Notes under the pieces: model-generated
Databases searched by the model: none
What the model saw: only the letters and a program-made list of their open reading frames with translations
Told to the model about the DNA's origin: nothing
Virus record (IMG/VR): IMGVR_UViG_3300034198_015644
Coordinates: 42,490 to 106,489 of that record
DNA length: 64,000 nt
From: a virus
Direction: 5' to 3' (one strand)
Part shown: positions 1 through 64,000 of the stretch, one piece after another
Layout of the letters: the number at the start of each line of letters is the position of its first letter
Position numbering within the stretch: the stretch's first letter is position 1
Translations under genes and position numbers: made by a program

Positions 1-1
1 A

Positions 2-214
2 AGTGAGGGTTGGAATGCTTCAAATACGTCATTATCGGCAATAACAAAAGAAGAGATTTATTTTGGAATTGTTTTCCCACCAAAAATTGAAAATAATGTA
101 TTTATTGATAGAGGCGGAGTATCTGTTTTTGAAAACCACTCAAGATTGAGATCAATTTCGAGTATTCAACAACTTGAGATATATGGAAATGGGTACTATA
201 ACTTAATTAATTAA
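2..214 (+). CDS. 3' end of a probable virion structural protein (partial, runs off window start)
   Basis: Open frame from nt 2 (SEGWNASNTSLSAITKEEIYFGIVFPPKIENNVFIDRGG...YGNGYYNLIN) to TAA at 212-214; translated by hand, not in the ORF track; co-oriented with the structural cluster. Confidence 0.6.
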   Translation, partial: SEGWNASNTSLSAITKEEIYFGIVFPPKIENNVFIDRGGVSVFENHSRLRSISSIQQLEIYGNGYYNLIN

Positions 215-227
215 AAAAAAAGATAAA

Positions 228-1133
228 ATGTCAACAGGAAATTATGGAATAATCAGACCCGCAGACGTGTCACCAGATGACATGGAGGTTTTTTACCATT
301 TTACCCCTACTAGGGATCAAATTGGTAATGTAAATTTAATAAAGTTGGATCCAAATACTATAGTTAAAAAAATTGACAACCCAACTAATCCAAACCAAAT
401 ATTTGGAGGTTTATATACCCTACAACTACCAACCTCAATTTTTAACCAAAAAGGTATATATACTTTAGTAATTAAACCTAAAGAAATTAGGACAAGAATA
501 TTAGATTGCGGAGTTCTTTCATCATTTCCTGAGGTTAGAGGAATCATATTTGATTCAGGACAAATACCCGCAGGTGATGTTACTAAATTTGAAAATGGGG
601 CGTTAGTTGGTTATAGAGTAGAATATTTAAGTACTGACCCTAATGCACCTGAAAAGAAAATTCAAAATTTATTTAGAATTTTTACGTCTAATAATAAAGC
701 GGAGGCGGTAAGTCAAAATTTAAATAATACTACACAAAAGGCATTAACTTATAGATTTAACGATAACTCAAGCTTAGTATTTTGCACAGTAACACCTAGC
801 TCTGCACCAAGTGTTAGACCTAACGCGTTACCATATATTGGAGTACCCGGACAAGATGTGATAATAACAAATACATTTTTTAATCCAGTATCAATTGAAA
901 TTGATATGGTAGAATATGATATAGAATCATTGGCATATGGTTTATTTGGTAATCAAACCAAATCCATTGATGATGGTATATATACAATTTATAACTTTCA
1001 AAATCAAATTTACAAACAATATAACTTGTTTGAAATTAAAGATCAATATGATAAAGCGTTATATGAAGTTAGAGAAGAAAGAACTAATATTGATTTTGGT
1101 AAAGATTTTGTAACTGTAACTAGTGGTTTATAA
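228..1133 (+). CDS. Hypothetical virion/baseplate-region protein
   Basis: 301-aa ORF tightly packed between structural ORFs; no recognisable catalytic motif. Confidence 0.55.
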   Translation: MSTGNYGIIRPADVSPDDMEVFYHFTPTRDQIGNVNLIKLDPNTIVKKIDNPTNPNQIFGGLYTLQLPTSIFNQKGIYTLVIKPKEIRTRILDCGVLSSFPEVRGIIFDSGQIPAGDVTKFENGALVGYRVEYLSTDPNAPEKKIQNLFRIFTSNNKAEAVSQNLNNTTQKALTYRFNDNSSLVFCTVTPSSAPSVRPNALPYIGVPGQDVIITNTFFNPVSIEIDMVEYDIESLAYGLFGNQTKSIDDGIYTIYNFQNQIYKQYNLFEIKDQYDKALYEVREERTNIDFGKDFVTVTSGL

Positions 1134-1136
1134 TAG

Positions 1137-3698
1137 ATGGCGACAGTTAAGACAAAAGTAGTTGGGAATAATTTTGATCCTTACTTAGTAGGATTACAAT
1201 GGACTAGTGAAGGAGGTACACCTCTTTTCACTGTAGGTAATTTTCAAATTACTACTAACTTAACTTCACCACCCAAAAGAAATTTTCAACTAGGATCATT
1301 TTCAGATCCATTAACATTAGAAAATTTAGGTACAACACTTACTGAGGCGACTCAATTTGTTGACGATAATTATAGTATTTTTCTAAATTTAAATACTGAA
1401 AATTTATTAAGTTTTACTTTATTTGGTTCATTTAAAGAATTTGTAAGGGTAGAGTTAGAACAAATACAATTAAATTGGCCTGCTTCAATATACGTTTTTT
1501 ATGCGTATGGAACAACTACGGGTAACACCATGACGAATTATAGTTATAATTCGGGAACAGGAGAGGCTTCATTTGATGTATCTACTAATTTTTTCTACAA
1601 TAATTATAATATAAATTTTTTACAAAGTGGTGCTTTATTACCAAACACTTCAATACCTAGTTCAATAAGAAATTTAAGTGTTTATTATCCTGAGTATGAA
1701 ATTTTTATAAATGGACAAAGTTATCCTATCATTGGGTTTACGGGGTCGACTACCATAACTAATGGTACAGTAAATTTTATCATTCAAGGAGATCCACTTA
1801 GCGGTGCAACAAACACCACATTATCTTATCATATAAGACCAAATAGTAGATATTTGGAAAGATTTTTTTCCAATTTAGATGATTTTGCTAGATTTCTATT
1901 AAATAGAAATACAGTACCTCAATATACATGTATGATATATTATGAGGAACAAAATGAAAATTATCAAATACTACAAAGATCACAAAGATTCACATGGCCG
2001 GTTACAGATGGATATAATTTAGATTTAAATACGGGTGAATTTTTATTATATAGAAAATCATTATTAGAAATTGCAGAAAATTATGACGAGTATAGATCAG
2101 ATTTAATGAGAAGAATGCTCGTAACAGAGTCTGTATCATACTTTGAATTAAATCCAAGACTATCCGCGTATATACCAATTAATACTACAGAAAAAATTGA
2201 TAAATTATTAAACATTTATGGTAGAGAGTTTGATGAAATAAGAAAGTACATTGAAGGTATTTCTTTTGCGGCAACAGTATCATATAATAAACAAGGTAAT
2301 ACTCCTGATGCTTTAATAAAAGATTTTGCTTATTATTTAGGTTGGGACATATTATCACCTATGGACGAGAATCAACTCTTCCAAAATTTTATGCCAACAC
2401 AGAGTGTATTTTCAGGAATGACGGTTGGTTATACCCCTGCGGAGGCAGAGATTGAATTTTGGAGAAGATTAATTTTAAATTCGTCATTTTTATGGAAGAG
2501 TAAAGGCACTAGAAAACCAATCGAATTTTTATTTGATTTTATTAATACACCACCCGCTTTAGTTAATTTTAATGAATACATTTATCAAGCAAAAAATAAA
2601 TTAGATATTAATAATTTTAGACAAATAATACAATATCTTTATGATGATACTAATTTAGATGGATATAATGTGGATGAAAATGGTTATCCTAAAGTTCCGG
2701 TAGACACACTACAAAATTATTTTCAAAAAGGTGGAGGATGGTACAGAGAAACCGCAGGAATCAATTCCCAAGTAGATTATTATGAAGGTAATAATCCACA
2801 TATAGGACCTTACGATGGTGGACAATTCTATATAGATAGTTTTCGTTGTTTATTAGAAAATTTTTCAGGACAAACAATAAAAATAACTAATGAGTATGTA
2901 GAATTTACAAATATATTTTCAAATTATTATGGTGGCACAGTTGGAGATTATACAGGACAAATTTATGTTGATCCTGTAGATGGAGGTAACAATCCAACAG
3001 ATTGTATATTAATAGCAGGTACAGTAGTTACTGCAATTACGGCACCAGAATATACGGTATGTGGTTGTTTGTTACCATCAGGATTAACTAAGGCAATTGT
3101 GATTAACGTAAGACCAAATCCAAACCCGAACCCTGGATGTTCAACTGCGGCAACTCCATCTTGCCCAAGCAATTTATTGTATTATAATCAAGTTAATAAT
3201 TTGCATGTTTGGATAGATAATAATACTGGTAATTTCGTAAATCAAGTACCGGCACAATGTTGTCAAGATATTGGAGGGGTTTATGATTCGTTAACACAAC
3301 ATTGTTTAGTTTCGGGAACTAATGGTTCTTCAGGAACTAGCGGTTCTTCAGGAACTAGTGGGTCTTCAGGAACTAGTGGGTCTTCAGGAACTAGCGGTTC
3401 TTCAGGAACTAGCGGTTCTTCAGGAACTAGTGGCGGTGGGGCATATAGATCTTGGATTATTACAAAATGTATAAATTCTTGTGGAGCAAATGGTTACGAA
3501 TGTATTGGACCTTCAACAGTCACAGTTTATACTAACTCTACTGTAACATCTTTAACTGATCCAAATACGGTAATTTATTCAGACCCATTAGGAACTACAT
3601 TATTTAGTTTACAATATTTCTCTCGTTTAGGAAGTATATACATTACAGATATTGATGGCACCCCTGCGGTAGAAGGTGCAATAGGAAATCCGTGTTAA
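1137..3698 (+). CDS. Putative baseplate wedge/tail-associated protein with C-terminal GSSGTS repeat
   Basis: Segment PDALIKDFAYYLGW...WRRLILNSSFLWKSKGTRKPIEFLF resembles the baseplate wedge (P2 gpI/T4 gp7-like) 'KGT' motif; Cys-rich low-complexity C-terminus. Confidence 0.55.
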   Translation: MATVKTKVVGNNFDPYLVGLQWTSEGGTPLFTVGNFQITTNLTSPPKRNFQLGSFSDPLTLENLGTTLTEATQFVDDNYSIFLNLNTENLLSFTLFGSFKEFVRVELEQIQLNWPASIYVFYAYGTTTGNTMTNYSYNSGTGEASFDVSTNFFYNNYNINFLQSGALLPNTSIPSSIRNLSVYYPEYEIFINGQSYPIIGFTGSTTITNGTVNFIIQGDPLSGATNTTLSYHIRPNSRYLERFFSNLDDFARFLLNRNTVPQYTCMIYYEEQNENYQILQRSQRFTWPVTDGYNLDLNTGEFLLYRKSLLEIAENYDEYRSDLMRRMLVTESVSYFELNPRLSAYIPINTTEKIDKLLNIYGREFDEIRKYIEGISFAATVSYNKQGNTPDALIKDFAYYLGWDILSPMDENQLFQNFMPTQSVFSGMTVGYTPAEAEIEFWRRLILNSSFLWKSKGTRKPIEFLFDFINTPPALVNFNEYIYQAKNKLDINNFRQIIQYLYDDTNLDGYNVDENGYPKVPVDTLQNYFQKGGGWYRETAGINSQVDYYEGNNPHIGPYDGGQFYIDSFRCLLENFSGQTIKITNEYVEFTNIFSNYYGGTVGDYTGQIYVDPVDGGNNPTDCILIAGTVVTAITAPEYTVCGCLLPSGLTKAIVINVRPNPNPNPGCSTAATPSCPSNLLYYNQVNNLHVWIDNNTGNFVNQVPAQCCQDIGGVYDSLTQHCLVSGTNGSSGTSGSSGTSGSSGTSGSSGTSGSSGTSGSSGTSGGGAYRSWIITKCINSCGANGYECIGPSTVTVYTNSTVTSLTDPNTVIYSDPLGTTLFSLQYFSRLGSIYITDIDGTPAVEGAIGNPC
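3324..3431 (+). repeat. 18-bp tandem repeat x6 (ggKtcttcaggaactagY) encoding (GSSGTS)6
   Basis: Six consecutive units seen directly; differences only at synonymous third positions. Confidence 0.95.
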
Positions 3699-3708
3699 AA
3701 ATTTAAAT

Positions 3709-4068
3709 ATGGAAATACATAAACTTCGTTGGCCACTTAATGAATGTCCCATTCCCGTTAAATTTAAAACACAAAAACCTATAATTTATCCGATCATAGA
3801 AAATTTTTATGAATTACCCGATGAACAAAAAAATGTTTTATTAGAAATAAAAAAGATAATAAATTTTTATTTACCCGATGCGAAGTTATTTTTATTTGGT
3901 TCTAGAATAAAAGGTAATTGGGATGAAAATAGTGATTATGACATAATGGTTGAAACTAAAGAAAATGGCGAAAAAAATAAAATTTTAAAAAAATACGATT
4001 TTGGGGTAAAAGTAGACATTTGTTTTACCCAAAAATACGAAGCACTAAAAAAAATTGAAATTACTTAA
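3709..4068 (+). CDS. Minimal nucleotidyltransferase (MNT, Pol-beta superfamily)
   Basis: LFLFGSRIKGNWDENSDYDIMV = GS-x10-DxD signature, followed by KVDI third Asp; 119 aa. Confidence 0.85.
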   Translation: MEIHKLRWPLNECPIPVKFKTQKPIIYPIIENFYELPDEQKNVLLEIKKIINFYLPDAKLFLFGSRIKGNWDENSDYDIMVETKENGEKNKILKKYDFGVKVDICFTQKYEALKKIEIT

Positions 4069-4098
4069 AAAATAAAAAATAATTTGAAAAAAACTTCA

Positions 4099-4121
4099 AA
4101 AACAAAATAATTATTTTAAAA
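4099..4121 (+). promoter_or_regulatory. 23-bp element aaaacaaaataattattttaaaa (copy 1) containing palindrome aaaataattatttt
   Basis: Identical 23-mer ends 8 nt before this ATG and 7 nt before the ATG at 16578. Confidence 0.55.
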
Positions 4122-4129
4122 TTGACATA

Positions 4130-7100
4130 ATGGCGTTCCCAATATTAAGAGATCCTGAAGTAATACATTTATTTGTAGATAAGTTCCCAACTTTATTGAG
4201 TGGTCCGTCTAGTGCAATTACAGAATTTTATAGTTTTTGTGTAAAAAATGGAGTAAATGAACTTTCATTATATGACACATTAAGTGTTTTACCAAGTTCA
4301 ACAAACTCAGTTAGTAATTTTATTTATAGTGCAAAAACTTTTAATTACGTATGTGAAGTTGGCGGAACCGTAAATCCTTATGATCCTGCAACATTAGGAT
4401 TAAAATATTTAAACTTAATTACTACCTACAATAATGGACAACCAAATCTATCAAGAAAATACGATAGGATAACTATTGAGAATGAATTTTGGAACTTAGA
4501 GACAAGTATTAATCCATTAAAAAATACTGCAGGATTTACCATATCAACAATTGCGGGAAATACTGTGGCATCCATAGCAGGGGGAATACCCTCATCAATT
4601 TTTGTTGTGGGAAATATGGTTAAAGTTTTTGGTGAATATAGACAAGTCTTAGCAATTGGGGCGACAACAATAACTGTTGATAGAGGATTTACTAATACAG
4701 TAACAAATCAAACTTTTGAAATTAGAGATAATAAAGTTTCGGGGGCAGAAACATATGCAATTGATTTTGAAACATATTTGTTGCGTTTAAAAAATATTAG
4801 AAATGTTGCAGTTGCAAATAATTTAAAAATAGATGCATATCTTTCAAGAAGAGTAACACAAGTACAATTTTTAAAATTAATTCCATTTATTGACAGAATT
4901 TTAATTGAGGCAGATTACGATCAAAATAATTATTTACTATATAACGACCCAACACAATTAAATAAAATACGAGATGTTTTAATTAGATGTAGTCAAAATA
5001 GAACAGGTACTGTCAATATCAATGTTGGTAACAATAATATGCAAGGTATTGGGACTGACTTTACCAATGAGTTGGGAGTTGGTACAAAGATTTACGTTAG
5101 TGGACAAGTTTTTACAATACAATCTATTGTAAGCTCAACGCAGGCAACTTTATTGGAAACTAACAATAGTAGTACAATTAATAATGCAACTTTTAAAACT
5201 TATACAGAATTTGCCCCAATATTCTATATCAACAAGACATTAAGAAAAACTTGGTTAACCACACCTGTTAGTACTAAAAGTTATGCTGATGTTTTTAAAA
5301 TGTTTACACTTAGTGGTTATACAGTAGGAGGATCAGTACAATCAGGTAGTAACCCAATTTGTTATAATTTGGAAGACAACCCATCAATAACTGGTGCGAC
5401 TAATTTGATTGGCATATCAATATTTGATAGAACTGAGGCACAATCTATAGACATAAAAGTTGCACAATCTTCTTCACCAAGATCAAGTTGTACCAATCCT
5501 TTGGCTAGATCTATTGGTGCTAACAATACTTATGCAATAACTTTTCAAGGAAATGATTGTACCTGTGATAATGCGACAAATGGATCAGTAACTGCGAATT
5601 TTAGTACAATACAACCTACCCCATACAACTATACATTTACAAATGGTGGTAGAGTAATTGAGATTACAAATTTAACTACACCACCACCATATACGTTTAG
5701 TGGTCTAGGTTTAGGTACTTGGAACATATCAGTAAGAGATGGTAATAATAGTGTTTCAACAGGTAGTGTCACAATAAATGAATCATTTCAACCAACCATT
5801 ACAGGTAATTATATAAGTGCAGGTCAAGGCGGAATTACAGTATTCTATACGGGAGGTTATAACAACTACTATATTTCAAGAATAGATAACCCAACAAATA
5901 TAAACAATCAATGGGGACCTTTTATTTCATATCACAATGCAGGTAGTGATCCATTTTTTGATTCTAACATAACAGTTAATAATACAACAAAATCATATAA
6001 TTCATCATCTACTCCTGCGTATAATTTTGTACCAAATCAAAGTTATAGTTTTGTTATTGGAGATACAGATGCATGTATTAAAATTTTTACTGTAACAATA
6101 CCTCAAGCGTCAACGGGACCTTCAGTAAATATTACTCAAACTACCAATCCATCTTGTGATGCAGCATCAAACGGTTCTATAACTATGGTTGCAGCAGGCA
6201 CAGGACCTTACGTATTTCATGTAACATATCCAAATGGAAATACAAGTAACATAAATAGTGTGAGTACTACACAAGTATTAAATAATTTATCGGCAGGAAA
6301 TTACTCAGTAACAGTAACAGATGCAAATAATGTTACATCTACCCCTGCGGTTACTACAACTTTAACTAATACATATAATTCAAATATAAATGCAACTAGT
6401 ACATCACCTAATCAAGTGTGTTTTCAATTAGTCGCAGGATCAACATATACTATAACATCAGGAGGGGGAACATTCCAATCATTTAATCAAACAGTAAGTG
6501 GACCTAACTTTACCCCATGTTTTAATAATTTACCAGGAGGACAATATAACTTTAATGTTTTATCTTCTAATGGTTGTTCAGAAACAATTTATTTAACAGT
6601 TAATAGTGCAACATTAACATTATCATTAAATCAATACGAAAATCCAAGTTGTACACAAGTTAATGATGGAATTATTAATGTATTTGCGACAAGTAATGGT
6701 AATGGACAATTTTCTTATTCCGCATCAAATGGTAGTGTAATTTATAGCAACAATAGTGGTAATTTTACTAATTTGAGTGCCGGTACTTGGACATTATCAG
6801 TTAGTCAAAATGGAATTTTGGGGAATAATATTGTAGTGCAATTAAATAATTCATTTTATGTTAATGTGACTAGTACAGGTGAAACTGTATGTGTTAGTGC
6901 GAGTGGTGGTTCATTAGGTATTTATACTGTAGATATTAACGGTACGTTACACACCTATAACACCGCATCCACAATAAATTGTTATACTGGTCTTTGTTCG
7001 GGAAATGTTGTCAGAGTTGTTGATGGTGACATTATAAACACTTCAATATCAGGTTGTGTATACACCACAACAACACCTAAAGATTGTGCATTTAATTTTA

Positions 7101-10100
7101 ACGTCACTGCTAATACAATTACTTGTGGCGACTACGGATCAATAATAGCTAGGGCGGATGGTGGAGTTACTCCATATATTTATACTGCCACAGGTAATGG
7201 TACGTACACGAATACTACAGGTAATTTTAATGTTTTACCATCAGGTATATGGACAATAACAGTAGAGGATAACATTGGTAACTCAGGAACTACGACAGTT
7301 AATTTAGATAGTAAACTTAAATTTAGTGCCGACAGTAGCGCTCTTAGTGCAACATGTGTTACCATTATAGATGGTTTAGCACCTTACTATATTTTAATAA
7401 ATCAAATATTATATACTGCCTCTACACAAGGAACTTATTGTTTTGATTTAGAATGTGGTTATAATGGTATTGATGTATATGATAGTTGTACAGGAACTAC
7501 TTGTGCAAATTATTTATTTACTGCTCCGGGTGGAATACAAAGTTTTTTTCAAAATATATTTTGGACTAATTGTAGTGGAATGACACAAAGTGGAATTTTA
7601 AATTCAATTAGCCCTATCATAGGTAATACTTTTAGTACCTGTGCAATTTTTGGAACTCCTGTTACTACAAATTCTAAAATAGAAATAAGTCTAATAGGTT
7701 TTTGTCCACCCGGCACAAATCAAGATTGCGTGGTTGATAATAGTGTGATTGTGTATTATGATTGTCCGGGACCATTAAGTTTAGAACAAACTCAAGATAG
7801 TGTCAATCCTAGCTGTACTGATAGTAGTGATGGTGAGATATACTTTAGTGGTTTTGGTGGGGACTATCCCTATGTTAGTTATTCAGCAATAAATGGTAAT
7901 ACCATATATGTTAATGGTACAGGTACATTTTCAAATTTAAGTGCAGGTACTTGGACGATTTATGTTGAAGATAGTTCAAACACTATAACATCAACAACTG
8001 TAACATTAGTTTCAGATTTTATAGTTGATTTTACTATCACTAGTTTTACAGAAAACAGCGTGACCATTTGTGCTAATATACCAATCCAATATCAAACATT
8101 AGAATATGAATTAACGTTTGAAAATCAAACGGCGATATTGAATGCATCTAATTCTTTTTGTAATACATTTACAGGGATAACAGGATGTAGTGTAGTTAAT
8201 GTTAATTTATGTTCTTTAAGAAATTATAGAAGGCTTACTAATATTGGTGGTGGAGGTAGAAGTGTAATTAAAGGAAGTGATGGTCTTTTTTATGGGGTAA
8301 CACAAATTGGTGGTTTATACAATTATGGGACTATATACAGATATAATGAAACCACTAAGGTTTATACTACATTACATAGTTTTAATGGGACTACAGATGG
8401 AAACACCCCGCAAGATATAATTGAAGTATCTAATGGAAAATTATACGGAATTTGTTTAGTCGGTGGTAATAGTGGTTATGGTACGTTGTTTAGTTGTACC
8501 ACTTCAGGATCATACGCAGTAATACATAATTTTGATGGGACGAACGGTGGAAATCCGGTTAGCAATTTAACTTTGGCTAGTAATGGTGTCATGTATGGAA
8601 TGACACAATATGATTCTACTTATGGATACGGCACTATATTTAGTTGTAGTACCATTGGAAATTTTGGGGTAGTTTATTCTTTCCAATACGTTTTTTCCAT
8701 ACCTTTTGATGGGTACAACCCAACAGGAAAATTAATCGAAGCATCTAATGGGTTACTTTATGGGGTCACACCACTTGGAGGTTCGAGTGACCAAGGAATT
8801 TTATTTAATTATGATTATATAAATAATCAATATAACAATTTATTTTCTTTTGATTATGGGTCAGTCGCATATCCAAATGAAATAGTTGAAGGATTGGATA
8901 ATAATTTATATGTAATAGGTGATACATTTTCAAATAAAAGTATTTATAAATTAGATTTATCGGGAACACCAAAAGGAAATGTACATAATTTTTCATTAAG
9001 TGACGGATCAAATGCAAATAAATTAATAAAAGGACTTAATGGTAATTTATGGGGATCAACTTTATATGGTGGTTTATATAATTTTGGTACAATATTTAGT
9101 TGTGATACTTTAGGTAATTTTGAAGTACTGTATAATTTTAAAAATTCTCTTCCAAATGACAATTTCTTATTGAATACTAACTCAACAATATTTTATGGGA
9201 CAAGACAATCAAATATATTGTATAAAATAAATGTTAGTTTACCCGAATCTTGTTGTTTTGATACAACTACAAATTTAAATGATTTGTTAAAACCAAATAT
9301 AATTTCTCTTTATGGAGACTATGTTAATGGGGTGCCAAGTATTTGTACTACGATAGATATTAGTAGCTCAGTTAATGTTTGGTATACTGTAACTGTAAAT
9401 GGAGAAGAAAACATATATGATAGAAGTTTAGAACCTAATTGTTTTAGTGCGCTAACTGAGGGGTTAACAGATGTTTCTATATGTGAATATGTGGATTCAT
9501 TTAACTATCTAGCAATACATTATTTTGACTCAACTAACAATACTTTTGGGACTACTCCTAATGGAGGTTTGATAGAGGCAAGTGACGGCAACTTTTATGG
9601 TATGACATTTAACGGAGGTTCAAATGATTTTGGTGTAATTTATAGTTGTGATACTATAGGTAATTATGGTATAATATATAATTTTGGGTCTGTTTTATTT
9701 GATGGAAAATATCCACTTGGATCTTTAATACAAGGATCAAACGGAACATTATATGGGATGACATCATCAGACAATATATTAAATTTATGTGGAGTAATTT
9801 TTAGTTGTACTACAACAGGTAATTATGGGATAATACATAGATTTGATAATACAGTTACTAATGGCGTAACTAAAGGAAGAACACCTGAAGGTTCTTTATG
9901 CGAAGTTTCTGATGGATTCTTATATGGGGTGACAAGATATGGAGGTTTTAATAATGGTGGGGTAATATTTAAAATTAACCCAACAACAGGACAATATTTT
10001 TCAATTTATGAATTTGGACAAGCACCAAATGATCCATTAGAACCAATAGAAGGTGTAATAGAAGTTAACAATAAATTATATGGAATGTCTTACTTTGGAG

Positions 10101-13100
10101 GACAACATAATTTTGGCACTATATATGAATTGGACTTAAACATAGGTGTACCTAATACTGTATTTAGTTTTGAAAATGTAACTGGTTCGGGAGATATTGG
10201 ATTTTATCCTAATGGAAAATTAACTTTAGGGTCAAACGGATTGTTATATGGACTAACAACTGGTGGAGGATTTTATGGAGTAGGGGCATTTTTTGAATTC
10301 GATCCAACTTATCTAACCTATAGGACAATACATAGTTTTAGTGGCACCCCTATTGACGGTGAGACTGCGACAGGTACTTTATTTGAAGATGAAAATGGAG
10401 TATTTTATGGGTTAACAAAAGAAGGTGGACCTATAGGTCGAGGAACAATTTTTGCTTGTGATATATATGATAATTATAAAATTTTAAAAACTTTAAATAA
10501 TTCAAACGGTAGATATCCTGAGAATACATATTTTATAAAGGCATCCGATAATAATTTATATTCTACAGTTAGTGGTGGATTACCTAATAATGGTGGTGGT
10601 ATTATAAAATTAACAATTGAAACATTAACGGGTTGTTGTTATAGTGCAACTACAAATATACCACAGTGTTTAGACGGAGTGACTATTGACACATTATGGA
10701 TAGATAATATGCCATATGTTAATGTATTAATTAATAGTCAAAATACTACACCTCCATATGAAGTTACGGTTGGGGGTATAACATATCCTTATTATGTTGG
10801 ATCATTAACCGGAAATTGTTACCCAATAATCGGATGTGATCCAGTTATTGTAAATGTTTGTGCACCTGAGATTACTTCCCAACAATTAAGTGGATTTACA
10901 GTAGAACATAAATTTAGTTTTTCAGATGCTTATGATGGTAAAAATCCATATGGTGATTTAACATTAAATTATAATGGAATATTTTATGGAATGACATCGC
11001 AGGGTGGTGTAAATGAGCCAGGATATTTCCCCACAGGATGCGGAACAATTTTTAGTTTTGATCCAATAACTAAGATTTATCAAAAAGTTTATGATTTAGA
11101 CGCTGATAATGGAGATGGATTTTTTCCAAAAGGAACATTACAATGTGACCTAAATTATAATTTATATGGGGTTAATTATTACGATGCAGTTAGTGGTTAT
11201 GGTACGTTGTTTAGTTGTACCACTTCAGGATCATACGCAGTAATACATAATTTTGACGATGTTAATGGATCAAATCCTGTTACATTACCTAGTAGAGAAC
11301 CATTAACAGGACGATTCCAAAGAGTCGGAACAACAATAAAAAGTGCAACCGGTGATGGAGTTTTATATAGTTTTGATAATGGTACACACGTGAATGATGA
11401 TTTTAGCTCAATAGGGTCTTTTGGTCGAGGCACTAATTCATATTTTAATGACCCATCTATATCTTATAATAAAGGAATAAATTCAAACGGACCCTTATTA
11501 GTTGATCAAGAGTTATCATTAATATATTTCGGATCAACTCAAGCATTTGTTTACGGCATGACAAAAGAAGGGGGAACAAACAATAATGGTGTTATTTTTG
11601 CTTATGACTTTTTTGTCTATGGTTTATACGATATTTATAATTTTACAGGCGGAGCGGACGGAGGAAAACCAACAGGAGGTTTAATTAAGTATAGTTATGG
11701 GTTATATAATAAAGTTTATGGAATGACTTCAGAAGGTGGTGCAGGTTTTGGTGTCATATTTGAGATGGATTTATCAATTTTTGGTTCACCTGTAAATACA
11801 ATTTTACATACATTTGCGGGAGGAACTTCTGATGGATCTAGACCATATGGTTCATTATACGAATTTAATGGTCGACTTTATGGTATGACATATTATGGAG
11901 GAACGAATAATGCCGGTGTAATATTCTCATTAGACCCAAGACTTCCTTATCCACACGACTATACAATCATTCATAGCTTTAATGGAAGTACGGGAGGATC
12001 AAATCCTGTAGGTTCATTGACAATGGGCCCTGATGGTAAATTATATGGTATGACATTGTATGGCGGTAATGGAGTAGGTGTAGGAGGTAAAGGTATAATA
12101 TTTAGTATTGATTTTAATTTAACTCAAAGAGCGGCATGTTGTTATCAAACAACCATAGACGTAAATGATCCTAACGATATAAATTTACCTCTTATTGAGG
12201 GAACTTGGTTTAATTCACAACCAACAATTTCTGTGAGCATTGACCCAAATAATTATTATGTCGCTCCTTATACTGTAACTATTGATGGAGTTACATATAA
12301 CTATGACACAAATAGTGCTAAAAATTATTTCCCACAATTAAGTTGTGGTACACATACAGTAGTCATTACACCAAATGCGGGAAACAATACACTTGACTTT
12401 TCGGGTTTAAAATCGTTTAGTGGACCAACAATTGATCCGGGTTCATTATTTGGTAATCCAATTGAACCAATCACCAACGAATTTTATGCCTTATCTTATG
12501 CGGGTGGAGCATTAAATTTTGGTACAATTTTTAAGATTGATTTGTTAGGTAATGTTGAGATACTTCATAATTTTTCAGGATCAACTTATGGTGATGGAAA
12601 CCACCCAATACAAGATTTAATTTTATCGTCAAATGGAAAAATGTACGGTACAACCTCGGAAGGCGGAATATATAATGCGGGTACAATATTTAGTTGTGAT
12701 ACTTTAGGTAATTATGGTATAGTTTATAATTTTTCTGGTGGCACAAATGGAGGTGGACCGATTCAAAATTTAACAGAAGTTTCTAATGGTATTTTTTATG
12801 GATTAGTGTATCAAACCGGTGCATTTGGTATGGGTATTATTTTTAGTTGTGATACAATAGGAAATTATAAATTGATTCATAGTTTTAGTGGGTCACCTTA
12901 TGATGGGATGCAACCTTTAGAAAGTTTTTATAAACATTCAAATGGTATTTTATATGGTACTACATTTAATGGGGGTACTTATAATGCGGGAACAATTTTT
13001 AGTTGTGACACTTTAGGTAATTATGGTATAATTCATAGTTTTAATAATACAGTGATTCCCAATAACGGATGCAACCCAAGATGTACGTTAATTGAGGGAG

Positions 13101-16100
13101 ATAATGGTATTTTATATGGTACTACATCAAATGGTGGAAATATAGGTTCATATGGGACAATTTTTACTTGTAGTACATCAGGAAATTATGGAGTAATACA
13201 TAAATTTACAGGTGTAGATGGTGACGGACCACAAGAAGGTCTTTTTAAAGGTCAAAGTAATATTTTTTATGGGACTACTTATGGTGGTGGGATTCATAAT
13301 TTGGGTACAATTTATAGTTGTGATACTTTAGGTAATCATGGGGTAATTTACAATTTTAATGGTTCAGGTTCAACCGGATCTTTACCGTATAATGGATTAT
13401 ATGTGGCAGAAAATGATATTTTATACGGTTTCACTCAGTACGGCGGAATTTATTCGGCGGGAAATTTTTATAGATTTAATCCATATAATTTTCTATATGG
13501 AGATTGTCCTTATTCGGGTACTGTTAACATACCATGTTTTTATTTAGATGAATTAAATGTGGAAGTTCCATGTACAACAAACGATGGTCAAATATCAGTT
13601 CAGGCATTGGGAGGTAATCCTGATTACACATATACTTTGACATATACTAGTATAACAAATGATACATACAGTATAACACAATTTGGTACCACATTTCAAC
13701 CAATAACGTTTATCAATTTAAGTGCATTAACATGGGGATTAATTGTCACAGATTCTAGTGGACAAACGTTAAGTCAAATTTATGATTTTAATCCAATCGA
13801 TAACCCATCTATCACTACAGTTAATGGTGATACTATTTGTATTAGTTTAGATCAAGTGGGATTATCATTAACAGGTATTACATTAGATGGTAATATACTA
13901 TATAGTGGGAATATAGGTCTAACTAATTTTTGTTTTACTGCAGGTTGTGGTAACCATTTGGCCCAATTTTATACTACCAATGGATGTATGTACCCCATTC
14001 CCTTTTCTTTTGATTGCCCACCAAGTAATTTAGTCTTCACAAATTTAAGTCAGATAGATCCTTTTTGTTGTAACTCTTCTGCAAAAATTAATGTGGCAGT
14101 AACAGGCGGTACATTGCCATATACGTATACTATATATAATATACCAACTACCGCGACTTATACTAATACTACGGGTAATTTTACAAACATATACCCACCT
14201 ACAGGAACTTGGCAAGTAATTGCAACGGATGCAAATGGTAGCACGATAAGTAGTAATATTTTTACATTAAATTCAATATTTTTTGCTGATATTACATTTA
14301 TTAATAATATCGCAGTTATTAATTTTAGTGGATCTACTGGAATAGATGTACTAATAAATGGAGTTTCACAAACTTTAGGTTATATTGCAACTAAAGTAAG
14401 TGGGGGAACTTTAAGTTATCCAATACCTTGTGGAACTAATATTAATGTTGAAGTTATTGGTAGAATAGTTATAAATCCTATAACTAAAACTTATGAATAT
14501 TGTCCTATAAGTGCAAGTACATTTTATCCTTGTCCTTTATTTTGTAGTAATATAATTAGTCAACCAAGATGTCCAGGACAAAACGCTAATTCTGTTACAG
14601 TCTTAGTAACAGGCGGAACACCAAACTACAATATAACATTAACTAATGGTACGTTAATTTATACTGCTAACACATCACTAAATAGTTATATTTTTAACGA
14701 TAACCCACCTTTAGTCACTTTAATACAAGATGATTGGACAATAACTGTTATAGATTCTGATGGTACAGTTTGTATACAAGATATAACTATACAATCTAGT
14801 TTTGATGCAACAATAACAGGTACGTCAACGGGGGCATGTTTTACGGTAGTTGGGGGAAATCCACCATATACACTTTATATTGATGGCGTGATTTATACAC
14901 CATTAATAAATCAAATAAGTAATGATATTGTTTATTGCGTACCACTAAATTGCGGTAATCATCAATTAGAAATAAGAGAAACAGGAGTACCACCAGCGGC
15001 ATGTTCAATAGTTTTAGATTACTTTAGTTCCTGTCAATTGACTTGTAGTACAATAACTACAGATCCCGGTTGTAATGATAATTGTAGTGGATCAGTTACG
15101 ATAAGTGTAACTGGTGGAACACCACCATACAACTATAGTTTAATTAGAACCTCACCATCGTTTTATCAAACGACATATACGGGTCCACAAACTACTTGGA
15201 CTTTCTATGATCTATGCGAAGGGACTTATGATATTACAGTATCGGCGTTAACTAATGGTGCGTTTTGTACATCTAATTTGAATCTAGCATCAATATATGA
15301 TGTAGTAGTTAGTGGATATGCAGTTTCAACTAACTGTCTATATGGTGTAATGTGTATTGACATTACGGGAGGAACACCACCTTATGATGTATATATTGAT
15401 GGAATACTAAGAGCAACTGCAATTACTCAAACACATAGTTGTTATAGTGCAACTTGTGGTGTAAATCATACTTATCAGGTAATTGATTCTGCACCTCCTT
15501 GTAATATACCATTAAATCAGGCATTACTTAAAAATACAAGTTTTACAGGGACTAGTGATTGGATATTGACTAATGATTATACTGGTAGTACTATAATATC
15601 GGGAGGTAGTGCAATAGTATCTTCTACGACATATAATACTTTACAAGTATTTAGATTTTTACAAGATTATATTTTCCCGTTCCAAAAACCAATATCAATA
15701 AAATATAATGTCAGTGTTAGTACAGGGACAATTCAAAATTACAATTATTTACCACAATTTAGGATACAAAGTCCTTTTGGTAGTACTAATATGGGTGGAA
15801 TTGCACCTAATTCGACATATTCTACAACAAAACAGATAGTAAGTACGGTAGAACCTGTAATTTTCTCAGGTTTTGGTATTAATTTTTATCAATCGTTCCT
15901 ACCTAATAATAAAACTGAGGTAAAAGACATGCAATTGACATTATTGTCTTATACTGTAGATTGTAGATGTTCGGCTAGCGGAACTACATATGTACCTTGC
16001 AACCCACCATTAACATTAAATGTTGTTTCTTATACAGAACCAAATTGTTTCAGTGCTTGTAATGGAACTATCATCGTTTCTGCAACCGGAGGAGTACTCC

Positions 16101-16435
16101 CATATAGTTACTCAGCAACTAATGGAACGTCAATTTACATAAGCCCTAACGGGGTATTTAACGATCTTTGTGAAGATACTTGGGACTTGTCGGTTAGTGA
16201 TAGTTGTAATACAGTTGTTACAAACGCAGGATTCTTCTTACCAAACTCATTCCATGTAACAGTGGATACGTATCCTACAGAGTTTTGTGTGGGAATAACA
16301 GGAGGAACACCACCTTACCATGTTTTCATAGATAATGTAGAAATTGATACCATTAGTCAAAGTCCGGTTAATATTTGTTATAGCGCAAGTTGTGGGGTAA
16401 CCACAATTATACGTGTGGTGGATAGCTCTACTTAA
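4130..16435 (+). CDS. Giant (4101 aa) Cys-rich adhesin/fibre-like protein: N-terminal GH-like domain, SprB-like repeats, four TIGR03803/GloVer-type beta-propellers
   Basis: Recurrent P(S/T)C...dGsI...GG..PY.Y (SprB-like) units and LYG.T..GG....G.IF blades at about 8220-9240, 9490-10620, 10880-12120 and 12390-13490; no signal peptide or T9SS CTD evident. Confidence 0.75.
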   Translation: MAFPILRDPEVIHLFVDKFPTLLSGPSSAITEFYSFCVKNGVNELSLYDTLSVLPSSTNSVSNFIYSAKTFNYVCEVGGTVNPYDPATLGLKYLNLITTYNNGQPNLSRKYDRITIENEFWNLETSINPLKNTAGFTISTIAGNTVASIAGGIPSSIFVVGNMVKVFGEYRQVLAIGATTITVDRGFTNTVTNQTFEIRDNKVSGAETYAIDFETYLLRLKNIRNVAVANNLKIDAYLSRRVTQVQFLKLIPFIDRILIEADYDQNNYLLYNDPTQLNKIRDVLIRCSQNRTGTVNINVGNNNMQGIGTDFTNELGVGTKIYVSGQVFTIQSIVSSTQATLLETNNSSTINNATFKTYTEFAPIFYINKTLRKTWLTTPVSTKSYADVFKMFTLSGYTVGGSVQSGSNPICYNLEDNPSITGATNLIGISIFDRTEAQSIDIKVAQSSSPRSSCTNPLARSIGANNTYAITFQGNDCTCDNATNGSVTANFSTIQPTPYNYTFTNGGRVIEITNLTTPPPYTFSGLGLGTWNISVRDGNNSVSTGSVTINESFQPTITGNYISAGQGGITVFYTGGYNNYYISRIDNPTNINNQWGPFISYHNAGSDPFFDSNITVNNTTKSYNSSSTPAYNFVPNQSYSFVIGDTDACIKIFTVTIPQASTGPSVNITQTTNPSCDAASNGSITMVAAGTGPYVFHVTYPNGNTSNINSVSTTQVLNNLSAGNYSVTVTDANNVTSTPAVTTTLTNTYNSNINATSTSPNQVCFQLVAGSTYTITSGGGTFQSFNQTVSGPNFTPCFNNLPGGQYNFNVLSSNGCSETIYLTVNSATLTLSLNQYENPSCTQVNDGIINVFATSNGNGQFSYSASNGSVIYSNNSGNFTNLSAGTWTLSVSQNGILGNNIVVQLNNSFYVNVTSTGETVCVSASGGSLGIYTVDINGTLHTYNTASTINCYTGLCSGNVVRVVDGDIINTSISGCVYTTTTPKDCAFNFNVTANTITCGDYGSIIARADGGVTPYIYTATGNGTYTNTTGNFNVLPSGIWTITVEDNIGNSGTTTVNLDSKLKFSADSSALSATCVTIIDGLAPYYILINQILYTASTQGTYCFDLECGYNGIDVYDSCTGTTCANYLFTAPGGIQSFFQNIFWTNCSGMTQSGILNSISPIIGNTFSTCAIFGTPVTTNSKIEISLIGFCPPGTNQDCVVDNSVIVYYDCPGPLSLEQTQDSVNPSCTDSSDGEIYFSGFGGDYPYVSYSAINGNTIYVNGTGTFSNLSAGTWTIYVEDSSNTITSTTVTLVSDFIVDFTITSFTENSVTICANIPIQYQTLEYELTFENQTAILNASNSFCNTFTGITGCSVVNVNLCSLRNYRRLTNIGGGGRSVIKGSDGLFYGVTQIGGLYNYGTIYRYNETTKVYTTLHSFNGTTDGNTPQDIIEVSNGKLYGICLVGGNSGYGTLFSCTTSGSYAVIHNFDGTNGGNPVSNLTLASNGVMYGMTQYDSTYGYGTIFSCSTIGNFGVVYSFQYVFSIPFDGYNPTGKLIEASNGLLYGVTPLGGSSDQGILFNYDYINNQYNNLFSFDYGSVAYPNEIVEGLDNNLYVIGDTFSNKSIYKLDLSGTPKGNVHNFSLSDGSNANKLIKGLNGNLWGSTLYGGLYNFGTIFSCDTLGNFEVLYNFKNSLPNDNFLLNTNSTIFYGTRQSNILYKINVSLPESCCFDTTTNLNDLLKPNIISLYGDYVNGVPSICTTIDISSSVNVWYTVTVNGEENIYDRSLEPNCFSALTEGLTDVSICEYVDSFNYLAIHYFDSTNNTFGTTPNGGLIEASDGNFYGMTFNGGSNDFGVIYSCDTIGNYGIIYNFGSVLFDGKYPLGSLIQGSNGTLYGMTSSDNILNLCGVIFSCTTTGNYGIIHRFDNTVTNGVTKGRTPEGSLCEVSDGFLYGVTRYGGFNNGGVIFKINPTTGQYFSIYEFGQAPNDPLEPIEGVIEVNNKLYGMSYFGGQHNFGTIYELDLNIGVPNTVFSFENVTGSGDIGFYPNGKLTLGSNGLLYGLTTGGGFYGVGAFFEFDPTYLTYRTIHSFSGTPIDGETATGTLFEDENGVFYGLTKEGGPIGRGTIFACDIYDNYKILKTLNNSNGRYPENTYFIKASDNNLYSTVSGGLPNNGGGIIKLTIETLTGCCYSATTNIPQCLDGVTIDTLWIDNMPYVNVLINSQNTTPPYEVTVGGITYPYYVGSLTGNCYPIIGCDPVIVNVCAPEITSQQLSGFTVEHKFSFSDAYDGKNPYGDLTLNYNGIFYGMTSQGGVNEPGYFPTGCGTIFSFDPITKIYQKVYDLDADNGDGFFPKGTLQCDLNYNLYGVNYYDAVSGYGTLFSCTTSGSYAVIHNFDDVNGSNPVTLPSREPLTGRFQRVGTTIKSATGDGVLYSFDNGTHVNDDFSSIGSFGRGTNSYFNDPSISYNKGINSNGPLLVDQELSLIYFGSTQAFVYGMTKEGGTNNNGVIFAYDFFVYGLYDIYNFTGGADGGKPTGGLIKYSYGLYNKVYGMTSEGGAGFGVIFEMDLSIFGSPVNTILHTFAGGTSDGSRPYGSLYEFNGRLYGMTYYGGTNNAGVIFSLDPRLPYPHDYTIIHSFNGSTGGSNPVGSLTMGPDGKLYGMTLYGGNGVGVGGKGIIFSIDFNLTQRAACCYQTTIDVNDPNDINLPLIEGTWFNSQPTISVSIDPNNYYVAPYTVTIDGVTYNYDTNSAKNYFPQLSCGTHTVVITPNAGNNTLDFSGLKSFSGPTIDPGSLFGNPIEPITNEFYALSYAGGALNFGTIFKIDLLGNVEILHNFSGSTYGDGNHPIQDLILSSNGKMYGTTSEGGIYNAGTIFSCDTLGNYGIVYNFSGGTNGGGPIQNLTEVSNGIFYGLVYQTGAFGMGIIFSCDTIGNYKLIHSFSGSPYDGMQPLESFYKHSNGILYGTTFNGGTYNAGTIFSCDTLGNYGIIHSFNNTVIPNNGCNPRCTLIEGDNGILYGTTSNGGNIGSYGTIFTCSTSGNYGVIHKFTGVDGDGPQEGLFKGQSNIFYGTTYGGGIHNLGTIYSCDTLGNHGVIYNFNGSGSTGSLPYNGLYVAENDILYGFTQYGGIYSAGNFYRFNPYNFLYGDCPYSGTVNIPCFYLDELNVEVPCTTNDGQISVQALGGNPDYTYTLTYTSITNDTYSITQFGTTFQPITFINLSALTWGLIVTDSSGQTLSQIYDFNPIDNPSITTVNGDTICISLDQVGLSLTGITLDGNILYSGNIGLTNFCFTAGCGNHLAQFYTTNGCMYPIPFSFDCPPSNLVFTNLSQIDPFCCNSSAKINVAVTGGTLPYTYTIYNIPTTATYTNTTGNFTNIYPPTGTWQVIATDANGSTISSNIFTLNSIFFADITFINNIAVINFSGSTGIDVLINGVSQTLGYIATKVSGGTLSYPIPCGTNINVEVIGRIVINPITKTYEYCPISASTFYPCPLFCSNIISQPRCPGQNANSVTVLVTGGTPNYNITLTNGTLIYTANTSLNSYIFNDNPPLVTLIQDDWTITVIDSDGTVCIQDITIQSSFDATITGTSTGACFTVVGGNPPYTLYIDGVIYTPLINQISNDIVYCVPLNCGNHQLEIRETGVPPAACSIVLDYFSSCQLTCSTITTDPGCNDNCSGSVTISVTGGTPPYNYSLIRTSPSFYQTTYTGPQTTWTFYDLCEGTYDITVSALTNGAFCTSNLNLASIYDVVVSGYAVSTNCLYGVMCIDITGGTPPYDVYIDGILRATAITQTHSCYSATCGVNHTYQVIDSAPPCNIPLNQALLKNTSFTGTSDWILTNDYTGSTIISGGSAIVSSTTYNTLQVFRFLQDYIFPFQKPISIKYNVSVSTGTIQNYNYLPQFRIQSPFGSTNMGGIAPNSTYSTTKQIVSTVEPVIFSGFGINFYQSFLPNNKTEVKDMQLTLLSYTVDCRCSASGTTYVPCNPPLTLNVVSYTEPNCFSACNGTIIVSATGGVLPYSYSATNGTSIYISPNGVFNDLCEDTWDLSVSDSCNTVVTNAGFFLPNSFHVTVDTYPTEFCVGITGGTPPYHVFIDNVEIDTISQSPVNICYSASCGVTTIIRVVDSST
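8470..8535 (+). repeat. 66-bp exact direct repeat, copy 1 (copy 2 at 11191-11256)
   Basis: tagtggttatggtacgttgtttagttgtaccacttcaggatcatacgcagtaatacataattttga is identical at both sites. Confidence 0.9.
11191..11256 (+). repeat. 66-bp exact direct repeat, copy 2
   Basis: Identical to 8470-8535. Confidence 0.9.
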
Positions 16436-16475
16436 AAAAGTAAAATATAAAAGATTAAAACTATGTACGTTTTTT

Positions 16476-16525
16476 ATAAAATCCTTAATTTTAAATAATT
16501 AAGGATTTTATCCTTTTATTTTTAT
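16476..16525 (+). terminator. Probable intrinsic terminator after the 4101-aa gene
   Basis: Perfect 15-bp inverted repeat ataaaatccttaatt/aattaaggattttat (16476-16511) followed by a T-rich tract. Confidence 0.65.
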
Positions 16526-16547
16526 TAAAAAACTTATAAAAAATCAG

Positions 16548-16570
16548 AAAACAAAATAATTATTTTAAAA
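16548..16570 (+). promoter_or_regulatory. 23-bp element, copy 2
   Basis: Identical to 4099-4121, at nearly the same distance from the start codon. Confidence 0.55.
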
Positions 16571-16577
16571 ACAAAAG

Positions 16578-18458
16578 ATGCCTATTCCAGCACCATATAA
16601 TCCTAAAAATTTACATTTATGGGTTGATAATGTTACTAGTTTGTTAACTAACAGTACCAATTTTTTCCAATTAATTGATAATAACTGTATTAACACATTC
16701 ACTATGTATCAAATACCTACGATAACTTCGCAGGTACAATCTTTGGGAAATTTTATATGTGAGGCAAAAACAAATCATGGAGTCTGTAGTGTGGCAGGAA
16801 TTATAAACCCATACGATTGGACTCCTCCTCCGGCCGGTACAAGAAACGTTCAATCTATTGTCAATTACAATAATAACCCAATTACACAGGCAAATTCATG
16901 TCGTAGAATTGATTATCTCACAATTGAGAGTGAGTTTTGGAATATAGACGATCCCGCAATAAATCCTGTAGTTTCTAATGGTTGTACCATAAATATAGCT
17001 GCTAACTCATCAACAGGTACAGTTTCAGGTTGTTTAGGAGGAGTAACCGCAGGTATGATAATAAAAGTTTCTGTTGGGGCGACTTTTGTTTATAGACAAA
17101 TAATTGGTATTAGTGGTAATATTGTAACATTTGATAGAGTTTTTGATCCAATTAACGCGTACTTAGCTGCACCATTTACAGTAATTAACAACCAAACCTT
17201 CTATGGAATTGATTTTGAAACACTATTATATAGGATAAAATATAATATACGACCTATGGCAATTGCAAATAACTTATTGCCATTAGAAATATATGTTTCA
17301 AGAGCTTTAACCAGCGATCAATTTGAAAGACTAATACCACACGTTGATAGATTATTAATTGAGGTAGATTATAATCAATTAAGTTATCCTAGATACAACG
17401 ATAACGATGTAACTAATCCCTCATGGTCAACTAACACTATTAAAAACGCTCTAAGTCTTTGTAGCGTCATTAGAACGGGTACAATTTCAATTGCACAAAA
17501 TAGTAATATTGTAACAGGTAGTGGAACTTTATTTACAAGAGATTTGGGTGAACAATCACAAATAATTGTAAATGGAAACCAAATTTATACAATTGCCACA
17601 ATAATTTCAGATACTCAGGCAACAATTGTTGGTACTTCCCCAATCAATATAACTGCAGGTAGCACATACGCATCTTATTTTGATTACATGCCAATTTTTT
17701 ATACATTACCAGCTGGGGCATTTGGTACTCCTCTTAGGAGACAATGGATGTTAAACCCTTCACCAAAAAGTTATGCGGATGTATATAGATTCCATTCTCA
17801 AAACGCCTATACTGCAGGTGGATCAATACAGGTAGGAAATACCCCTATTGCATTTAACAACGAAACAGATCCATATATTGTTGATTCAGTTTCATTAGTT
17901 GGTTTATCGTTATTTGTTTGGTCTTCTGTTAGTAATTTATCTCCTGTTGCACCACCAGATTATCCTTGTCCACCTTGTAGTGGAGAAACCATAATAGGGT
18001 GCGAGGTTACCGCAATCACAACCTCAAATTGTTTAATCGCAACATATACTAATCCAGCTTGTGATGGTGTTTGTGATGGCACTATAAGTGCGTCTACAAC
18101 ATATGGAATTGCGCCATTTACTTATTATATAACAGGAATAACTAATTCAATAACTTATGTAAGTAGTACAGGTTTTTTCAGCGGATTATGTGAAGACACT
18201 TATATTTTATGTGTTACAGATTCTGCATCAAATACCGAATGTTATTATCAAAATATAGAATTAGTAAATACATTTTATGCATCTATAAATTCATTTTTAA
18301 ATGGTTTTTGTGTTACAATAAGTGGAGGTACAGGAATTTATTATGTATACAAGGATAATCAAGTTTTGCCTTGGGATTATAATAATACTACAAATTGTTA
18401 TAGTGCGGATTGTTCCACACTTTCAGTAATAACAGTAAGAGATACTAGCACATTATAA
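16578..18458 (+). CDS. 626-aa miniature paralogue of the 4101-aa protein (GH-like domain plus one SprB-like pair)
   Basis: Shared motifs: HL(F/W)VD, TIE(N/S)EFWN, IDFET.L.R, LIP..DR.LIE.DY.Q, KSYADV; the C-terminus matches the last ~140 aa of the 4101-aa ORF. Confidence 0.8.
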   Translation: MPIPAPYNPKNLHLWVDNVTSLLTNSTNFFQLIDNNCINTFTMYQIPTITSQVQSLGNFICEAKTNHGVCSVAGIINPYDWTPPPAGTRNVQSIVNYNNNPITQANSCRRIDYLTIESEFWNIDDPAINPVVSNGCTINIAANSSTGTVSGCLGGVTAGMIIKVSVGATFVYRQIIGISGNIVTFDRVFDPINAYLAAPFTVINNQTFYGIDFETLLYRIKYNIRPMAIANNLLPLEIYVSRALTSDQFERLIPHVDRLLIEVDYNQLSYPRYNDNDVTNPSWSTNTIKNALSLCSVIRTGTISIAQNSNIVTGSGTLFTRDLGEQSQIIVNGNQIYTIATIISDTQATIVGTSPINITAGSTYASYFDYMPIFYTLPAGAFGTPLRRQWMLNPSPKSYADVYRFHSQNAYTAGGSIQVGNTPIAFNNETDPYIVDSVSLVGLSLFVWSSVSNLSPVAPPDYPCPPCSGETIIGCEVTAITTSNCLIATYTNPACDGVCDGTISASTTYGIAPFTYYITGITNSITYVSSTGFFSGLCEDTYILCVTDSASNTECYYQNIELVNTFYASINSFLNGFCVTISGGTGIYYVYKDNQVLPWDYNNTTNCYSADCSTLSVITVRDTSTL

Positions 18459-18459
18459 A

Positions 18460-21400
18460 ATGCCATATATTTTTAACGACAAATATTATAAAATAATACA
18501 TAAAATAGGACTTAATAATCTTAGTCAACAATCAAATAGTTCATTAATTATACCTAACTCCTTTCTAAATAATTTATTTTATGCAACAACGGAGGAAACG
18601 AGCTTAGTAGGTTCCAATTTTCGAGGTACTATATATAGAGCTGATGCGGATGGTAACGTTTTTGATGTTTTGTATCTTTTTTCGGGATTAACTCAACCAC
18701 TCACACTATTTAAAGACGGTGATGGAGATCGACCAATCGGATCATTAATCGAAGCACCAAATGGGTTGTTGTATGGAACAACTGATGGTGGCGGGGTTTG
18801 GACTAATAGTAGTCAAACTCCTATTTATGGAAATGGTATATTATTTAGCTATGACCCTTTGGGTAATACATACAATATTTTATATAGATTTTCGGGTATA
18901 ACAAATTTTGATCCGATACCTTCTTTAACGGATGGTGGTAGGCCACAAGCAAATTTAAAAGTAATTTCAGGTACAACAATATTTGGTACAACTTGTGCCG
19001 GAGGTTATAACCCTATAGGTGGGGGAACTGAATTAGGGTCTATTTGGAAATTTGATACGTCAACTAATACATATTCAATTTTACACCATATTACTGCATC
19101 TACGGAAGGAAGAAAAGTAACTGAACTTATTTTGGCTAATGATGATAATTTATATTTTACAACCAAATTTGATGGTGCGGGTTTTCCATGGCCTGCTGGA
19201 GGATCATTAGTTAAATTAGATCTAAATGGGAATAGTACAGTAATACATCAGTTTACCAATACTCCTGATGGGGCAGATCCTTCCGCATCATTATTACAGG
19301 CATCAAATAATTTAATTTATGGTACAACTACTCAAGGAGGAACAGGAGGATATGGGACAATATATACGTGTGATACTTCAGGTAATTACGGAATCATATA
19401 TAATTTTTTAGGTGGAATTAATGGACAAAATCCATCAGGATCTTTATATGAATATAGCCCTGGATTATTTTATGGTATGGCATATGGTGGGGGTAATTTT
19501 AATTTAGGTGTTATTTATAGTTCAGATACTTTTGGAAATGTAGGAGTAATTCACCATTTTGGATCTTTTTATCTAGATGGAGAATCTAATTATCGACAAA
19601 TTACTAATCTTAGTACAGGAGTTAATGGATCTCTTTTTGGTGTTACAAACGGTGGAGGAATAGGAAGCGGGACAATTTATACTTGGATTGATACTTGTAG
19701 TTTTATTTATTCCAGAAGCGGAACAACATTAAATTATTTCGATCCAAATCATATTGAATATTCGTATTATTTTGAAACTATAAGTCCATCAAATATAAGA
19801 GTAGCATTTGCATGTAGAAATAATAATCTTTTTTGGAGAAAAATTACCACATCATTTAATGTTATAGATGAATTTACGTTAGGAAATTTTTTAGACGAAG
19901 CGCCCGTCATAAATAGAAATATATTTTTACCTCCAGCAGCATTTAAAGGAATGGCATATGCCGGACCAAATCAACTCTTTGTAAACAATAGAACTTCACA
20001 AAGAGTTGAATTATATGATATAACAAATACAAGTGCAACATTAATAACTCCAGTATTTTCACTACCTATAACACATCAGTTTAGTATAGGAAATTATACA
20101 GATTCTTTGTATGTAAATAACACTCAAACAGTATTTTATATTAATTTTAATAATACATTTACATCGTTTGATTCTAGTGGACAAATTTTAAATGACGGGG
20201 CACCACCTTTAGGTAATGTAGTTAGTATGTATGTACATAATGGTGATATATACACTACTACTGACAATAATTTAATTTATCTTACCGAACCTTCCGCACC
20301 AAGTGGATGGACTTTTACCTTGATAGGTAATACACCATATAACGAACCAATGTATGCAATCGCACAAGATAATATTTCTGAATGTCTATTATCAATCCCA
20401 ACGGTAGATTATTCTTGTGTAACTTTATTTGTACGTTATGCGGATGATTTTTATATTTATGAACTTGACCCCAATAATCCCGATATTTTAAATTATAGAT
20501 TTAAGCCTTTTTATGCGACAACTCAATTAGCGACAAACGGAATTTATCTTTGGGCACATAGAAGTACAGTTCCTTCATCATTTATTGATGTGTATGATTT
20601 GGCCGCATCGTATGCTACTCTTAATGGGGTATTAGTACCAAGTATGCAAATTACTGTTCCAATTAACACTAGACTTGGTGGAATTTTTTATATATCACCT
20701 AACCAATTATATGTAGTTAATGAAACTTTAAATACGGTAGAATTGTGGGACATATCAACACCACCTACACCTATAATAACAACAGTATTTAATATACCCG
20801 CACCATATTCGCCAGTAATACTTAACTCTTCCTATAATTCTTTATATGTTGATTTAAATAATAATATATTTTATTTGACAACTTTTACTGATTTTGTTTC
20901 ATTTAGTGTAACACCTGGCAACCCTAATCCAACTGTTTTAAATACCTCATCAAGTACAATTCTCCCAAATGGGCATCAAATAATTAACATGTATTTGGAT
21001 AATGGACAAATATATGTTACAACTCAACAAGGGTATATATATTTGGCACAACCGGCGGTGGGAGGAGGATGGACTTTTATACAACAAACATTTATACCTA
21101 GACCAACAAGATTTGGTGTGACACAAACTTATGCAGAAGATTGTGTAGGTACTGTTCCACCCACACCTTTAACAGGTTGTGTTATCACAGGATTAACAGT
21201 AACAGGTTGTTCTGATTTTGTTATAGTAAGTGGGGATAGTCAAGACATAACATGTTTACATGATGGTAGTGTATCAATTCAAATATCAGGAGGATGCCCA
21301 AATTATACATATACATTATACCACCCAAATATAAGTACACAAGTAAATCAAGTAGTAACACCTAACAAAAATTGGACTTTTACAGGATTAACTGATCCGG

Positions 21401-24400
21401 GAAATTACTATGTATCTATAAGTGGATGTAGTGGGGCGACGTTAGTGACATTAAGTCCATTTACAATTTTAGATAACAATACTTTTTATAATAACATCTT
21501 CCAATTAAACAATGAAGAGTTTTGTGTTACTGTAAGTGGTGGTACATTACCTTATATAATTACAATTGATGGAGTTTCTCAAACGTATCAAAGTGCAGAC
21601 ACATATTGTTTTAGTGCAAGTTGTTTAACACCACCATCACCATCACTAATTAGATGTAGATTAAGTAATAATAATGGAAGAATAAATAGAGCTTGGGATG
21701 GAACACCTTTAAGTCCATGTCAACATACTTTTACAATTTTAGATTTAACCGTAAATGGAGTCCAATATGGACCCGGTACACCACTAACAGTTACCGCACC
21801 TTCAGGATTGATGGCGGGAATAGGTACTGATGGTAATAGTTACGTCACCAATATTACTGATTGGATAAATAGTTATGTGCCAGCAGGATTTACATTTTGG
21901 GATGACATGAAAGTTGTCGATAGACCTGTAGGATCAACATTTAACTTAACCATAAGTTACTTCAACGCATGTGCAGGAACAACTCAACAATATACATATA
22001 ACGACTCTACGGGTTGGACAATACCGGGACCTCAAACATATTCTACATATGATTGTGTACCTTTAACAATTGGAGGTGGATCACAAACAGGAAGAACAGT
22101 TACTATTAGTGATGCGGAAGGATGTAGCGCAAGCACTGTTATAAATTATACTTGTGAAACGCCAACAATTAGTATAAGTGGCACAAATCTTTGTTGTAAT
22201 AATGACGGAAGTGTAAGTATAACAGTCAATAATGGAGTACCTGCTTTTAGTGTTACCGGCACTAATGCGACTACGGGTGAAGAAATAATTGTAACTTCAC
22301 CCACAACTCCAATAAACATAGATCATTTAACTCCGGGTAATTGGACGTTTGTTGTACAAGATTCTTACGGTAATTTAATAACCACCAATAATACAATTAA
22401 TTTAATAAGATCTTATAATGTTGATTTTTTCAGTGCAAGCACTTCCCCAACAGGGACTACATTTTGTTTTAGTGGAGAATCTTGTTTAGATTATTTGAAT
22501 GTAATTATTGAAGCTACCGGTCAAATAACCTCGATCAATCTAAACCCGACACCGGATGCTTGGTTTGGTACTGATGGAATTATTGATACAAATACTTTAT
22601 ATTGCTTTGACATACCAATAGAGTATTGTGGAAACGATGTAATAAATATATTATTTTTTAATGGACTAAATACTAACATAAATGTTCTATCAGGATCATT
22701 TACTAACCCAACCTGTCAGGCGCTATTTGGATATGTAGGGGCACAAGAAGGTACTTGGGTTAATGGGTATCCTGCTTATTGGTTTACTCTTAATAATGGA
22801 ATTGATGTTGTAGTTTATTTTGATTTAACATTAAATCTTTGGGTTTGGAAAAATAGAAATAGTGGTACTATTTGTTCATCTTCACCTGATTTAATAAACT
22901 GGACATCAATAAATACTAGTCCAAATTGTCAGTGTGTTGATAGTTTTACTAGTTCTATAGTTATTGCTGTCGATTCTTGTGGTTACATATACGAATCTAT
23001 AAGTTTACCATGTCCGACACTTACATTAAGTGGAACATCAGTAAATCCTACATGTATTCAAAATTGTAGCGGAACAATAACATTGACATCATCAGGAGGT
23101 CAATCACCATTTACTTTTCAATTAACAGACTCCAATGGAAATACATTATTAAATTCCATTGGACAACCAACAATTGCAACAAATATAACTACTAATAGTT
23201 ATACATTTACTAATCTTTGTTCGGGTACTTATTATACATTAATTACTGATAGCGCTTTCCCAATTCCAGCTACGGCAAATACAACACCAATAGTTTTAAT
23301 AAATACATTTATCGCTAGTGCAAATGTTTTACCTATAACAATAAATGGCACTGGAGGTACAATTTGTTTTACGGTTACAGGAGGTAGTGGAAATTATAAT
23401 ATTGACATACAAGATACCAATTATACTTATCCGCCAGTAAATGATACTATAGTGGACGGTGAAACTTGTTTTGATTTGCCATTTGGGTGTTATGATTGGT
23501 CAATTATAGATCCTTCCACATTATGTCAATACACAGGAAATACGTGTATACCTGAGACACCATTTGGTTGCGGAGATTATACATATACTGACCCAACCTG
23601 CACCAATGACGGCACATTAACAATCAATGTTAGTGGAGGAACGGGTCCATATCAATTTGATTTATACCTTAATGGAATTTTCAATCAAACAGGTACTAAT
23701 TCTGTTGAAACATTTACATTTCAAAATTTAGTTGCGGGAACTTATAACGTTTTAGTTACAGATTTAGGTAGTGGGACAGTTTTAGATTGTGTTACAGTAA
23801 CATTAGTAAATACGTTTAGTGTTCAATTTATAAGTGGAAGTACTTGTGAAAATCCAGGATATTATTGTGTCTCATTTTCAGGAGGAAATCCACCATATAT
23901 TATAGAGTTTGATCAGACTATACAATATGTTGAATATATTGCAGGTACATACTGTTACCAAGCACCTTGTGGAACTTATGAATTAACGGTAAGTGATAGT
24001 GCAATTATTGGAAATTGTTATCAAGTCCAAGTGTACACTAAAGGATTGGGTGGATTTATTATAACCACAGATATAAATGGAAATGAAATTGCAAATACTG
24101 TACCAATTTCATTAAGTCCACAAACATTTTATTTTTGTTCTTTTAGTGCGCCTTATTATTCGGTATCAGGACCACCTTATAGTCCATATGTACCTCCATC
24201 ACCATATTATCTTAATATTTCTACATCAGGAGATTGTTCTAGTACGAATTGTGGCGGATCAACAATAGGTGGATGTAGTGATTCACAAACAATCACAATA
24301 TCTTGTGGAGTTGATTTAAGTGCAACTACCGTTGGTAACCCTTGTGGTCAAAATGGTCAAGGATCTATAACTATATTTAATATTGGTGGATCACCTAATT

Positions 24401-27400
24401 TCCAATATTCAATAAACGGAGGTTTAACCTATCAATCGTCTAATTATTTTACTGGACTAAATAGTGGTACATACGATATTACAATATTAGATGCAAGTGG
24501 TTGTACGGCATCAACTCAGGCGGTAATAGGGTATCAAACAAATTTAAGTGTAAGTGCGAGTACAACACCTGAAAATTGTGACTATAGTAGTGGGGGAACT
24601 ATTACGATTAATATAGTTGGAGGTACACCTACATATTCAATATCACTTAATGGAGGATTACCAACTACGCAAACATATTACACAGGATTAACAGTAGGAA
24701 CTTACACATTTAATATTACAGATTCAGAAGGTTGTACTGCGACAATTGATGTTACAATTGAACCACCAATAAGTCTTAGCGGTACAATAACTACGTCAGA
24801 AAGTTGTAGTTATTCACCATCATTAAATCAATATTTGGCACTTAAAGTCGAGTCGCTAATTAACTATTTAGGTAATGATGTATTAGAAAATGAACACATA
24901 AATTATGCGGTTTGTCAAGGATATACAATTTTCCAATCCTATGGGGTGGCTAAAATATGGAGGACATTATCCCCAACTGTAACTAATCCACAAGGATTAA
25001 ATAGAGCGCAGGCAGAGGCAAGACTTAGTGTATTTTTAGGTAAAATATATTCGGCAGGTTTATTACCAGTGGCACTTTTAGGTGACACTGCAGACATGGA
25101 TTGGTTGGCAAGTGTGGATGCGGTAAATGCAAATAAATTTTGGGGAATTGGTTTAGAAAATGAATTTTGGAATGGTGCAGTATCTTTTGCGAATTGGGTT
25201 AGTTATTTAAATTATTTAAAAGTTACATATCCACAATATTTTAGGATGGCATATTTGGCCAATCCGGCAGGAACTTGGGGGGCAACTGAAGCATTACAAA
25301 TTATAGATGCGCAAATAGATGTAATAGAAATTACAAATTATAATTCAGGTAAACCTAATCCAAATTGGGGATCTTTTGTTAACCAATTAAATCTTTTAAG
25401 TACTGCGGCAAATATTAGAGGAGTTAATCAAAAATTTATACCATTATGGAGTGCGGAATATAATGGTAACTCAGGTAATAATTTTTCGGGACAATATTTT
25501 GGCGTTACTACAAATTATACAAAAATAAATCCATCTGCAGTACTTACGCAATATGATATAGATTTTGCTGCAGTAACATATGCATACCCTCCGAATTTGA
25601 CAAAGGTAGGATTTAGTATGTATGAATACATTTACGCAATTGATGCGGGTGTATTACCTCAATGTACGAATTTATCGGGTTCAATAACTGCTTCTACTAT
25701 AACTTCTGGTGGTACAGGAGTTTATAGTACCTCAGGAACTTTAACAATAAATGCTAATGGTGGATATGCCCCATATCAATACTCAGTAGATGGTGGGGCG
25801 TTTGGAACATCTAATTATTTTACAGGATTAAATGGTGGAATACATAATTTTGTGGTAATAGACGCGAGCGGTTGTACTGTCAGCGGTACGACCACAATCG
25901 GAGGGGCATTTGAGTTTGAAACATCAGTGACATCGTTAGATTGTTTAACAACTAGCAGTGCAACCATATGTGTTACAAGTATATCAGGAGGATACCCACC
26001 ATACACCTATTCAATTAACGGAGGATCTTTTAGTAGTTCAAATTGTTTTAGTGGATTATCTTCAGGTTCATATACAATTGCAGCTCAAGATTTATCGGGT
26101 TGTAGTGCAACAACAGTAGTATTTATTTCTGCACCATCACCAATTATAGTAAATGCAAATGTAATAGATTCAATTAGTTGTTTAGATGGGTCAAGCGCTA
26201 GTGGAGGTACTATAACAATTACTGCGACCAATGGTACTTCACCATATTATTATAGTATTGATAGCGGGTTAAATTATCAAACATTAAATACTTTTATAAA
26301 TGTACCTGTAGGTACATATACCATAGTAGTTAAAGATTCCTTAAATTGTACAGGTACTACTACAGTAAATGTTGGAACAAGACCTTCGTTCTCAATAAGT
26401 GCCTCATCTACGCCTGATAATTGTAGTTTAACAGGGTTAGGTAGTTTAACTATAAACGTTATCGGAGGATATTCACCATATTACTATTCAATTGACGGAG
26501 GTTTATTCTTTAATGGACCAATAAATTCAAATTCTTATTATCAAGGAGGATTAAATCCGGGTGTTTACGACATAGTAGTTGAAGATAGTAGCGGTTGTAC
26601 TGCGACCACACAAGTAACTATTATCACTAGTGAAGATTTAACTATAGGCGTTGTAACAACACCTGAAACTTGCAATTACAATAGTGGGGGTACGGCAACT
26701 ATTAGTGTGACAGGAGGGACTCCAACATTTACATATTCATTAAATGGATCTTCTCCAGTTTCTTCTAATTATTTTACAGGTTTAACTGTTGGTACATACA
26801 CAGTAACAGTTACTGATAGTTTAGGATGTAATGATACAATAACATTTACTATTGATCCACCAATAAACATAAGTGGTAATACAACTCCTCAACCATGTAA
26901 TGGTATTAGTGGTGGTACGTTAACAATAAATGCATCTTCAGGTAATCCACCATATACATATTCTGTCGATGGTGGATCATTTACCAACAATAATTATTTT
27001 ACAGGATTAACAACAGGTAGTCATACCATTATTGTTAAAGACGCAAGCGGATGTACCGCGTCTACAATAACACAAGTAAATCCACCAATTATTGTAAGTG
27101 CCGTAACTACACCAGAAAATTGTTTATATACAAGTGCGGGTACAATAACAATTGTCAGTACTATTGGAGGTACTTCACCTTATACTTATTCAGTTAATGG
27201 TGGATCATTCACAAATTTAACATATTATACAGGATTAACTTTTGGTAGTTATAATATTATCGTAAAAGATATTTCAGGTTGTAGTGCAACTACGCAGGTG
27301 ACAATTAATCCACCTATACCTGTTAGTGGTACAGTAGTTACTACAAATTTAGATTGTAATAATACTAACATAGGTACATTATTGATAACTGCCTATGGAG

Positions 27401-30400
27401 GTACTTCACCATATACTTATTCAGTTAATGGTGGTAGTTATACTTCACAAAATTATTATTTTGGACTTAGTGCAGGTACATATAACATAACGATTAAAGA
27501 TGTGTATGGATGTAGTGCAACTACTAGTGGTATAGTTAGTACTGCAACACCTATAACAGTATCTGCAGTAAGTGTTACTGCGATTACATGTACAGGAGTA
27601 AGTGTGGCGGATTTGACATTGATACCAAATGGAGGTACACCACCTTATACATTCTTATGGAAACCAATAAATGTTAATACACAAACTGTAAACACAGGAA
27701 ATTACATAACGTCTCCTGGTACATATACCTATAGTGGATCAGTAGTAGATAGATACGGATGTTCGGCATCAACGACAGTTACATTTACGATATTATCCGC
27801 GTTTACACCCACATTAGATATAATCGCCACTGGTGATTTATCTTGTGATGGATCTTCTTATGTAACAATTTCCGCAATAACAAGTGGTTATAATACTATA
27901 TGTTGGAGTACAGGACAATGTGGTGTTTCATCAATAACCGCAAATACGCCAGGGTCATATTCTTATTATATAACTCTTAGTGGATGTGTTTATAGTTCAG
28001 ACACTGTAATATTAGATTATGTTGACGTACCACCACCAATAGTAGGATATGATGCAAATTTATGTATTTGTAGTTCTACCGATGTAAGTTTAATAAATAA
28101 TGGATTTACTTATACTGATATATTATGGAATAACGGTGAAACCGCATCTTCATTTAGTGTAAGTTCTTGTACACCAACAGGGTATACATTTTACCTAACT
28201 GCGAAGGATCAATACGGTTGTCCTGTAACATCAAATACTGTTACTATTGTGTTTAGTGAATTGGATGTAGATGTTTACACAAATAATTCAGTTTGTTTAG
28301 AGTGCGGCATTTGTATTGATGGTTACGCAGAAGTTGTAGTAAATAAAGGAACACCACCATATGTATTTAGTTGGACGGGGGTAAATAGTACAACTAACGT
28401 TGTGGATAATTTACAACCAGGAAATTATTGTGTTAGCGTAACAGACGCTGCGGGTTGTTTTGAATCGATATGCTTTACAATATCGGCAACTACCCCTACT
28501 GATTGTACTTATGAACCCGTTAAAGATCCTAATGGAAATATAATTTTAAATCCTGATGGTACAATATCTTTCACAGACCCAGCAATAAATGTTGGACCTG
28601 TAGCAAGAATTAGCATAACCAATTACAGTCCAACGGAAGAATGTTGTTTAAGTAATTCTACAACCGCATTACCATTATTATATTGTGACTGTAAATGTTA
28701 TTGGAGTAAACCATCTTGTAGTAGTGGAGATACTATTATAGATAAAATAATTTTAGGGACAAATGGAAATAATGGAATACAATTAATTAATAGCACACCA
28801 AAAAATAATCAAACAATTAAATGTCAATATCAAGTAACGTTTAATTATTTATTTAATTTTGATTGTCAATCTTTAAATGATTGTGTACAAACCAATTATA
28901 GTGGAGATGTTTTAACATTTTTAAGTGGATTATCCGCATTTGCGACTGTAGAAGTGTTAACAACTGGAGGAACTTATACAACACAACAAATTGCACCAAT
29001 ATGGAATTTTGATTTTTATAATCAACCTACGGGGGTATATTTTGGTGGTCAAAATTGTGATCTAATAACACAATCAATATTTAATTCTTTAGGTACAAAT
29101 TGCACGGCATTGACAGAAAATACTTTTGCCGCAATATGGAAAACCGCATCATTTAAGATATATGATTCACTTGTTGGTGAGACAATAAAACTTGGTATGA
29201 TATTAGAAGGTTTTGGTTGTGAATATAATATTCTATTAGATAATATACAAATAAATGAAGTTTGTGTTGTCACAGAAGAACAAATAATAACACCACCTAA
29301 TGGAGGGTGTCCGGGTTTTGAATTAGAAAAAATTGTAGATAATAAAAAATCTTGGATTTATAATGAAACTACGTATAATAGAGATTGGTTCCACTTAAAA
29401 TATAGAGACACATCATACATAGATTATGACGAGAGATTAGATATAAACACTAAAGAAGTTGATTTAGAGGTTAATGTTTCTAGGGCAATAAATTATGACA
29501 TATATTGTTACGCTACTTCACCACAAAATTGTTTAACAATTAGTGGTTGTAATAACCCTAATTTAGTAGTGGGATTAATGACATCTATTGATTATTGTTC
29601 TTTAGGTATACCTTATCTTAATGATATGAGTGGTTTTACGGGACCCGGAAGAATTTATTTCTTTGATGCACTTGGAACGCTTACGACAGATGTAAATCAA
29701 ATTGTTAACGCACCTGCAGGTGGGTTGTATTGGGATGGAACTGATATAAATGGGGTAGATAGAACTTCTTACTTTGCCCCAATAACAGGTAACACCGGTG
29801 TTTTATATATTTGTCAAAGCGGAGTTACCGCCGCATTTAAATTTGAACCAAATACGTTACAATTATATTATTTTAACTCTTGTTGTTTACCACAAATACC
29901 GAACAGTGTTAGACCAACATTTATGTGCTGGCCAACTAATACAGGTTTATCTTATTTACAGACAATAACTCCCGCTAGTACTTTATTTAGTGCTGGGTTG
30001 GTGTATTTGTATTATGTATTAGGTACAGGAGTTCCACCATCAATTCAACCGTCAAACCCTTGGGTTCAATTCCCTAACGTTACAACCTACACAGGATCTG
30101 TTTTAACTTTTGCAACATCAGGTTTAACTGCAGGTCAAACTTACGACTTTCAATTTTCAATAAGAGTTAATGGAACTAACAATCCACCCCAACCGATAGT
30201 TTATATTGCGTTTGGAGTGGGTCAAGGAGGAACTCAAGTTACACTCTTAGACAATATTACAGGGGCAACAAATAATGGTACCATTACCTATAATTTTACT
30301 CAAACAATAACGGGTCCATTAACACAGTATAATGAATTCTTTATACGTATAATAAATGGAACATCAACTAAGACGTATTTTGTTAACTATAATGATCTTA

Positions 30401-32949
30401 TAATTACAGAACATTGTGAACCAACAAATGTAAATAGTGGGAATATATTTTCAATACCTAGTGGAACTACCTTTAATCAATTTATGGATTTGATTAGCAC
30501 TCAATTAATAGATGTTAAAGATAGACAATCTATATCTGCGTATCCATTACTCAGATATTTTTACGACAAATATTTAGGATTGTGTGGTTTAGATAATTGT
30601 AATACCAGTAGTGGACAATATAACTACAATACCTTAAATAATTTTGCACAATTAATTGGAGATTATTGGATAGATTTAGTAGAACAATTTGTTCCTGCCA
30701 CAACAATTTGGGGTGGAGACGGTGGAGGAAGAGGAACCAGAACATATTCAAATAATATGTTTGACCAACCTAAATTTGAATACAGAAATTTTTCATTTGG
30801 TTATTGTAGTGATTATTGTTTTCAAATAGGGGCAACTTCACCACTTAATACATCAACATGTTATGTCGCATCTTCATTAATTAAAACTGTTGACACACCA
30901 TTGACACCTCCAAATTTCGGTGAATGGGTAAATCAAAATATATTAGGAGGACAATCAACAATTGCAGGTAGAATATCTTCAGGGGTTCGTTTATGTGCTA
31001 GTCAAAACTCTCAATATAATGGATTATGTGACTGTATTAATGCACCAAACCCATGTTTAATTTCGGCAAATATAAATTTGTCGATGACAGAAGGTCCTTT
31101 AACTGTTAATATCGCACTACCAATCGTGACCAATTTAAATACGGCACCAAATCAGACAGATTTTTTAAATGCAATATATGCGGGATTAACACAATTAGGT
31201 TATAGTACAACAATAAATCCTCCATATAATAATTTATTGTGGAGTAAAGATAGTGCAATTGGTTGTAATGATGATATAACACCAAATTTAACGGTAGATA
31301 TTGTTTATTCTTGTATAACAGGTAGTACTTTAGTGCCAGGATCAGGAAATGCTTTTGTGTACGATTCACTCAATTATAATTTCCCTAGTACAAGTACATT
31401 CAATATTGGTCAAGTTGCGTTTAGTGGTGATGTTATATATGGTGTAGTTAAAGGTGATCCTGCTTCAAATAATAATTTTGGTTATCTATATTCTTACAAT
31501 AAAAATACAAGTACTTTATCAATATTAAAATTATTTGGTATTATAGGAAATTCATTAAGACATCCTAATGGAGGATTAGTTTTGGGTAATGATGGTTGGT
31601 TATATGGAACTTCACTTTATAATAATGCCCCTGGTACTTTGTATTATGATTGGGGTGCAATATTTAGGTACAACCCAATTACTGCACAGTTCCAAATATT
31701 AACTAATTTTAATCCTTCGATTGGAAATGGTAAAGTGACAAATTCAAGTAGAATACTTTACCATAGTAATGGTAAACTTTACATACCTTTAGTTGATTAT
31801 ACAAATATAACATCATACATTTATGAATTAGACATAACTCAACCAACTCCAATAGGAAACGCTTTTCTAACATTAGGGTATCAAACGGGTGAAGTATTTT
31901 TGTCTGAAGATACGGCAAATTTATTGGGATCTAACTATATTTTTGGTACTACAAGTTTAGGTGGTACATTTAATAAGGGAACTATTTTTAGATTTGTACC
32001 AAATATATTTACACCATTATTTAACATAGTTTATCATTTTGGTAGTTCAACTACAATTTTAAGTGAAAATCCAAGTGGACCATTATTACAATCTCCAACA
32101 ATAGGGTCGTATAATATATTTTATGGACTAACAAATGGGTCAACGGCAGTAAAACAAACTTTATATGAATTTGACGTATACCAGTCACCAACACCAAGTG
32201 CGGTATCCGTTATCCACACATTTGATGGTACAACACCACCCGAAGGTAGAAATCCAGAAGGTAATTTAGTTATATCGAATAATAAATTATATGGACAAAC
32301 CACATCAGGAGGTTTAGGATATGGCGAAATATTTGAGTATGATTTAATTGCCAATACGAATCAATATAATATTGTACATCAGTTTATTAACGGAGCCAAT
32401 GGAGCTAACACACCTCAAAGCTACCCTTATTTGACGTATAATCCTAACGATAATTACATATATAGTGTTACACCTTATGGTGGATTTAATAAGAATGGTA
32501 CATTGTATAGATTTGCCTATACCGGAACACCAACAACTTACACATATCAATCAGGAATTTTTAATTGTAATGATTTACCTTTATTGGCAACTTCATTACC
32601 TGTACTAAATAAACTTAGTGTTTCATTCAGTGCTGATTCTGGTACGACAGTATCAACTGCGATTAGCGGACTTTCAAATTGCATTACGTCACAACAAGGG
32701 ACAGGAAATTGTCCTGGTTATGTAAACAATCCGGGTGTTGAAGTAATCGTACAAGATTTGACAAGTTTAATTGATAATCCATGTGTTGAACCACCATTAG
32801 TTGCACAATGTAATACAATTTTTGCTACTCACATAGATAATGATATTTGGTTTGATGGTTGGGTAACGGTAATTACAGGTGCAACATATAATAACAATAG
32901 TATTACTACAGTCTTTACTGCATCAACTTCTAATACGGGAGCTATTTAA
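18460..32949 (+). CDS. Giant (4829 aa) protein: GloVer-type propellers at both ends, long SprB-like array, internal GH-like domain, non-repetitive probable virion-anchor region
   Basis: Propeller blades at about 18480-19690 and 31340-32520; SprB-like GG..PY.YS.dGG repeats at about 23000-28500; GIGLENEFWN at 25144-25173; unique segment CPGFELEKIVDNKKSW...YWIDLVEQFVPATTIW at about 29300-30710. Confidence 0.75.
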   Translation: MPYIFNDKYYKIIHKIGLNNLSQQSNSSLIIPNSFLNNLFYATTEETSLVGSNFRGTIYRADADGNVFDVLYLFSGLTQPLTLFKDGDGDRPIGSLIEAPNGLLYGTTDGGGVWTNSSQTPIYGNGILFSYDPLGNTYNILYRFSGITNFDPIPSLTDGGRPQANLKVISGTTIFGTTCAGGYNPIGGGTELGSIWKFDTSTNTYSILHHITASTEGRKVTELILANDDNLYFTTKFDGAGFPWPAGGSLVKLDLNGNSTVIHQFTNTPDGADPSASLLQASNNLIYGTTTQGGTGGYGTIYTCDTSGNYGIIYNFLGGINGQNPSGSLYEYSPGLFYGMAYGGGNFNLGVIYSSDTFGNVGVIHHFGSFYLDGESNYRQITNLSTGVNGSLFGVTNGGGIGSGTIYTWIDTCSFIYSRSGTTLNYFDPNHIEYSYYFETISPSNIRVAFACRNNNLFWRKITTSFNVIDEFTLGNFLDEAPVINRNIFLPPAAFKGMAYAGPNQLFVNNRTSQRVELYDITNTSATLITPVFSLPITHQFSIGNYTDSLYVNNTQTVFYINFNNTFTSFDSSGQILNDGAPPLGNVVSMYVHNGDIYTTTDNNLIYLTEPSAPSGWTFTLIGNTPYNEPMYAIAQDNISECLLSIPTVDYSCVTLFVRYADDFYIYELDPNNPDILNYRFKPFYATTQLATNGIYLWAHRSTVPSSFIDVYDLAASYATLNGVLVPSMQITVPINTRLGGIFYISPNQLYVVNETLNTVELWDISTPPTPIITTVFNIPAPYSPVILNSSYNSLYVDLNNNIFYLTTFTDFVSFSVTPGNPNPTVLNTSSSTILPNGHQIINMYLDNGQIYVTTQQGYIYLAQPAVGGGWTFIQQTFIPRPTRFGVTQTYAEDCVGTVPPTPLTGCVITGLTVTGCSDFVIVSGDSQDITCLHDGSVSIQISGGCPNYTYTLYHPNISTQVNQVVTPNKNWTFTGLTDPGNYYVSISGCSGATLVTLSPFTILDNNTFYNNIFQLNNEEFCVTVSGGTLPYIITIDGVSQTYQSADTYCFSASCLTPPSPSLIRCRLSNNNGRINRAWDGTPLSPCQHTFTILDLTVNGVQYGPGTPLTVTAPSGLMAGIGTDGNSYVTNITDWINSYVPAGFTFWDDMKVVDRPVGSTFNLTISYFNACAGTTQQYTYNDSTGWTIPGPQTYSTYDCVPLTIGGGSQTGRTVTISDAEGCSASTVINYTCETPTISISGTNLCCNNDGSVSITVNNGVPAFSVTGTNATTGEEIIVTSPTTPINIDHLTPGNWTFVVQDSYGNLITTNNTINLIRSYNVDFFSASTSPTGTTFCFSGESCLDYLNVIIEATGQITSINLNPTPDAWFGTDGIIDTNTLYCFDIPIEYCGNDVINILFFNGLNTNINVLSGSFTNPTCQALFGYVGAQEGTWVNGYPAYWFTLNNGIDVVVYFDLTLNLWVWKNRNSGTICSSSPDLINWTSINTSPNCQCVDSFTSSIVIAVDSCGYIYESISLPCPTLTLSGTSVNPTCIQNCSGTITLTSSGGQSPFTFQLTDSNGNTLLNSIGQPTIATNITTNSYTFTNLCSGTYYTLITDSAFPIPATANTTPIVLINTFIASANVLPITINGTGGTICFTVTGGSGNYNIDIQDTNYTYPPVNDTIVDGETCFDLPFGCYDWSIIDPSTLCQYTGNTCIPETPFGCGDYTYTDPTCTNDGTLTINVSGGTGPYQFDLYLNGIFNQTGTNSVETFTFQNLVAGTYNVLVTDLGSGTVLDCVTVTLVNTFSVQFISGSTCENPGYYCVSFSGGNPPYIIEFDQTIQYVEYIAGTYCYQAPCGTYELTVSDSAIIGNCYQVQVYTKGLGGFIITTDINGNEIANTVPISLSPQTFYFCSFSAPYYSVSGPPYSPYVPPSPYYLNISTSGDCSSTNCGGSTIGGCSDSQTITISCGVDLSATTVGNPCGQNGQGSITIFNIGGSPNFQYSINGGLTYQSSNYFTGLNSGTYDITILDASGCTASTQAVIGYQTNLSVSASTTPENCDYSSGGTITINIVGGTPTYSISLNGGLPTTQTYYTGLTVGTYTFNITDSEGCTATIDVTIEPPISLSGTITTSESCSYSPSLNQYLALKVESLINYLGNDVLENEHINYAVCQGYTIFQSYGVAKIWRTLSPTVTNPQGLNRAQAEARLSVFLGKIYSAGLLPVALLGDTADMDWLASVDAVNANKFWGIGLENEFWNGAVSFANWVSYLNYLKVTYPQYFRMAYLANPAGTWGATEALQIIDAQIDVIEITNYNSGKPNPNWGSFVNQLNLLSTAANIRGVNQKFIPLWSAEYNGNSGNNFSGQYFGVTTNYTKINPSAVLTQYDIDFAAVTYAYPPNLTKVGFSMYEYIYAIDAGVLPQCTNLSGSITASTITSGGTGVYSTSGTLTINANGGYAPYQYSVDGGAFGTSNYFTGLNGGIHNFVVIDASGCTVSGTTTIGGAFEFETSVTSLDCLTTSSATICVTSISGGYPPYTYSINGGSFSSSNCFSGLSSGSYTIAAQDLSGCSATTVVFISAPSPIIVNANVIDSISCLDGSSASGGTITITATNGTSPYYYSIDSGLNYQTLNTFINVPVGTYTIVVKDSLNCTGTTTVNVGTRPSFSISASSTPDNCSLTGLGSLTINVIGGYSPYYYSIDGGLFFNGPINSNSYYQGGLNPGVYDIVVEDSSGCTATTQVTIITSEDLTIGVVTTPETCNYNSGGTATISVTGGTPTFTYSLNGSSPVSSNYFTGLTVGTYTVTVTDSLGCNDTITFTIDPPINISGNTTPQPCNGISGGTLTINASSGNPPYTYSVDGGSFTNNNYFTGLTTGSHTIIVKDASGCTASTITQVNPPIIVSAVTTPENCLYTSAGTITIVSTIGGTSPYTYSVNGGSFTNLTYYTGLTFGSYNIIVKDISGCSATTQVTINPPIPVSGTVVTTNLDCNNTNIGTLLITAYGGTSPYTYSVNGGSYTSQNYYFGLSAGTYNITIKDVYGCSATTSGIVSTATPITVSAVSVTAITCTGVSVADLTLIPNGGTPPYTFLWKPINVNTQTVNTGNYITSPGTYTYSGSVVDRYGCSASTTVTFTILSAFTPTLDIIATGDLSCDGSSYVTISAITSGYNTICWSTGQCGVSSITANTPGSYSYYITLSGCVYSSDTVILDYVDVPPPIVGYDANLCICSSTDVSLINNGFTYTDILWNNGETASSFSVSSCTPTGYTFYLTAKDQYGCPVTSNTVTIVFSELDVDVYTNNSVCLECGICIDGYAEVVVNKGTPPYVFSWTGVNSTTNVVDNLQPGNYCVSVTDAAGCFESICFTISATTPTDCTYEPVKDPNGNIILNPDGTISFTDPAINVGPVARISITNYSPTEECCLSNSTTALPLLYCDCKCYWSKPSCSSGDTIIDKIILGTNGNNGIQLINSTPKNNQTIKCQYQVTFNYLFNFDCQSLNDCVQTNYSGDVLTFLSGLSAFATVEVLTTGGTYTTQQIAPIWNFDFYNQPTGVYFGGQNCDLITQSIFNSLGTNCTALTENTFAAIWKTASFKIYDSLVGETIKLGMILEGFGCEYNILLDNIQINEVCVVTEEQIITPPNGGCPGFELEKIVDNKKSWIYNETTYNRDWFHLKYRDTSYIDYDERLDINTKEVDLEVNVSRAINYDIYCYATSPQNCLTISGCNNPNLVVGLMTSIDYCSLGIPYLNDMSGFTGPGRIYFFDALGTLTTDVNQIVNAPAGGLYWDGTDINGVDRTSYFAPITGNTGVLYICQSGVTAAFKFEPNTLQLYYFNSCCLPQIPNSVRPTFMCWPTNTGLSYLQTITPASTLFSAGLVYLYYVLGTGVPPSIQPSNPWVQFPNVTTYTGSVLTFATSGLTAGQTYDFQFSIRVNGTNNPPQPIVYIAFGVGQGGTQVTLLDNITGATNNGTITYNFTQTITGPLTQYNEFFIRIINGTSTKTYFVNYNDLIITEHCEPTNVNSGNIFSIPSGTTFNQFMDLISTQLIDVKDRQSISAYPLLRYFYDKYLGLCGLDNCNTSSGQYNYNTLNNFAQLIGDYWIDLVEQFVPATTIWGGDGGGRGTRTYSNNMFDQPKFEYRNFSFGYCSDYCFQIGATSPLNTSTCYVASSLIKTVDTPLTPPNFGEWVNQNILGGQSTIAGRISSGVRLCASQNSQYNGLCDCINAPNPCLISANINLSMTEGPLTVNIALPIVTNLNTAPNQTDFLNAIYAGLTQLGYSTTINPPYNNLLWSKDSAIGCNDDITPNLTVDIVYSCITGSTLVPGSGNAFVYDSLNYNFPSTSTFNIGQVAFSGDVIYGVVKGDPASNNNFGYLYSYNKNTSTLSILKLFGIIGNSLRHPNGGLVLGNDGWLYGTSLYNNAPGTLYYDWGAIFRYNPITAQFQILTNFNPSIGNGKVTNSSRILYHSNGKLYIPLVDYTNITSYIYELDITQPTPIGNAFLTLGYQTGEVFLSEDTANLLGSNYIFGTTSLGGTFNKGTIFRFVPNIFTPLFNIVYHFGSSTTILSENPSGPLLQSPTIGSYNIFYGLTNGSTAVKQTLYEFDVYQSPTPSAVSVIHTFDGTTPPEGRNPEGNLVISNNKLYGQTTSGGLGYGEIFEYDLIANTNQYNIVHQFINGANGANTPQSYPYLTYNPNDNYIYSVTPYGGFNKNGTLYRFAYTGTPTTYTYQSGIFNCNDLPLLATSLPVLNKLSVSFSADSGTTVSTAISGLSNCITSQQGTGNCPGYVNNPGVEVIVQDLTSLIDNPCVEPPLVAQCNTIFATHIDNDIWFDGWVTVITGATYNNNSITTVFTASTSNTGAI

Positions 32950-32973
32950 AAGTGATTAAAAAATTAAATTGAC

Positions 32974-34731
32974 ATGGGAGATATGTTTAAAACTGAAGGT
33001 ATGGTAATCCAAGAGATTACAACTAAAGATGTAAAAAATTTAGACGTAAAAAATTTTTATGAAAGTAAAGATTATATTAATTACGATAATACCTATGTAA
33101 GTTTGACTAGACAAGATTATGGTGAATCTAAAATAGATTTTTTAATTGACGGAAGAACTGTAGGTCAAATAGTGGCAGGTTTTATTGATGGTTATGTATT
33201 AAATACTAGTGGTTTGACCATACATGAAAATTTTAAATATCAAAATGATCATACTTCAAAAGGAAAATCAATAAATAATTTTAATGAAAGGTCGGATTAT
33301 CACGTTTTCTTTTTACCAACTTATACAATTGATGGTGCGACTAAAATAATGACAGGAGTTACAAGTGCATCTACGGGTGTTTATATTGTAGATACTTTAA
33401 GTAGTCTAACTTTTACTACAATTTTCAATGACACTTCAGGATATACAACATCATTTTTTGTAAATAATAATGGAATAAAATTTGAACTTTTTCAAAGAAC
33501 AACTCCAAGTACAATATTTGCAAGTCCATATCCTGCGCCAGCACCACCAATTATTGGTTTCGTAGTAAATCCAATATTTAATCAAAATATAATTGATAGT
33601 ACGGATTATTTTACTAAGGTAAATTTAGAGAACTACGTAACATCTTATTCTTCAGTAACATATACTTTTGATTTAACTAATTTTGAAGGAGAATTTGTAA
33701 TCAAAGGGCTATTTAAATGGACAAATTTTAGTTATTTTTCTAATTTAATTGGTAGTGAATATTACCAAAATAAAATAACAGGAATTTACCCTAATAATTT
33801 ATATAACATATATGATCCTGATAAAGATTATTATTTTATTTATTTAAAAAAGGCTGAAAAACCTAAAATAACATCTAATATTTTTACACAAACTAATTTG
33901 CCATTAAATGTTATTAGCTTAGCCCCTTGTTTTGACGGACAAGTAGATTATCCAATCGCAAACGATATTAATACAGTGACTAGTAGTATATTGGTAACAG
34001 TTAATGGTATTGTTTTATCTACTGATGAATATATTTATTCATCCAATACCTTATCAATTATTAGTGGGTATTTGAAAATGGATGATATTATAACTTTAGC
34101 ATATTCTAACCAAATAAATACCCCACCAATACAGACAGAATCTTATAAAATTACTTCAATACCAAACACAACTTACCCTAATTATGGGCAAAAAGTTATA
34201 TATAATACTTCTAAAAATAAGTACGAATATTGGTTAGATTATGAATCGGTTGGAGATCTAGTTTTATCGGTAAACGGTCAAATTTTGCCAAATAATATTG
34301 ATTTTTATGTCTCATCTTCAAATAAAAAAAGGATTATTTTTGAAAATGTTTTAAATATCGATGATATTATTACCGTTTTCTACAATTCGGTATTAAATAA
34401 TGGGAACAAAATAACCTCATCAGTATATAATTTAAATTGGAGTCTAAATGAGGCACCTAAAAATAATTCAGGATATTTCCAAGTTCAAGTGGCAAATTAT
34501 AGTGACACTACATTTAGTAGTCCTATATTTACAGGTATTACACTTTACAATCAAAATATTGTAAATTATAATATGAATATTTCATTTAGTGGTAATTATG
34601 GGGACAAATTTTTAGTTAGAGTTATAAATTATAAAAATTACTATACCATTTTAAATGAATTAATACAAACAATAAATTATAGTGAAATAGTACCGTTGAC
34701 TATTTCTACAAACGCATTAAATAACTATTAA
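32974..34731 (+). CDS. Putative virion structural protein with beta-rich repeats
   Basis: 585 aa; two V.VNG..L....Y.....DDIIT..Y repeats typical of phage tail/baseplate proteins. Confidence 0.5.
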   Translation: MGDMFKTEGMVIQEITTKDVKNLDVKNFYESKDYINYDNTYVSLTRQDYGESKIDFLIDGRTVGQIVAGFIDGYVLNTSGLTIHENFKYQNDHTSKGKSINNFNERSDYHVFFLPTYTIDGATKIMTGVTSASTGVYIVDTLSSLTFTTIFNDTSGYTTSFFVNNNGIKFELFQRTTPSTIFASPYPAPAPPIIGFVVNPIFNQNIIDSTDYFTKVNLENYVTSYSSVTYTFDLTNFEGEFVIKGLFKWTNFSYFSNLIGSEYYQNKITGIYPNNLYNIYDPDKDYYFIYLKKAEKPKITSNIFTQTNLPLNVISLAPCFDGQVDYPIANDINTVTSSILVTVNGIVLSTDEYIYSSNTLSIISGYLKMDDIITLAYSNQINTPPIQTESYKITSIPNTTYPNYGQKVIYNTSKNKYEYWLDYESVGDLVLSVNGQILPNNIDFYVSSSNKKRIIFENVLNIDDIITVFYNSVLNNGNKITSSVYNLNWSLNEAPKNNSGYFQVQVANYSDTTFSSPIFTGITLYNQNIVNYNMNISFSGNYGDKFLVRVINYKNYYTILNELIQTINYSEIVPLTISTNALNNY

Positions 34732-34757
34732 CAACATATTTATAAATAAAATAACAG

Positions 34758-36863
34758 ATGAGTTATATTATCAAAGAAACTAGCCCCTTTATTGGGGTAA
34801 AATTGACTGAAATAGGTCGCCAAAAATTGGCTATGGGTCAATTGACATTTAATCAATGGGCTGCCGGTGATTCTGAAATAGATTACGGATACGTCTCACC
34901 AAATTTACCTGGGGTAAATGAAATGATATTGAGACCAAAAGACGAACAACCCAATTTAAAATATTATCTAAGAAAAATTGATGGATCAATTAAGACAAAT
35001 TTGAGTTCCGCAAATCTTAGAGTTTTGGGTATTACAGTTAATAATAAAGCGGATGAAAGAGGATTTTTTAATATAGCGGGAGATCCCACTACAGGGTGGC
35101 CAATACAGACAGGATCTACCTACATTAAAACTACAGGTACATTACCTTGTAATTTATTTAATGGGGGTAACACAATAAATTTAGGTACAACTAATTTTAG
35201 TGATTGTGATTTTGTTTTATTTATTGTAACAAATCCGGTAAATGGAACATTGTCTCCACAATCTTTTTCATATGTACCAGTTCCATATTTGTGGTTCAAA
35301 ATTGTTTCAGGGGGGACTTCAGGTTCAATAGTGACACTAGATAGGGATTTACCAGATTTAAGTTTTTTTGGTACGTGTAATTCTAGTACACAAATTCAAT
35401 ACATCATATACCCAGGTTGTAATGACCCAATAAATACATTTTATGGTAGTGGATGTACTTCCGCATATTGGAATACAGGTACATTGTCTTTTGATTCTTG
35501 TTGTGAAATATCGGTTAGTGATGTTTTAGTTTGGAATCAAAATAACGTTTGGTGTGAAGATATCATTGGAACTCAATCAGGTACAGAAACACATAGAGAT
35601 TATGGATCTATTGATTATATAGGAGAAAAACAATATTTAGGTTTTCCATGTGAATGTCCTGCGGCAGATTCTGAAGTTAATTGTTGTGATCCGGCTGAAA
35701 GTATACGAGACGGTTTCCAAAAAGGAATTGGAATAATTCACTATACAAATAATACAATATCTAATTTTTATGGTGAATTTTTCTATGTAGATGGACCTAG
35801 TGGCAAAGTTTTAACTTTAGATGTACCTACAGTCATGTGGTATAATAGGGATTTTGGTGGTGTGTCGGGAACAGGAGATATTATAGGAATGAGATTTGTT
35901 TCGGATACTACATTAAAATATGTTACAGGTACTGACATTCAATATTATGATTTAATAGAGGACGCAACATACAGTTCAACACCGACAGCACCATTAGTGG
36001 TCGGTAGAGTATACCCACAATTAAAAATTGTGGTTATAACAGATGAAGAATTATTGGCGGCGATGTCGTATAAATCAAATAGAAATTGGACTTTACCCGA
36101 ATTAAAAGCTACTCTTACTAACCCATCTAGTGGAACAGGATTGTTATCGCCGGGCGAAACTTTATATCTAACTTATGACATTAGACCAACTTCGGGGTTA
36201 CAACCATCATTACCTTGTCAATATTATGTAAAAATAACTAACACAACAGTTACAAGTAAAGATGTTTATTTCCACATAAATGGTTTGGGTAAGTTACCAT
36301 ATATGCGAGAAGTTGAGCAGTTAGGATATGACGGTTTAGGGTTTTATGGACATCAATTTGTTTTACTATCACAAATAGTAACGACTAGTGGAGGTTGCCG
36401 ACCCGACTCTTCAATGTGGAGACAAACAATATGGACAGATCCATCTGGAGGCACATTAAGTCCAACTGAAATTGAAGATCAAAATCCTGTTGTCAACGAT
36501 TTCTTATTGACAGTGGCTAGATATAGTGGAGCTACTTACTATGATAATACTATATTGGGCGTACCATTAATTGGGCAAACTAATATAATGAATTTTGGGG
36601 ATGAAAGATTTTTTTATGGAAATTTAGATACGTATATCGGTGCTAAAATTTTTAAAACAATTTTTAGTCTCAGTGTAGATAGAAGTCAATTTGTTAGTAC
36701 TACTAACCCATCATATACAACTAGTAACAATGGAATACTTAATTTAAGTGAGATTGGAATATATGATAATTTATCTAATTTAGTTATGATTGGTAAATTT
36801 AGTACTCCCGTGATACTTCCGCCGGGATCAATTGCGGATATTGAAATGACATTAGATTTTTAA
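34758..36863 (+). CDS. Putative tail-fibre attachment/baseplate protein (split DUF3751-like termini)
   Basis: N-terminal KLTEIGRQKLA..AAGDSEIDY and C-terminal SEIGIYDN..NLVMIGKFSTP resemble the two halves of tail-collar fibre N-terminal domains. Confidence 0.5.
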   Translation: MSYIIKETSPFIGVKLTEIGRQKLAMGQLTFNQWAAGDSEIDYGYVSPNLPGVNEMILRPKDEQPNLKYYLRKIDGSIKTNLSSANLRVLGITVNNKADERGFFNIAGDPTTGWPIQTGSTYIKTTGTLPCNLFNGGNTINLGTTNFSDCDFVLFIVTNPVNGTLSPQSFSYVPVPYLWFKIVSGGTSGSIVTLDRDLPDLSFFGTCNSSTQIQYIIYPGCNDPINTFYGSGCTSAYWNTGTLSFDSCCEISVSDVLVWNQNNVWCEDIIGTQSGTETHRDYGSIDYIGEKQYLGFPCECPAADSEVNCCDPAESIRDGFQKGIGIIHYTNNTISNFYGEFFYVDGPSGKVLTLDVPTVMWYNRDFGGVSGTGDIIGMRFVSDTTLKYVTGTDIQYYDLIEDATYSSTPTAPLVVGRVYPQLKIVVITDEELLAAMSYKSNRNWTLPELKATLTNPSSGTGLLSPGETLYLTYDIRPTSGLQPSLPCQYYVKITNTTVTSKDVYFHINGLGKLPYMREVEQLGYDGLGFYGHQFVLLSQIVTTSGGCRPDSSMWRQTIWTDPSGGTLSPTEIEDQNPVVNDFLLTVARYSGATYYDNTILGVPLIGQTNIMNFGDERFFYGNLDTYIGAKIFKTIFSLSVDRSQFVSTTNPSYTTSNNGILNLSEIGIYDNLSNLVMIGKFSTPVILPPGSIADIEMTLDF

Positions 36864-36874
36864 AAACTTATAAA

Positions 36875-38056
36875 ATGGGATTTGTACCTGGACTTACAAC
36901 ACAAATAGAGACATTTTTAACAAATAAAGGTGCTCAACAAATAATGACAAATGGAATTGGAATAATTAAATATTTCGCAGTTAGTGATGACGCTTCTAAC
37001 TATGTAACTTCTGACCCATTAACCTACAATCAAGTGTTTACACTTGGGGGTAAATTATTGATAGATAATAAATCTTTATCCGTAGTTAATGATCAAGAAT
37101 TGAATTTACGAATTTTAGTTGATAATAGTTCTGAAACATTTAAAGGTTTTTTGGGGGAATCAGGTTCTATTATAATAGAAGAATCGGTAGGCGGTATTAA
37201 CACATCTAATTTTTATAACATATATTCTTACACCGTAAATAGAAATACTATTAATTATCAATTAAATTGGGTTACCGATTTGAGATTACCGTATGGTGCG
37301 GGAGATAATATTGCTTGGAGTACACCATTTAATGGTGGAGGGTTTTCAAATACTGCAATTAGTGATATGTATAATAACGAATTTTTATTGTTTAATATTG
37401 ATGGATCGCAACATGCAATAATGGATGGTAAATCAATTAAAATGACTTTACCATACTATACGTCTACTGTAGATATATATGGTACGTTTTTAAACACCAA
37501 TATGAACAGGTCATTTTATGATGGACAATACAGTGATCAATCTCAATATATGAGAAGATTTGGATCTAATGCAATTTTATTATTTTGTGACGATATAATG
37601 AGACCTAATGGAGGTAATCCTTCATTATCTTGGTCTACAGGATATAATTATTCTAACGCACCATTCACACAAGGTGCTAAAAGTTTGGCAAATTATGTAA
37701 GTAATGGGTCTTTAAACAAAGATACTGCAGTCGGTATTGCATACCTTGATAAAGGAGTCATTGTAATATTTAACAATGTGTTGTATAATGGATATGTGGG
37801 TAGAAGTAATGATAATATTTCTATTAACAATAGAAATTTAACTAGAAGAAGTGTGGTTAATTATATATGTGATTTACCCATAGGCAATTACACTAGATCC
37901 CAAAACCCTACATTTACTACCAATACACCGATTAGGATATCTTCAATAGGTTTATTTAATGAGAATAAAGAATTGATGGCAATAGGTAGATTTAACCAAG
38001 AAGTTACTAAAAATCCTGCACAAAGGTTGACATTTATGGTTAAATTAGTAATTTAA
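36875..38056 (+). CDS. Paralogous putative tail/baseplate protein
   Basis: N-terminal FLTNKG...YFAVSDD..NY and C-terminal ISSIGLFNENKELMAIGRF parallel the previous ORF. Confidence 0.5.
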   Translation: MGFVPGLTTQIETFLTNKGAQQIMTNGIGIIKYFAVSDDASNYVTSDPLTYNQVFTLGGKLLIDNKSLSVVNDQELNLRILVDNSSETFKGFLGESGSIIIEESVGGINTSNFYNIYSYTVNRNTINYQLNWVTDLRLPYGAGDNIAWSTPFNGGGFSNTAISDMYNNEFLLFNIDGSQHAIMDGKSIKMTLPYYTSTVDIYGTFLNTNMNRSFYDGQYSDQSQYMRRFGSNAILLFCDDIMRPNGGNPSLSWSTGYNYSNAPFTQGAKSLANYVSNGSLNKDTAVGIAYLDKGVIVIFNNVLYNGYVGRSNDNISINNRNLTRRSVVNYICDLPIGNYTRSQNPTFTTNTPIRISSIGLFNENKELMAIGRFNQEVTKNPAQRLTFMVKLVI

Positions 38057-38061
38057 TTCGT

Positions 38062-38697
38062 ATGAGCGAAGAAAAAGAGTTATTTTTAGGATTAGACGTA
38101 TCAACTAAAACAATTGGGATTTCTTTATTTGAAAGTACGGGTAAATTAATTTTATTAACCCATGTAACCCCCAAGATTAAGCTGGAAGATTTATCGTCTA
38201 TGGAAATTTTAATCAAAAAAGTTGAAGTTTTTGAAACAGAGTTTCTTGAAAAGTATGCGGATAGTAATATAACAAAGGTTGTTATAGAAGAACCATTATT
38301 ACAATCTAATAACGTTAATACGGTTGCTACGTTGCTTCGTTTTAATGGAATGATATGTAGGAGTGTTTACGAAACATTGAATGTTGTACCCGACTTTATA
38401 TCGTCTTATGACGCAAGAAAATATGCATTTCCTGAATTAATGCAAATTAGAACTACAGATAAAGAAGGTAAAATTTTAAGTGAAAAAGAACTTAAAAAGA
38501 AAACGCCGGTATTATTTGGCGGACATCCAAAAAATGTAGATAAGAAATTAATTATTTGGGAAAAAGTTGCTGATCGTGAACCACACATTGTTTGGTTATA
38601 TGATAAACACCAAAATCTTAAAAAAGAAAATTTTGATATGACAGATAGTTATGCTGCGACTTTAGGTTATATGAGAAAGAATGGTATTTGGAATTAA
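38062..38697 (+). CDS. RuvC-like Holliday junction resolvase
   Basis: LGLDVSTKTIG, VVIEEP and D-x-x-D (FDMTDSY) RNase H-fold catalytic motifs. Confidence 0.8.
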   Translation: MSEEKELFLGLDVSTKTIGISLFESTGKLILLTHVTPKIKLEDLSSMEILIKKVEVFETEFLEKYADSNITKVVIEEPLLQSNNVNTVATLLRFNGMICRSVYETLNVVPDFISSYDARKYAFPELMQIRTTDKEGKILSEKELKKKTPVLFGGHPKNVDKKLIIWEKVADREPHIVWLYDKHQNLKKENFDMTDSYAATLGYMRKNGIWN

Positions 38698-38704
38698 TTA
38701 TTTT

Positions 38705-40123
38705 TTATCTTACTAAATTAATTCCATATCTTCTTAATTTACCTTGCATGTAAACGTCATAGTTAGGACCTAATTGATATTCACCTTTTCTATTACGTGT
38801 CACAATACCCGCATCTTTTATAGAACCAAAAAATTGACTAAGATAACCTGAACGATATTTTCTACCTAATTTTTCTATAAAGCCTTTTTGTGTGGCAGGT
38901 TTACCCATACTATTTTGTTCTTTTACATATGAAATAAACGCCTTTGTTGTTTTTCCTGCCTCTTTAGGATTTTCAAATGAATAAGTACTCGTACTGTTTT
39001 CAGGATACCAATAAACAAAATCTCCTTTTTTGATAAATTCACCTTTTATTTTTGCAACTCTTCTTTTTATATTTAAAAAACGATCATTAACATTCCTTAC
39101 AAATGAAACCGCAGATTCCGCAGAATCTACTGTACAATATTCACTATAGTTGGATAAAAAGTATTTTTTACCATTAAAGTTAAAACCTAATGTAAATGTT
39201 ATTTTTTTAATCTTATCTACACCGTAAGATTTACCAATGGTGATAAAATAAAATCCATCGGTATCATCAGACAATTCTTGTTTGTAAAGTGCAAAAATAT
39301 TTTTATTTACATTAAATTTAGTCTGTTTAAACTCACCCAATTCTTCGCCAAAATAAAATGAATCAATATGTTCAAATCTTTGATAACAACCAATATCTTC
39401 ATTTTTAATTTCCTTAACTCTGTCATTTACAATTTTAACTATACCGCTAGGTAAAGTATTTAAAATTTTATTATCCTCAACACGATCTTCAGAATTCCAA
39501 ACAGTTATTCTACCGTAATTAGTTATTTGAACTGCCAATCTATTGTGGATGCCTCTACCTGCACCTTTTTTAATTACAAAGAAAAATTCATTTTGTTTCT
39601 TCTCAGTGTATTGTGAAAATATATTATCTACTTTAGCTGCGATACACCACTTAGTATCCACACCAAACTTACAAGACGCTTCAGTGGTCAATGGTCTAAT
39701 CATTAAATATTCATTATCTTCGTATAATTCATCATATTGACCTGTTAGAGATTTTTTGGAAACTCTGTCTTCCGCATCTAATACAACTTTTACTAATGAA
39801 TCAAAATTATTATAAGAATTAATATCTTTATTCTCTATTTGGTTTTTATTAATTAAATCATTAAATCTAACAATATAATCATGTACGTGATTAGCCCAAT
39901 CAGGTAACATTATACTTCTTTCATCGTTTATTACAATGTTTTTAATGATCCATTCTAAAAATTTTTTAGTTGGGGTTGGGTCTAAATTATTTACTAATTT
40001 TTTTATAACGTCACATCCATAACCAACTGACTCTATTCTTTTACAATATTTTTCAAATAGATCATCTATTTTAGCTTCTGTTAAAAGAAAAATATGTTGG
40101 TTTTCGGTTATTTTTATTCTCAT
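38705..40123 (-). CDS. Conserved jumbo-phage hypothetical protein (PcfJ-like central motif); start likely MRIKITENQ at 40123
   Basis: LMIRPLTTEASCKFG..TKWCI motif; N-terminal ITENQ leader; TATTTAT motif just upstream overlaps the longer annotated start. Confidence 0.55.
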   Translation of the reverse strand: MRIKITENQHIFLLTEAKIDDLFEKYCKRIESVGYGCDVIKKLVNNLDPTPTKKFLEWIIKNIVINDERSIMLPDWANHVHDYIVRFNDLINKNQIENKDINSYNNFDSLVKVVLDAEDRVSKKSLTGQYDELYEDNEYLMIRPLTTEASCKFGVDTKWCIAAKVDNIFSQYTEKKQNEFFFVIKKGAGRGIHNRLAVQITNYGRITVWNSEDRVEDNKILNTLPSGIVKIVNDRVKEIKNEDIGCYQRFEHIDSFYFGEELGEFKQTKFNVNKNIFALYKQELSDDTDGFYFITIGKSYGVDKIKKITFTLGFNFNGKKYFLSNYSEYCTVDSAESAVSFVRNVNDRFLNIKRRVAKIKGEFIKKGDFVYWYPENSTSTYSFENPKEAGKTTKAFISYVKEQNSMGKPATQKGFIEKLGRKYRSGYLSQFFGSIKDAGIVTRNRKGEYQLGPNYDVYMQGKLRRYGINLVR

Positions 40124-40134
40124 AATCATAAATA

Positions 40135-40166
40135 TTTGGTTTTTTAATATAATTTACATATATTTG
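40135..40166 (+). promoter_or_regulatory. Bacteroidota sigma-A type promoter
   Basis: TTTG (40135-38), 20-nt spacer, TATATTTG (40159-66); ATG follows 4 nt later. Confidence 0.75.
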
Positions 40167-40170
40167 TCCC

Positions 40171-41103
40171 ATGTCGGATTTATTATTAGATTTAATCACA
40201 GACATTTTAGGTGAACCTAAGAGTCAATATGGTAGAGGTGGACAATACCAGTTCAACTGCCCTATATGTTCTGCAGAAAAGGGGGTAAGAACCGATAATA
40301 AGTACAATTTAGAGATTAATTTAGATAAAAACGTTTATAATTGTTGGAGTTGCACTGATAATCATGGGTCAATAAAAAAATTAGTTAAACTTTGGGGTAA
40401 CAGAGATCAAAAGAAAAGACTTAAAATTTTATTACCCGATGAGATTAGTGTTAGCTCTGATGGTCAAAAAGAAACATTTGATGGACTACCAAAAGAATAC
40501 ATTTATTTGGGGTCAAATTATAATTCATTCACTAAAGATAAAGCATTGAAGTACCTTAAAAATAGGGGTTTAGGTAAAGATTTTATTGAAAGGTTTAAAA
40601 TAGGATTTGCAGAAAAAGGTAAATATGCAGGAAGAATCATATTACCTTCATATGATGCAAATGTAAATATTAATTTTTTTACAACGAGAACATTTACCGG
40701 ACAAAAACCAAAATATTTAAATCCTAAGATTGAAAAGAATGATGTAATATACAACGAACATTTGTTGTCTTGGTATTCTACGATATATTTTGTTGAGGGT
40801 CCGTTTGATCACCTCGTGGTACCCAATTCAATACCAGGACTTGGAAAGATAATGTCGGATGAAGTATATAAAAAAATATCAGATAATGCCTGCGCGGATC
40901 TTGTTATATTACAAGACGGAGATGCTTGGAAAGATTCTATTGAATTATATAAAAAATTAAATCAAGGTAAGTTACGAGATAGAGTTAGAATAATAAAGTT
41001 GCCCGATAAGTATGACATATCAAAAATATATGAGTTATTTGGTAAAGAAGGTATAGTTAAAGTTCTTACTAGTTCTTTTAAATTGAAGGAACATTTAGTT
41101 TAA
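40171..41103 (+). CDS. DNA primase (Zn finger plus TOPRIM)
   Basis: CPIC...CWSC zinc-binding domain; YL..RG; KYLNP; FVEGPFD and QDGDA TOPRIM motifs. Confidence 0.85.
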   Translation: MSDLLLDLITDILGEPKSQYGRGGQYQFNCPICSAEKGVRTDNKYNLEINLDKNVYNCWSCTDNHGSIKKLVKLWGNRDQKKRLKILLPDEISVSSDGQKETFDGLPKEYIYLGSNYNSFTKDKALKYLKNRGLGKDFIERFKIGFAEKGKYAGRIILPSYDANVNINFFTTRTFTGQKPKYLNPKIEKNDVIYNEHLLSWYSTIYFVEGPFDHLVVPNSIPGLGKIMSDEVYKKISDNACADLVILQDGDAWKDSIELYKKLNQGKLRDRVRIIKLPDKYDISKIYELFGKEGIVKVLTSSFKLKEHLV

Positions 41104-41525
41104 AGGAAACGAATATTATTGAAATAATATGGTTCTAAAGTTTTTAATGAATCTACAGATGCATCATTTAAAAAAGTTTCATTACCATCTACAATATCAA
41201 ATAATATATTTTTTAGACTAACACAGGAATCCTGAGTAAACTCAAATTCGGATTCAGTACATTCTACTCGAATAGTTTTTTTAAAATGTCCGACCATTTT
41301 ATCAAATACCGCAAGAACGTCTACACCTAAATTAACTTCAAATATAATTTCTTTATAATGAGACAAATAAGATTCAAAAACCAAATAGAGTTGATCTTGA
41401 TTAAATTCTTCATCATGAGGTATAAAATCGTAATCTTTTAGTGAATAAAGAAAAAAACCTTCACTTTGTGTTTGGATTTCAAAAATAAAATCCTTATATT
41501 TGTCTAATATCTGTATCTTATCCAA
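41100..41525 (-). CDS. Hypothetical acidic protein
   Basis: 141-aa ORF filling the gap, TTG start, TATTTAT motif upstream on the - strand. Confidence 0.5.
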   Translation of the reverse strand: MDKIQILDKYKDFIFEIQTQSEGFFLYSLKDYDFIPHDEEFNQDQLYLVFESYLSHYKEIIFEVNLGVDVLAVFDKMVGHFKKTIRVECTESEFEFTQDSCVSLKNILFDIVDGNETFLNDASVDSLKTLEPYYFNNIRFL

Positions 41526-41565
41526 AGTAATAAGTATAATACCTTAAATATAAATATAACGTAAC

Positions 41566-42231
41566 ATGGAAGAAATTGTAAATACTAAAGAGAAACAAAA
41601 AGTAATAAAATCAATTGGTAAGGATCAACACCAAATCATTAGAGATATAATTGAATTGCATATACCTTCAGGTGTAATTGATTGCGATTGTACCTATTCT
41701 AGTGGTAAATTTTATACCCCAAAACACGGAATTGTGAGACCAAAATATGTTTTTGACATTGAACCTCAATTTGATTACGTAGTTAAGGCGGACTGTAAAA
41801 ATTTACCATTAGAGAATGAATCTATAAATTCATTAATGTTTGACCCCCCATTTATCATAAGTTCGGGACCATCAATGACTTCGGATAATGAAAAACAAAA
41901 TATGACGCATAGGCGTTTCTCTTCTTTTAGGAATCCAAAAGAATTATTTGGAACATATGATGGTGCAATAAAAGAAGCATATAGAGTTTTAAAAAATGAT
42001 GGGGTATTAATTTTTAAATGTCAAGATACCGTATCGGGCGGTAAACAATATTTTACACATTGTTGGATTATGAATAAGGCGTATGAATATGGTTTTTATC
42101 CTAAAGATATGTTTGTACTTGAAGGTAAATCACGTCTAATATCAGGTAAACACGCAAATCAAAAACACGCAAGAAAATTTCATTCTTATTTTTGGGTGTT
42201 TACTAAAGAAAAAAGTAAAGTATCATACTAA
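41566..42231 (+). CDS. DNA amino-methyltransferase (m6A/m4C)
   Basis: IDCDCTYSSGKF SAM-binding loop, MFDPPF motif IV, EAYRVLKNDGVLIFK. Confidence 0.8.
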   Translation: MEEIVNTKEKQKVIKSIGKDQHQIIRDIIELHIPSGVIDCDCTYSSGKFYTPKHGIVRPKYVFDIEPQFDYVVKADCKNLPLENESINSLMFDPPFIISSGPSMTSDNEKQNMTHRRFSSFRNPKELFGTYDGAIKEAYRVLKNDGVLIFKCQDTVSGGKQYFTHCWIMNKAYEYGFYPKDMFVLEGKSRLISGKHANQKHARKFHSYFWVFTKEKSKVSY

Positions 42232-42989
42232 TGGCAAAAATTTATTTAGAACCTGAAAAACATGTTTACATTAATGAAGATACGGGCGAAATATATAAAT
42301 CCGTAACTACAGTACTGTCTATGTTGGAGGAAGAATTTCCGGCACAAAATATTGCGCAGGCAATTGCGAGACAATCCGAAAAAAAGAAAAAAGAAAAGTA
42401 TAAAGGATTAAGTGAGAATGAAATATTAGATTTGTGGGAAGAAGAAAATAAAAGTGCAAATGAATATGGAACTAAAGTTCATAATCTTTTAGAAGAGTAT
42501 TTGAAAAGAAATAAATTTTATTTTCCTGAAAACGACGATGAACGAGAAATATTAAATTCATACGATGATTTAAATATTGATTTAGGGGAAAGATTTCATT
42601 GCGAAAGAATTTTATTTTCTGAAGAATATAGTATTGCCGGTATGTCGGATCATATTGTTGATGTCGATGGGGGGTTATTTGATATTAATGATTATAAAAC
42701 TAATAAAGTAATAAATTTTTATTCGCAATATAAAAAGAAATTACTACCCCCGATGGAACATTTGGATGATTGTCAATATAATATTTATTCCTTACAATTA
42801 TCCATATACGCATATTTTTATGAACAAGAAAGTAAGAGAAAATGTAGATCTTTAAATTTATTATATTTTGATCGCAATAGTAAAAAATTTATTAAATACC
42901 CTGTACCATATATGAAGATGGAGGCAATCGGAATTTTAAATCACTATAGAGATATGTCAAATGTATCTCCTTCGGATATTCCATTTTGA
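42231..42989 (+). CDS. PD-(D/E)xK exonuclease (Cas4/RecB-like phage exonuclease)
   Basis: H.Y...SVTT, GTKVH..LE, E....AG.SD, INDYKT, Y.LQLS.Y. Confidence 0.85.
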   Translation: MAKIYLEPEKHVYINEDTGEIYKSVTTVLSMLEEEFPAQNIAQAIARQSEKKKKEKYKGLSENEILDLWEEENKSANEYGTKVHNLLEEYLKRNKFYFPENDDEREILNSYDDLNIDLGERFHCERILFSEEYSIAGMSDHIVDVDGGLFDINDYKTNKVINFYSQYKKKLLPPMEHLDDCQYNIYSLQLSIYAYFYEQESKRKCRSLNLLYFDRNSKKFIKYPVPYMKMEAIGILNHYRDMSNVSPSDIPF

Positions 42990-43288
42990 TTACAAGTTCC
43001 GCCGGCAAGTTCTAATACTACATTTCCTGGATGGGAATAATGTTGACAATTATTTTCATTACATGGTGGACAATCGTGGAATATTTTGACAATTTGATTA
43101 TTATCACAAAAAATAATATCTAAAGGAACCAAACAATCTTTCATCCAAAAAGAGTGGGATTCATCGTCTTGTAACATAAATAAATAACACCCATCTATGA
43201 AATTTTTACCTTTTAAACCCTTTTCTAATTCGGATTTTTTTCGTAATATTGTAATAGGAAATTCTATATCTTTTATGTAGATTTTCAT
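42944..43288 (-). CDS. DUF192 family protein
   Basis: KGL...LF.....FWMKDCLVPLDIIF...VLELAGG.....I..GD; likely start MKIYIK at 43288. Confidence 0.8.
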   Translation of the reverse strand: MKIYIKDIEFPITILRKKSELEKGLKGKNFIDGCYLFMLQDDESHSFWMKDCLVPLDIIFCDNNQIVKIFHDCPPCNENNCQHYSHPGNVVLELAGGTCNQNGISEGDTFDISL

Positions 43289-43305
43289 ACTAATAAATAT
43301 AGAAA

Positions 43306-43461
43306 ATGGAAACAAAAAACGAAAATCTAAGTAAAATTAAAAAATATTCTGATTTATATAAAAGAAATATAATAACTTTTGATGAGTATCAAAAAGTAGT
43401 AAATCAGTCTATAAATCAGTTAAGTGAGTCTAATAAATTAACTAAAAAACTTTCAAAATGA
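43306..43461 (+). CDS. 51-aa small protein, possibly SHOCT-like (not in ORF track)
   Basis: METKNENLSKIKKYSDLYKRNIITFDEYQKVV...; its stop overlaps the next start (ATGA). Confidence 0.5.
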   Translation: METKNENLSKIKKYSDLYKRNIITFDEYQKVVNQSINQLSESNKLTKKLSK

Positions 43462-44267
43462 TTAAAAAAATTATCCACATAGGTGATCTTCATTTTAAAA
43501 CTTATAAACGACATGAGGAATTTCGTGAACAATTTCAAAAATTGTTTGATTATATCAAGGAATTGAGAAAAGATTATAAATACGAGGAATTGAGGGTTGC
43601 AATTTGTGGGGATATTGTAGATCAAAAAATTAATGTGAGCAATGAATTAACTTTAGTTTTGGCATGGTTTTTTAATAATATATCTGAACACTGTCCTGTT
43701 GTTATGATTGCCGGTAATCATGATTTTCTTGAAAATAATAAAGATCGAGTAGATTCACTTACACCTGTAATTGAACTTTTAAATAAAGATAATATAAAAT
43801 ATTTTAAGGTAAGTGAGTGTGTAGTTGATGAAAATATTGTTTGGTGTCCTTATTCGATGTTTGAGGGCAACAAAACACCTAACATTGAAGAATATAGAAA
43901 AAAATATGGAGATACTAAAAAATTTATTGGTCTTTATCATGGTCCTTTGTTTGGATCCGTCACTGATATGGGATTTGAGGTTGAAGGTACTGAACTGTCA
44001 ATTTTCAAAGGATTGGATTATGTTTTATGTGCGGACATTCACAAGCGTCAAACACTAAAATACAATAATATTCCTATTGTTTATTGTGGATCATATCTAC
44101 AATTAAACTATGGTGAGACTGTAAGGAAACACGGATTTTTAGTTTGGGATGTAGAAACTAGTACCTATGAAGAACATAATTTAGAGAGTGAATATGGGTA
44201 TTATCAATTCAAAATCGAATCATTATTTGATATTGAAGAAGGAAAAGAAGAGTTGACTAATCGATGA
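43458..44267 (+). CDS. Mre11/SbcD-like metallophosphoesterase nuclease (T4 gp47-like)
   Basis: GDLH, GDIVD, AGNHD, YHG, ADIHK, YCGS..Q..YGE motifs; adjacent to a Rad50 gene. Confidence 0.9.
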   Translation: MIKKIIHIGDLHFKTYKRHEEFREQFQKLFDYIKELRKDYKYEELRVAICGDIVDQKINVSNELTLVLAWFFNNISEHCPVVMIAGNHDFLENNKDRVDSLTPVIELLNKDNIKYFKVSECVVDENIVWCPYSMFEGNKTPNIEEYRKKYGDTKKFIGLYHGPLFGSVTDMGFEVEGTELSIFKGLDYVLCADIHKRQTLKYNNIPIVYCGSYLQLNYGETVRKHGFLVWDVETSTYEEHNLESEYGYYQFKIESLFDIEEGKEELTNR

Positions 44268-44737
44268 AAATTGAATTACCTGAAAAAATTTATGATGAAA
44301 TAAAAGAGTATTGTCGTGTTAATAACATAGACGATGTTGATAAATTTATTCGTAAAATTTTAAATCAGGGATTTACAACTGAAAAATGGGGAGTAATTGG
44401 TGAAAATAAAAATTCTAAAACTGAAATAATTGAAAAAATAATAATATCTGCAATTACAACAGAACCTGAAATAAGGATAGTAGAAAAAATTATTTATAGT
44501 GCAATTACAACAGAACCTGAAATAAAAATAATATTTAGTGGAGTTCCACAAGAGAAAATTGTAGAAAAAATTGTACTTTCGGCAATTACTAATGAGGTAA
44601 CAAAATTTGTTAATACGGGTGATAGTGTTAATTATATCTACAACGTTTATACTAAACCTGAACAACCAAAAAAAGAAATAAATAAATCTAACGATAATAT
44701 CGACTTATATGGAGAAAGAAATATTAGAAAAACCTAA
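44264..44737 (+). CDS. Hypothetical protein with internal EKII.SAITTEPEI repeats
   Basis: 157 aa; 26-bp exact repeat at 44449-44474 and 44500-44525; ATGA overlap with the upstream gene. Confidence 0.6.
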   Translation: MKIELPEKIYDEIKEYCRVNNIDDVDKFIRKILNQGFTTEKWGVIGENKNSKTEIIEKIIISAITTEPEIRIVEKIIYSAITTEPEIKIIFSGVPQEKIVEKIVLSAITNEVTKFVNTGDSVNYIYNVYTKPEQPKKEINKSNDNIDLYGERNIRKT

Positions 44738-47105
44738 AAAGGGTAAGAAGAAAAAAGAACCAATAATCATTCCGTCAAAAGCTCAGATAAAAGTTTATTG
44801 GGACGATTTTCCTGAAAATAATTCTTATGAGGGTAAAAAAAGAGTTAAAGCATATTTTTCAGAAAAATATAACATTCCTCAGGAAAATATTAACGTAGTT
44901 TTTAGGGCGAAGAAGAGGGATATTGAAGGCAAAGAAGTTTCAATTGAAGAAGGTGTGATTGATAATATTATGGATATCAATTACCAACGAGATCTATTTA
45001 AACAATGGTTAGATAGAGAAAAAATTCAAGTTGATTGGGAACGTCTAATCAAATTGGACGATAAGGTAAACGAAATTTTAAAGACTAAAAAAGATACGGA
45101 TTACAGATATCGGAGATGGTTTATAAAGGAAATCGAAATTAATAATTTTCTTTCTTTTGGTGAGGATAATGTTGTCGATTATAATAAATTAAATGGGGTT
45201 AATTTGGTTACATCTAACCCTACCAATACTGGCGGCAAAACAAATTTTTCCGTTGACGCATTACTGTTTTTATTTTTTGGAACTACTACTAAGACAAGTA
45301 AGAATGAAGAAGTATTCAATACTTTCAGTGGTAAACATAAAGTTTCTGTCAAGGGAGTGGTCAATATTGATGGTCACGATTATGTAATAGAAAGGACGTT
45401 AAGTAGAAAAGAAAAGAAAGATGGTACGTGGGGAGTAACGACAGGTTTGGAATACCAAAAACTTCTTTCTGATGGATCTTATGAAGATTTAAAAGGGGAG
45501 GCACGTCAACAAACAGAAAAGATTATAGTGGAGAGTATTGGTAGTGATTCAGATTTTTTAACAACAATTATTGCTACAGGTGAAAATCTTGAGACATTAA
45601 TTCATACAAAACCTACAGAAAGAGGTAAAATTTTTACAAAGTTTATTGGTCTTGAGGTTATTGAAGATAAAGAAACTATTGTTAAAGAACTTTCATCTGA
45701 TTTTAGAAAAAAGATGAAAGGATTGCATTACGATGTGGAAAGTTTGAAAGTTGAGATTGATGACCTTGAAAATGAAATTCTGAAATCTAACTCCACTATT
45801 AGTGAAAAAAATATAGAATTAATAAATGTCAACAATGAAGTATTGGAGTTAGATTATAAAAAAAATGAATTGGTTGCTAAAAAACAAGAAGTAGACCCAA
45901 AAATTTTACGACTTAATGAAAATACAATTAAGAATGATATCTCAGACATTACTAAGAGAGGTAAAATTTTAAAAAATGAGGTTGATGATTTAAATAGTAA
46001 ATTAAATGACATGCCTCAAATAGATTTTGATGAAGACGAATACGAATCTTTATTAAAAGAAGAAAAACAATTAATCACTGAGAAAACTACACTATCTTCT
46101 GAGTTAAAAAGTAATAATAATTTGATAAAACAATTGGAAGAAGGAAAAATCTGTCCAACGTGTAAGAGAGAACTGGAAGACGTTGATCATACCGATGAGA
46201 TCAATTCAATAAAAGATGAAATAAAAAAACAAAGTGTAGATTTAGAAACTATAATAAAAAAAATTAATGCACTTGAAAAAGAAATATTGGAAAGTAAAAG
46301 TTTAAAATTAAAGGCGGATGAAAAACAAAAGGTCGAACTTTTAATTTCCAAAAAAGAGGTTGAAATGGATAGAATGAGGTTAGATTTGAGAGAAAAAAAT
46401 AGTACACTAAAAGAATATGAGAATAATAAGAGTATTATTGAAAACAATCAAAAACTTCAATCAGAAATAATTTTATTAGAGAGTAATATCAAAATTAAAA
46501 ATAGTGAGAGAGATAATGTAATAATTGCAATTGAAAATGCTAAGAATGATATTAAAAGTGCAAATAATGAGATTACAGATAAAAAAGAATTAATTAATAG
46601 TATTAAGAAAGAGGAAGAGGTGGATAAAATTTTTACCATTTATGAAAAGATGATAGGTAAAAATGGTATATCTAAAATGGTCATTAAAAGCGTCATACCG
46701 ATTCTTAATTCCGAAATAGAACAATTATTGGACGGTATTAGTGATTTTAATATTGAACTCAGAGTTAGCGATAAAAATGAAATTGAGTTTGTTTTAATTC
46801 GTGGAGATGTAGTTAAAAATTTATCTACAGGATCTGGTTTTGAAAAAACAGTGGGTTCACTTGCACTTAGGACTATACTTGGTCGAATATCTACATTACC
46901 TAAACCAAATATAATAGTATTTGATGAAGTATTGGGTAAAGTTTCCGATGATAATTTACCGGCATTAAAAACATTCTTTGATAAGATTAGGGCATACTTT
47001 GATATTATACTTTTAATTACACATAGGGAACATTTCAAAGAACTTGCAAATCAACAAATTATGATTAATAAGGAAAATAACATCTCAAAATTTAGGTTAA
47101 TTTAA
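44709..47105 (+). CDS. Rad50/SbcC-like SMC ATPase (T4 gp46-like)
   Basis: INNFLSF, NTGGKTN Walker A variant, coiled coil with CPTC zinc hook, GSGFEK signature, IIVFDE Walker B, LITH. Confidence 0.9.
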   Translation: MEKEILEKPKKGKKKKEPIIIPSKAQIKVYWDDFPENNSYEGKKRVKAYFSEKYNIPQENINVVFRAKKRDIEGKEVSIEEGVIDNIMDINYQRDLFKQWLDREKIQVDWERLIKLDDKVNEILKTKKDTDYRYRRWFIKEIEINNFLSFGEDNVVDYNKLNGVNLVTSNPTNTGGKTNFSVDALLFLFFGTTTKTSKNEEVFNTFSGKHKVSVKGVVNIDGHDYVIERTLSRKEKKDGTWGVTTGLEYQKLLSDGSYEDLKGEARQQTEKIIVESIGSDSDFLTTIIATGENLETLIHTKPTERGKIFTKFIGLEVIEDKETIVKELSSDFRKKMKGLHYDVESLKVEIDDLENEILKSNSTISEKNIELINVNNEVLELDYKKNELVAKKQEVDPKILRLNENTIKNDISDITKRGKILKNEVDDLNSKLNDMPQIDFDEDEYESLLKEEKQLITEKTTLSSELKSNNNLIKQLEEGKICPTCKRELEDVDHTDEINSIKDEIKKQSVDLETIIKKINALEKEILESKSLKLKADEKQKVELLISKKEVEMDRMRLDLREKNSTLKEYENNKSIIENNQKLQSEIILLESNIKIKNSERDNVIIAIENAKNDIKSANNEITDKKELINSIKKEEEVDKIFTIYEKMIGKNGISKMVIKSVIPILNSEIEQLLDGISDFNIELRVSDKNEIEFVLIRGDVVKNLSTGSGFEKTVGSLALRTILGRISTLPKPNIIVFDEVLGKVSDDNLPALKTFFDKIRAYFDIILLITHREHFKELANQQIMINKENNISKFRLI

Positions 47106-47144
47106 ATATTTTACGTATATTTGTAGTCTAAAATATAAAAACAT

Positions 47145-47714
47145 ATGAAAAATTATTATTGTCTTATTGTTATTGGTAAAGTAGAAGGTATGGAAAATAC
47201 ATTAACTAAGGTCATAGAAGGAAAATTTATGCACAAAAATTTGGGTAAATTATTCATTTCTACTTTCGAATCAAATTTTTCTATATGGGAAATTGAACAA
47301 ATCTTACATGGAGAAAGAAGATCATATTTTTTGACTAAAATGCAAGGGTCTAATTTTACTGCCACAGTTCAGGACGAACAAATTCAAAACGATTTATTTT
47401 TAGATTATGTCACAAAAATGGTTCAATTGAATGACAATATTAACAATGATTTAACAAATTTTAATATTGAAGATCCATTTGAATCTAAAAAGATAAATCC
47501 TATGGATTTTGAAGACAAAATTAATGAATTTTTAAATAATATTAAAAATAATTCTGATGGAAAAAATCCATTTAAAAGTAGAAAAAAAGTTAAAAATGTA
47601 GAAATAGAACCACCAACGTTAGACGAAATTTTAGATAAAATTAATAAGGTTGGTTATCAAAAATTGACCAAATTTGAAAAAGAATGTTTAGAAAATTATT
47701 CAAAAAAGGGATAA
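47145..47714 (+). CDS. Hypothetical protein with C-terminal DUF6576-like helix
   Basis: LDEILDKINKVGYQKLTKFEKECL; TATATTTG -7 box at 47116-47123. Confidence 0.55.
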   Translation: MKNYYCLIVIGKVEGMENTLTKVIEGKFMHKNLGKLFISTFESNFSIWEIEQILHGERRSYFLTKMQGSNFTATVQDEQIQNDLFLDYVTKMVQLNDNINNDLTNFNIEDPFESKKINPMDFEDKINEFLNNIKNNSDGKNPFKSRKKVKNVEIEPPTLDEILDKINKVGYQKLTKFEKECLENYSKKG

Positions 47715-47719
47715 AAAAA

Positions 47720-47751
47720 TTTGGTTTTTGTCCAAAAATTTACTATATTTG
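47720..47751 (+). promoter_or_regulatory. Bacteroidota sigma-A type promoter for the sigma gene
   Basis: TTTG (47720-23), N20, TATATTTG (47744-51). Confidence 0.75.
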
Positions 47752-47776
47752 ATACTTATAAAAACAAAAAAAGTTT

Positions 47777-48580
47777 ATGTCTAAAAAATATATTAATTCT
47801 ACTGAAGAAAGTTTAACAAAATACTTCCAAGAAGTTAGAAAAACGGACACCATTAATGGTGACAAGGAAGTAGAATTGGCTAAAAGGATTAAAAATGGAG
47901 ATCAAGGAGCAATTGAAGAATTGGTATCTGCAAATTTACGTTTTGTCATTAGTATAGCTAAAGACTATCAAAATGGCGGATTACCATTGTCAGATTTAAT
48001 TTCCGAAGGAAATTATGGTCTAATAACTGCGGCTAAAAGATTTGATCATACTAAAGGTTATAAATTTATTTCTTATGCGGTTTGGTGGATTCGACAATCA
48101 ATTCTACAATCTTTGAATGAAAATGGTAGGATGGTTAGACTTCCTGCAAATGTAATTAATAAGATTACTAAGAATAAGAAAGAACTAGAAAAAATGGGGG
48201 CAAATTTTCACGAATATGATTATGACAATAATAATATTGAAAATGATTATCCTTACGTCTTATCACTTAGTTCTCATATGAATGAAGATGGTGACGAGCT
48301 AATTGACCTCATTGAGGATAAATCAGTTAAGAGACCTGATCATGATTTGATGAATGAAGGTGACATGAAATATGAAATAAATCAAGCACTTTCATATTTA
48401 AGTGAACGTGAACGTAATATTATTGAATGTTATTTTGGTTTAAATGGTGAGAGAATGACTCTCGAAATGATTGGTGAGGAATATAATCTAACTAAAGAAC
48501 GTGTTAGGCAGATTAAAGAAAAGGCAATCAGGAAACTACGTTATAATTCAGATAAATTGTACGAATTTTTAAATAATTAA
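47777..48580 (+). CDS. RNA polymerase sigma-70 factor (short RpoD/SigA-like, Bacteroidota type)
   Basis: ANLRFVISIAKDY, DLISEGN.GL..AA.RFD..KG.KFISYAVWWIRQSI, TLE.IG....LTKERVRQI; lacks region 1.1. Confidence 0.92.
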   Translation: MSKKYINSTEESLTKYFQEVRKTDTINGDKEVELAKRIKNGDQGAIEELVSANLRFVISIAKDYQNGGLPLSDLISEGNYGLITAAKRFDHTKGYKFISYAVWWIRQSILQSLNENGRMVRLPANVINKITKNKKELEKMGANFHEYDYDNNNIENDYPYVLSLSSHMNEDGDELIDLIEDKSVKRPDHDLMNEGDMKYEINQALSYLSERERNIIECYFGLNGERMTLEMIGEEYNLTKERVRQIKEKAIRKLRYNSDKLYEFLNN

Positions 48581-48607
48581 TCGTATATTTATTATATAAA
48601 AAACAAC

Positions 48608-48928
48608 ATGGAATTTTTAAAAAAATGGGGTATTTTAATCATTACATTTTTTAATGTAATGATATTTTTTAGTACTTGTGGGACAAAATCTAAAATTGAA
48701 AAAGTAGAAAAAAGATTTAATGCCGTATTGTACAATGATTCTATACAAGGTGAAATAAATTCAATAGATAGAGAAATTTTATTGAATGAAACTTCAAGGG
48801 AGGTGGTCTATAATTGGAATGCAATTGTTAGAACTACAGAAAGACCCGATGATGTGATGAATAAATACAACTTGAAGATAAAAGAGTTGGAAAAACAAAA
48901 AGAAAAATTAAAGAATGCTAAACAATAA
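48608..48928 (+). CDS. Small membrane-anchored coiled-coil protein (possible lysis accessory)
   Basis: N-terminal hydrophobic segment ending STC, then helical region; first gene after the TATTTAT motif. Confidence 0.45.
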   Translation: MEFLKKWGILIITFFNVMIFFSTCGTKSKIEKVEKRFNAVLYNDSIQGEINSIDREILLNETSREVVYNWNAIVRTTERPDDVMNKYNLKIKELEKQKEKLKNAKQ

Positions 48929-49781
48929 AAAAACTTTATTTTGGTTAATTCTTTCTAGTTTTTTATTAATTCCTTTAATTGTATCAGTAATATCTAGTAT
49001 ACACGTTATTAACTTTTTTGAGTTATCTAATTTTACCGGTTTAGCAGTTGCATTGTCAATTTCATTTGAAATCGGAGCATTATCGGCATTGGCGGGTTTA
49101 GTGGTGATGGATAAAATAAATAAAAATGTCATTTATTTTATTTTTATTCTATTAACCGCATACCAAATGATGGGTAACACTTATTATGCATACGATATGT
49201 TGTCACAAAAAATGTTAATAAATCCGAACCTAATAAAAAATTGGACGGAACTTTTTGGTTTTGAAACTGACGACACTATATTAATGAAGAGGATAATCTC
49301 GATAATTTCAGGGGCAATATTACCAATTGTTTCACTTTGTTTTTTAGATCTTTCGGTAGACTATATTAAAAAATCATATCCTACAGAAACTATTCTAAAT
49401 GAAGAGGTAAAAAAAAAACTTCTGACGATAGAGGATCAGACAATTGAACATATTGTTAATACTCCGATTAAGGAAAATGTTGAACCTGTGGTAACAATTG
49501 AACAACCAATTGTTCAAAATACTATAGAAAATGAACGACCAATAGTTGAAGACAATAAAATTTTGGTCGAAGAACCTTTTATTGATGAGGAAGATTTAGA
49601 AATAGAATCTCTTTTTAGTCCGAATACCCAACAAGCTGAGGTTATAACTGAGGAGGATAAAAAAATTATTAGAGATCAAATAAATGAAATTAAAAATAAT
49701 GTTAAAGATACTGAATCAACAGATAATACTATAAAAATGCGCCCTAAAGGTGGATTTCATAATGTAATTTATACAAAATGA
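48915..49781 (+). CDS. Multi-pass membrane protein with acidic C-terminal tail (possible holin-like)
   Basis: About four hydrophobic segments in aa 8-145; directly upstream of the amidase-like gene. Confidence 0.45.
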   Translation: MLNNKKTLFWLILSSFLLIPLIVSVISSIHVINFFELSNFTGLAVALSISFEIGALSALAGLVVMDKINKNVIYFIFILLTAYQMMGNTYYAYDMLSQKMLINPNLIKNWTELFGFETDDTILMKRIISIISGAILPIVSLCFLDLSVDYIKKSYPTETILNEEVKKKLLTIEDQTIEHIVNTPIKENVEPVVTIEQPIVQNTIENERPIVEDNKILVEEPFIDEEDLEIESLFSPNTQQAEVITEEDKKIIRDQINEIKNNVKDTESTDNTIKMRPKGGFHNVIYTK

Positions 49782-50392
49782 TTGACGTTAATAGTTATGT
49801 TTTAAGTAATAATAATTATCATTTTTTAGAGACAGAAAAAAAACAAATTGTCATTGGGAATACATTTAATGTGGATATGAACCATTTTTTTGGGTGGACA
49901 CATAGATCGAATGGTAGTTATAAAAAAGTTTCCAATTTTACTATCGACACAGGAGGTAAGATTTACCAACACTTCGACTCCAATTACTATTCAGAATTTT
50001 TACCCAATTCTATATATAATAAACATATAGTATCTATAGTTTTGGTTAACGAAGGTTGGTTAGATTATGATATAAAAGATAAAAAATATATAAATTGTTT
50101 TGGTAATGTTTATCTTAAAGATAACATGATAGAAAAACGTTGGAGAAACCATAGTTTTTGGGATACTTATAGTGAAAAACAAATTGATTCTTTAACCGAA
50201 TTAACCAAATATTTATTAGAAAAACATAACATAATCAAAAAAGTATTAGGACATAACACTTACGTTAGAGATATAGTTGGATTTGAGGGGGTAACATATC
50301 GTAGTAATTGGATAAAAGATAGTACCGATTTAAGTCCAAGTTTTGATTTTGAGATATTTAAAAATAAAATAGAAGACAATGGCATACAATGA
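49778..50392 (+). CDS. N-acetylmuramoyl-L-alanine amidase (Amidase_2)-like protein, atypical active site
   Basis: QIVIGNT, NFTID..GKIYQ, VSIVLVN.G, YSEKQIDSL..L...L, LGH, TDLSP.FD; the first Zn His is replaced by Gly. Confidence 0.65.
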   Translation: MIDVNSYVLSNNNYHFLETEKKQIVIGNTFNVDMNHFFGWTHRSNGSYKKVSNFTIDTGGKIYQHFDSNYYSEFLPNSIYNKHIVSIVLVNEGWLDYDIKDKKYINCFGNVYLKDNMIEKRWRNHSFWDTYSEKQIDSLTELTKYLLEKHNIIKKVLGHNTYVRDIVGFEGVTYRSNWIKDSTDLSPSFDFEIFKNKIEDNGIQ

Positions 50393-50816
50393 TCCACTTA
50401 GAGACATCACGAGAGAGATGATCGATAAAATGTACGAAAATAAAACAAAAAAGTTAATCAGAGAAGAATTTGACGAAAAAATTGAGTTAAAAGAGGATGA
50501 AGCTAAAGAAGAAGAAAAAAAATTCAGGGAAACTGTATCACCAAGAGTAGAGTTTAAAAAATTTTTTATATACCCAAAAGCGTTTAATGTGGAATGGGCA
50601 GGAAAATTTACTAGTTCTAATTTAGAATGGGTTTATTCGTTAGATACCAGTAATGGTGTTTATATTACAGGAGATTTAGTGCAATTAGATGATGATACTA
50701 TGGAAATTTTGAAAAAATTAGTGGGTTATTATGAAACTTGGTCTAACGAATGGGCTAATAAGATTGCAGATAATTACGAATCTAAAAGTAAGGAATCGGG
50801 AGAAGAAACTATTTAA
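50379..50816 (+). CDS. Hypothetical protein (possible head/scaffold-associated)
   Basis: 145-aa ORF, charged N-terminus with LIRE motif. Confidence 0.5.
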   Translation: MAYNDPLRDITREMIDKMYENKTKKLIREEFDEKIELKEDEAKEEEKKFRETVSPRVEFKKFFIYPKAFNVEWAGKFTSSNLEWVYSLDTSNGVYITGDLVQLDDDTMEILKKLVGYYETWSNEWANKIADNYESKSKESGEETI

Positions 50817-51361
50817 TTTTTATCTTTCTTTTTTCTTTTTGTAATAAGTGAGACTATTTTAACTACCCCACCTATTATTAAACCCCAAAGACCGGTGTTT
50901 ATTAAAGTTAATATTATTGTGGTACATAGGAATAGCCAAAATCCTGCGGTGAAAAATTTATAAATACTTGGGACATATTTAACTTCTTTGGTTATGGTAA
51001 TGTTAGTATTTTTATTTTCTGTTTTATACTTCTCTATTTGAGACTCTAATTTAGTGATTAAAAGATCTTTTTCGTCACAGTTGTTTTGTACACTGATTTT
51101 ACCATTTTTTACTTGGACTAGGCTACTACTACTTTTTGATCTGTATATAAAAACCGTATCTTTATTGCACGGTACTTCAAATTTTATAGTATCACCAGGT
51201 ATTTTTATTAATGTATCTTTATAAACAATTTCTGTTTTAGTTATAATACTATCTTTATTTACGTATATAATATTAGGTTTATTGACCTTACATGTGGTCA
51301 AAGTTAGAATTATAAATACCCCTAAAAATAGGGTTAAATATTTGTTTATTAGTCTTTTCAT
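50813..51361 (-). CDS. Putative unimolecular spanin (lipoprotein signal plus C-terminal TM)
   Basis: Basic N-terminus, hydrophobic stretch and LTTC lipobox-like motif; beta-rich middle; C-terminal hydrophobic segment followed by KRKKKDKN; lies near the amidase-like gene. Confidence 0.55.
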   Translation of the reverse strand: MKRLINKYLTLFLGVFIILTLTTCKVNKPNIIYVNKDSIITKTEIVYKDTLIKIPGDTIKFEVPCNKDTVFIYRSKSSSSLVQVKNGKISVQNNCDEKDLLITKLESQIEKYKTENKNTNITITKEVKYVPSIYKFFTAGFWLFLCTTIILTLINTGLWGLIIGGVVKIVSLITKRKKKDKN

Positions 51362-51426
51362 CTCCCTATAAATACCAAAAATGATAAAAAAAATAAATAT
51401 TTATATATTTAAGAATATTTATTAAT

Positions 51427-51711
51427 ATGAAGATTATAATAACCGAAAACCAACTAAAAGTCATTAGTGAAGCATTTACTCAAACAGATAAAACTGAAAT
51501 TGAGAGAATTATTAGGAAAGAAATAAAAGATGCTTTAGATGATAGTAAATTTAAGAAAAAAATCAAAGATTATATGGATGAAGAACATAAATCTAGAGAT
51601 TTTGAAAAAAAATTAGTCGAAGTTAGTAAAAATGTGTTGGTTCAGTTATTTAAACAAATGTACAATAAGAGAAGTGTTTGGACTTCAGGATTATCTAATG
51701 ACCCAAGCTAA
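51427..51711 (+). CDS. Small hypothetical protein with MKIIITENQ leader
   Basis: 94 aa; two TATTTAT motifs upstream. Confidence 0.55.
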   Translation: MKIIITENQLKVISEAFTQTDKTEIERIIRKEIKDALDDSKFKKKIKDYMDEEHKSRDFEKKLVEVSKNVLVQLFKQMYNKRSVWTSGLSNDPS

Positions 51712-52542
51712 ATGGATTTTAAGACAAATTTAACGGACAAAATTAAACAAGAATTTCGAAAAGGGGTGGATTCTTTACCTTCTTCGGCAAAAATGGGTAT
51801 AGGCGTAATAAACGAAAAAAAAGAAACCATTAAATTCAAAAGTTGGAGAAAATCCATAATAAACGCTTTAACATTTTTGGATAATGACTATGATTTAGGT
51901 ATGCCAGGGGAGGATAAGAATAAACAAATATTTAAAGATGATTTAATAAATTTATTAGGAAATTGCCCAAATTACCGTTGTGTTTCTAAAATTTTAAAAA
52001 AGACTTTTAAAAATAAAGAAATAATAGATAACATTATGGATAAGGCATATGAAGATTATACCACAAAAGGTTTAAATCCTAAATCTAAAGATGAAACTAC
52101 AACATCGGCTTCTTCGGGACAATATTCGGGTCCTTTGTTTGGAGGTACACCAAAATTTAAATCTAATGTAGATATTCATAGAACAGATGAAACTTTAAAG
52201 AAAAGTGAGATAGAAAAATTAGTAAAAGAAACCATTCAAAATTTAAATACTGATGAATCTACAACTGCATCATCTGCTGGACCTTATGTAGGGACTGCAA
52301 TATGGGCGAAGAATAGAGAAAATTGGAGAGGTAAAAATAAACTTTGGAAAGGTGGTAAATTTGTCTCAGTGAAAGAAAAATGTAAGAAATACCCATACTG
52401 TAATCAAAGTCCTGAGGCAATTATTCTAAGTGACGTGCCTATGGATAAATTAGACCATGTTTTTGAACGTTTAAGTAAGAAAACTAATAAACCTTATAGT
52501 TATATAAAAAGAATGTTTTTTAAACACTTTGATGTAAAATAA
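51712..52542 (+). CDS. Hypothetical protein (probable head-internal) with duplicated E(T/S)TT.S..G.Y motif
   Basis: DETTTSASSGQY and DESTTASSAGPY; C-terminal KCKKYPYCNQ. Confidence 0.55.
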   Translation: MDFKTNLTDKIKQEFRKGVDSLPSSAKMGIGVINEKKETIKFKSWRKSIINALTFLDNDYDLGMPGEDKNKQIFKDDLINLLGNCPNYRCVSKILKKTFKNKEIIDNIMDKAYEDYTTKGLNPKSKDETTTSASSGQYSGPLFGGTPKFKSNVDIHRTDETLKKSEIEKLVKETIQNLNTDESTTASSAGPYVGTAIWAKNRENWRGKNKLWKGGKFVSVKEKCKKYPYCNQSPEAIILSDVPMDKLDHVFERLSKKTNKPYSYIKRMFFKHFDVK

Positions 52543-52566
52543 AGTATTTATAATAAAATAAATAAA

Positions 52567-53694
52567 ATGACGAAGAAAGATATCTTAAATAAAATTAAAA
52601 GAACTATTTTAGGTGAGGACGCTGGGACACCAGGTATTACTGTTACTAAAAAAACCCAAAAAACGGAGAAAAAATTCAGTGACGACTATTATAAAGAAAC
52701 TGATAAAAAATTCAAAGATTATTTAGGTATCAAAAAAGATGATTTTGATGCCCTAAAAGTTAACGCAGATGAAAATCAAGAAAAGACTTATGGTGGATCG
52801 GGAATGGAAGGATTAACATACGATAATGAAGGAACTGAAGTGGAAAAGAAATTTACTAAAAGAGTAAAAGACTTAAATAAACCATCAAAAGATTATTATC
52901 TTAAAAAAGATGAAATTGATAATACATTTGAGAAATTAGAGAAGAAGTCTAAAACATATAAAGAGGATAAGAAAAAATTTCAGAATACACCACCTGTAAG
53001 GGCGGTACAAGCTGAAGGTACAATTAAAAGATTAACATATAAAACTGAATTTGTTAATGAATCGACTGCAATTAATTTGATTCCTGAAGAATTCAAACAA
53101 GATAGTTTGGTTTTTGAAATGACAGATGGAAATAAACTTATGAAAGTTAGATGGGAAGGAGGAAAGAATGGAAGGGCGGTAGTCTTATTATCTAAAGATG
53201 GTAAAAAAATAAATGAAGAATTAAATAGAATGTACCAATTATTTGAGTATAACTCTAGAGATACGTTTGGTAAAACCAATTTATTGACAGAAGAAAAAGA
53301 ATTAGATAATATGGTAAAAACTTTTAGAGGTAAGGATGAAACTGATCCTTCACCCGGAGTTGCAGCTAAAATTTCTCCACCTAAAGAAATGAACATAGAA
53401 GTAAGAGAAAAAGGAGATTTAATTAGTGCGGCAAAATATCTTGTAGATAAACCTGAAATTCCAGTCGCACCGGGAAATATAGCAAGTTATGATAAAAGAC
53501 TTTCTAGTTGGACTATCACAACAGATCCAAAAGTTAGTAAGGAAGATTTAGAAACCGCAGTAAAATCTGTAATGGAAAAAAATCCACAAAGTACTGCGAT
53601 GAAACCTAGTCTTCGCAACGCAGCATCTCAAATGAGTAAGGCATTAGGGAAAGAAAAAGTTGACATTTTAATTACTCTTGGTGGTGGGGCATAA
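52567..53694 (+). CDS. Highly charged hypothetical protein (probable head-internal/scaffold)
   Basis: 375 aa, K/E-rich, several (I/L/V)xE motifs; TATTTAT at 52545-51. Confidence 0.55.
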   Translation: MTKKDILNKIKRTILGEDAGTPGITVTKKTQKTEKKFSDDYYKETDKKFKDYLGIKKDDFDALKVNADENQEKTYGGSGMEGLTYDNEGTEVEKKFTKRVKDLNKPSKDYYLKKDEIDNTFEKLEKKSKTYKEDKKKFQNTPPVRAVQAEGTIKRLTYKTEFVNESTAINLIPEEFKQDSLVFEMTDGNKLMKVRWEGGKNGRAVVLLSKDGKKINEELNRMYQLFEYNSRDTFGKTNLLTEEKELDNMVKTFRGKDETDPSPGVAAKISPPKEMNIEVREKGDLISAAKYLVDKPEIPVAPGNIASYDKRLSSWTITTDPKVSKEDLETAVKSVMEKNPQSTAMKPSLRNAASQMSKALGKEKVDILITLGGGA

Positions 53695-53748
53695 GAAATA
53701 ATTAATTTACATTTTTTTATTATTATTTAATATTATAGTAATAAGAAA

Positions 53749-54216
53749 ATGGATCATAGTTCAAATATATATAATTTTTTAGTATATATGAATTTACCTC
53801 TTACTGACGAGGAAATATCTTTAATATATAAAGCTAATAATGTTAACTACGAAAGATGTAATCTCTACTATGATTTTTTAGATTCATTGTTTACATTAAT
53901 ATATGATACCTATTTGGGTGAAGAATTTATTAATGGTGAACAGGAAATTAAACATTTTAACTGGTGTTTAAATAGAGTTGTTGATAATTTTAAAAAAGAA
54001 AAAATAGTATTTAAAATTAAAAAAGATTTTAAAGATATCATTTTTTCTTACGTTAAGGAAATTTTTTATGATGAAAAAAATAAAGAACTTAATGGAGATA
54101 AAATGGTTAAATTTTGGAATCATGTTTTTAAATATGATGGTTTAAAAACTAAATCAGATTTAGATGCATTTATAGAAATGTATAAAATTTTGGATTATGC
54201 ATTATTAAGCAAATAA
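53749..54216 (+). CDS. Hypothetical protein
   Basis: 155-aa ORF. Confidence 0.55.
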   Translation: MDHSSNIYNFLVYMNLPLTDEEISLIYKANNVNYERCNLYYDFLDSLFTLIYDTYLGEEFINGEQEIKHFNWCLNRVVDNFKKEKIVFKIKKDFKDIIFSYVKEIFYDEKNKELNGDKMVKFWNHVFKYDGLKTKSDLDAFIEMYKILDYALLSK

Positions 54217-54254
54217 CTATTGATTTTCACATTTTTTTTACTTAACATTGTTCT

Positions 54255-54467
54255 ATGGCTAACATACTTGAAATATGTTTAAGTGACTTAATCACTAAAA
54301 AAAATTTATTGGAAGGGGAACTAGAGTCCATAGTCAATTCTCCAAATATCGGAACTAAAACGAAATATGATAAGACTATGGAAATATTAAATGAAATTGG
54401 TTTACTTTATAATTCCATAAATTTATTAAATATGTATATAACAAAAAATAAAAATGAAGAAAATTAA
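54255..54467 (+). CDS. Hypothetical protein
   Basis: 70-aa ORF; degenerate host-type promoter upstream (attg-N20-taacattg). Confidence 0.5.
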   Translation: MANILEICLSDLITKKNLLEGELESIVNSPNIGTKTKYDKTMEILNEIGLLYNSINLLNMYITKNKNEEN

Positions 54468-54469
54468 AA

Positions 54470-54646
54470 ATGGGAAAATTTGAAGATTTAAAATCTCTTG
54501 TAGAATCTATGAATGAAGATTATAGTAAATTTGTAGAAAAGGGTAATAGTGCTGCTGGTACTAGAGTTAGAAAAACTTTACAAGAAATAAAGAAATTGGC
54601 TCAAGACATGAGAGTAGAAATTTCAGAAAAGAAAAAAAGTGCATAA
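54470..54646 (+). CDS. Histone H1-like nucleoid protein (Hc1 family), 58 aa, missing from ORF track
   Basis: MGKFEDLKSLVESMNEDYSKFVEKGNSAAGTRVRKTLQEIKKLAQDMRVEISEKKKSA; KGN.AAGTR.RK is the Hc1 signature. Confidence 0.85.
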   Translation: MGKFEDLKSLVESMNEDYSKFVEKGNSAAGTRVRKTLQEIKKLAQDMRVEISEKKKSA

Positions 54647-54654
54647 TTAATTTT

Positions 54655-54852
54655 ATGGCAATTGTGATCCTAAATAAAATAATGTTTATTTTATTTTTTT
54701 TATCATTAGTAAATGTAATTAGACACTCCTTTTTATTTTTAATAAAAGTTAGTGATCAAAAAAAATATTTAATATCTAATACTTCATTATTTTATTTAGG
54801 ATTATCTTTATCAATGTTATTAACTACTTTATTTACGGGAATTAAAATATGA
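54655..54852 (+). CDS. Small two-TM membrane protein
   Basis: Two hydrophobic segments in 65 aa. Confidence 0.5.
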   Translation: MAIVILNKIMFILFFLSLVNVIRHSFLFLIKVSDQKKYLISNTSLFYLGLSLSMLLTTLFTGIKI

Positions 54853-55232
54853 CAAGTTTACAAGACAGATTAAAAAATTTAAGACCTTATGTAGTCGGTA
54901 TACGATTTGTTAAGGACATGCCAGTCGTTGATGTGAATATTAAGGATGGTTGGAAAATTTTATCTAGTGATAAAATATCCATCAATAAAAGTGAAAAAAC
55001 TAAGAATTATTTAATGTTTTATAGTGAGAATCCTTCTATGGAGATAGACGAAATATTAGATTTTGTAGAATCTTGTATTGACTATAATAGAGAAATAGAG
55101 GCGAAAGAGATTTTATTTAAGACCTATATTAGTACGTTAAAAAATATTTTTGAAAGTACACCATACGAAGATCTCAAAAATTTAGAATTTAAATTACCTA
55201 AAAAGATTGAAGAAAAAGAGGAACAAATATGA
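54849..55232 (+). CDS. Hypothetical protein
   Basis: 127-aa ORF overlapping both neighbours by 4 nt. Confidence 0.55.
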   Translation: MTSLQDRLKNLRPYVVGIRFVKDMPVVDVNIKDGWKILSSDKISINKSEKTKNYLMFYSENPSMEIDEILDFVESCIDYNREIEAKEILFKTYISTLKNIFESTPYEDLKNLEFKLPKKIEEKEEQI

Positions 55233-55585
55233 ACTTAATATTATTTATATTAACTTGTTATGGGATATCAAATATAGTAATATTTGGTTCAATATTTAAT
55301 AAATTTAGATTGTATTGGGAGGCAAAATCACCAAATTTTTTTGGTAAACTTTTTAGTTGTATGATTTGTTTACCAACGTATGTTGGGTTTTTAATTTCAA
55401 TTGGTGCCCACGTTACAGGTCTTTTGCAATTTTCACCATTCGCTTCGATGGGGATGAATGTTTGGTTTATTATACCTTTTTTTAATATACCTCTGTTTCC
55501 CATTGCAATTTTTATGGATGGTTGTTTAGCTTCAGGAAGCGTTTGGTTAGTACATACATTACAAGAACATTTTGAACGAAAATAA
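55229..55585 (+). CDS. DUF1360-like membrane protein
   Basis: IF..FR......FFGKLFSCMICL..YVG CxxC motif between TM segments. Confidence 0.55.
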   Translation: MNLILFILTCYGISNIVIFGSIFNKFRLYWEAKSPNFFGKLFSCMICLPTYVGFLISIGAHVTGLLQFSPFASMGMNVWFIIPFFNIPLFPIAIFMDGCLASGSVWLVHTLQEHFERK

Positions 55586-55586
55586 T

Positions 55587-55781
55587 ATGGATGATTTTTT
55601 AAATAAAGAACTTGAAAAAAATAAAAAATATCAAGATTTAATTTATAAACAATTAGAAAATGATAAAAAAGAGTTTATAAAAGAGATCAGAACAAATTTA
55701 GGGGATAAGATTGTTGTCGGATTTAAACAACCCAAACCAAAAGTTAATTTTTGGGGTAAATTAAAAAAAATATTTAGTTAA
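55587..55781 (+). CDS. Hypothetical protein (start moved to ATG at 55587)
   Basis: MDDFLNKE...; amphipathic C-terminus FWGKLKKIFS. Confidence 0.5.
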   Translation: MDDFLNKELEKNKKYQDLIYKQLENDKKEFIKEIRTNLGDKIVVGFKQPKPKVNFWGKLKKIFS

Positions 55782-55999
55782 TGTTTGAAAAACTTCTAAA
55801 AATAAGTGAATTATATGTTAAAAACGAAATTGAAACTACCAATTTTGTTATTGTCTATGAATTAGACGAGGAAGAACTATTATTTTTGGACAAAGATTTA
55901 TATGTTAGAAAAAACGGAAATCTTAAAAATTTTGTTAAAAATGAAGAAATTGAATTAACCCTTAATGAGGTAAAATTTTTAATAAAAAAGAAATTTTAA
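55781..55999 (+). CDS. Hypothetical protein
   Basis: 72-aa ORF with TAATG coupling to the upstream gene. Confidence 0.5.
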   Translation: MFEKLLKISELYVKNEIETTNFVIVYELDEEELLFLDKDLYVRKNGNLKNFVKNEEIELTLNEVKFLIKKKF

Positions 56000-56020
56000 T
56001 GGAAAATATTTTCTAAAATA

Positions 56021-56052
56021 CTTGTTTTAGTGGAAAATATTTTATACTTTTG
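56021..56052 (+). promoter_or_regulatory. Bacteroidota-type promoter for the TROVE/vWA gene
   Basis: cTTG (56021-24), N20, TACTTTTG (56045-52). Confidence 0.7.
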
Positions 56053-56072
56053 TAATTCTAATCTTAATTACT

Positions 56073-57479
56073 ATGGACTTCATTCAATCTCTACAGACCA
56101 AAGATACCGTAACTGAAAATGGTATACCTACTAATAGTACTTCTATGGATCGTTGTGTTGATCTATTTTTTATGATTGGTGCAGTTAGAGGTCAACATAG
56201 TGAACGAATTTTAAAATTATTTATAAGGGCATTCTATGAAAATAGAACTGCAGCTCTTCGTATTTTATTTTGGGCTCGTGATGTTAGAGATGGGGCTGGA
56301 GAGAGAAGTACATTTAGAATTATTTTTAAATGGTTATGTGATAATCATCCTGAAACTGTAATTAAAAATTTAAGTTATGTTTCATATCTTGGTCGTTGGG
56401 ATGACATGTTGGTTGCAATTGGTACAAAATGTGAAGATGCAGTTTTTGAGGAAATAAAAAATGGATTAGAAGATGGTAACCAACTCTGTGCTAAATGGAT
56501 GCCACGTAAAGGTAAAATTGCCAACATTCTTCGAAAAAAGTTTAAGATGACCCCAAAGGAATATCGTAAACTTTTAGTTTCTAATACTAATGTTGTGGAG
56601 ACTAAAATGTGTGATAAGAAATGGTCAGAGATTGAATATGGTAAATTACCTAGTCTTGCCATGTCACGTTATAGTACTGCCTTTAAAATTAAAGATAGTG
56701 TAAGATTTAATACTTATCTTAATGATTTAAAAAATGGTAAGGGTAAAGTAAATGCAGGTGCAGTATATCCTTACGATATAATTAAAAATTTACGTAGAGG
56801 TAATTCTGATTTGGCACAAGAACAATGGAATGTTCTTCCTGATTATATGGCGGAGTGTCACGATTTGGTGTTTCCATTGGTAGATGTATCGGCTAGTATG
56901 GATACACCAATTGGAAGTAATTCAAATCTTACGGCAATAGATGTCGCAATTTCATTGGGTCTTTATATTAGTGAAAGAAATGTCGGACCTTTGAAAGATT
57001 ATTTTATGACTTTCTCTCAAAGTCCTGAGTTGGTATACGTTAACGGTTCATTAGAAGATAGAATGTACCAAATGGAGTGTACACATTGGGGGATGAATAC
57101 TAATTTGATAAAAGTGTTTCAGACCATGTTAAAACACGCCAAAGAGAATAATGTTCGTGCTTGTGATATGCCAACTAAAATTTTAATCCTTAGTGATATG
57201 GAATTTGATATGGCAATCAATAATTCTAAAAATAGTGCAATGGAAGAGATTGAAAATCTTTACCGTGAAAATAATTATACGTTACCTAAAATTGTATTTT
57301 GGAATATTCAGGCAAGAGGTAAAAATTTTCCTGTCACTTTTGATAAAAATGGAACTGCACTTGTATCTGGATTTTCTCCATCAATTCTAAAATCAATACT
57401 TAAAATGGATGTTGCAAATCCACATAGAGTTATGTTAGATACAATTAATGATTACAAATATTTGGGTATTAAACCATAA
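56073..57479 (+). CDS. DUF2828-family TROVE/Ro60-like protein with C-terminal vWA domain
   Basis: TENG, RD.R.G.GER..F, G.WDD, AKWMPR helical region; vWA MIDAS DVSAS, WGMNTN, ILILSDMEFD, VFWN, VSGFS. Confidence 0.85.
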   Translation: MDFIQSLQTKDTVTENGIPTNSTSMDRCVDLFFMIGAVRGQHSERILKLFIRAFYENRTAALRILFWARDVRDGAGERSTFRIIFKWLCDNHPETVIKNLSYVSYLGRWDDMLVAIGTKCEDAVFEEIKNGLEDGNQLCAKWMPRKGKIANILRKKFKMTPKEYRKLLVSNTNVVETKMCDKKWSEIEYGKLPSLAMSRYSTAFKIKDSVRFNTYLNDLKNGKGKVNAGAVYPYDIIKNLRRGNSDLAQEQWNVLPDYMAECHDLVFPLVDVSASMDTPIGSNSNLTAIDVAISLGLYISERNVGPLKDYFMTFSQSPELVYVNGSLEDRMYQMECTHWGMNTNLIKVFQTMLKHAKENNVRACDMPTKILILSDMEFDMAINNSKNSAMEEIENLYRENNYTLPKIVFWNIQARGKNFPVTFDKNGTALVSGFSPSILKSILKMDVANPHRVMLDTINDYKYLGIKP

Positions 57480-57496
57480 AAATATTTTTAAAAAGC

Positions 57497-57528
57497 CTTG
57501 TATATTTGAAAAAATATATTTATCTTTG
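57497..57528 (+). promoter_or_regulatory. Bacteroidota-type promoter driving the intergenic RNA
   Basis: cTTG (57497-500), N20, TATCTTTG (57521-28); next annotated ORF is ~200 nt away and behind a terminator. Confidence 0.75.
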
Positions 57529-57529
57529 T

Positions 57530-57670
57530 AATGTTGTTTGAGGGATGATTTCAGCAAAATTTAAACTTAAATGTAAACTGGAAAACAACATGTGAGTTTA
57601 TCTGGTACTCACGATAATATTGATATCGATGTTATCATTAAAAACGGAAACCTCCATCCTGTACAACATT
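57530..57670 (+). ncRNA. Candidate structured ncRNA (Y-RNA-like/Ro-associated)
   Basis: 5'/3' closing helix aatgttgt/acaacatt plus gggatg/catcct; internal arms tttcag/ctggaa, gtgagt/actcac and gataatattg/cgatgttatc; flanked by a promoter and a terminator. Confidence 0.65.
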
Positions 57671-57672
57671 AT

Positions 57673-57708
57673 GAACCTGTAAATAACCTTTACAGGTTTA
57701 TTTTTTTT
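57673..57708 (+). terminator. Intrinsic terminator
   Basis: gaacctgtaaa-taacc-tttacaggttt stem-loop followed by a and T8. Confidence 0.85.
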
Positions 57709-57734
57709 ATTATATTTAATAAAAAAGAATTATT

Positions 57735-58028
57735 ATGGAAACAGAAAAAGAACCACTTATTTTAGTATTTTACATCTATAGAGATGTATTGGCACAAAAA
57801 GACATCAGAGATGAATATATCAATGGAGTTAAAAAACACTTTGAAGATATAAAAATAAAGGCAACATTTTTCTTTTTACCCACAGATACTGAAGAAAGAA
57901 TTGAATGCTTAAATCCTAGATTTATTGAAGATCAGAATGAGGTTGAAAAACTTAAAAGAATTTTAGAGGACGTAGAAAAACGTTTTGAAATTGATACTAA
58001 GTCTACTGATAATGTGGATGAAGATTGA
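57735..58028 (+). CDS. Hypothetical protein
   Basis: 97-aa ORF. Confidence 0.55.
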   Translation: METEKEPLILVFYIYRDVLAQKDIRDEYINGVKKHFEDIKIKATFFFLPTDTEERIECLNPRFIEDQNEVEKLKRILEDVEKRFEIDTKSTDNVDED

Positions 58029-58029
58029 T

Positions 58030-58677
58030 TTAAGGTCTTGTAGAGTTACGATAAAGACGGGATGGTTTCCATCCCGTTTTTTTTAACACTTCATTGTATA
58101 TTCTTTTTCTATTTTCTTTTTTTAATTCGTTCATAAAAATTGCCCGTTTAATTTTATTAACTTTAAAAAAATCTAATATAGTGTCGTGTAATAATCTAGC
58201 TTCTTTTTTATTTTTACAAGTTACAATATTTAAATTATCATAATCTTCAACTACCAATTTGTTAAGAAAATAAAATACATATTTAATTTTATTATTATTT
58301 AATAATAATTTTTTAATGATTTCTTTAAATGTCAATCTACCTTTAAAACCATGAACTTGGAATGTTTCCTCTATTTCAAAATCATTTTTATTCAATATTG
58401 TATATCTTTCATCTTTAAATTTTTCTTTTATTAAACGACCTAAACTATCTCTTACAATTTTTTCTTCATCACCATTTTCATGTTCTTTAAGTAGATATAA
58501 ATAAAATTTTAAATTCTTATGTGTGTCATTCTTATTAAGAGTTTTTTTACCAAAAAATACTACATTATTTTTTAAAATTTTTTCATATAATTTTAGTGCA
58601 GAATCCAAATTTTTACGTTTACCATATATTCTATAACTTTGACCTTCAGAATCATACACACCAATTACGTATTCCAT
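58030..58677 (-). CDS. Basic hypothetical protein
   Basis: 215-aa Lys-rich ORF. Confidence 0.55.
   Translation of the reverse strand: MEYVIGVYDSEGQSYRIYGKRKNLDSALKLYEKILKNNVVFFGKKTLNKNDTHKNLKFYLYLLKEHENGDEEKIVRDSLGRLIKEKFKDERYTILNKNDFEIEETFQVHGFKGRLTFKEIIKKLLLNNNKIKYVFYFLNKLVVEDYDNLNIVTCKNKKEARLLHDTILDFFKVNKIKRAIFMNELKKENRKRIYNEVLKKTGWKPSRLYRNSTRP
58053..58084 (+). terminator. Intrinsic terminator embedded in the antisense of the convergent gene
   Basis: acgggatgg-ttt-ccatcccgt followed by T7. Confidence 0.7.
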
Positions 58678-58708
58678 TTTGATTTTTAATATAAATTTAC
58701 TATATTTG
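58678..58708 (+). promoter_or_regulatory. Bacteroidota-type promoter for the dnaJ operon
   Basis: TTTG (58678-81), N19, TATATTTG (58701-08). Confidence 0.7.
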
Positions 58709-58728
58709 TATAAAATGAAAATACTCTA

Positions 58729-59745
58729 ATGAAAGATTTATATGAAATTTTGGGTGTAAGTAGGGATGCTTCTGCGGAGGATATTAAAAAGGCGTATAAA
58801 AAATTGGCAATACAATATCACCCAGATAAGAATCCTGGTAATAAAGAGGCTGAGGAAAAAATGAAAGATATAAATCATGCCTATAGTACACTTTCTGATG
58901 AAGAAAGTAAGCGAAAATATGATATGGGTGGATCCGATATGGGTCACGGTGGATTTGGTTTTGGTTTTGATCCATTTGATATTGCTTCAAGGATGGCGGG
59001 TTTTGGTTTTGGGGGTAGACGAAGAGGTCAACAAAAAGGAAGAGATATTAAAATAGAACTCGCAATTACTTTAGAGGAGATATACAGAGGTGTTAGTAAA
59101 AAAATAAGATTTAATCATTCTGTCGGATGTAATACTTGTTCAGGTACTGGAGGAAAAGAAACTAACTGTGAAGTATGTAAAGGGCAAGGAGTTATGACAC
59201 AAATTATTGATACCCAAATGGGTAGAATGATGAATCAAAGAATTTGTGGTAGTTGTAATGGATCGGGTAAAATAATTACTGACCCTTGTAAAAAATGTAA
59301 TGGTATTGGTAGTGAAGTAAAATCTGAAGTGATAGATATTAACATACCTCAAGGATGTGAAAATGGTCATACTTTTATAGTTAAAGGAGGTGGGGACTTC
59401 ATGAAAAATGGTGTATCAGGTGATTTATATGTTGTAATTTCTGAAATTCCTGACATAACCACCCAACGGCAAGGCAATGATTTAATTAAAAAAATAACTT
59501 TATCGTATATTGATTTTATTATTGGTAATGAGTATATTTTAGAAACTTTTGATGGTAAAATAAAAATTAACATTCCTGAATTGTCTGAAGTTGGAGATAA
59601 TCTTAGGATAAAAGGAAAAGGATTTAAACGAAATGGGTTAGTTGGTGATATGATAATAATATTAGAACTAACATTACCTAAACAAATAAATGAAAAAGAA
59701 AAAGAATTATTAACAGAAATTAAAAATTTAAAAAAACAACTATGA
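58729..59745 (+). CDS. dnaJ: Full-length DnaJ co-chaperone
   Basis: J domain with HPD, G/F-rich linker, four CxxCxGxG repeats, C-terminal domain. Confidence 0.95.
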   Translation: MKDLYEILGVSRDASAEDIKKAYKKLAIQYHPDKNPGNKEAEEKMKDINHAYSTLSDEESKRKYDMGGSDMGHGGFGFGFDPFDIASRMAGFGFGGRRRGQQKGRDIKIELAITLEEIYRGVSKKIRFNHSVGCNTCSGTGGKETNCEVCKGQGVMTQIIDTQMGRMMNQRICGSCNGSGKIITDPCKKCNGIGSEVKSEVIDINIPQGCENGHTFIVKGGGDFMKNGVSGDLYVVISEIPDITTQRQGNDLIKKITLSYIDFIIGNEYILETFDGKIKINIPELSEVGDNLRIKGKGFKRNGLVGDMIIILELTLPKQINEKEKELLTEIKNLKKQL

Positions 59746-60152
59746 AATTAGACGGAGTATTAAAAGAAACAGAAGATTTGTTCAAGAAAGTTCTTGAAGA
59801 AACTAGTGTACCAAGATCAATTAAATTTGAATTGATTGCCGCCAATGATATGAAAGAAATTGGTAAAGTTGCTAAGGCAAATGAAATTTTGAAGTATATG
59901 ACTGAGATTGATATCATCATACTTTTAAATGAAAATATTTTTGATAGGTTAGCAGACGATCAAAAAGTTATGATTCTTGAAGAACTATTGGCGCAAGTAT
60001 TTTGGGATAGTAATAGTGGTAAGATTAAATTGATCAAACCAGACGTAAATACTTTTTCATTGTTGATTAAACGTTATGGTATTGATTTCTATCTTGGAGT
60101 TAAAGATAGTATTGCTTCGGTTTTGAATGAACTTGATGCAACAGGTAACTGA
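59742..60152 (+). CDS. Phage metallopeptidase-like protein lacking HExxH
   Basis: GKV.K...DIII.LN...F..L...QK..ILEELL.Q...KL..PDV..F...I.RYG layout; catalytic His residues absent. Confidence 0.5.
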   Translation: MKLDGVLKETEDLFKKVLEETSVPRSIKFELIAANDMKEIGKVAKANEILKYMTEIDIIILLNENIFDRLADDQKVMILEELLAQVFWDSNSGKIKLIKPDVNTFSLLIKRYGIDFYLGVKDSIASVLNELDATGN

Positions 60153-60358
60153 TGAATGAATTAATTGAGAACGAAGACTTTTATTGGGAAGAACGCGATG
60201 GAATCCGCTATCGCGTTTTTACCGAATACTATTTCTATAAAAACAAAAAGTTTTGTTGTGGAAATGGATGTAGACATTGTATATTCGAACCATTACATAA
60301 AAGAGGTGCTCAGTTGATTAATTCAGAAATAATTAATAAATTTGAAAATAAAAAATAA
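60152..60358 (+). CDS. DUF5522-like small Cys-rich protein
   Basis: DFY.E....VFTE.Y......CCGNGCRHC. Confidence 0.7.
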   Translation: MNELIENEDFYWEERDGIRYRVFTEYYFYKNKKFCCGNGCRHCIFEPLHKRGAQLINSEIINKFENKK

Positions 60359-60363
60359 AAATC

Positions 60364-61206
60364 GTGATAAGTTATATTGGTGGTAAATCAAAAATTTCAA
60401 GTTGGATCATTCCTTTTATTCCTAAAGATATCCAAACCTATGTAGAACCTTTTGGTGGTATGTATTGGGTTTTCTTTAAAATGAATTTAAAAGAATATCC
60501 ACATCTTAATAATGTTGTGTATAATGATTTTAATCCACTTAATTCTAATCTTTTTAAATGTGTAAAAGATTATGATAGGTTACATCAAGAAATGGGTAGT
60601 TACCCTACACAAAAAATGGGAGAAGATATTGACCCTAAAGAATATGAGGAATGTTTTAAAAGATGTCAAAAAGAAGTTTTTGATCCTAACTTTGTAGTTC
60701 CTACCGATGCAAATTATGATGTTGCATGTAAATATTTATATACTTTGACACATATTTTTAGTGGAGGTAAACCTGCAACTTCAAAATTTATTTATTATCA
60801 CGGTAAATATAGAGATAAATTTTTAGTTTTTATGGATAAACTAAAAAAGAAAGAATGGACATCACATTTTGATAAAATCAATCAAGTTGAAAATTTAGAT
60901 GCATGTAGTGTTATATCGAAATACGATAATTCAAACGCATTTTTTTATCTCGACCCACCATATTTTAAAACTGAGGGATACTATTCTAATCATGAATTTG
61001 GATTAAACGACCATGAAAGATTGGCTAATTGTATGAAACAAATGAAAGGAAAATTTGCACTATCTTATTATGATTTCCCTCAATTAAGTGAATGGTTTCC
61101 TAAAGATCAATATCGTTGGGAAACAAAAGAATTCCCAAAGTCTGCTGCGGCACGTAAAGATACTGCGCAAAATAAAGGAGTTGAACTATTAATCATGAAT
61201 TATTAA
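60364..61206 (+). CDS. dam: DNA adenine methyltransferase (D12/Dam class)
   Basis: SYIGGK, YVEPFGG, VYND.N, FYLDPPY, ELLIMNY; target sequence not determinable. Confidence 0.88.
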   Translation: MISYIGGKSKISSWIIPFIPKDIQTYVEPFGGMYWVFFKMNLKEYPHLNNVVYNDFNPLNSNLFKCVKDYDRLHQEMGSYPTQKMGEDIDPKEYEECFKRCQKEVFDPNFVVPTDANYDVACKYLYTLTHIFSGGKPATSKFIYYHGKYRDKFLVFMDKLKKKEWTSHFDKINQVENLDACSVISKYDNSNAFFYLDPPYFKTEGYYSNHEFGLNDHERLANCMKQMKGKFALSYYDFPQLSEWFPKDQYRWETKEFPKSAAARKDTAQNKGVELLIMNY

Positions 61207-61208
61207 TT

Positions 61209-61442
61209 ATGAAAATTGTATTGTTATTATTAACTATGGTTTTTATTTCTTGTACTGATGAAAGAATTAAAGTCAGAGAAAAAGATACTGGAGGAACCGT
61301 GACCGTTTCAACTAGCGGATTCAGTCGTGATTATGATTTAAAAGAATTTACCTATAAGGGTCACTTGTACATATATTCTGAAGTTAGGGATGGAATTGCT
61401 ATGTCACATGCAGGTCATTGTGGGTGCGGTAAAAAATATTGA
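61209..61442 (+). CDS. Small lipoprotein
   Basis: MK, hydrophobic core, FISC lipobox; C-terminal H..HC.C. Confidence 0.6.
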   Translation: MKIVLLLLTMVFISCTDERIKVREKDTGGTVTVSTSGFSRDYDLKEFTYKGHLYIYSEVRDGIAMSHAGHCGCGKKY

Positions 61443-61448
61443 TTTGTA

Positions 61449-61480
61449 TTTGGAAATTACTAAAAGATTTTATATCTTTG
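61449..61480 (+). promoter_or_regulatory. Bacteroidota-type promoter
   Basis: TTTG (61449-52), N20, TATCTTTG (61473-80). Confidence 0.75.
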
Positions 61481-61508
61481 TGTTTGTAATTTAAAGTATA
61501 TTTTTTAA

Positions 61509-61898
61509 ATGAAAAAGTATAGACTTAAAAGTGGTCGTGAACTATCTAAAATGGATATGTTAGTGGTTTTAGATTGGTGTAAAAAATATTTAGGTAGATC
61601 TAAATATTTTTCAATCAGAAAATTGAGATTAAGGATTGATAGTAGAATGACATTTTTGGGTCAATTTGGGGTTGATACTAATACAATATATGTGAACCCA
61701 TCAATACATAGAAATTTTTCCCATATAATTGAAACTATCATTCATGAATATGTCCATTTTTTACAAAATCCTAAGGAATATGATAGACTATCAAGAGAAA
61801 TTTTCTATGACGACTATTATGATCATCCCCACGAATATGAGGCAGAAACTATTGCATTAGAATTGGCACCAAAATGTTATAAACATTTAAAAAAATAA
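61509..61898 (+). CDS. Zincin-like HExxH metallopeptidase
   Basis: TIIHEYVHFLQ...Y.DHPHEYEA. Confidence 0.7.
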   Translation: MKKYRLKSGRELSKMDMLVVLDWCKKYLGRSKYFSIRKLRLRIDSRMTFLGQFGVDTNTIYVNPSIHRNFSHIIETIIHEYVHFLQNPKEYDRLSREIFYDDYYDHPHEYEAETIALELAPKCYKHLKK

Positions 61899-61930
61899 TT
61901 TGGAAATATCATTTATTTGACTTACCTTTG
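61899..61930 (+). promoter_or_regulatory. Bacteroidota-type promoter
   Basis: TTTG (61899-902), N20, TACCTTTG (61923-30). Confidence 0.75.
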
Positions 61931-61958
61931 TCTTGTTCAAAAATTAAAAATAAAACAA

Positions 61959-62369
61959 ATGAAAAAAGCAATCATTCTTCTACTAATGGTATTTTTTACT
62001 ACGTCATCATTTTCTCAAGTAGGTATATTTCAACACCTTAATGAAATCAAAGATGATAGTCTTCCTGGTGAGTTGAAAAAAATGAGTAAAAAAGAAGGTT
62101 ATATCTATTCTGTTAATGATGAATCCATGAGTACAATATTTGGATATGCATTGACTAATCATCTTTATTGTTATATGACCATTGCTAAACCCACTAGTAG
62201 CATAAGTTTACAAAGTTGGGTACAAAATTTGAACCAAAAGTGGGTTATTGTAAACGAAAACAAATGGTTGTTTTATCGAGAAGATGGAAATATTTTAGAA
62301 TCGGAATTATCCTATGACGATAATCAACCCATGTTTATATTTTCAATTAAAAAAATGTCAAAAAAATAA
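61959..62369 (+). CDS. Secreted/periplasmic protein (start moved to ATG at 61959)
   Basis: MKKAIILLLMVFFTTSSFSQ is a Bacteroidota-style signal peptide ending before Gln; the promoter overlaps the longer annotated start. Confidence 0.6.
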   Translation: MKKAIILLLMVFFTTSSFSQVGIFQHLNEIKDDSLPGELKKMSKKEGYIYSVNDESMSTIFGYALTNHLYCYMTIAKPTSSISLQSWVQNLNQKWVIVNENKWLFYREDGNILESELSYDDNQPMFIFSIKKMSKK

Positions 62370-62403
62370 TAATCATATATCTCTAACAATTAAAAACAAA
62401 AAA

Positions 62404-62991
62404 ATGAAAAAAGGAAAATTAAAAACTAAAGGTATGTCAAAACGTAAAGAAAATTTCAACAAATTGGTAAACAGTTTGCCGTCGATTGAAGGAATTACTG
62501 GAAAATCAATGCTTAAAATCAATGAAGCATTTGAGTGTTACAAAAAATTACTTAATCGTTATTCGGAACTTAGAAATGACCCCAAAGCACTTAATCGTTT
62601 CTATAGTATGTGTCGTAATCCTTTGTTTGATATTACCGGTATCTCTTATTTTAGAACTGGTCTTATGTCAAATGCGGCGGCTAAATGTCAAGAAAAGTGT
62701 TACACTTCACAGGATCACTTTATTCAAAGAACTAAAGCATTGAAATATATTTTTAGGGATATGGCTAAGAATCCTAATATGACTTTGGAACAATTTATTG
62801 CACTTGTTAAGAAATATTGTTCTACAGTTACCCTTACTAAAGAAGAACACCGTAGTGTAACCACTTATGGACGTAAACACAAGGATATGACTAATGTAAA
62901 AATTTATAAGAAGTTAGGTATCAAAGTTACGGGATTGGGTCAGTGGTGTAAAGAAAATTATGTCACCAAGGCGGTTGAAATGTCGTATTAA
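62404..62991 (+). CDS. Hypothetical protein, possibly HNH-like fold (start ATG at 62404)
   Basis: QDHFIQR...TVTLTKEEH spacing resembles beta-beta-alpha metal nucleases; weak. Confidence 0.45.
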   Translation: MKKGKLKTKGMSKRKENFNKLVNSLPSIEGITGKSMLKINEAFECYKKLLNRYSELRNDPKALNRFYSMCRNPLFDITGISYFRTGLMSNAAAKCQEKCYTSQDHFIQRTKALKYIFRDMAKNPNMTLEQFIALVKKYCSTVTLTKEEHRSVTTYGRKHKDMTNVKIYKKLGIKVTGLGQWCKENYVTKAVEMSY

Positions 62992-63012
62992 TGATATATT
63001 TATGATTGATTG

Positions 63013-63050
63013 AGTTAGAGATGGGGAAAATCATCTCTAACTATTTTCTT
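63013..63050 (+). terminator. Stem-loop (terminator or pre-tRNA leader hairpin)
   Basis: agttagagatg/catctctaact 11-bp stem followed by attttctt, ending at the first tRNA base. Confidence 0.55.
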
Positions 63051-63121
63051 GCTTCTATAGTTTAACGGTAAAACTACTGATTTGTAATCAGTCATTATAG
63101 GTTCGATTCCTGTTAGAAGCT
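63051..63121 (+). tRNA. tRNA-Thr (TGT), CCA not fully encoded
   Basis: Acceptor gcttcta/tagaagc, D-arm gttt..aaac, anticodon arm actga-tttgtaa-tcagt, T-loop ggttcgattcc. Confidence 0.93.
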
Positions 63122-63177
63122 CAAGTTCAAAAATTATTTTTGGCTCTTTTTTAATAATCATAATATTTATTAAAAAA

Positions 63178-63912
63178 ATGAATATTATGAAATGGGAGAA
63201 AGACGAAATAGACAAGATAATAAAATTGTTTAATGATGGTGAGGATTATGTGAGTATCGCTAATTCTTTAAAAAGAACAAGACAATCAATTAGGATTAAA
63301 TTAAATAAATTAGGTTTTTTTATCAAAGACAAAAATAGATTCTTTCATGAAAAATATTGTAAACATTGTGGGGGAATATTTGATTCATATAAGATTGAGA
63401 AAAGAAAATTTTGTAGTTCTTCTTGTAGTGCATCTTTTAACAATAAGATAAGGGAAAAAAACAATACCCCAATAGGGAAAAAATTCAAAGATAAGAGTAA
63501 AATAAAAATATCATTTTATTTAGAAAAAAATAAAAAATGTTTAAATTGCGATAAGATCGTAACTAACAAATTTTGTAATAGTAAATGTCAACATGAATAT
63601 AAACGAAAAATTTTATTTCAAAAAATAGAAAATCAAGAAATAGGTATTAGTCACAAAAGTTATAAAAAATATTTAATAGAAAAATTTGGTGGAAAATGTA
63701 TGGAATGTGGTTGGGATAAAGTAAATCCTATAACAGGAAAAGTTCCAATAGAGTTGGAACATATTGACGGTAATTCAGAAAATAACAGTTTAGAAAATTT
63801 AAAATTATTGTGTCCTAATTGCCACTCATTAACACCAACATATAAGTCACTAAATAGAGGTAATGGTAGGTATAATAGAATGGTTAGATATAAAGAAGGT
63901 AAAAGTTTTTAA
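63178..63912 (+). CDS. Free-standing HNH homing endonuclease with N-terminal HTH and Zn-finger repeats
   Basis: CMECG...ELEHIDGN..NN.LENL.LLCPNCH; CxxC...FCS..C repeats; inserted between two RNA genes. Confidence 0.9.
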   Translation: MNIMKWEKDEIDKIIKLFNDGEDYVSIANSLKRTRQSIRIKLNKLGFFIKDKNRFFHEKYCKHCGGIFDSYKIEKRKFCSSSCSASFNNKIREKNNTPIGKKFKDKSKIKISFYLEKNKKCLNCDKIVTNKFCNSKCQHEYKRKILFQKIENQEIGISHKSYKKYLIEKFGGKCMECGWDKVNPITGKVPIELEHIDGNSENNSLENLKLLCPNCHSLTPTYKSLNRGNGRYNRMVRYKEGKSF

Positions 63913-63915
63913 TAT

Positions 63916-64000
63916 GGGGACGACAGGAATCGATTGGCGGACTAATTTAGATAGTGCAGGTAGTGTTAGCATTGGAAACACTTTAATAACCTATGTAGAA
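63916..64000 (+). ncRNA. ssrA: 5' part of tmRNA (truncated by window end)
   Basis: Begins GGGGAcgacaGGaaTCGA, matching the tmRNA 5' TLD pattern GGGG..-GG-.TCGA; no tRNA cloverleaf completes; tag frame and 3' end lie outside the window. Confidence 0.65.

What the first reader, a model, noticed from the sequence alone, without database searches (positions are those of the whole stretch)
16240..21260. ORF junctions fall at the domain-insertion loop: possible donor-strand complementation chaining the three proteins
Seen: the intact repeat reads F....CV..SGG...Y.V.I.G...CY...C...VRVVD-loop-GC(V/x)....C (for example at 6850-7090). Both the 4101-aa ORF (IRVVDSST*) and the 626-aa ORF (ITVRDTSTL*) stop right after the V(V/R)D strand and lack the final GC strand. 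Each following ORF begins with an unrelated cargo domain and then shows an orphan GC strand: IGCEVTAITTSNC near 17997 and TGCVITGLTVTGC near 21175. Inference: the missing strand (and possibly a disulfide Cys) is supplied in trans by the next protein, polymerising the three into one fibre. Alternatively, an ancestral ~9.5-kaa gene split twice at the same loop.
Basis: inference. Interest (0 to 1): 0.72.

Follow-up and report, generated by a model that had tools for sequence, protein, structure and literature searches.

The report
Split domain may chain phage fibres
Two giant fibre genes of a freshwater jumbo phage stop one beta-strand short of a complete domain and the next genes carry exactly that spare strand, a pattern kept in related phages that suggests the proteins click together end to end, although binding itself could not be tested here.

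Summary
The window is part of a 106-kb viral contig, about one third of a jumbo phage. ORF1 (4101 aa) and ORF2 (626 aa) both end directly after the penultimate strand (V.D-S-S) of an SprB-like beta-sandwich module, called B here. ORF2 and ORF3 each carry an orphan C-x9-C strand with no B core before it.

In 84 non-identical B copies from 132 fetched proteins:
- 19 are C-terminal, and all stop at this same turn.
- Every internal copy continues into the closing strand, after a short turn (3 residues is the commonest length) or after an inserted domain.

Six ORF2 orthologues, the ORF3 orthologues and the ORF1-like proteins keep the same ends. Two relatives begin with the strand at residues 2-14. 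ORF1-like paralogues lack it, so the following domain does not need it. Cysteine covariation implies that the B core is disulfide-linked to the closing strand. This leaves one unpaired cysteine on each truncated end.

One correction: ORF2's "cargo" is a paralogue of ORF1's own N-terminal domain.

Trans strand completion, with a probable inter-chain disulfide, is the best reading at about 0.5.

The parts
4130..16435 (+). ORF1, a 4101-aa fibre protein. It has an N-terminal ~460-aa domain, then SprB-like A/B modules with four GloVer propellers and a CBM-like insert, and it ends in a truncated B module.
6854..7087 (+). Intact reference B module with its closing C-x9-C strand (ORF1 aa 909-986).
   Evidence: AF2 of aa 905-990 gave pLDDT 79 and pTM 0.70. 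The segment after the loop forms strands E69-75 and E78-83.
15962..16000 (+). Closing strand in cis (ORF1 aa 3945-3957). It follows the CBM-like insert and closes the penultimate B.
   Evidence: It has the same motif class as the orphan strands.
16250..16432 (+). Acceptor 1: the C-terminal truncated B module of ORF1 (aa 4041-4101). It ends at V-V-D-S-S-T.
   Evidence: B-profile E 5e-25; C-terminal
16476..16511 (+). A 15-bp hairpin followed by a T-rich run, in the ORF1-ORF2 spacer. It is a probable terminator.
   Evidence: dG -14.6 kcal/mol, z -4.2
16548..16570 (+). A 23-nt element identical to 4099-4121. In both places it lies 7-8 nt before the ATG.
   Evidence: Only two matches in the window; 0.04 expected by chance.
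16578..18458 (+). ORF2, 626 aa. It consists of an N-domain (a paralogue of ORF1's), a CxxC motif, the orphan strand, module A and a truncated B.
17967..17978 (+). Invariant CxxC motif just before the orphan strand.
   Evidence: C464 and C467 are invariant in 7 orthologues.
17994..18032 (+). Donor 1: the orphan closing strand of ORF2 (aa 473-485).
   Evidence: Column conservation is 0.78, the same as the folded modules; the linker before it is 0.57. The strand is absent from ORF1-like paralogues.
18273..18455 (+). Acceptor 2: the C-terminal truncated B module of ORF2 (aa 566-626).
   Evidence: B-profile E 5e-30. All 7 orthologues end here.
18456..18462 (+). TAAAATG stop-start junction. ORF3 is in the +1 frame, which is open for only 7 codons upstream.
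18460..32949 (+). ORF3, 4829 aa. It has an N-terminal GloVer propeller plus an unassigned beta-rich region, then the orphan strand, A/B and SprB arrays, and a conserved C-terminal domain.
21172..21210 (+). Donor 2: the orphan closing strand of ORF3 (aa 905-917).
   Evidence: C907, V908, I909, T913-C917 are invariant in the orthologues P0012 and P0013. P0131 has the strand directly after its propeller.

Best explanation
ORF1, ORF2 and ORF3 are fibre proteins of a freshwater jumbo phage. Their stalks are strings of SprB-like beta-sandwich modules.

In module B the last two strands form a hairpin, and large cargo domains are inserted into its turn. At two places the polypeptide is broken in that turn:
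- the upstream protein ends after the penultimate strand (the acceptor);
- the downstream protein begins with a cargo domain and then supplies the last strand (the donor).

The donor strand is proposed to insert beside the acceptor's edge strand and complete the sandwich in trans. A disulfide between the B core's third cysteine and a donor cysteine probably locks it. ORF1, ORF2 and ORF3 would then form one continuous fibre of about 9,500 residues with cargo at the joints.

What is shown: the anatomy, its conservation, the hairpin geometry and the cysteine covariation. What is inferred: the association itself, the disulfide and the order of the chain.
For: 1. **The strand belongs to B.** Where there is no insert, the turn between V.D and the C-x9-11-C strand is 1-10 residues, with 3 as the commonest length (8 of 22 copies). 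A turn that short forces a hairpin. AF2 of an isolated B plus strand folds the strand into the sandwich, with pLDDT 79.
2. **The break is always at the same turn.** All 19 non-identical C-terminal B copies stop there. They come from ORF1-like and ORF2-like proteins and from at least five other architectures.
3. **The termini are conserved.** Seven ORF2 orthologues of 621-636 aa (48-66% identity) end ...V.DSSx. ORF3 orthologues start at the same MP.F... and keep the strand.
4. **The donor is an add-on.** ORF1-like paralogues go from the N-domain into module A through a 6-14-residue linker with no C-x9-C strand. So module A does not need the strand.
5. **Some relatives start with the donor.** P0055 and P0077 begin with it at residues 2-14. 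P0055 shares ORF3's C-terminal domain.
6. **Acceptors and donors appear to co-occur.** Acceptor-ended and donor-bearing proteins come from contigs of identical length: 60485, 93095, 36893 and 25476 bp.
7. **Cysteine covariation.** Among 84 copies the three core Cys columns read CCC in 67 and --C in 13. The first two Cys therefore pair with each other, and the third pairs outside the core. Truncated ends keep all three.
8. **The strand is constrained.** The ORF2 orphan strand is as conserved as the folded modules.
9. **Co-production.** ORF2 and ORF3 meet in a TAAAATG stop-start junction of the kind that gives translational coupling.
10. **Precedent.** Missing strands are supplied by a second protein in the split nozzle of phage A1002 (PMC13730344).
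Against: - No test of binding was possible.
- The whole-ORF2 AF2 model is poor (mean pLDDT 56, and below 30 over aa 371-500). It neither packs nor frees the strand.
- The disulfide partners are inferred from parity and covariation, not from coordinates.
- Whole-protein cysteine parity does not fit a simple one-free-Cys rule.
- Adjacency in relatives rests on equal contig lengths only.
- ORF1 and ORF2 have homologous N-domains containing a tail-fibre-type stretch (phrog_1980). Both could therefore be separately anchored fibres.
- ORF1 and ORF2 are separate transcription units.
- P0017 shows that a terminal B can also be closed in cis.
Confidence: 0.5

Rival explanations
1. There is no trans completion. 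The six-stranded B module is a self-sufficient natural cap at the C-terminus of several fibre proteins. The so-called orphan strand is only a linker or an N-terminal extension that packs on its own chain, against the cargo or the following A module. The three proteins would then be independent fibres or decorations.
For: - Proteins commonly end and begin near module limits.
- ORF1 and ORF2 have the same N-domain with a tail-fibre-like stretch, which suggests parallel anchoring.
- AF2 still draws six strands for the truncated B of ORF2, at pLDDT about 50-77.
- Whole-protein Cys parity is not consistent with one free Cys per end.
Against: - The break lies inside a hairpin, not at the module limit.
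- No fetched protein ends just after a direct closing strand, whereas 19 end just before one.
- ORF1-like paralogues show that module A folds without the strand, yet the strand is near-invariant where it is present.
- The third core Cys is kept in all truncated ends, although its usual partner is missing.
Confidence: 0.27
2. The acceptor and donor ends are real interaction modules, but the partners are not the gene-order neighbours. Either donor may fit either acceptor. ORF2, which has both, may join to itself. Or the acceptor may be filled by another virion protein.
For: - The acceptor sequences of ORF1-like and ORF2-like proteins are almost the same (S-[VI]-I-T-V-x-D-S-S), while the donors differ.
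- Relatives appear to have two-protein versions, for example P0014 with P0055, judged by equal contig length.
Against: - Nothing here measures specificity.
- In this genome only ORF1-3 carry B modules.
- The TAAAATG junction of ORF2 and ORF3 favours the neighbour as partner.
Confidence: 0.15
3. The breaks are artefacts, or they are bypassed. ORF2 and ORF3 (or ORF1 and ORF2) would be made as one chain through an assembly error, a frameshift, read-through or a reassigned stop codon.
For: - ORF2 and ORF3 are one base apart, and ORF3's frame is open for 7 codons upstream.
- The junction looks like an internal B-propeller junction.
Against: - Both stops are TAA.
- The ORF1-ORF2 spacer has stops in all frames.
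- No slippery site is evident.
- An independent run reproduces the ORF1 end.
- Orthologues from other samples have the same separate ends and starts.
- No fused form appeared among the matches in 1.8 billion representative proteins.
Confidence: 0.03

Closest known systems
Donor-strand complementation and exchange in chaperone-usher pili (Fim, Pap, CupE; own knowledge and PMC10104325, which was listed but not read)
   Same: A beta-sandwich subunit lacks its last strand. The next subunit supplies it from a segment near its N-terminus. The result is a head-to-tail fibre.
   Different: - Here the incomplete module is the last of dozens in multi-thousand-residue phage proteins.
- The donor would restore the native hairpin, as in a split protein.
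- The donor usually sits after a large cargo domain.
- A disulfide lock is predicted.
- No PapD-like chaperone or usher is encoded in the 106-kb record.
- There is no sequence relation to pilins.
Split nozzle of Pseudomonas podophage A1002 (PMC13730344)
   Same: A phage tail domain is divided between two gene products. One product fills in the beta-strands missing from the other. In that phage the fibre dimers also dock by beta-sheet augmentation.
   Different: It involves a different fold (propeller and platform), a different virion part and a different phage group. It was solved by cryo-EM, whereas the present case is only inferred.
Multi-protein long tail fibre of phage T4, gp34-gp35-gp36-gp37 (own knowledge)
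   Same: The products of consecutive genes join end to end into one long fibre.
   Different: The T4 joints are between trimeric segments and need chaperones. No split domain or strand donation is known there. T4-like features were not tested here.
SpyTag/SpyCatcher, the engineered split CnaB2 domain (own knowledge)
   Same: An Ig-like domain lacks its last strand and is completed by a short peptide. The complex is then locked covalently.
   Different: It is man-made, and the lock is an isopeptide bond rather than a disulfide. The present case would be a natural equivalent.
SprB-repeat adhesins and GloVer-repeat proteins of Bacteroidota and other bacteria (PF13573, TIGR03803)
   Same: The same repeat families build the stalk and the cargo.
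   Different: The cellular proteins are single secreted chains. The B variant, with three core cysteines and nested inserts, and the broken hairpin were seen here only in this phage-associated group.

Membership tests
SprB repeat (PF13573) / BiPBP_C-like beta-sandwich | A match to the profile above the gathering score. | tested here: met
   ORF1 scored 72.7 bits and ORF3 173.2 bits, against a cut-off of 28. BiPBP_C scored 43.7 bits in ORF3. ORF2 alone gave no Pfam hit, but its aa 467-625 are 40% identical to the ORF1 C-terminus.
GloVer repeat proteins (TIGR03803) | Tandem ~50-aa GloVer repeats above the cut-off. | tested here: met
   ORF1 scored 691.7 bits with 22 stretches. ORF3 scored 166.4 bits with 8 stretches. 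The cut-off is 44.
Chaperone-usher type donor-strand complementation | A subunit fold that lacks its C-terminal strand. | tested here: met
   This rests on homology and hairpin geometry. Terminal B copies stop before the strand that all internal copies have. AF2 of an intact copy places that strand in the sandwich. There is no experimental structure.
Chaperone-usher type donor-strand complementation | A donor strand on the next subunit, near its N-terminus. | tested here: met
   Orphan strands occur in ORF2, ORF3 and P0128 after a cargo domain. In P0055 and P0077 they occupy residues 2-14.
Chaperone-usher type donor-strand complementation | A dedicated PapD-like chaperone and an usher. | tested here: not met
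   PF00345 and PF00577 gave no match in the 106-kb record. The record is only about 32% of the genome. This is therefore not a member of that system and is at most an analogue.
Chaperone-usher type donor-strand complementation | Physical completion of one subunit by the strand of another. | not testable with these tools
Phage tail fibre proteins | Similarity to known tail-fibre families, within a virion-gene context. | tested here: inconclusive
   ORF2 aa 299-351 match the N-terminal part of phrog_1980 'tail fiber protein' (E 1.8e-7). The upstream 853-aa ORF matches collagen-like tail-fibre phrogs. Foldseek gives weak hits to tailspike N-terminal parts. No virion data exist.

The most novel reading that the evidence does not exclude
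The acceptor and donor ends form a general snap-together system for giant phage fibres. Under this reading ORF1 (acceptor only) starts a chain and ORF3 (donor only) ends it. ORF2, which has both ends, can add to itself. The fibre would then be a pilus-like, disulfide-locked polymer ORF1-(ORF2)n-ORF3 of variable length, with an enzyme-like domain at every joint. Modules could also be swapped between phages at the same socket.
Probability: 0.12. Interest if true: 0.88.

Novelty: new variant of a known kind. Interest (0 to 1): 0.68.

Why it matters
If the strand donation is real, it would be, as far as three full-text searches and my own knowledge show, the first natural case of pilus-style strand complementation in a virus fibre. 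It would also be a natural counterpart of split-domain protein ligation tools.

It would explain how phages can build fibres of nearly 10,000 residues from separately encoded pieces. It would explain why gene fission in these fibres is tolerated only inside one hairpin. It would also show how cargo domains such as propellers, carbohydrate-binding modules and enzyme-like barrels can be exchanged as cassettes.

The predicted short donor peptide and small acceptor module, with a disulfide lock, are directly testable. They could become a new pair of protein-coupling parts.

Tried and rejected

**DNA context of relatives**
- blastn and tblastn against the phage records found nothing.
- Three scans of viral contigs and two of metagenome contigs found nothing.
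- The scan's own index of look-alike stretches in other genomes also held nothing.

**Structure**
- AF2 of whole ORF2 was too poor to place the strand.
- Foldseek and VIA-align of the B-plus-strand model gave only generic beta-sandwich or jelly-roll matches (best E 0.014; Z at most 7.2). They do not name a family.
- Foldseek of the ORF2 model gave low TM scores.
- No solved structure matched SprB modules by sequence.

**Other tests**
- Whole-protein cysteine parity was noisy and was dropped.
- I considered the reading that the orphan strand is the first strand of the following module, which would make every terminus an ordinary domain limit. I rejected it because of the 3-residue hairpin turns and because ORF1-like first A modules lack the strand.
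- Stop-codon reassignment was rejected. Both stops are TAA, the frames differ, and the spacer is closed in all frames.
- No RNA holder was listed among the sequencing runs.
- No run other than the probable source covered the ORF2-ORF3 junction.
- Three literature searches for donor-strand or strand complementation in phage fibres found no such report.
Full report
**Context.** The window is bases 42490-106489 of a 106,489-bp IMG/VR virus record that CheckV rates 32% complete, so it comes from a jumbo phage. G+C content is about 30%. Downstream genes match phage primase, a RuvC-like resolvase and an SbcC-like nuclease, and the upstream 853-aa ORF matches collagen-like tail-fibre families. Near-identical DNA occurs in freshwater metagenomes. 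Three consecutive plus-strand ORFs fill 4130-32949: ORF1 (4101 aa), ORF2 (626 aa) and ORF3 (4829 aa). Pfam finds SprB repeats, and NCBIfam finds GloVer propeller repeats, with 22 stretches in ORF1 and 8 in ORF3.

**Checking the observation.**
- ORF1 and ORF2 are separated by 142 nt. The spacer holds a 15-bp hairpin (dG -14.6, z -4.2).
- A 23-nt element lies 7-8 nt before the ORF2 start and is identical to one before the ORF1 start. These are the only two copies in the window.
- ORF2 and ORF3 meet as TAAAATG, with ORF3 in the +1 frame.
- A 52-kb contig spans both junctions, and an independent freshwater run reproduces the ORF1 stop and the spacer exactly.
- One part of the description is wrong. 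ORF2's leading domain is a paralogue of ORF1's own N-terminal ~460 residues (36-37% identity). ORF2's last 160 residues are 40% identical to ORF1's last 153. ORF2 is therefore a miniature ORF1.

**Does the strand belong to module B?** This is the crux. If the C-x9-11-C strand were the first strand of the next module, every terminus would be an ordinary domain limit. Three results argue against that.
- Where no domain is inserted, the connection from the V.D strand to the strand is 1-10 residues, most often 3. That only allows a beta-hairpin.
- AF2 of an isolated B plus strand (ORF1 aa 905-990) gives pLDDT 79 and pTM 0.70, with the segment folded as strands.
- ORF1-like paralogues (P0014, P0015, P0017, P0019) pass from the N-domain into the first A module through short linkers without such a strand. 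So module A does not need it.

The cargo domains (propellers, a CBM-like domain) therefore sit inside the last hairpin of B. This agrees with other first-stage notes on this genome.

**How general is the pattern?**
- ORF2 has six orthologues of 621-636 aa at 48-66% identity. All end ...V.DSSx, and all keep the orphan strand almost unchanged. Its conservation (0.78) equals that of the folded modules.
- ORF3 orthologues (P0012, P0013, P0131) start with a GloVer propeller and keep the strand.
- A phmmer scan of 1.8 billion representative proteins found many further proteins of 181-3328 aa that end at the same D-S-S turn. It found two (P0055, P0077) that begin with the strand at residues 2-14, and no fused ORF2-ORF3.
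- P0055 shares ORF3's C-terminal domain.
- P0128 has a propeller, then a donor strand, and ends in an acceptor.
- With a profile of module B, 84 non-identical copies were found. Of these, 19 are C-terminal, and all are cut at the same turn. All internal copies continue into the strand or into an insert.
- P0017, an ORF1-like protein, instead closes its last B in cis after a 260-aa Cys-rich insert.
- Acceptor-ended and donor-bearing proteins share exact contig lengths four times: 60485, 93095, 36893 and 25476 bp. This suggests co-location, but the DNA could not be fetched.

**Cysteines.** The three core Cys columns of B read CCC in 67 copies and --C in 13, with four other patterns. The first two Cys are therefore lost together and pair with each other. 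The third is nearly always kept, so it must pair outside the core. The closing strand always offers two Cys. Truncated ends keep all three core Cys, which leaves one without a cis partner. In relatives where module A has a single Cys, the donor plus A also has an odd count. This predicts an inter-chain disulfide. Whole-protein parity is too noisy to confirm it.

**Interpretation.** A fibre that is split at a true domain boundary would fall apart. A split inside a hairpin can be held together by strand completion. The exclusive use of this one turn for termini, together with conservation of both halves, is best explained by trans completion, which may have arisen by old gene fissions. In this phage only ORF1-3 carry B modules, giving two acceptors (ORF1, ORF2) and two donors (ORF2, ORF3). 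I give this reading about 0.5.

**Rival readings.**
- A self-sufficient six-stranded cap with an inert linker: 0.27.
- Real sockets with other or promiscuous partners, including ORF2 self-addition: 0.15.
- Artefact or recoding: 0.03.

**Limits.** The whole-ORF2 model was poor, and the fold searches were generic.

**Comparison with known systems.** The arrangement works like pilus donor-strand complementation, but it is not a member of that system. No chaperone or usher is present, there is no sequence relation to pilins, and the strand would restore a native hairpin. The nearest viral precedent is the split nozzle of phage A1002, where one protein supplies strands missing from another (PMC13730344). 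Three literature searches found no report of strand complementation between phage fibre proteins.

Noticed in passing
window 4099-4121 and 16548-16570: An identical 23-nt A/T-rich element with an internal palindrome lies 7-8 nt before the start codons of ORF1 and ORF2 and nowhere else in the window. It is probably a shared promoter, operator or leader of the two paralogues.
   Followed up: partly
window 3709-4068 (+): A 119-aa ORF between the collagen-like fibre gene and ORF1 matches the minimal nucleotidyltransferase domain (PF01909, E 3.8e-10). This is an odd neighbour for fibre genes.
   Followed up: partly
window 17967-17978: An invariant CxxC motif lies 5-8 residues before the ORF2 donor strand. 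It is also present in some ORF1-like proteins. It might serve disulfide exchange during joining.
   Followed up: no
window 21484-22125 (ORF3 aa 1009-1222): The first B module of ORF3 carries a ~150-aa insert in a different loop, between the C..C pair and the V.D strand. The insert is conserved in P0012 and P0013.
   Followed up: no
window 24787-25719 (ORF3 aa ~2110-2420): A non-repeat domain with an E-N-E-F-W motif, like the one in the ORF1 and ORF2 N-domains, sits between SprB modules. It has no Pfam match, and BLAST finds no link to the N-domain.
   Followed up: partly
P0055 and P0077 (relatives), aa ~150-200: Their first B module carries an insert with a phosphoesterase-like V-V-V-x-F-E-N-H-S-Y motif. 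This is another cargo type in this fibre family.
   Followed up: no
P0017 (relative), aa 3807-4153: This ORF1-like protein continues from its last B module into a 260-aa Cys-rich domain and then a closing-type strand near the C-terminus. It is a version closed in cis.
   Followed up: partly
genome G000:C1:34085-38722, upstream of the window: A 1545-aa ORF shows one SprB-like anchor motif but no B module. It may be a further fibre component.
   Followed up: no
window 38062-47105: A replication and recombination block follows the fibre genes. It includes a RuvC-like resolvase, a DnaG-type primase and an SbcC-like nuclease.
   Followed up: no

What the first reader, a model, noticed from the sequence alone, without database searches (positions are those of the whole stretch)
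56021..57708. Phage TROVE/Ro60-like protein followed by its own promoter-to-terminator structured ncRNA: candidate new Ro/Y-like RNP
Seen: immediately after the DUF2828/vWA gene lie a host-type promoter (57497-57528), a ~140-nt ORF-free segment and a strong terminator (57673-57708). The segment's ends pair: aatgttgt 57530-37 with acaacatt 57663-70, an internal loop, then gggatg 57542-47 with catcct 57655-60. This closing helix encloses three arms: tttcag/ctggaa, gtgagt/actcac (57592-612) and a 10-bp G-U-containing hairpin (57613-636). Known: Ro60/Rsr TROVE-vWA rings bind Y RNAs whose 5' and 3' ends form a bulged stem, and these RNAs are encoded next to the protein gene. Inference: this is a cognate RNA of a DUF2828 protein with no obvious sequence match to the canonical Y-RNA Ro-binding stem. 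It could serve RNA repair or quality control, or act as a decoy against host anticodon nucleases; the phage also carries tRNA and tmRNA nearby.
Basis: partly seen in the sequence, partly recalled or inferred. Interest (0 to 1): 0.85.

Follow-up and report, generated by a model that had tools for sequence, protein, structure and literature searches.

The report
Partner RNA of phage Ro60-like protein
Right after a phage gene for a ring-shaped, Ro60-like RNA-binding protein lies a real, conserved small RNA gene whose "handle" travels with this protein gene in many very different phages, so it is most likely the protein's RNA partner, in a branch of the Ro60/Y-RNA particle that I found in no RNA catalogue or paper.

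Summary
All helices, the promoter-like site and the terminator lie at the stated coordinates. The RNA at 57530-57670 folds better than shuffles (z -4.2; -6.0 with the terminator).

A covariance model built only from other phages finds this RNA as the single significant hit in the 64-kb window (41 bits, E about 5e-6). In 85 sources (84 related loci and the window) the model gave 71 hits. All lie on the gene's strand, and 54 of 55 loci have the first hit 0-57 nt after the DUF2828 stop codon.

Both closing helices covary: 96% of cells pair against 66% when shuffled, and 12 of 12 pairs change on both sides.

The conserved handle is helix P2, then YUNCAGCAA, with CUGU after the returning strand. 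The interior varies. Relatives carry tRNA-like or YrlA-like interiors; this copy does not.

The protein is predicted (pLDDT 88) to fold like Ro60. The 12 best Foldseek hits in the PDB are Ro60/TROVE structures.

There is no Rfam match, and the YrlA binding motif GNCGAA is absent. The handle follows the same grammar as Dictyostelium Class I RNAs.

Binding and expression are untested. This scan has reported the same RNA-protein pairing before on other DNA. A tmRNA nearby was not confirmed.

The parts
56022..56052 (+). Bacteroidota-type promoter-like site before the DUF2828 gene
   Evidence: TTG-N20-TActTTTG, 21 nt before the ATG. The pattern is enriched on the + strand: 11 against 2.4 expected.
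56073..57479 (+). Gene for a 468-aa Ro60-like protein (DUF2828 N-terminal part plus a DUF7788/vWA domain with a complete MIDAS motif)
   Evidence: Pfam matches PF11443 and PF25043. PHROG 850 'RNA-binding protein', 2.9e-140. AF2 model pLDDT 88; the 12 best listed Foldseek PDB hits (ranks 1-13) are all Ro60/TROVE, E 9e-10 to 3e-6, TM 0.42-0.65. D271, S273, S275, T343 and D375 are invariant in 49 homologs.
57498..57528 (+). Promoter-like site of the RNA gene (-33 TTG at 57498-57500, -7 TAtcTTTG at 57521-57528)
   Evidence: Same pattern class as the phage's gene promoters. It ends 2 nt before P1. It is specific to this lineage: 2 of 49 distinct upstream regions have a -7 box.
57530..57670 (+). The structured RNA (P1 to P1'), a member of the CAGCAA-handle family
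   Evidence: Model R1, built without this sequence, hits exactly 57530-57670 at 41 bits, E 4.7e-6. It is the only significant hit in the window and in the 106-kb record. Fold z -4.2.
57530..57537 (+). P1, 5' strand; pairs with 57663-57670
   Evidence: In alignment A7 all 6 modelled P1 pairs change on both sides, and 93.8% of cells pair.
57538..57541 (+). 5' side of the asymmetric internal loop (UUGA); the 3' side is GU at 57661-57662
   Evidence: The same asymmetric loop is seen in relatives (AUUGA/GA, AUAA/G, ACCAA/GA).
57542..57547 (+). P2, 5' strand (GGGAUG); pairs with 57655-57660 (CAUCCU)
   Evidence: All 6 P2 pairs change on both sides, and 98.4% of cells pair.
57547..57557 (+). Conserved 11-nt motif GAUUUCAGCAA (handle)
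   Evidence: GCAA is invariant and YUNC[A/G/U]GCAA is conserved in all seed alignments. It has T3, C6, C9, A10, A11, as in the Class I RNA motif CCTTACAGCAA.
57549..57583 (+). Arm 1: UUUCAG (57549-57554) pairs with CUGGAA (57578-57583); inner hairpin 57559-57563 / 57568-57572
   Evidence: MFE fold. An equivalent arm that starts inside the motif is seen by eye in relatives (L004 TTTCGGC/GCCaGAAA, L213 TTTCAG/CTGAAA). Not tested statistically.
57592..57612 (+). Arm 2: 6-bp stem with a 9-nt loop UUAUCUGGU
   Evidence: MFE fold only. No close relative was available to test covariation.
57613..57636 (+). Arm 3: 10-bp stem with G-U pairs and a 4-nt loop
   Evidence: MFE fold only. The G-U pairs fit the + strand, and the opposite strand folds worse.
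57655..57662 (+). P2 3' strand (CAUCCU) overlapping the conserved tail CUGU (57659-57662)
   Evidence: Relatives have C-UGA, C-UGU, C-GUU or C-AGU after P2'. Class I RNAs end in CUGU.
57663..57670 (+). P1, 3' strand
57673..57709 (+). Intrinsic terminator (hairpin plus T run)
   Evidence: Terminator scan: 13 pairs, 5-nt loop, T8. A terminator follows the last RNA copy in 14 of 37 distinct related loci.

Best explanation
Positions 57530-57670 are a small non-coding RNA gene of a widespread family that I call CAGCAA-handle RNAs. I found this family in neither Rfam nor the papers searched.

How it is probably made (inferred). It is transcribed from its own Bacteroidota-type promoter (57498-57528), by read-through from the DUF2828 gene, or both. 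No terminator separates gene and RNA. Transcription ends at the intrinsic terminator (57673-57709).

Anatomy. The 5' and 3' ends pair (P1). An asymmetric internal loop leads to a second helix (P2). The 5' strand of P2 is followed directly by the conserved GAUUUCAGCAA, and its 3' strand runs into CUGU. This handle (helix plus CAGCAA motif) is the conserved part. The enclosed three-arm interior is a lineage-specific cargo.

How it probably works (inferred). The handle docks the RNA on the Ro60-like ring protein (TROVE-like repeats plus a vWA/MIDAS domain) encoded immediately upstream. This would give a Ro60/Y-RNA-type particle. As with Y RNAs, the cargo would either control access to the ring or tether another factor.

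A link to tRNA biology (inferred). In relatives the cargo is a tRNA body or the YrlA-type T arm-stem-D arm module, and the genes often lie in tRNA arrays. The particle therefore probably acts on or imitates tRNA during infection, in quality control or repair, or as bait for tRNA-directed enzymes.

Shown here: the structure, its covariation, family membership, tight linkage to the gene on the same strand across distant phages, and the predicted Ro60 fold.

Inferred only: protein-RNA binding, the transcript ends, and the biological role.
For: 1. Membership. Model R1 was built from 11 RNAs of other phages. It finds 57530-57670 as the only significant hit in the window (41 bits, E 4.7e-6; the next best has E 0.62) and in the whole 106-kb record.

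2. Linkage, gene to RNA. There were 71 hits at E <= 0.01 in 85 sources (84 viral loci and the window), all on the gene strand. The first hit starts 0-57 nt after the stop codon in 54 of 55 loci. In four whole jumbo-phage records of 232-306 kb all 6 hits are on the gene strand, 5 of them beside the gene.

3. Linkage, RNA to gene. The window's 16-mer GGGATGATTTCAGCAA has 48 exact matches in IMG/VR. Twenty-six lie in long ORFs, which I read as chance matches. Nineteen are non-coding and have CATCC[CT] downstream. Fourteen of those 19 lie 300-380 nt upstream, on the same strand, of a DUF2828 gene 41-45% identical to the window's.

4. Covariation (A7, 52 distinct rows). 96.1% of cells pair against 66.4% in shuffles (0 of 500 reach it). 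All 12 pairs change on both sides. Sliding the partner strand drops pairing to 32-49%.

5. Protein. AF2 pLDDT 88, pTM 0.89. The 12 best listed Foldseek PDB hits are Ro60/TROVE, including X. laevis Ro60 with RNA, D. radiodurans Rsr and Thermus phage phiLo Ro60. The MIDAS motif is invariant.

6. Bridge to known Y RNAs. Mycobacterium phage Whirlwind has a homolog annotated 'Ro-like RNA binding protein' (33% identical). Three CAGCAA-handle RNAs follow it. One carries a T-stem-D module that scores 38 bits (E 7.7e-6) with Rfam YrlA. The E. coli K-12 phage humlepung has four such RNAs among its tRNA genes, one with the same kind of module.

7. Distant Firmicutes-type homologs have TNCAGCAA motifs clustered just upstream of the gene, inside tRNA-shaped RNAs.
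Against: - No binding, expression or end-mapping data.
- Alignment A7 is fitted to the model's structure, which favours pairing.
- In most relatives the RNA abuts the stop codon and has no promoter of its own. It could therefore act in cis as part of the mRNA.
- Arms 2 and 3 of this copy rest on energy folding alone. No close relative was found.
- This copy's cargo shows no tRNA or YrlA likeness, so the tRNA link is borrowed from relatives.
- The protein does not match the Pfam TROVE family by sequence.
- A few handle RNAs lie kilobases from any DUF2828 gene in the DNA held.
Confidence: 0.7

Rival explanations
1. A cis-acting element of the DUF2828 mRNA. It would be a 3'-UTR structure (a 5'-UTR structure in other phages) that stabilises the message or lets the protein regulate its own synthesis. 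It would not be a separate trans-acting RNA.
For: The RNA starts 0-14 nt after the stop codon in most loci, with no room for a promoter. Only 2 of 49 distinct upstream regions have a -7 box. In the phages with upstream RNAs, the last RNA ends just before the gene's ribosome-binding site. No terminator separates gene and RNA in the window.
Against: Relatives have two to four tandem copies. Some copies lie 5 kb or more from the gene, or among tRNA genes. The window's copy has its own promoter-like site and terminator. Cargos are tRNA-like or YrlA-like, as in free Y RNAs. Dictyostelium RNAs with the same handle grammar are abundant free RNAs.
Confidence: 0.12
2. An independent small RNA whose function does not involve the neighbouring protein. 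It might be a tRNA-derived decoy or a processing signal of the phage's RNA-gene island. The linkage would then reflect shared genome neighbourhood only.
For: DUF2828 genes often lie in or beside tRNA arrays. Some handle RNAs lie away from the gene. No binding data exist.
Against: The gene-to-RNA distance is 0-57 nt in 54 of 55 loci, although gene order is otherwise mosaic. The pairing survives in phages of Bacteroidota, Proteobacteria, Actinobacteria and Firmicutes, with the RNA either upstream or downstream. The protein is predicted to have an RNA-binding Ro60 fold.
Confidence: 0.1
3. A riboswitch or attenuator leader (promoter, aptamer, terminator, then gene) that controls the downstream 97-aa ORF at 57735-58028.
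For: The order promoter, structured RNA, terminator, ORF is the classic attenuator layout. Homologs of the 97-aa ORF occur in 18 related loci.
Against: In those loci the 97-aa gene lies 400-900 nt beyond the RNA, while the RNA stays beside the DUF2828 stop codon. Most loci have other genes or tRNAs downstream. I saw no alternative pairing between P1' and the terminator. No riboswitch family matches.
Confidence: 0.03

Closest known systems
Ro60 (Rsr) with Y RNAs: bacterial and mycobacteriophage YrlA/YrlB (Chen et al. 2014, PMC4201824; Rfam RF02553), and Thermus phage phiLo Ro60 with Yrl1/Yrl2 (PMC12135203)
   Same: A ring-shaped protein of TROVE-like repeats plus a vWA/MIDAS domain (predicted fold). 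Small RNAs are encoded within a few hundred nt on the same strand, often in several copies. The RNA ends pair in a stem with an internal loop, and the interior is modular. Relatives carry the same T arm-stem-D arm tRNA mimic as YrlA.
   Different: The protein belongs to DUF2828/DUF7788, not Pfam TROVE, and is 12-16% identical to solved Ro60 structures. The RNA lacks the GNCGAAN0-1G / GGUCCGA binding motif. It gives no Rfam Y RNA or YrlA match. Its conserved element is a helix followed by YUNCAGCAA and a CUGU tail. This copy has no tRNA-like part.
Class I RNAs of dictyostelid social amoebae (Kjellin et al. 2021, PMC7919456)
   Same: The grammar is the same: a short stem, an 11-nt motif directly after its 5' strand, a variable interior, the returning strand, then a conserved tail. 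Compare DdR-28, GTTGAC-CTTACAGCAA...GTCAAC-TG, with the window, GGGATG-ATTTCAGCAA...CATCC-TGT. The nearly invariant positions T3, C6, C9, A10, A11 are met. The tail is CUGU, and its C pairs with the 5' G.
   Different: Class I RNAs are 42-65 nt, eukaryotic, driven by a DUSE promoter, and reported only in Dictyostelia. Their only known direct binder is the RRM protein Rnp1A. The phage RNA is 141 nt, has an extra outer helix P1 and a three-arm interior, and lies beside a DUF2828 gene. Common descent is not shown. I did not test whether Dictyostelium has a DUF2828 protein.
PHROG 850 / Pfam DUF2828 proteins of cultured phages (Felixounavirus, Vibrio phage nt-1, Campylobacter CP81, Listeria and Staphylococcus myoviruses, Lumosvirus mycobacteriophages such as Whirlwind)
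   Same: Full-length homologs, 28-48% identical, in 710 phage records. They are annotated 'RNA-binding protein', 'Ro-like RNA binding protein', 'vWFA protein' or 'hypothetical protein'.
   Different: In the two records I inspected no RNA partner is annotated. I found the handle RNAs in both (Whirlwind and humlepung) by reading the sequence.

Membership tests
CAGCAA-handle RNAs beside DUF2828 genes (no published name found) | Significant match to a covariance model built from other members | tested here: met
   R1, whose seeds exclude the window, hits 57530-57670 at 41 bits, E 4.7e-6, over the full model length. It is the only significant hit in 64 kb.
CAGCAA-handle RNAs beside DUF2828 genes (no published name found) | A 5-7 bp helix whose 5' strand is followed within 0-2 nt by YUNC[A/G/U]GCAA, and whose 3' strand is followed by NGU or NGA | tested here: met
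   GGGAUG, A, UUUCAGCAA ... CAUCC, UGU. The same layout appears in 54 descriptor hits, some of them chance hits inside genes.
CAGCAA-handle RNAs beside DUF2828 genes (no published name found) | Lies next to a DUF2828 gene on the same strand | tested here: met
   It starts 50 nt after the stop codon at 57479. In relatives the distance is 0-57 nt in 54 of 55 loci.
Y RNA / YrlA (Rfam RF00019, RF02553) | Match to the Rfam covariance models | tested here: not met
   No Y RNA or YrlA match, even at E <= 10, in 57400-57800, and none at the gathering score in the window.
Y RNA / YrlA (Rfam RF00019, RF02553) | Ro60-binding motif GNCGAAN0-1G (bacteria) or GGUCCGA (animals) in the terminal stem (Chen 2014) | tested here: not met
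   No GNCGAA, CGAA or GGTCCGA in 57530-57670.
Y RNA / YrlA (Rfam RF00019, RF02553) | The 5' and 3' ends form a long stem interrupted by a loop or bulge | tested here: met
   P1, an asymmetric loop (UUGA / GU), then P2. Both helices covary.
Y RNA / YrlA (Rfam RF00019, RF02553) | Encoded within 4 kb of the Ro60 gene, on the same strand | tested here: met
   50 nt downstream, same strand.
Y RNA / YrlA (Rfam RF00019, RF02553) | tRNA-like domain (T and D arms) | tested here: not met
   No tRNA or YrlA match and no GTTCRA T loop in this copy. The feature is met in relatives: Whirlwind, humlepung, L106, L125.
Ro60 / TROVE proteins | Sequence match to Pfam TROVE (PF05731) | tested here: not met
   Pfam reports only DUF2828 and DUF7788 at E <= 0.01. 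A profile search of the PDB reaches the phiLo TROVE protein only at E 0.05, in the vWA part.
Ro60 / TROVE proteins | Helical-repeat ring plus a C-terminal vWA domain (fold) | tested here: met
   For the predicted model, the 12 best listed Foldseek PDB hits are Ro60/TROVE over about 500-570 aligned columns, TM 0.42-0.65 (0.55-0.65 for nine of them), E down to 8.8e-10.
Ro60 / TROVE proteins | MIDAS motif DxSxS...T...D in the vWA domain | tested here: met
   D271, S273, S275, T343 and D375 are invariant in 49 homologs.
Ro60 / TROVE proteins | Binds Y RNA on the outer surface and misfolded RNA ends in the cavity | not testable with these tools
   There is no tool for protein-RNA complexes. Needs a gel-shift, RIP or a structure.
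Dictyostelid Class I RNAs | 11-nt motif next to the 5' stem strand, with T3, C6, C9, A10, A11 | tested here: met
   GATTTCAGCAA (57547-57557) has all five. The published motif is CCTTACAGCAA.
Dictyostelid Class I RNAs | A 6-bp stem joins the very 5' and 3' ends, and the RNA ends in CUGU | tested here: inconclusive
   P2 has 6 bp and CUGU is present at 57659-57662. But P2 is enclosed by a further helix P1, so it does not join the ends of the RNA.
Dictyostelid Class I RNAs | Length 42-65 nt; DUSE promoter; found in Dictyostelia | tested here: not met
   141 nt, a bacterial-type promoter, a phage genome.

The most novel reading that the evidence does not exclude
The helix-plus-CAGCAA handle would be the recognition element of an ancient particle built on DUF2828 proteins and shared by phages, bacteria and eukaryotes. 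The orphan Class I RNAs of Dictyostelium would be its eukaryotic members, with a DUF2828 protein as their missing partner. In phages the particle would present tRNA mimics as bait for, or a repair platform against, host tRNA-directed nucleases.
Probability: 0.12. Interest if true: 0.92.

Novelty: new variant of a known kind. Interest (0 to 1): 0.78.

Why it matters
Ro60 with its Y RNAs is a classic RNA-surveillance particle, but it is known for only one protein family and one kind of RNA docking site.

Here a second, sequence-unrelated protein family with the predicted Ro60 fold is paired with its own RNA family. That RNA family has a different, sharply defined docking handle and exchangeable interiors.

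The protein occurs in at least 710 cultured phage records, among them phages of E. coli K-12, Salmonella, Vibrio, Listeria, Staphylococcus and M. smegmatis. The idea is therefore directly testable in standard laboratory systems.

If binding is confirmed, three things follow:
- hundreds of 'hypothetical' or 'vWFA' phage genes gain a function;
- many unannotated gaps in phage tRNA regions are explained;
- the function of Dictyostelium Class I RNAs, which follow the same handle grammar and have been unexplained since 2004, gets a concrete lead.

Tried and rejected
- Rfam. At gathering scores, on the window and on 20 related loci, it returned only tRNA and tmRNA. At E <= 10 on the RNA itself it returned only terminator-driven chance matches: ncr1015, trpB and manA-II.

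- Riboswitch reading. Rejected because the RNA stays with the DUF2828 stop codon, not with the downstream gene.

- MAFFT alignments of whole RNAs (A2, A3, A5). They put P1, and the 3' ends of short copies, out of register. I therefore used a seed of 11 RNAs with the same loop asymmetry (A6) and let the model realign the rest.

- Search for close relatives, to test arms 2 and 3. I used the exact 16-mer. No phage shares this interior, so those arms stay untested. The search did serve as an unbiased linkage test.

- Further copies. None were found in the window or in the 106-kb record.

- tRNA likeness of this copy's interior. Not found.

- Papers not held. The supplementary phage list of Chen et al. 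2014 is not held, and Avesson et al. 2011, on the proteins pulled down with a Class I RNA, is not in the library. So I could not check two things: whether DUF2828-type phages were among their 22 phages, and whether a DUF2828 protein was among the four pulled-down proteins.

- Dictyostelium. Whether it encodes a DUF2828 protein was not tested. The protein atlas shows eukaryotic members but names only Mucoromycota.
Full report
**What is there.** The gene at 56073-57479 encodes a 468-aa protein. It matches DUF2828 (1.7e-40) and DUF7788 (3.8e-47) and PHROG 850, 'RNA-binding protein' (2.9e-140). The 255-nt gap that follows holds no ATG ORF longer than 23 aa. The minimum-free-energy fold of 57530-57670 reproduces them exactly: P1, a loop, P2 and three arms (-35.9 kcal/mol, z -4.21). 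With the terminator the z-score is -6.0. The opposite strand folds worse (z -1.95). The terminator at 57673-57709 is found by the scan.

**Promoter.** The 'host-type promoter' is a Bacteroidota-type TTG-N20-TAtcTTTG at 57498-57528. This pattern occurs 11 times on the + strand of the window, twice on the - strand, and 2.4 times in shuffles. Nine of the 11 lie outside long ORFs; for seven of these an ORF starts within 64 nt, as for the copy in front of the DUF2828 gene. The motif ends 2 nt before P1. A transcript starting there would begin with P1.

**The RNA is conserved beside homologous genes.** I fetched 16, then 80 viral loci and 80 genome loci that encode homologs. Downstream of the stop codon, several lineages share GGRAWN-(A/AC)-UUNC[A/G/U]GCAA near the 5' end and the complementary strand plus UGA/UGU/GAU near the 3' end. 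These are enclosed by an outer helix whose sequence differs completely between lineages.

**Model and search.** I built a covariance model (R1) from 11 such RNAs, none from this window. Only P1 and P2 were given as structure.
- R1 finds 57530-57670 at 41 bits, E 4.7e-6. This is the only significant hit in the window (next best E 0.62) and in the whole 106-kb virus record.
- In 85 sources (84 viral loci and the window) it gives 71 hits at E <= 0.01, all on the gene's strand.
- The first hit starts 0-57 nt after the stop codon in 54 of 55 loci.
- Eleven loci have two or three copies.

**Covariation.** On the resulting alignment 96.1% of cells pair, against 66.4% after shuffling (0 of 500 shuffles reach it). 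All 12 pairs change on both sides. Sliding the partner strand drops pairing to 32-49%. The alignment is fitted to the model, which favours pairing. The many unrelated P1 sequences seen before any model was built show the same thing.

**Linkage tested from both sides.** In four whole jumbo-phage records of 232-306 kb, all six R1 hits are on the gene's strand, and five of them are beside the gene. Going the other way, the exact 16-mer GGGATGATTTCAGCAA from this window occurs 48 times in the viral collection.
- Twenty-six matches lie in long ORFs; I read these as chance matches.
- Nineteen are non-coding and have CATCC[CT] downstream.
- Fourteen of those 19 lie 300-380 nt upstream, on the same strand, of a DUF2828 gene only 41-45% identical to the window's.

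There the RNAs precede the gene, and their interiors are unrelated to this one. In distant Firmicutes-type homologs (33-36% identical) TNCAGCAA motifs cluster in the 500 nt before the gene. They sit inside tRNA-shaped RNAs in which a hairpin plus TACAGCAA replaces the anticodon arm.

**The handle is conserved and the interior is exchangeable.** The handle is a helix, then CAGCAA. This copy's interior has three arms, supported by folding only. It shows no likeness to tRNA or YrlA.

**The protein.** An AlphaFold2 model from 49 homologs has pLDDT 88 and pTM 0.89. The 12 best listed Foldseek matches in the PDB are all Ro60/TROVE structures: X. laevis Ro60 with RNA, human Ro60, D. radiodurans Rsr and Thermus phage phiLo Ro60. 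E-values run from 9e-10 to 3e-6 and TM scores from 0.42 to 0.65, over nearly the full length, at 12-16% identity. Isolated vWA domains follow. The MIDAS residues are invariant. By sequence the protein is not a Pfam TROVE member.

**Bridge to known Y RNAs.** Canonical bacterial and phage Y RNAs (YrlA) are defined by four features: a GNCGAAN0-1G motif in the terminal stem, T- and D-arm mimics, a location within 4 kb of the gene, and the same strand (Chen et al. 2014). The window RNA meets the location and stem features. It lacks the motif, any Rfam match and the tRNA-like part.

Two cultured phages connect the two kinds of RNA.
- Mycobacterium phage Whirlwind has a homolog annotated 'Ro-like RNA binding protein'. 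Three CAGCAA-handle RNAs follow it. The middle one carries a T arm-stem-D arm module that scores 38 bits (E 7.7e-6, below the gathering score) with Rfam YrlA.
- E. coli K-12 phage humlepung (Felixounavirus) has four such RNAs between its tRNA genes, one with the same kind of module.

So the same cargo as in YrlA is mounted on a different handle next to a different Ro60-like protein. This is the strongest argument that the handle is this protein's docking site.

**Class I RNAs.** I checked the source. Those RNAs have a 6-bp stem, an 11-nt motif CCTTACAGCAA directly after its 5' strand (T3, C6, C9, A10, A11 nearly invariant), a variable interior, and the end CUGU. The window has GGGAUG-AUUUCAGCAA...CAUC-CUGU, with all five positions. 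The grammar is the same. Size, the extra outer helix, the promoter and the host differ. Common descent is not shown.

**Rivals.**
- A cis-acting UTR element is the most serious rival (0.12). Most relatives have no separate promoter. Against it stand the tandem and remote copies, the tRNA-like cargos, and this copy's own promoter and terminator.
- A leader of the downstream 97-aa gene is unlikely (0.03). That gene lies 400-900 nt from the RNA in other phages, while the RNA stays at the DUF2828 stop codon.

**Limits.**
- There are no expression or binding data.
- I found no paper that describes this pairing.
- I could not read the phage list of Chen et al. 2014.
- This scan has reported the same pairing before on other DNA. 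My conclusions rest on the tests above, not on those notes.

Noticed in passing
window 58729-59745 (+): A full-length DnaJ (J domain, CXXCXGXG zinc-finger region, C-terminal domain) encoded by the phage. It is syntenic with the DUF2828 gene in seven loci (L006-L009, L062, L096, L112).
   Followed up: partly
window 57735-58028 (+) and 58030-58677 (-): A 97-aa ORF and a convergent 215-aa ORF have no Pfam or PHROG match. They are nevertheless conserved near the DUF2828 gene in 18 and 22 related loci. Function unknown.
   Followed up: partly
window, + strand: 29100, 40136, 41472, 46360, 47721, 56022, 57498, 58679, 60314, 61450, 61900: Eleven TTG-N18-20-TAnnTTTG sites (Bacteroidota-type promoter) on the + strand, against 2 on the - strand and 2.4 expected. 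Nine lie outside long ORFs and seven of those are followed by an ORF start within 64 nt. This points to a Bacteroidota host.
   Followed up: partly
window 63051-63122 (+): tRNA-Thr (UGU) is the only tRNA in the window.
   Followed up: yes
window 59742-60152 and 60364-61206 (+): A putative phage metallopeptidase (PF18894) and a D12-class N6-adenine DNA methyltransferase.
   Followed up: no
L125:1478-1593 and 1754-1872; L150:1325-1425: In Lachnospiraceae contigs, tRNA-shaped RNAs of 100-119 nt lie upstream of the DUF2828 gene. They have an acceptor stem, D arm and T arm, but a hairpin plus TACAGCAA (in L150, ACCGCAA) where the anticodon arm should be. ARAGORN does not call them; the Rfam tRNA model does.
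   Followed up: partly
L180 (Mycobacterium phage Whirlwind, KF024725.1) about 3973-4242: Three unannotated CAGCAA-handle RNAs lie in the 380-nt gap after gene 55 ('Ro-like RNA binding protein'). The middle one has a YrlA-like T-stem-D module.
   Followed up: partly
L229 (Escherichia phage humlepung, MN850564.1) about 4209-5000: Four unannotated RNAs of the form CAGAAGRCC-NNNN(A/T)CAGCAA...GGTCTGG lie between the tRNA genes after the vWFA (DUF2828) gene. The fourth carries a T arm-stem-D arm module.
   Followed up: partly
L108 and L109 (Chloroflexota contigs): The DUF2828 gene lies inside arrays of 14 and 18 tRNA genes.
   Followed up: no
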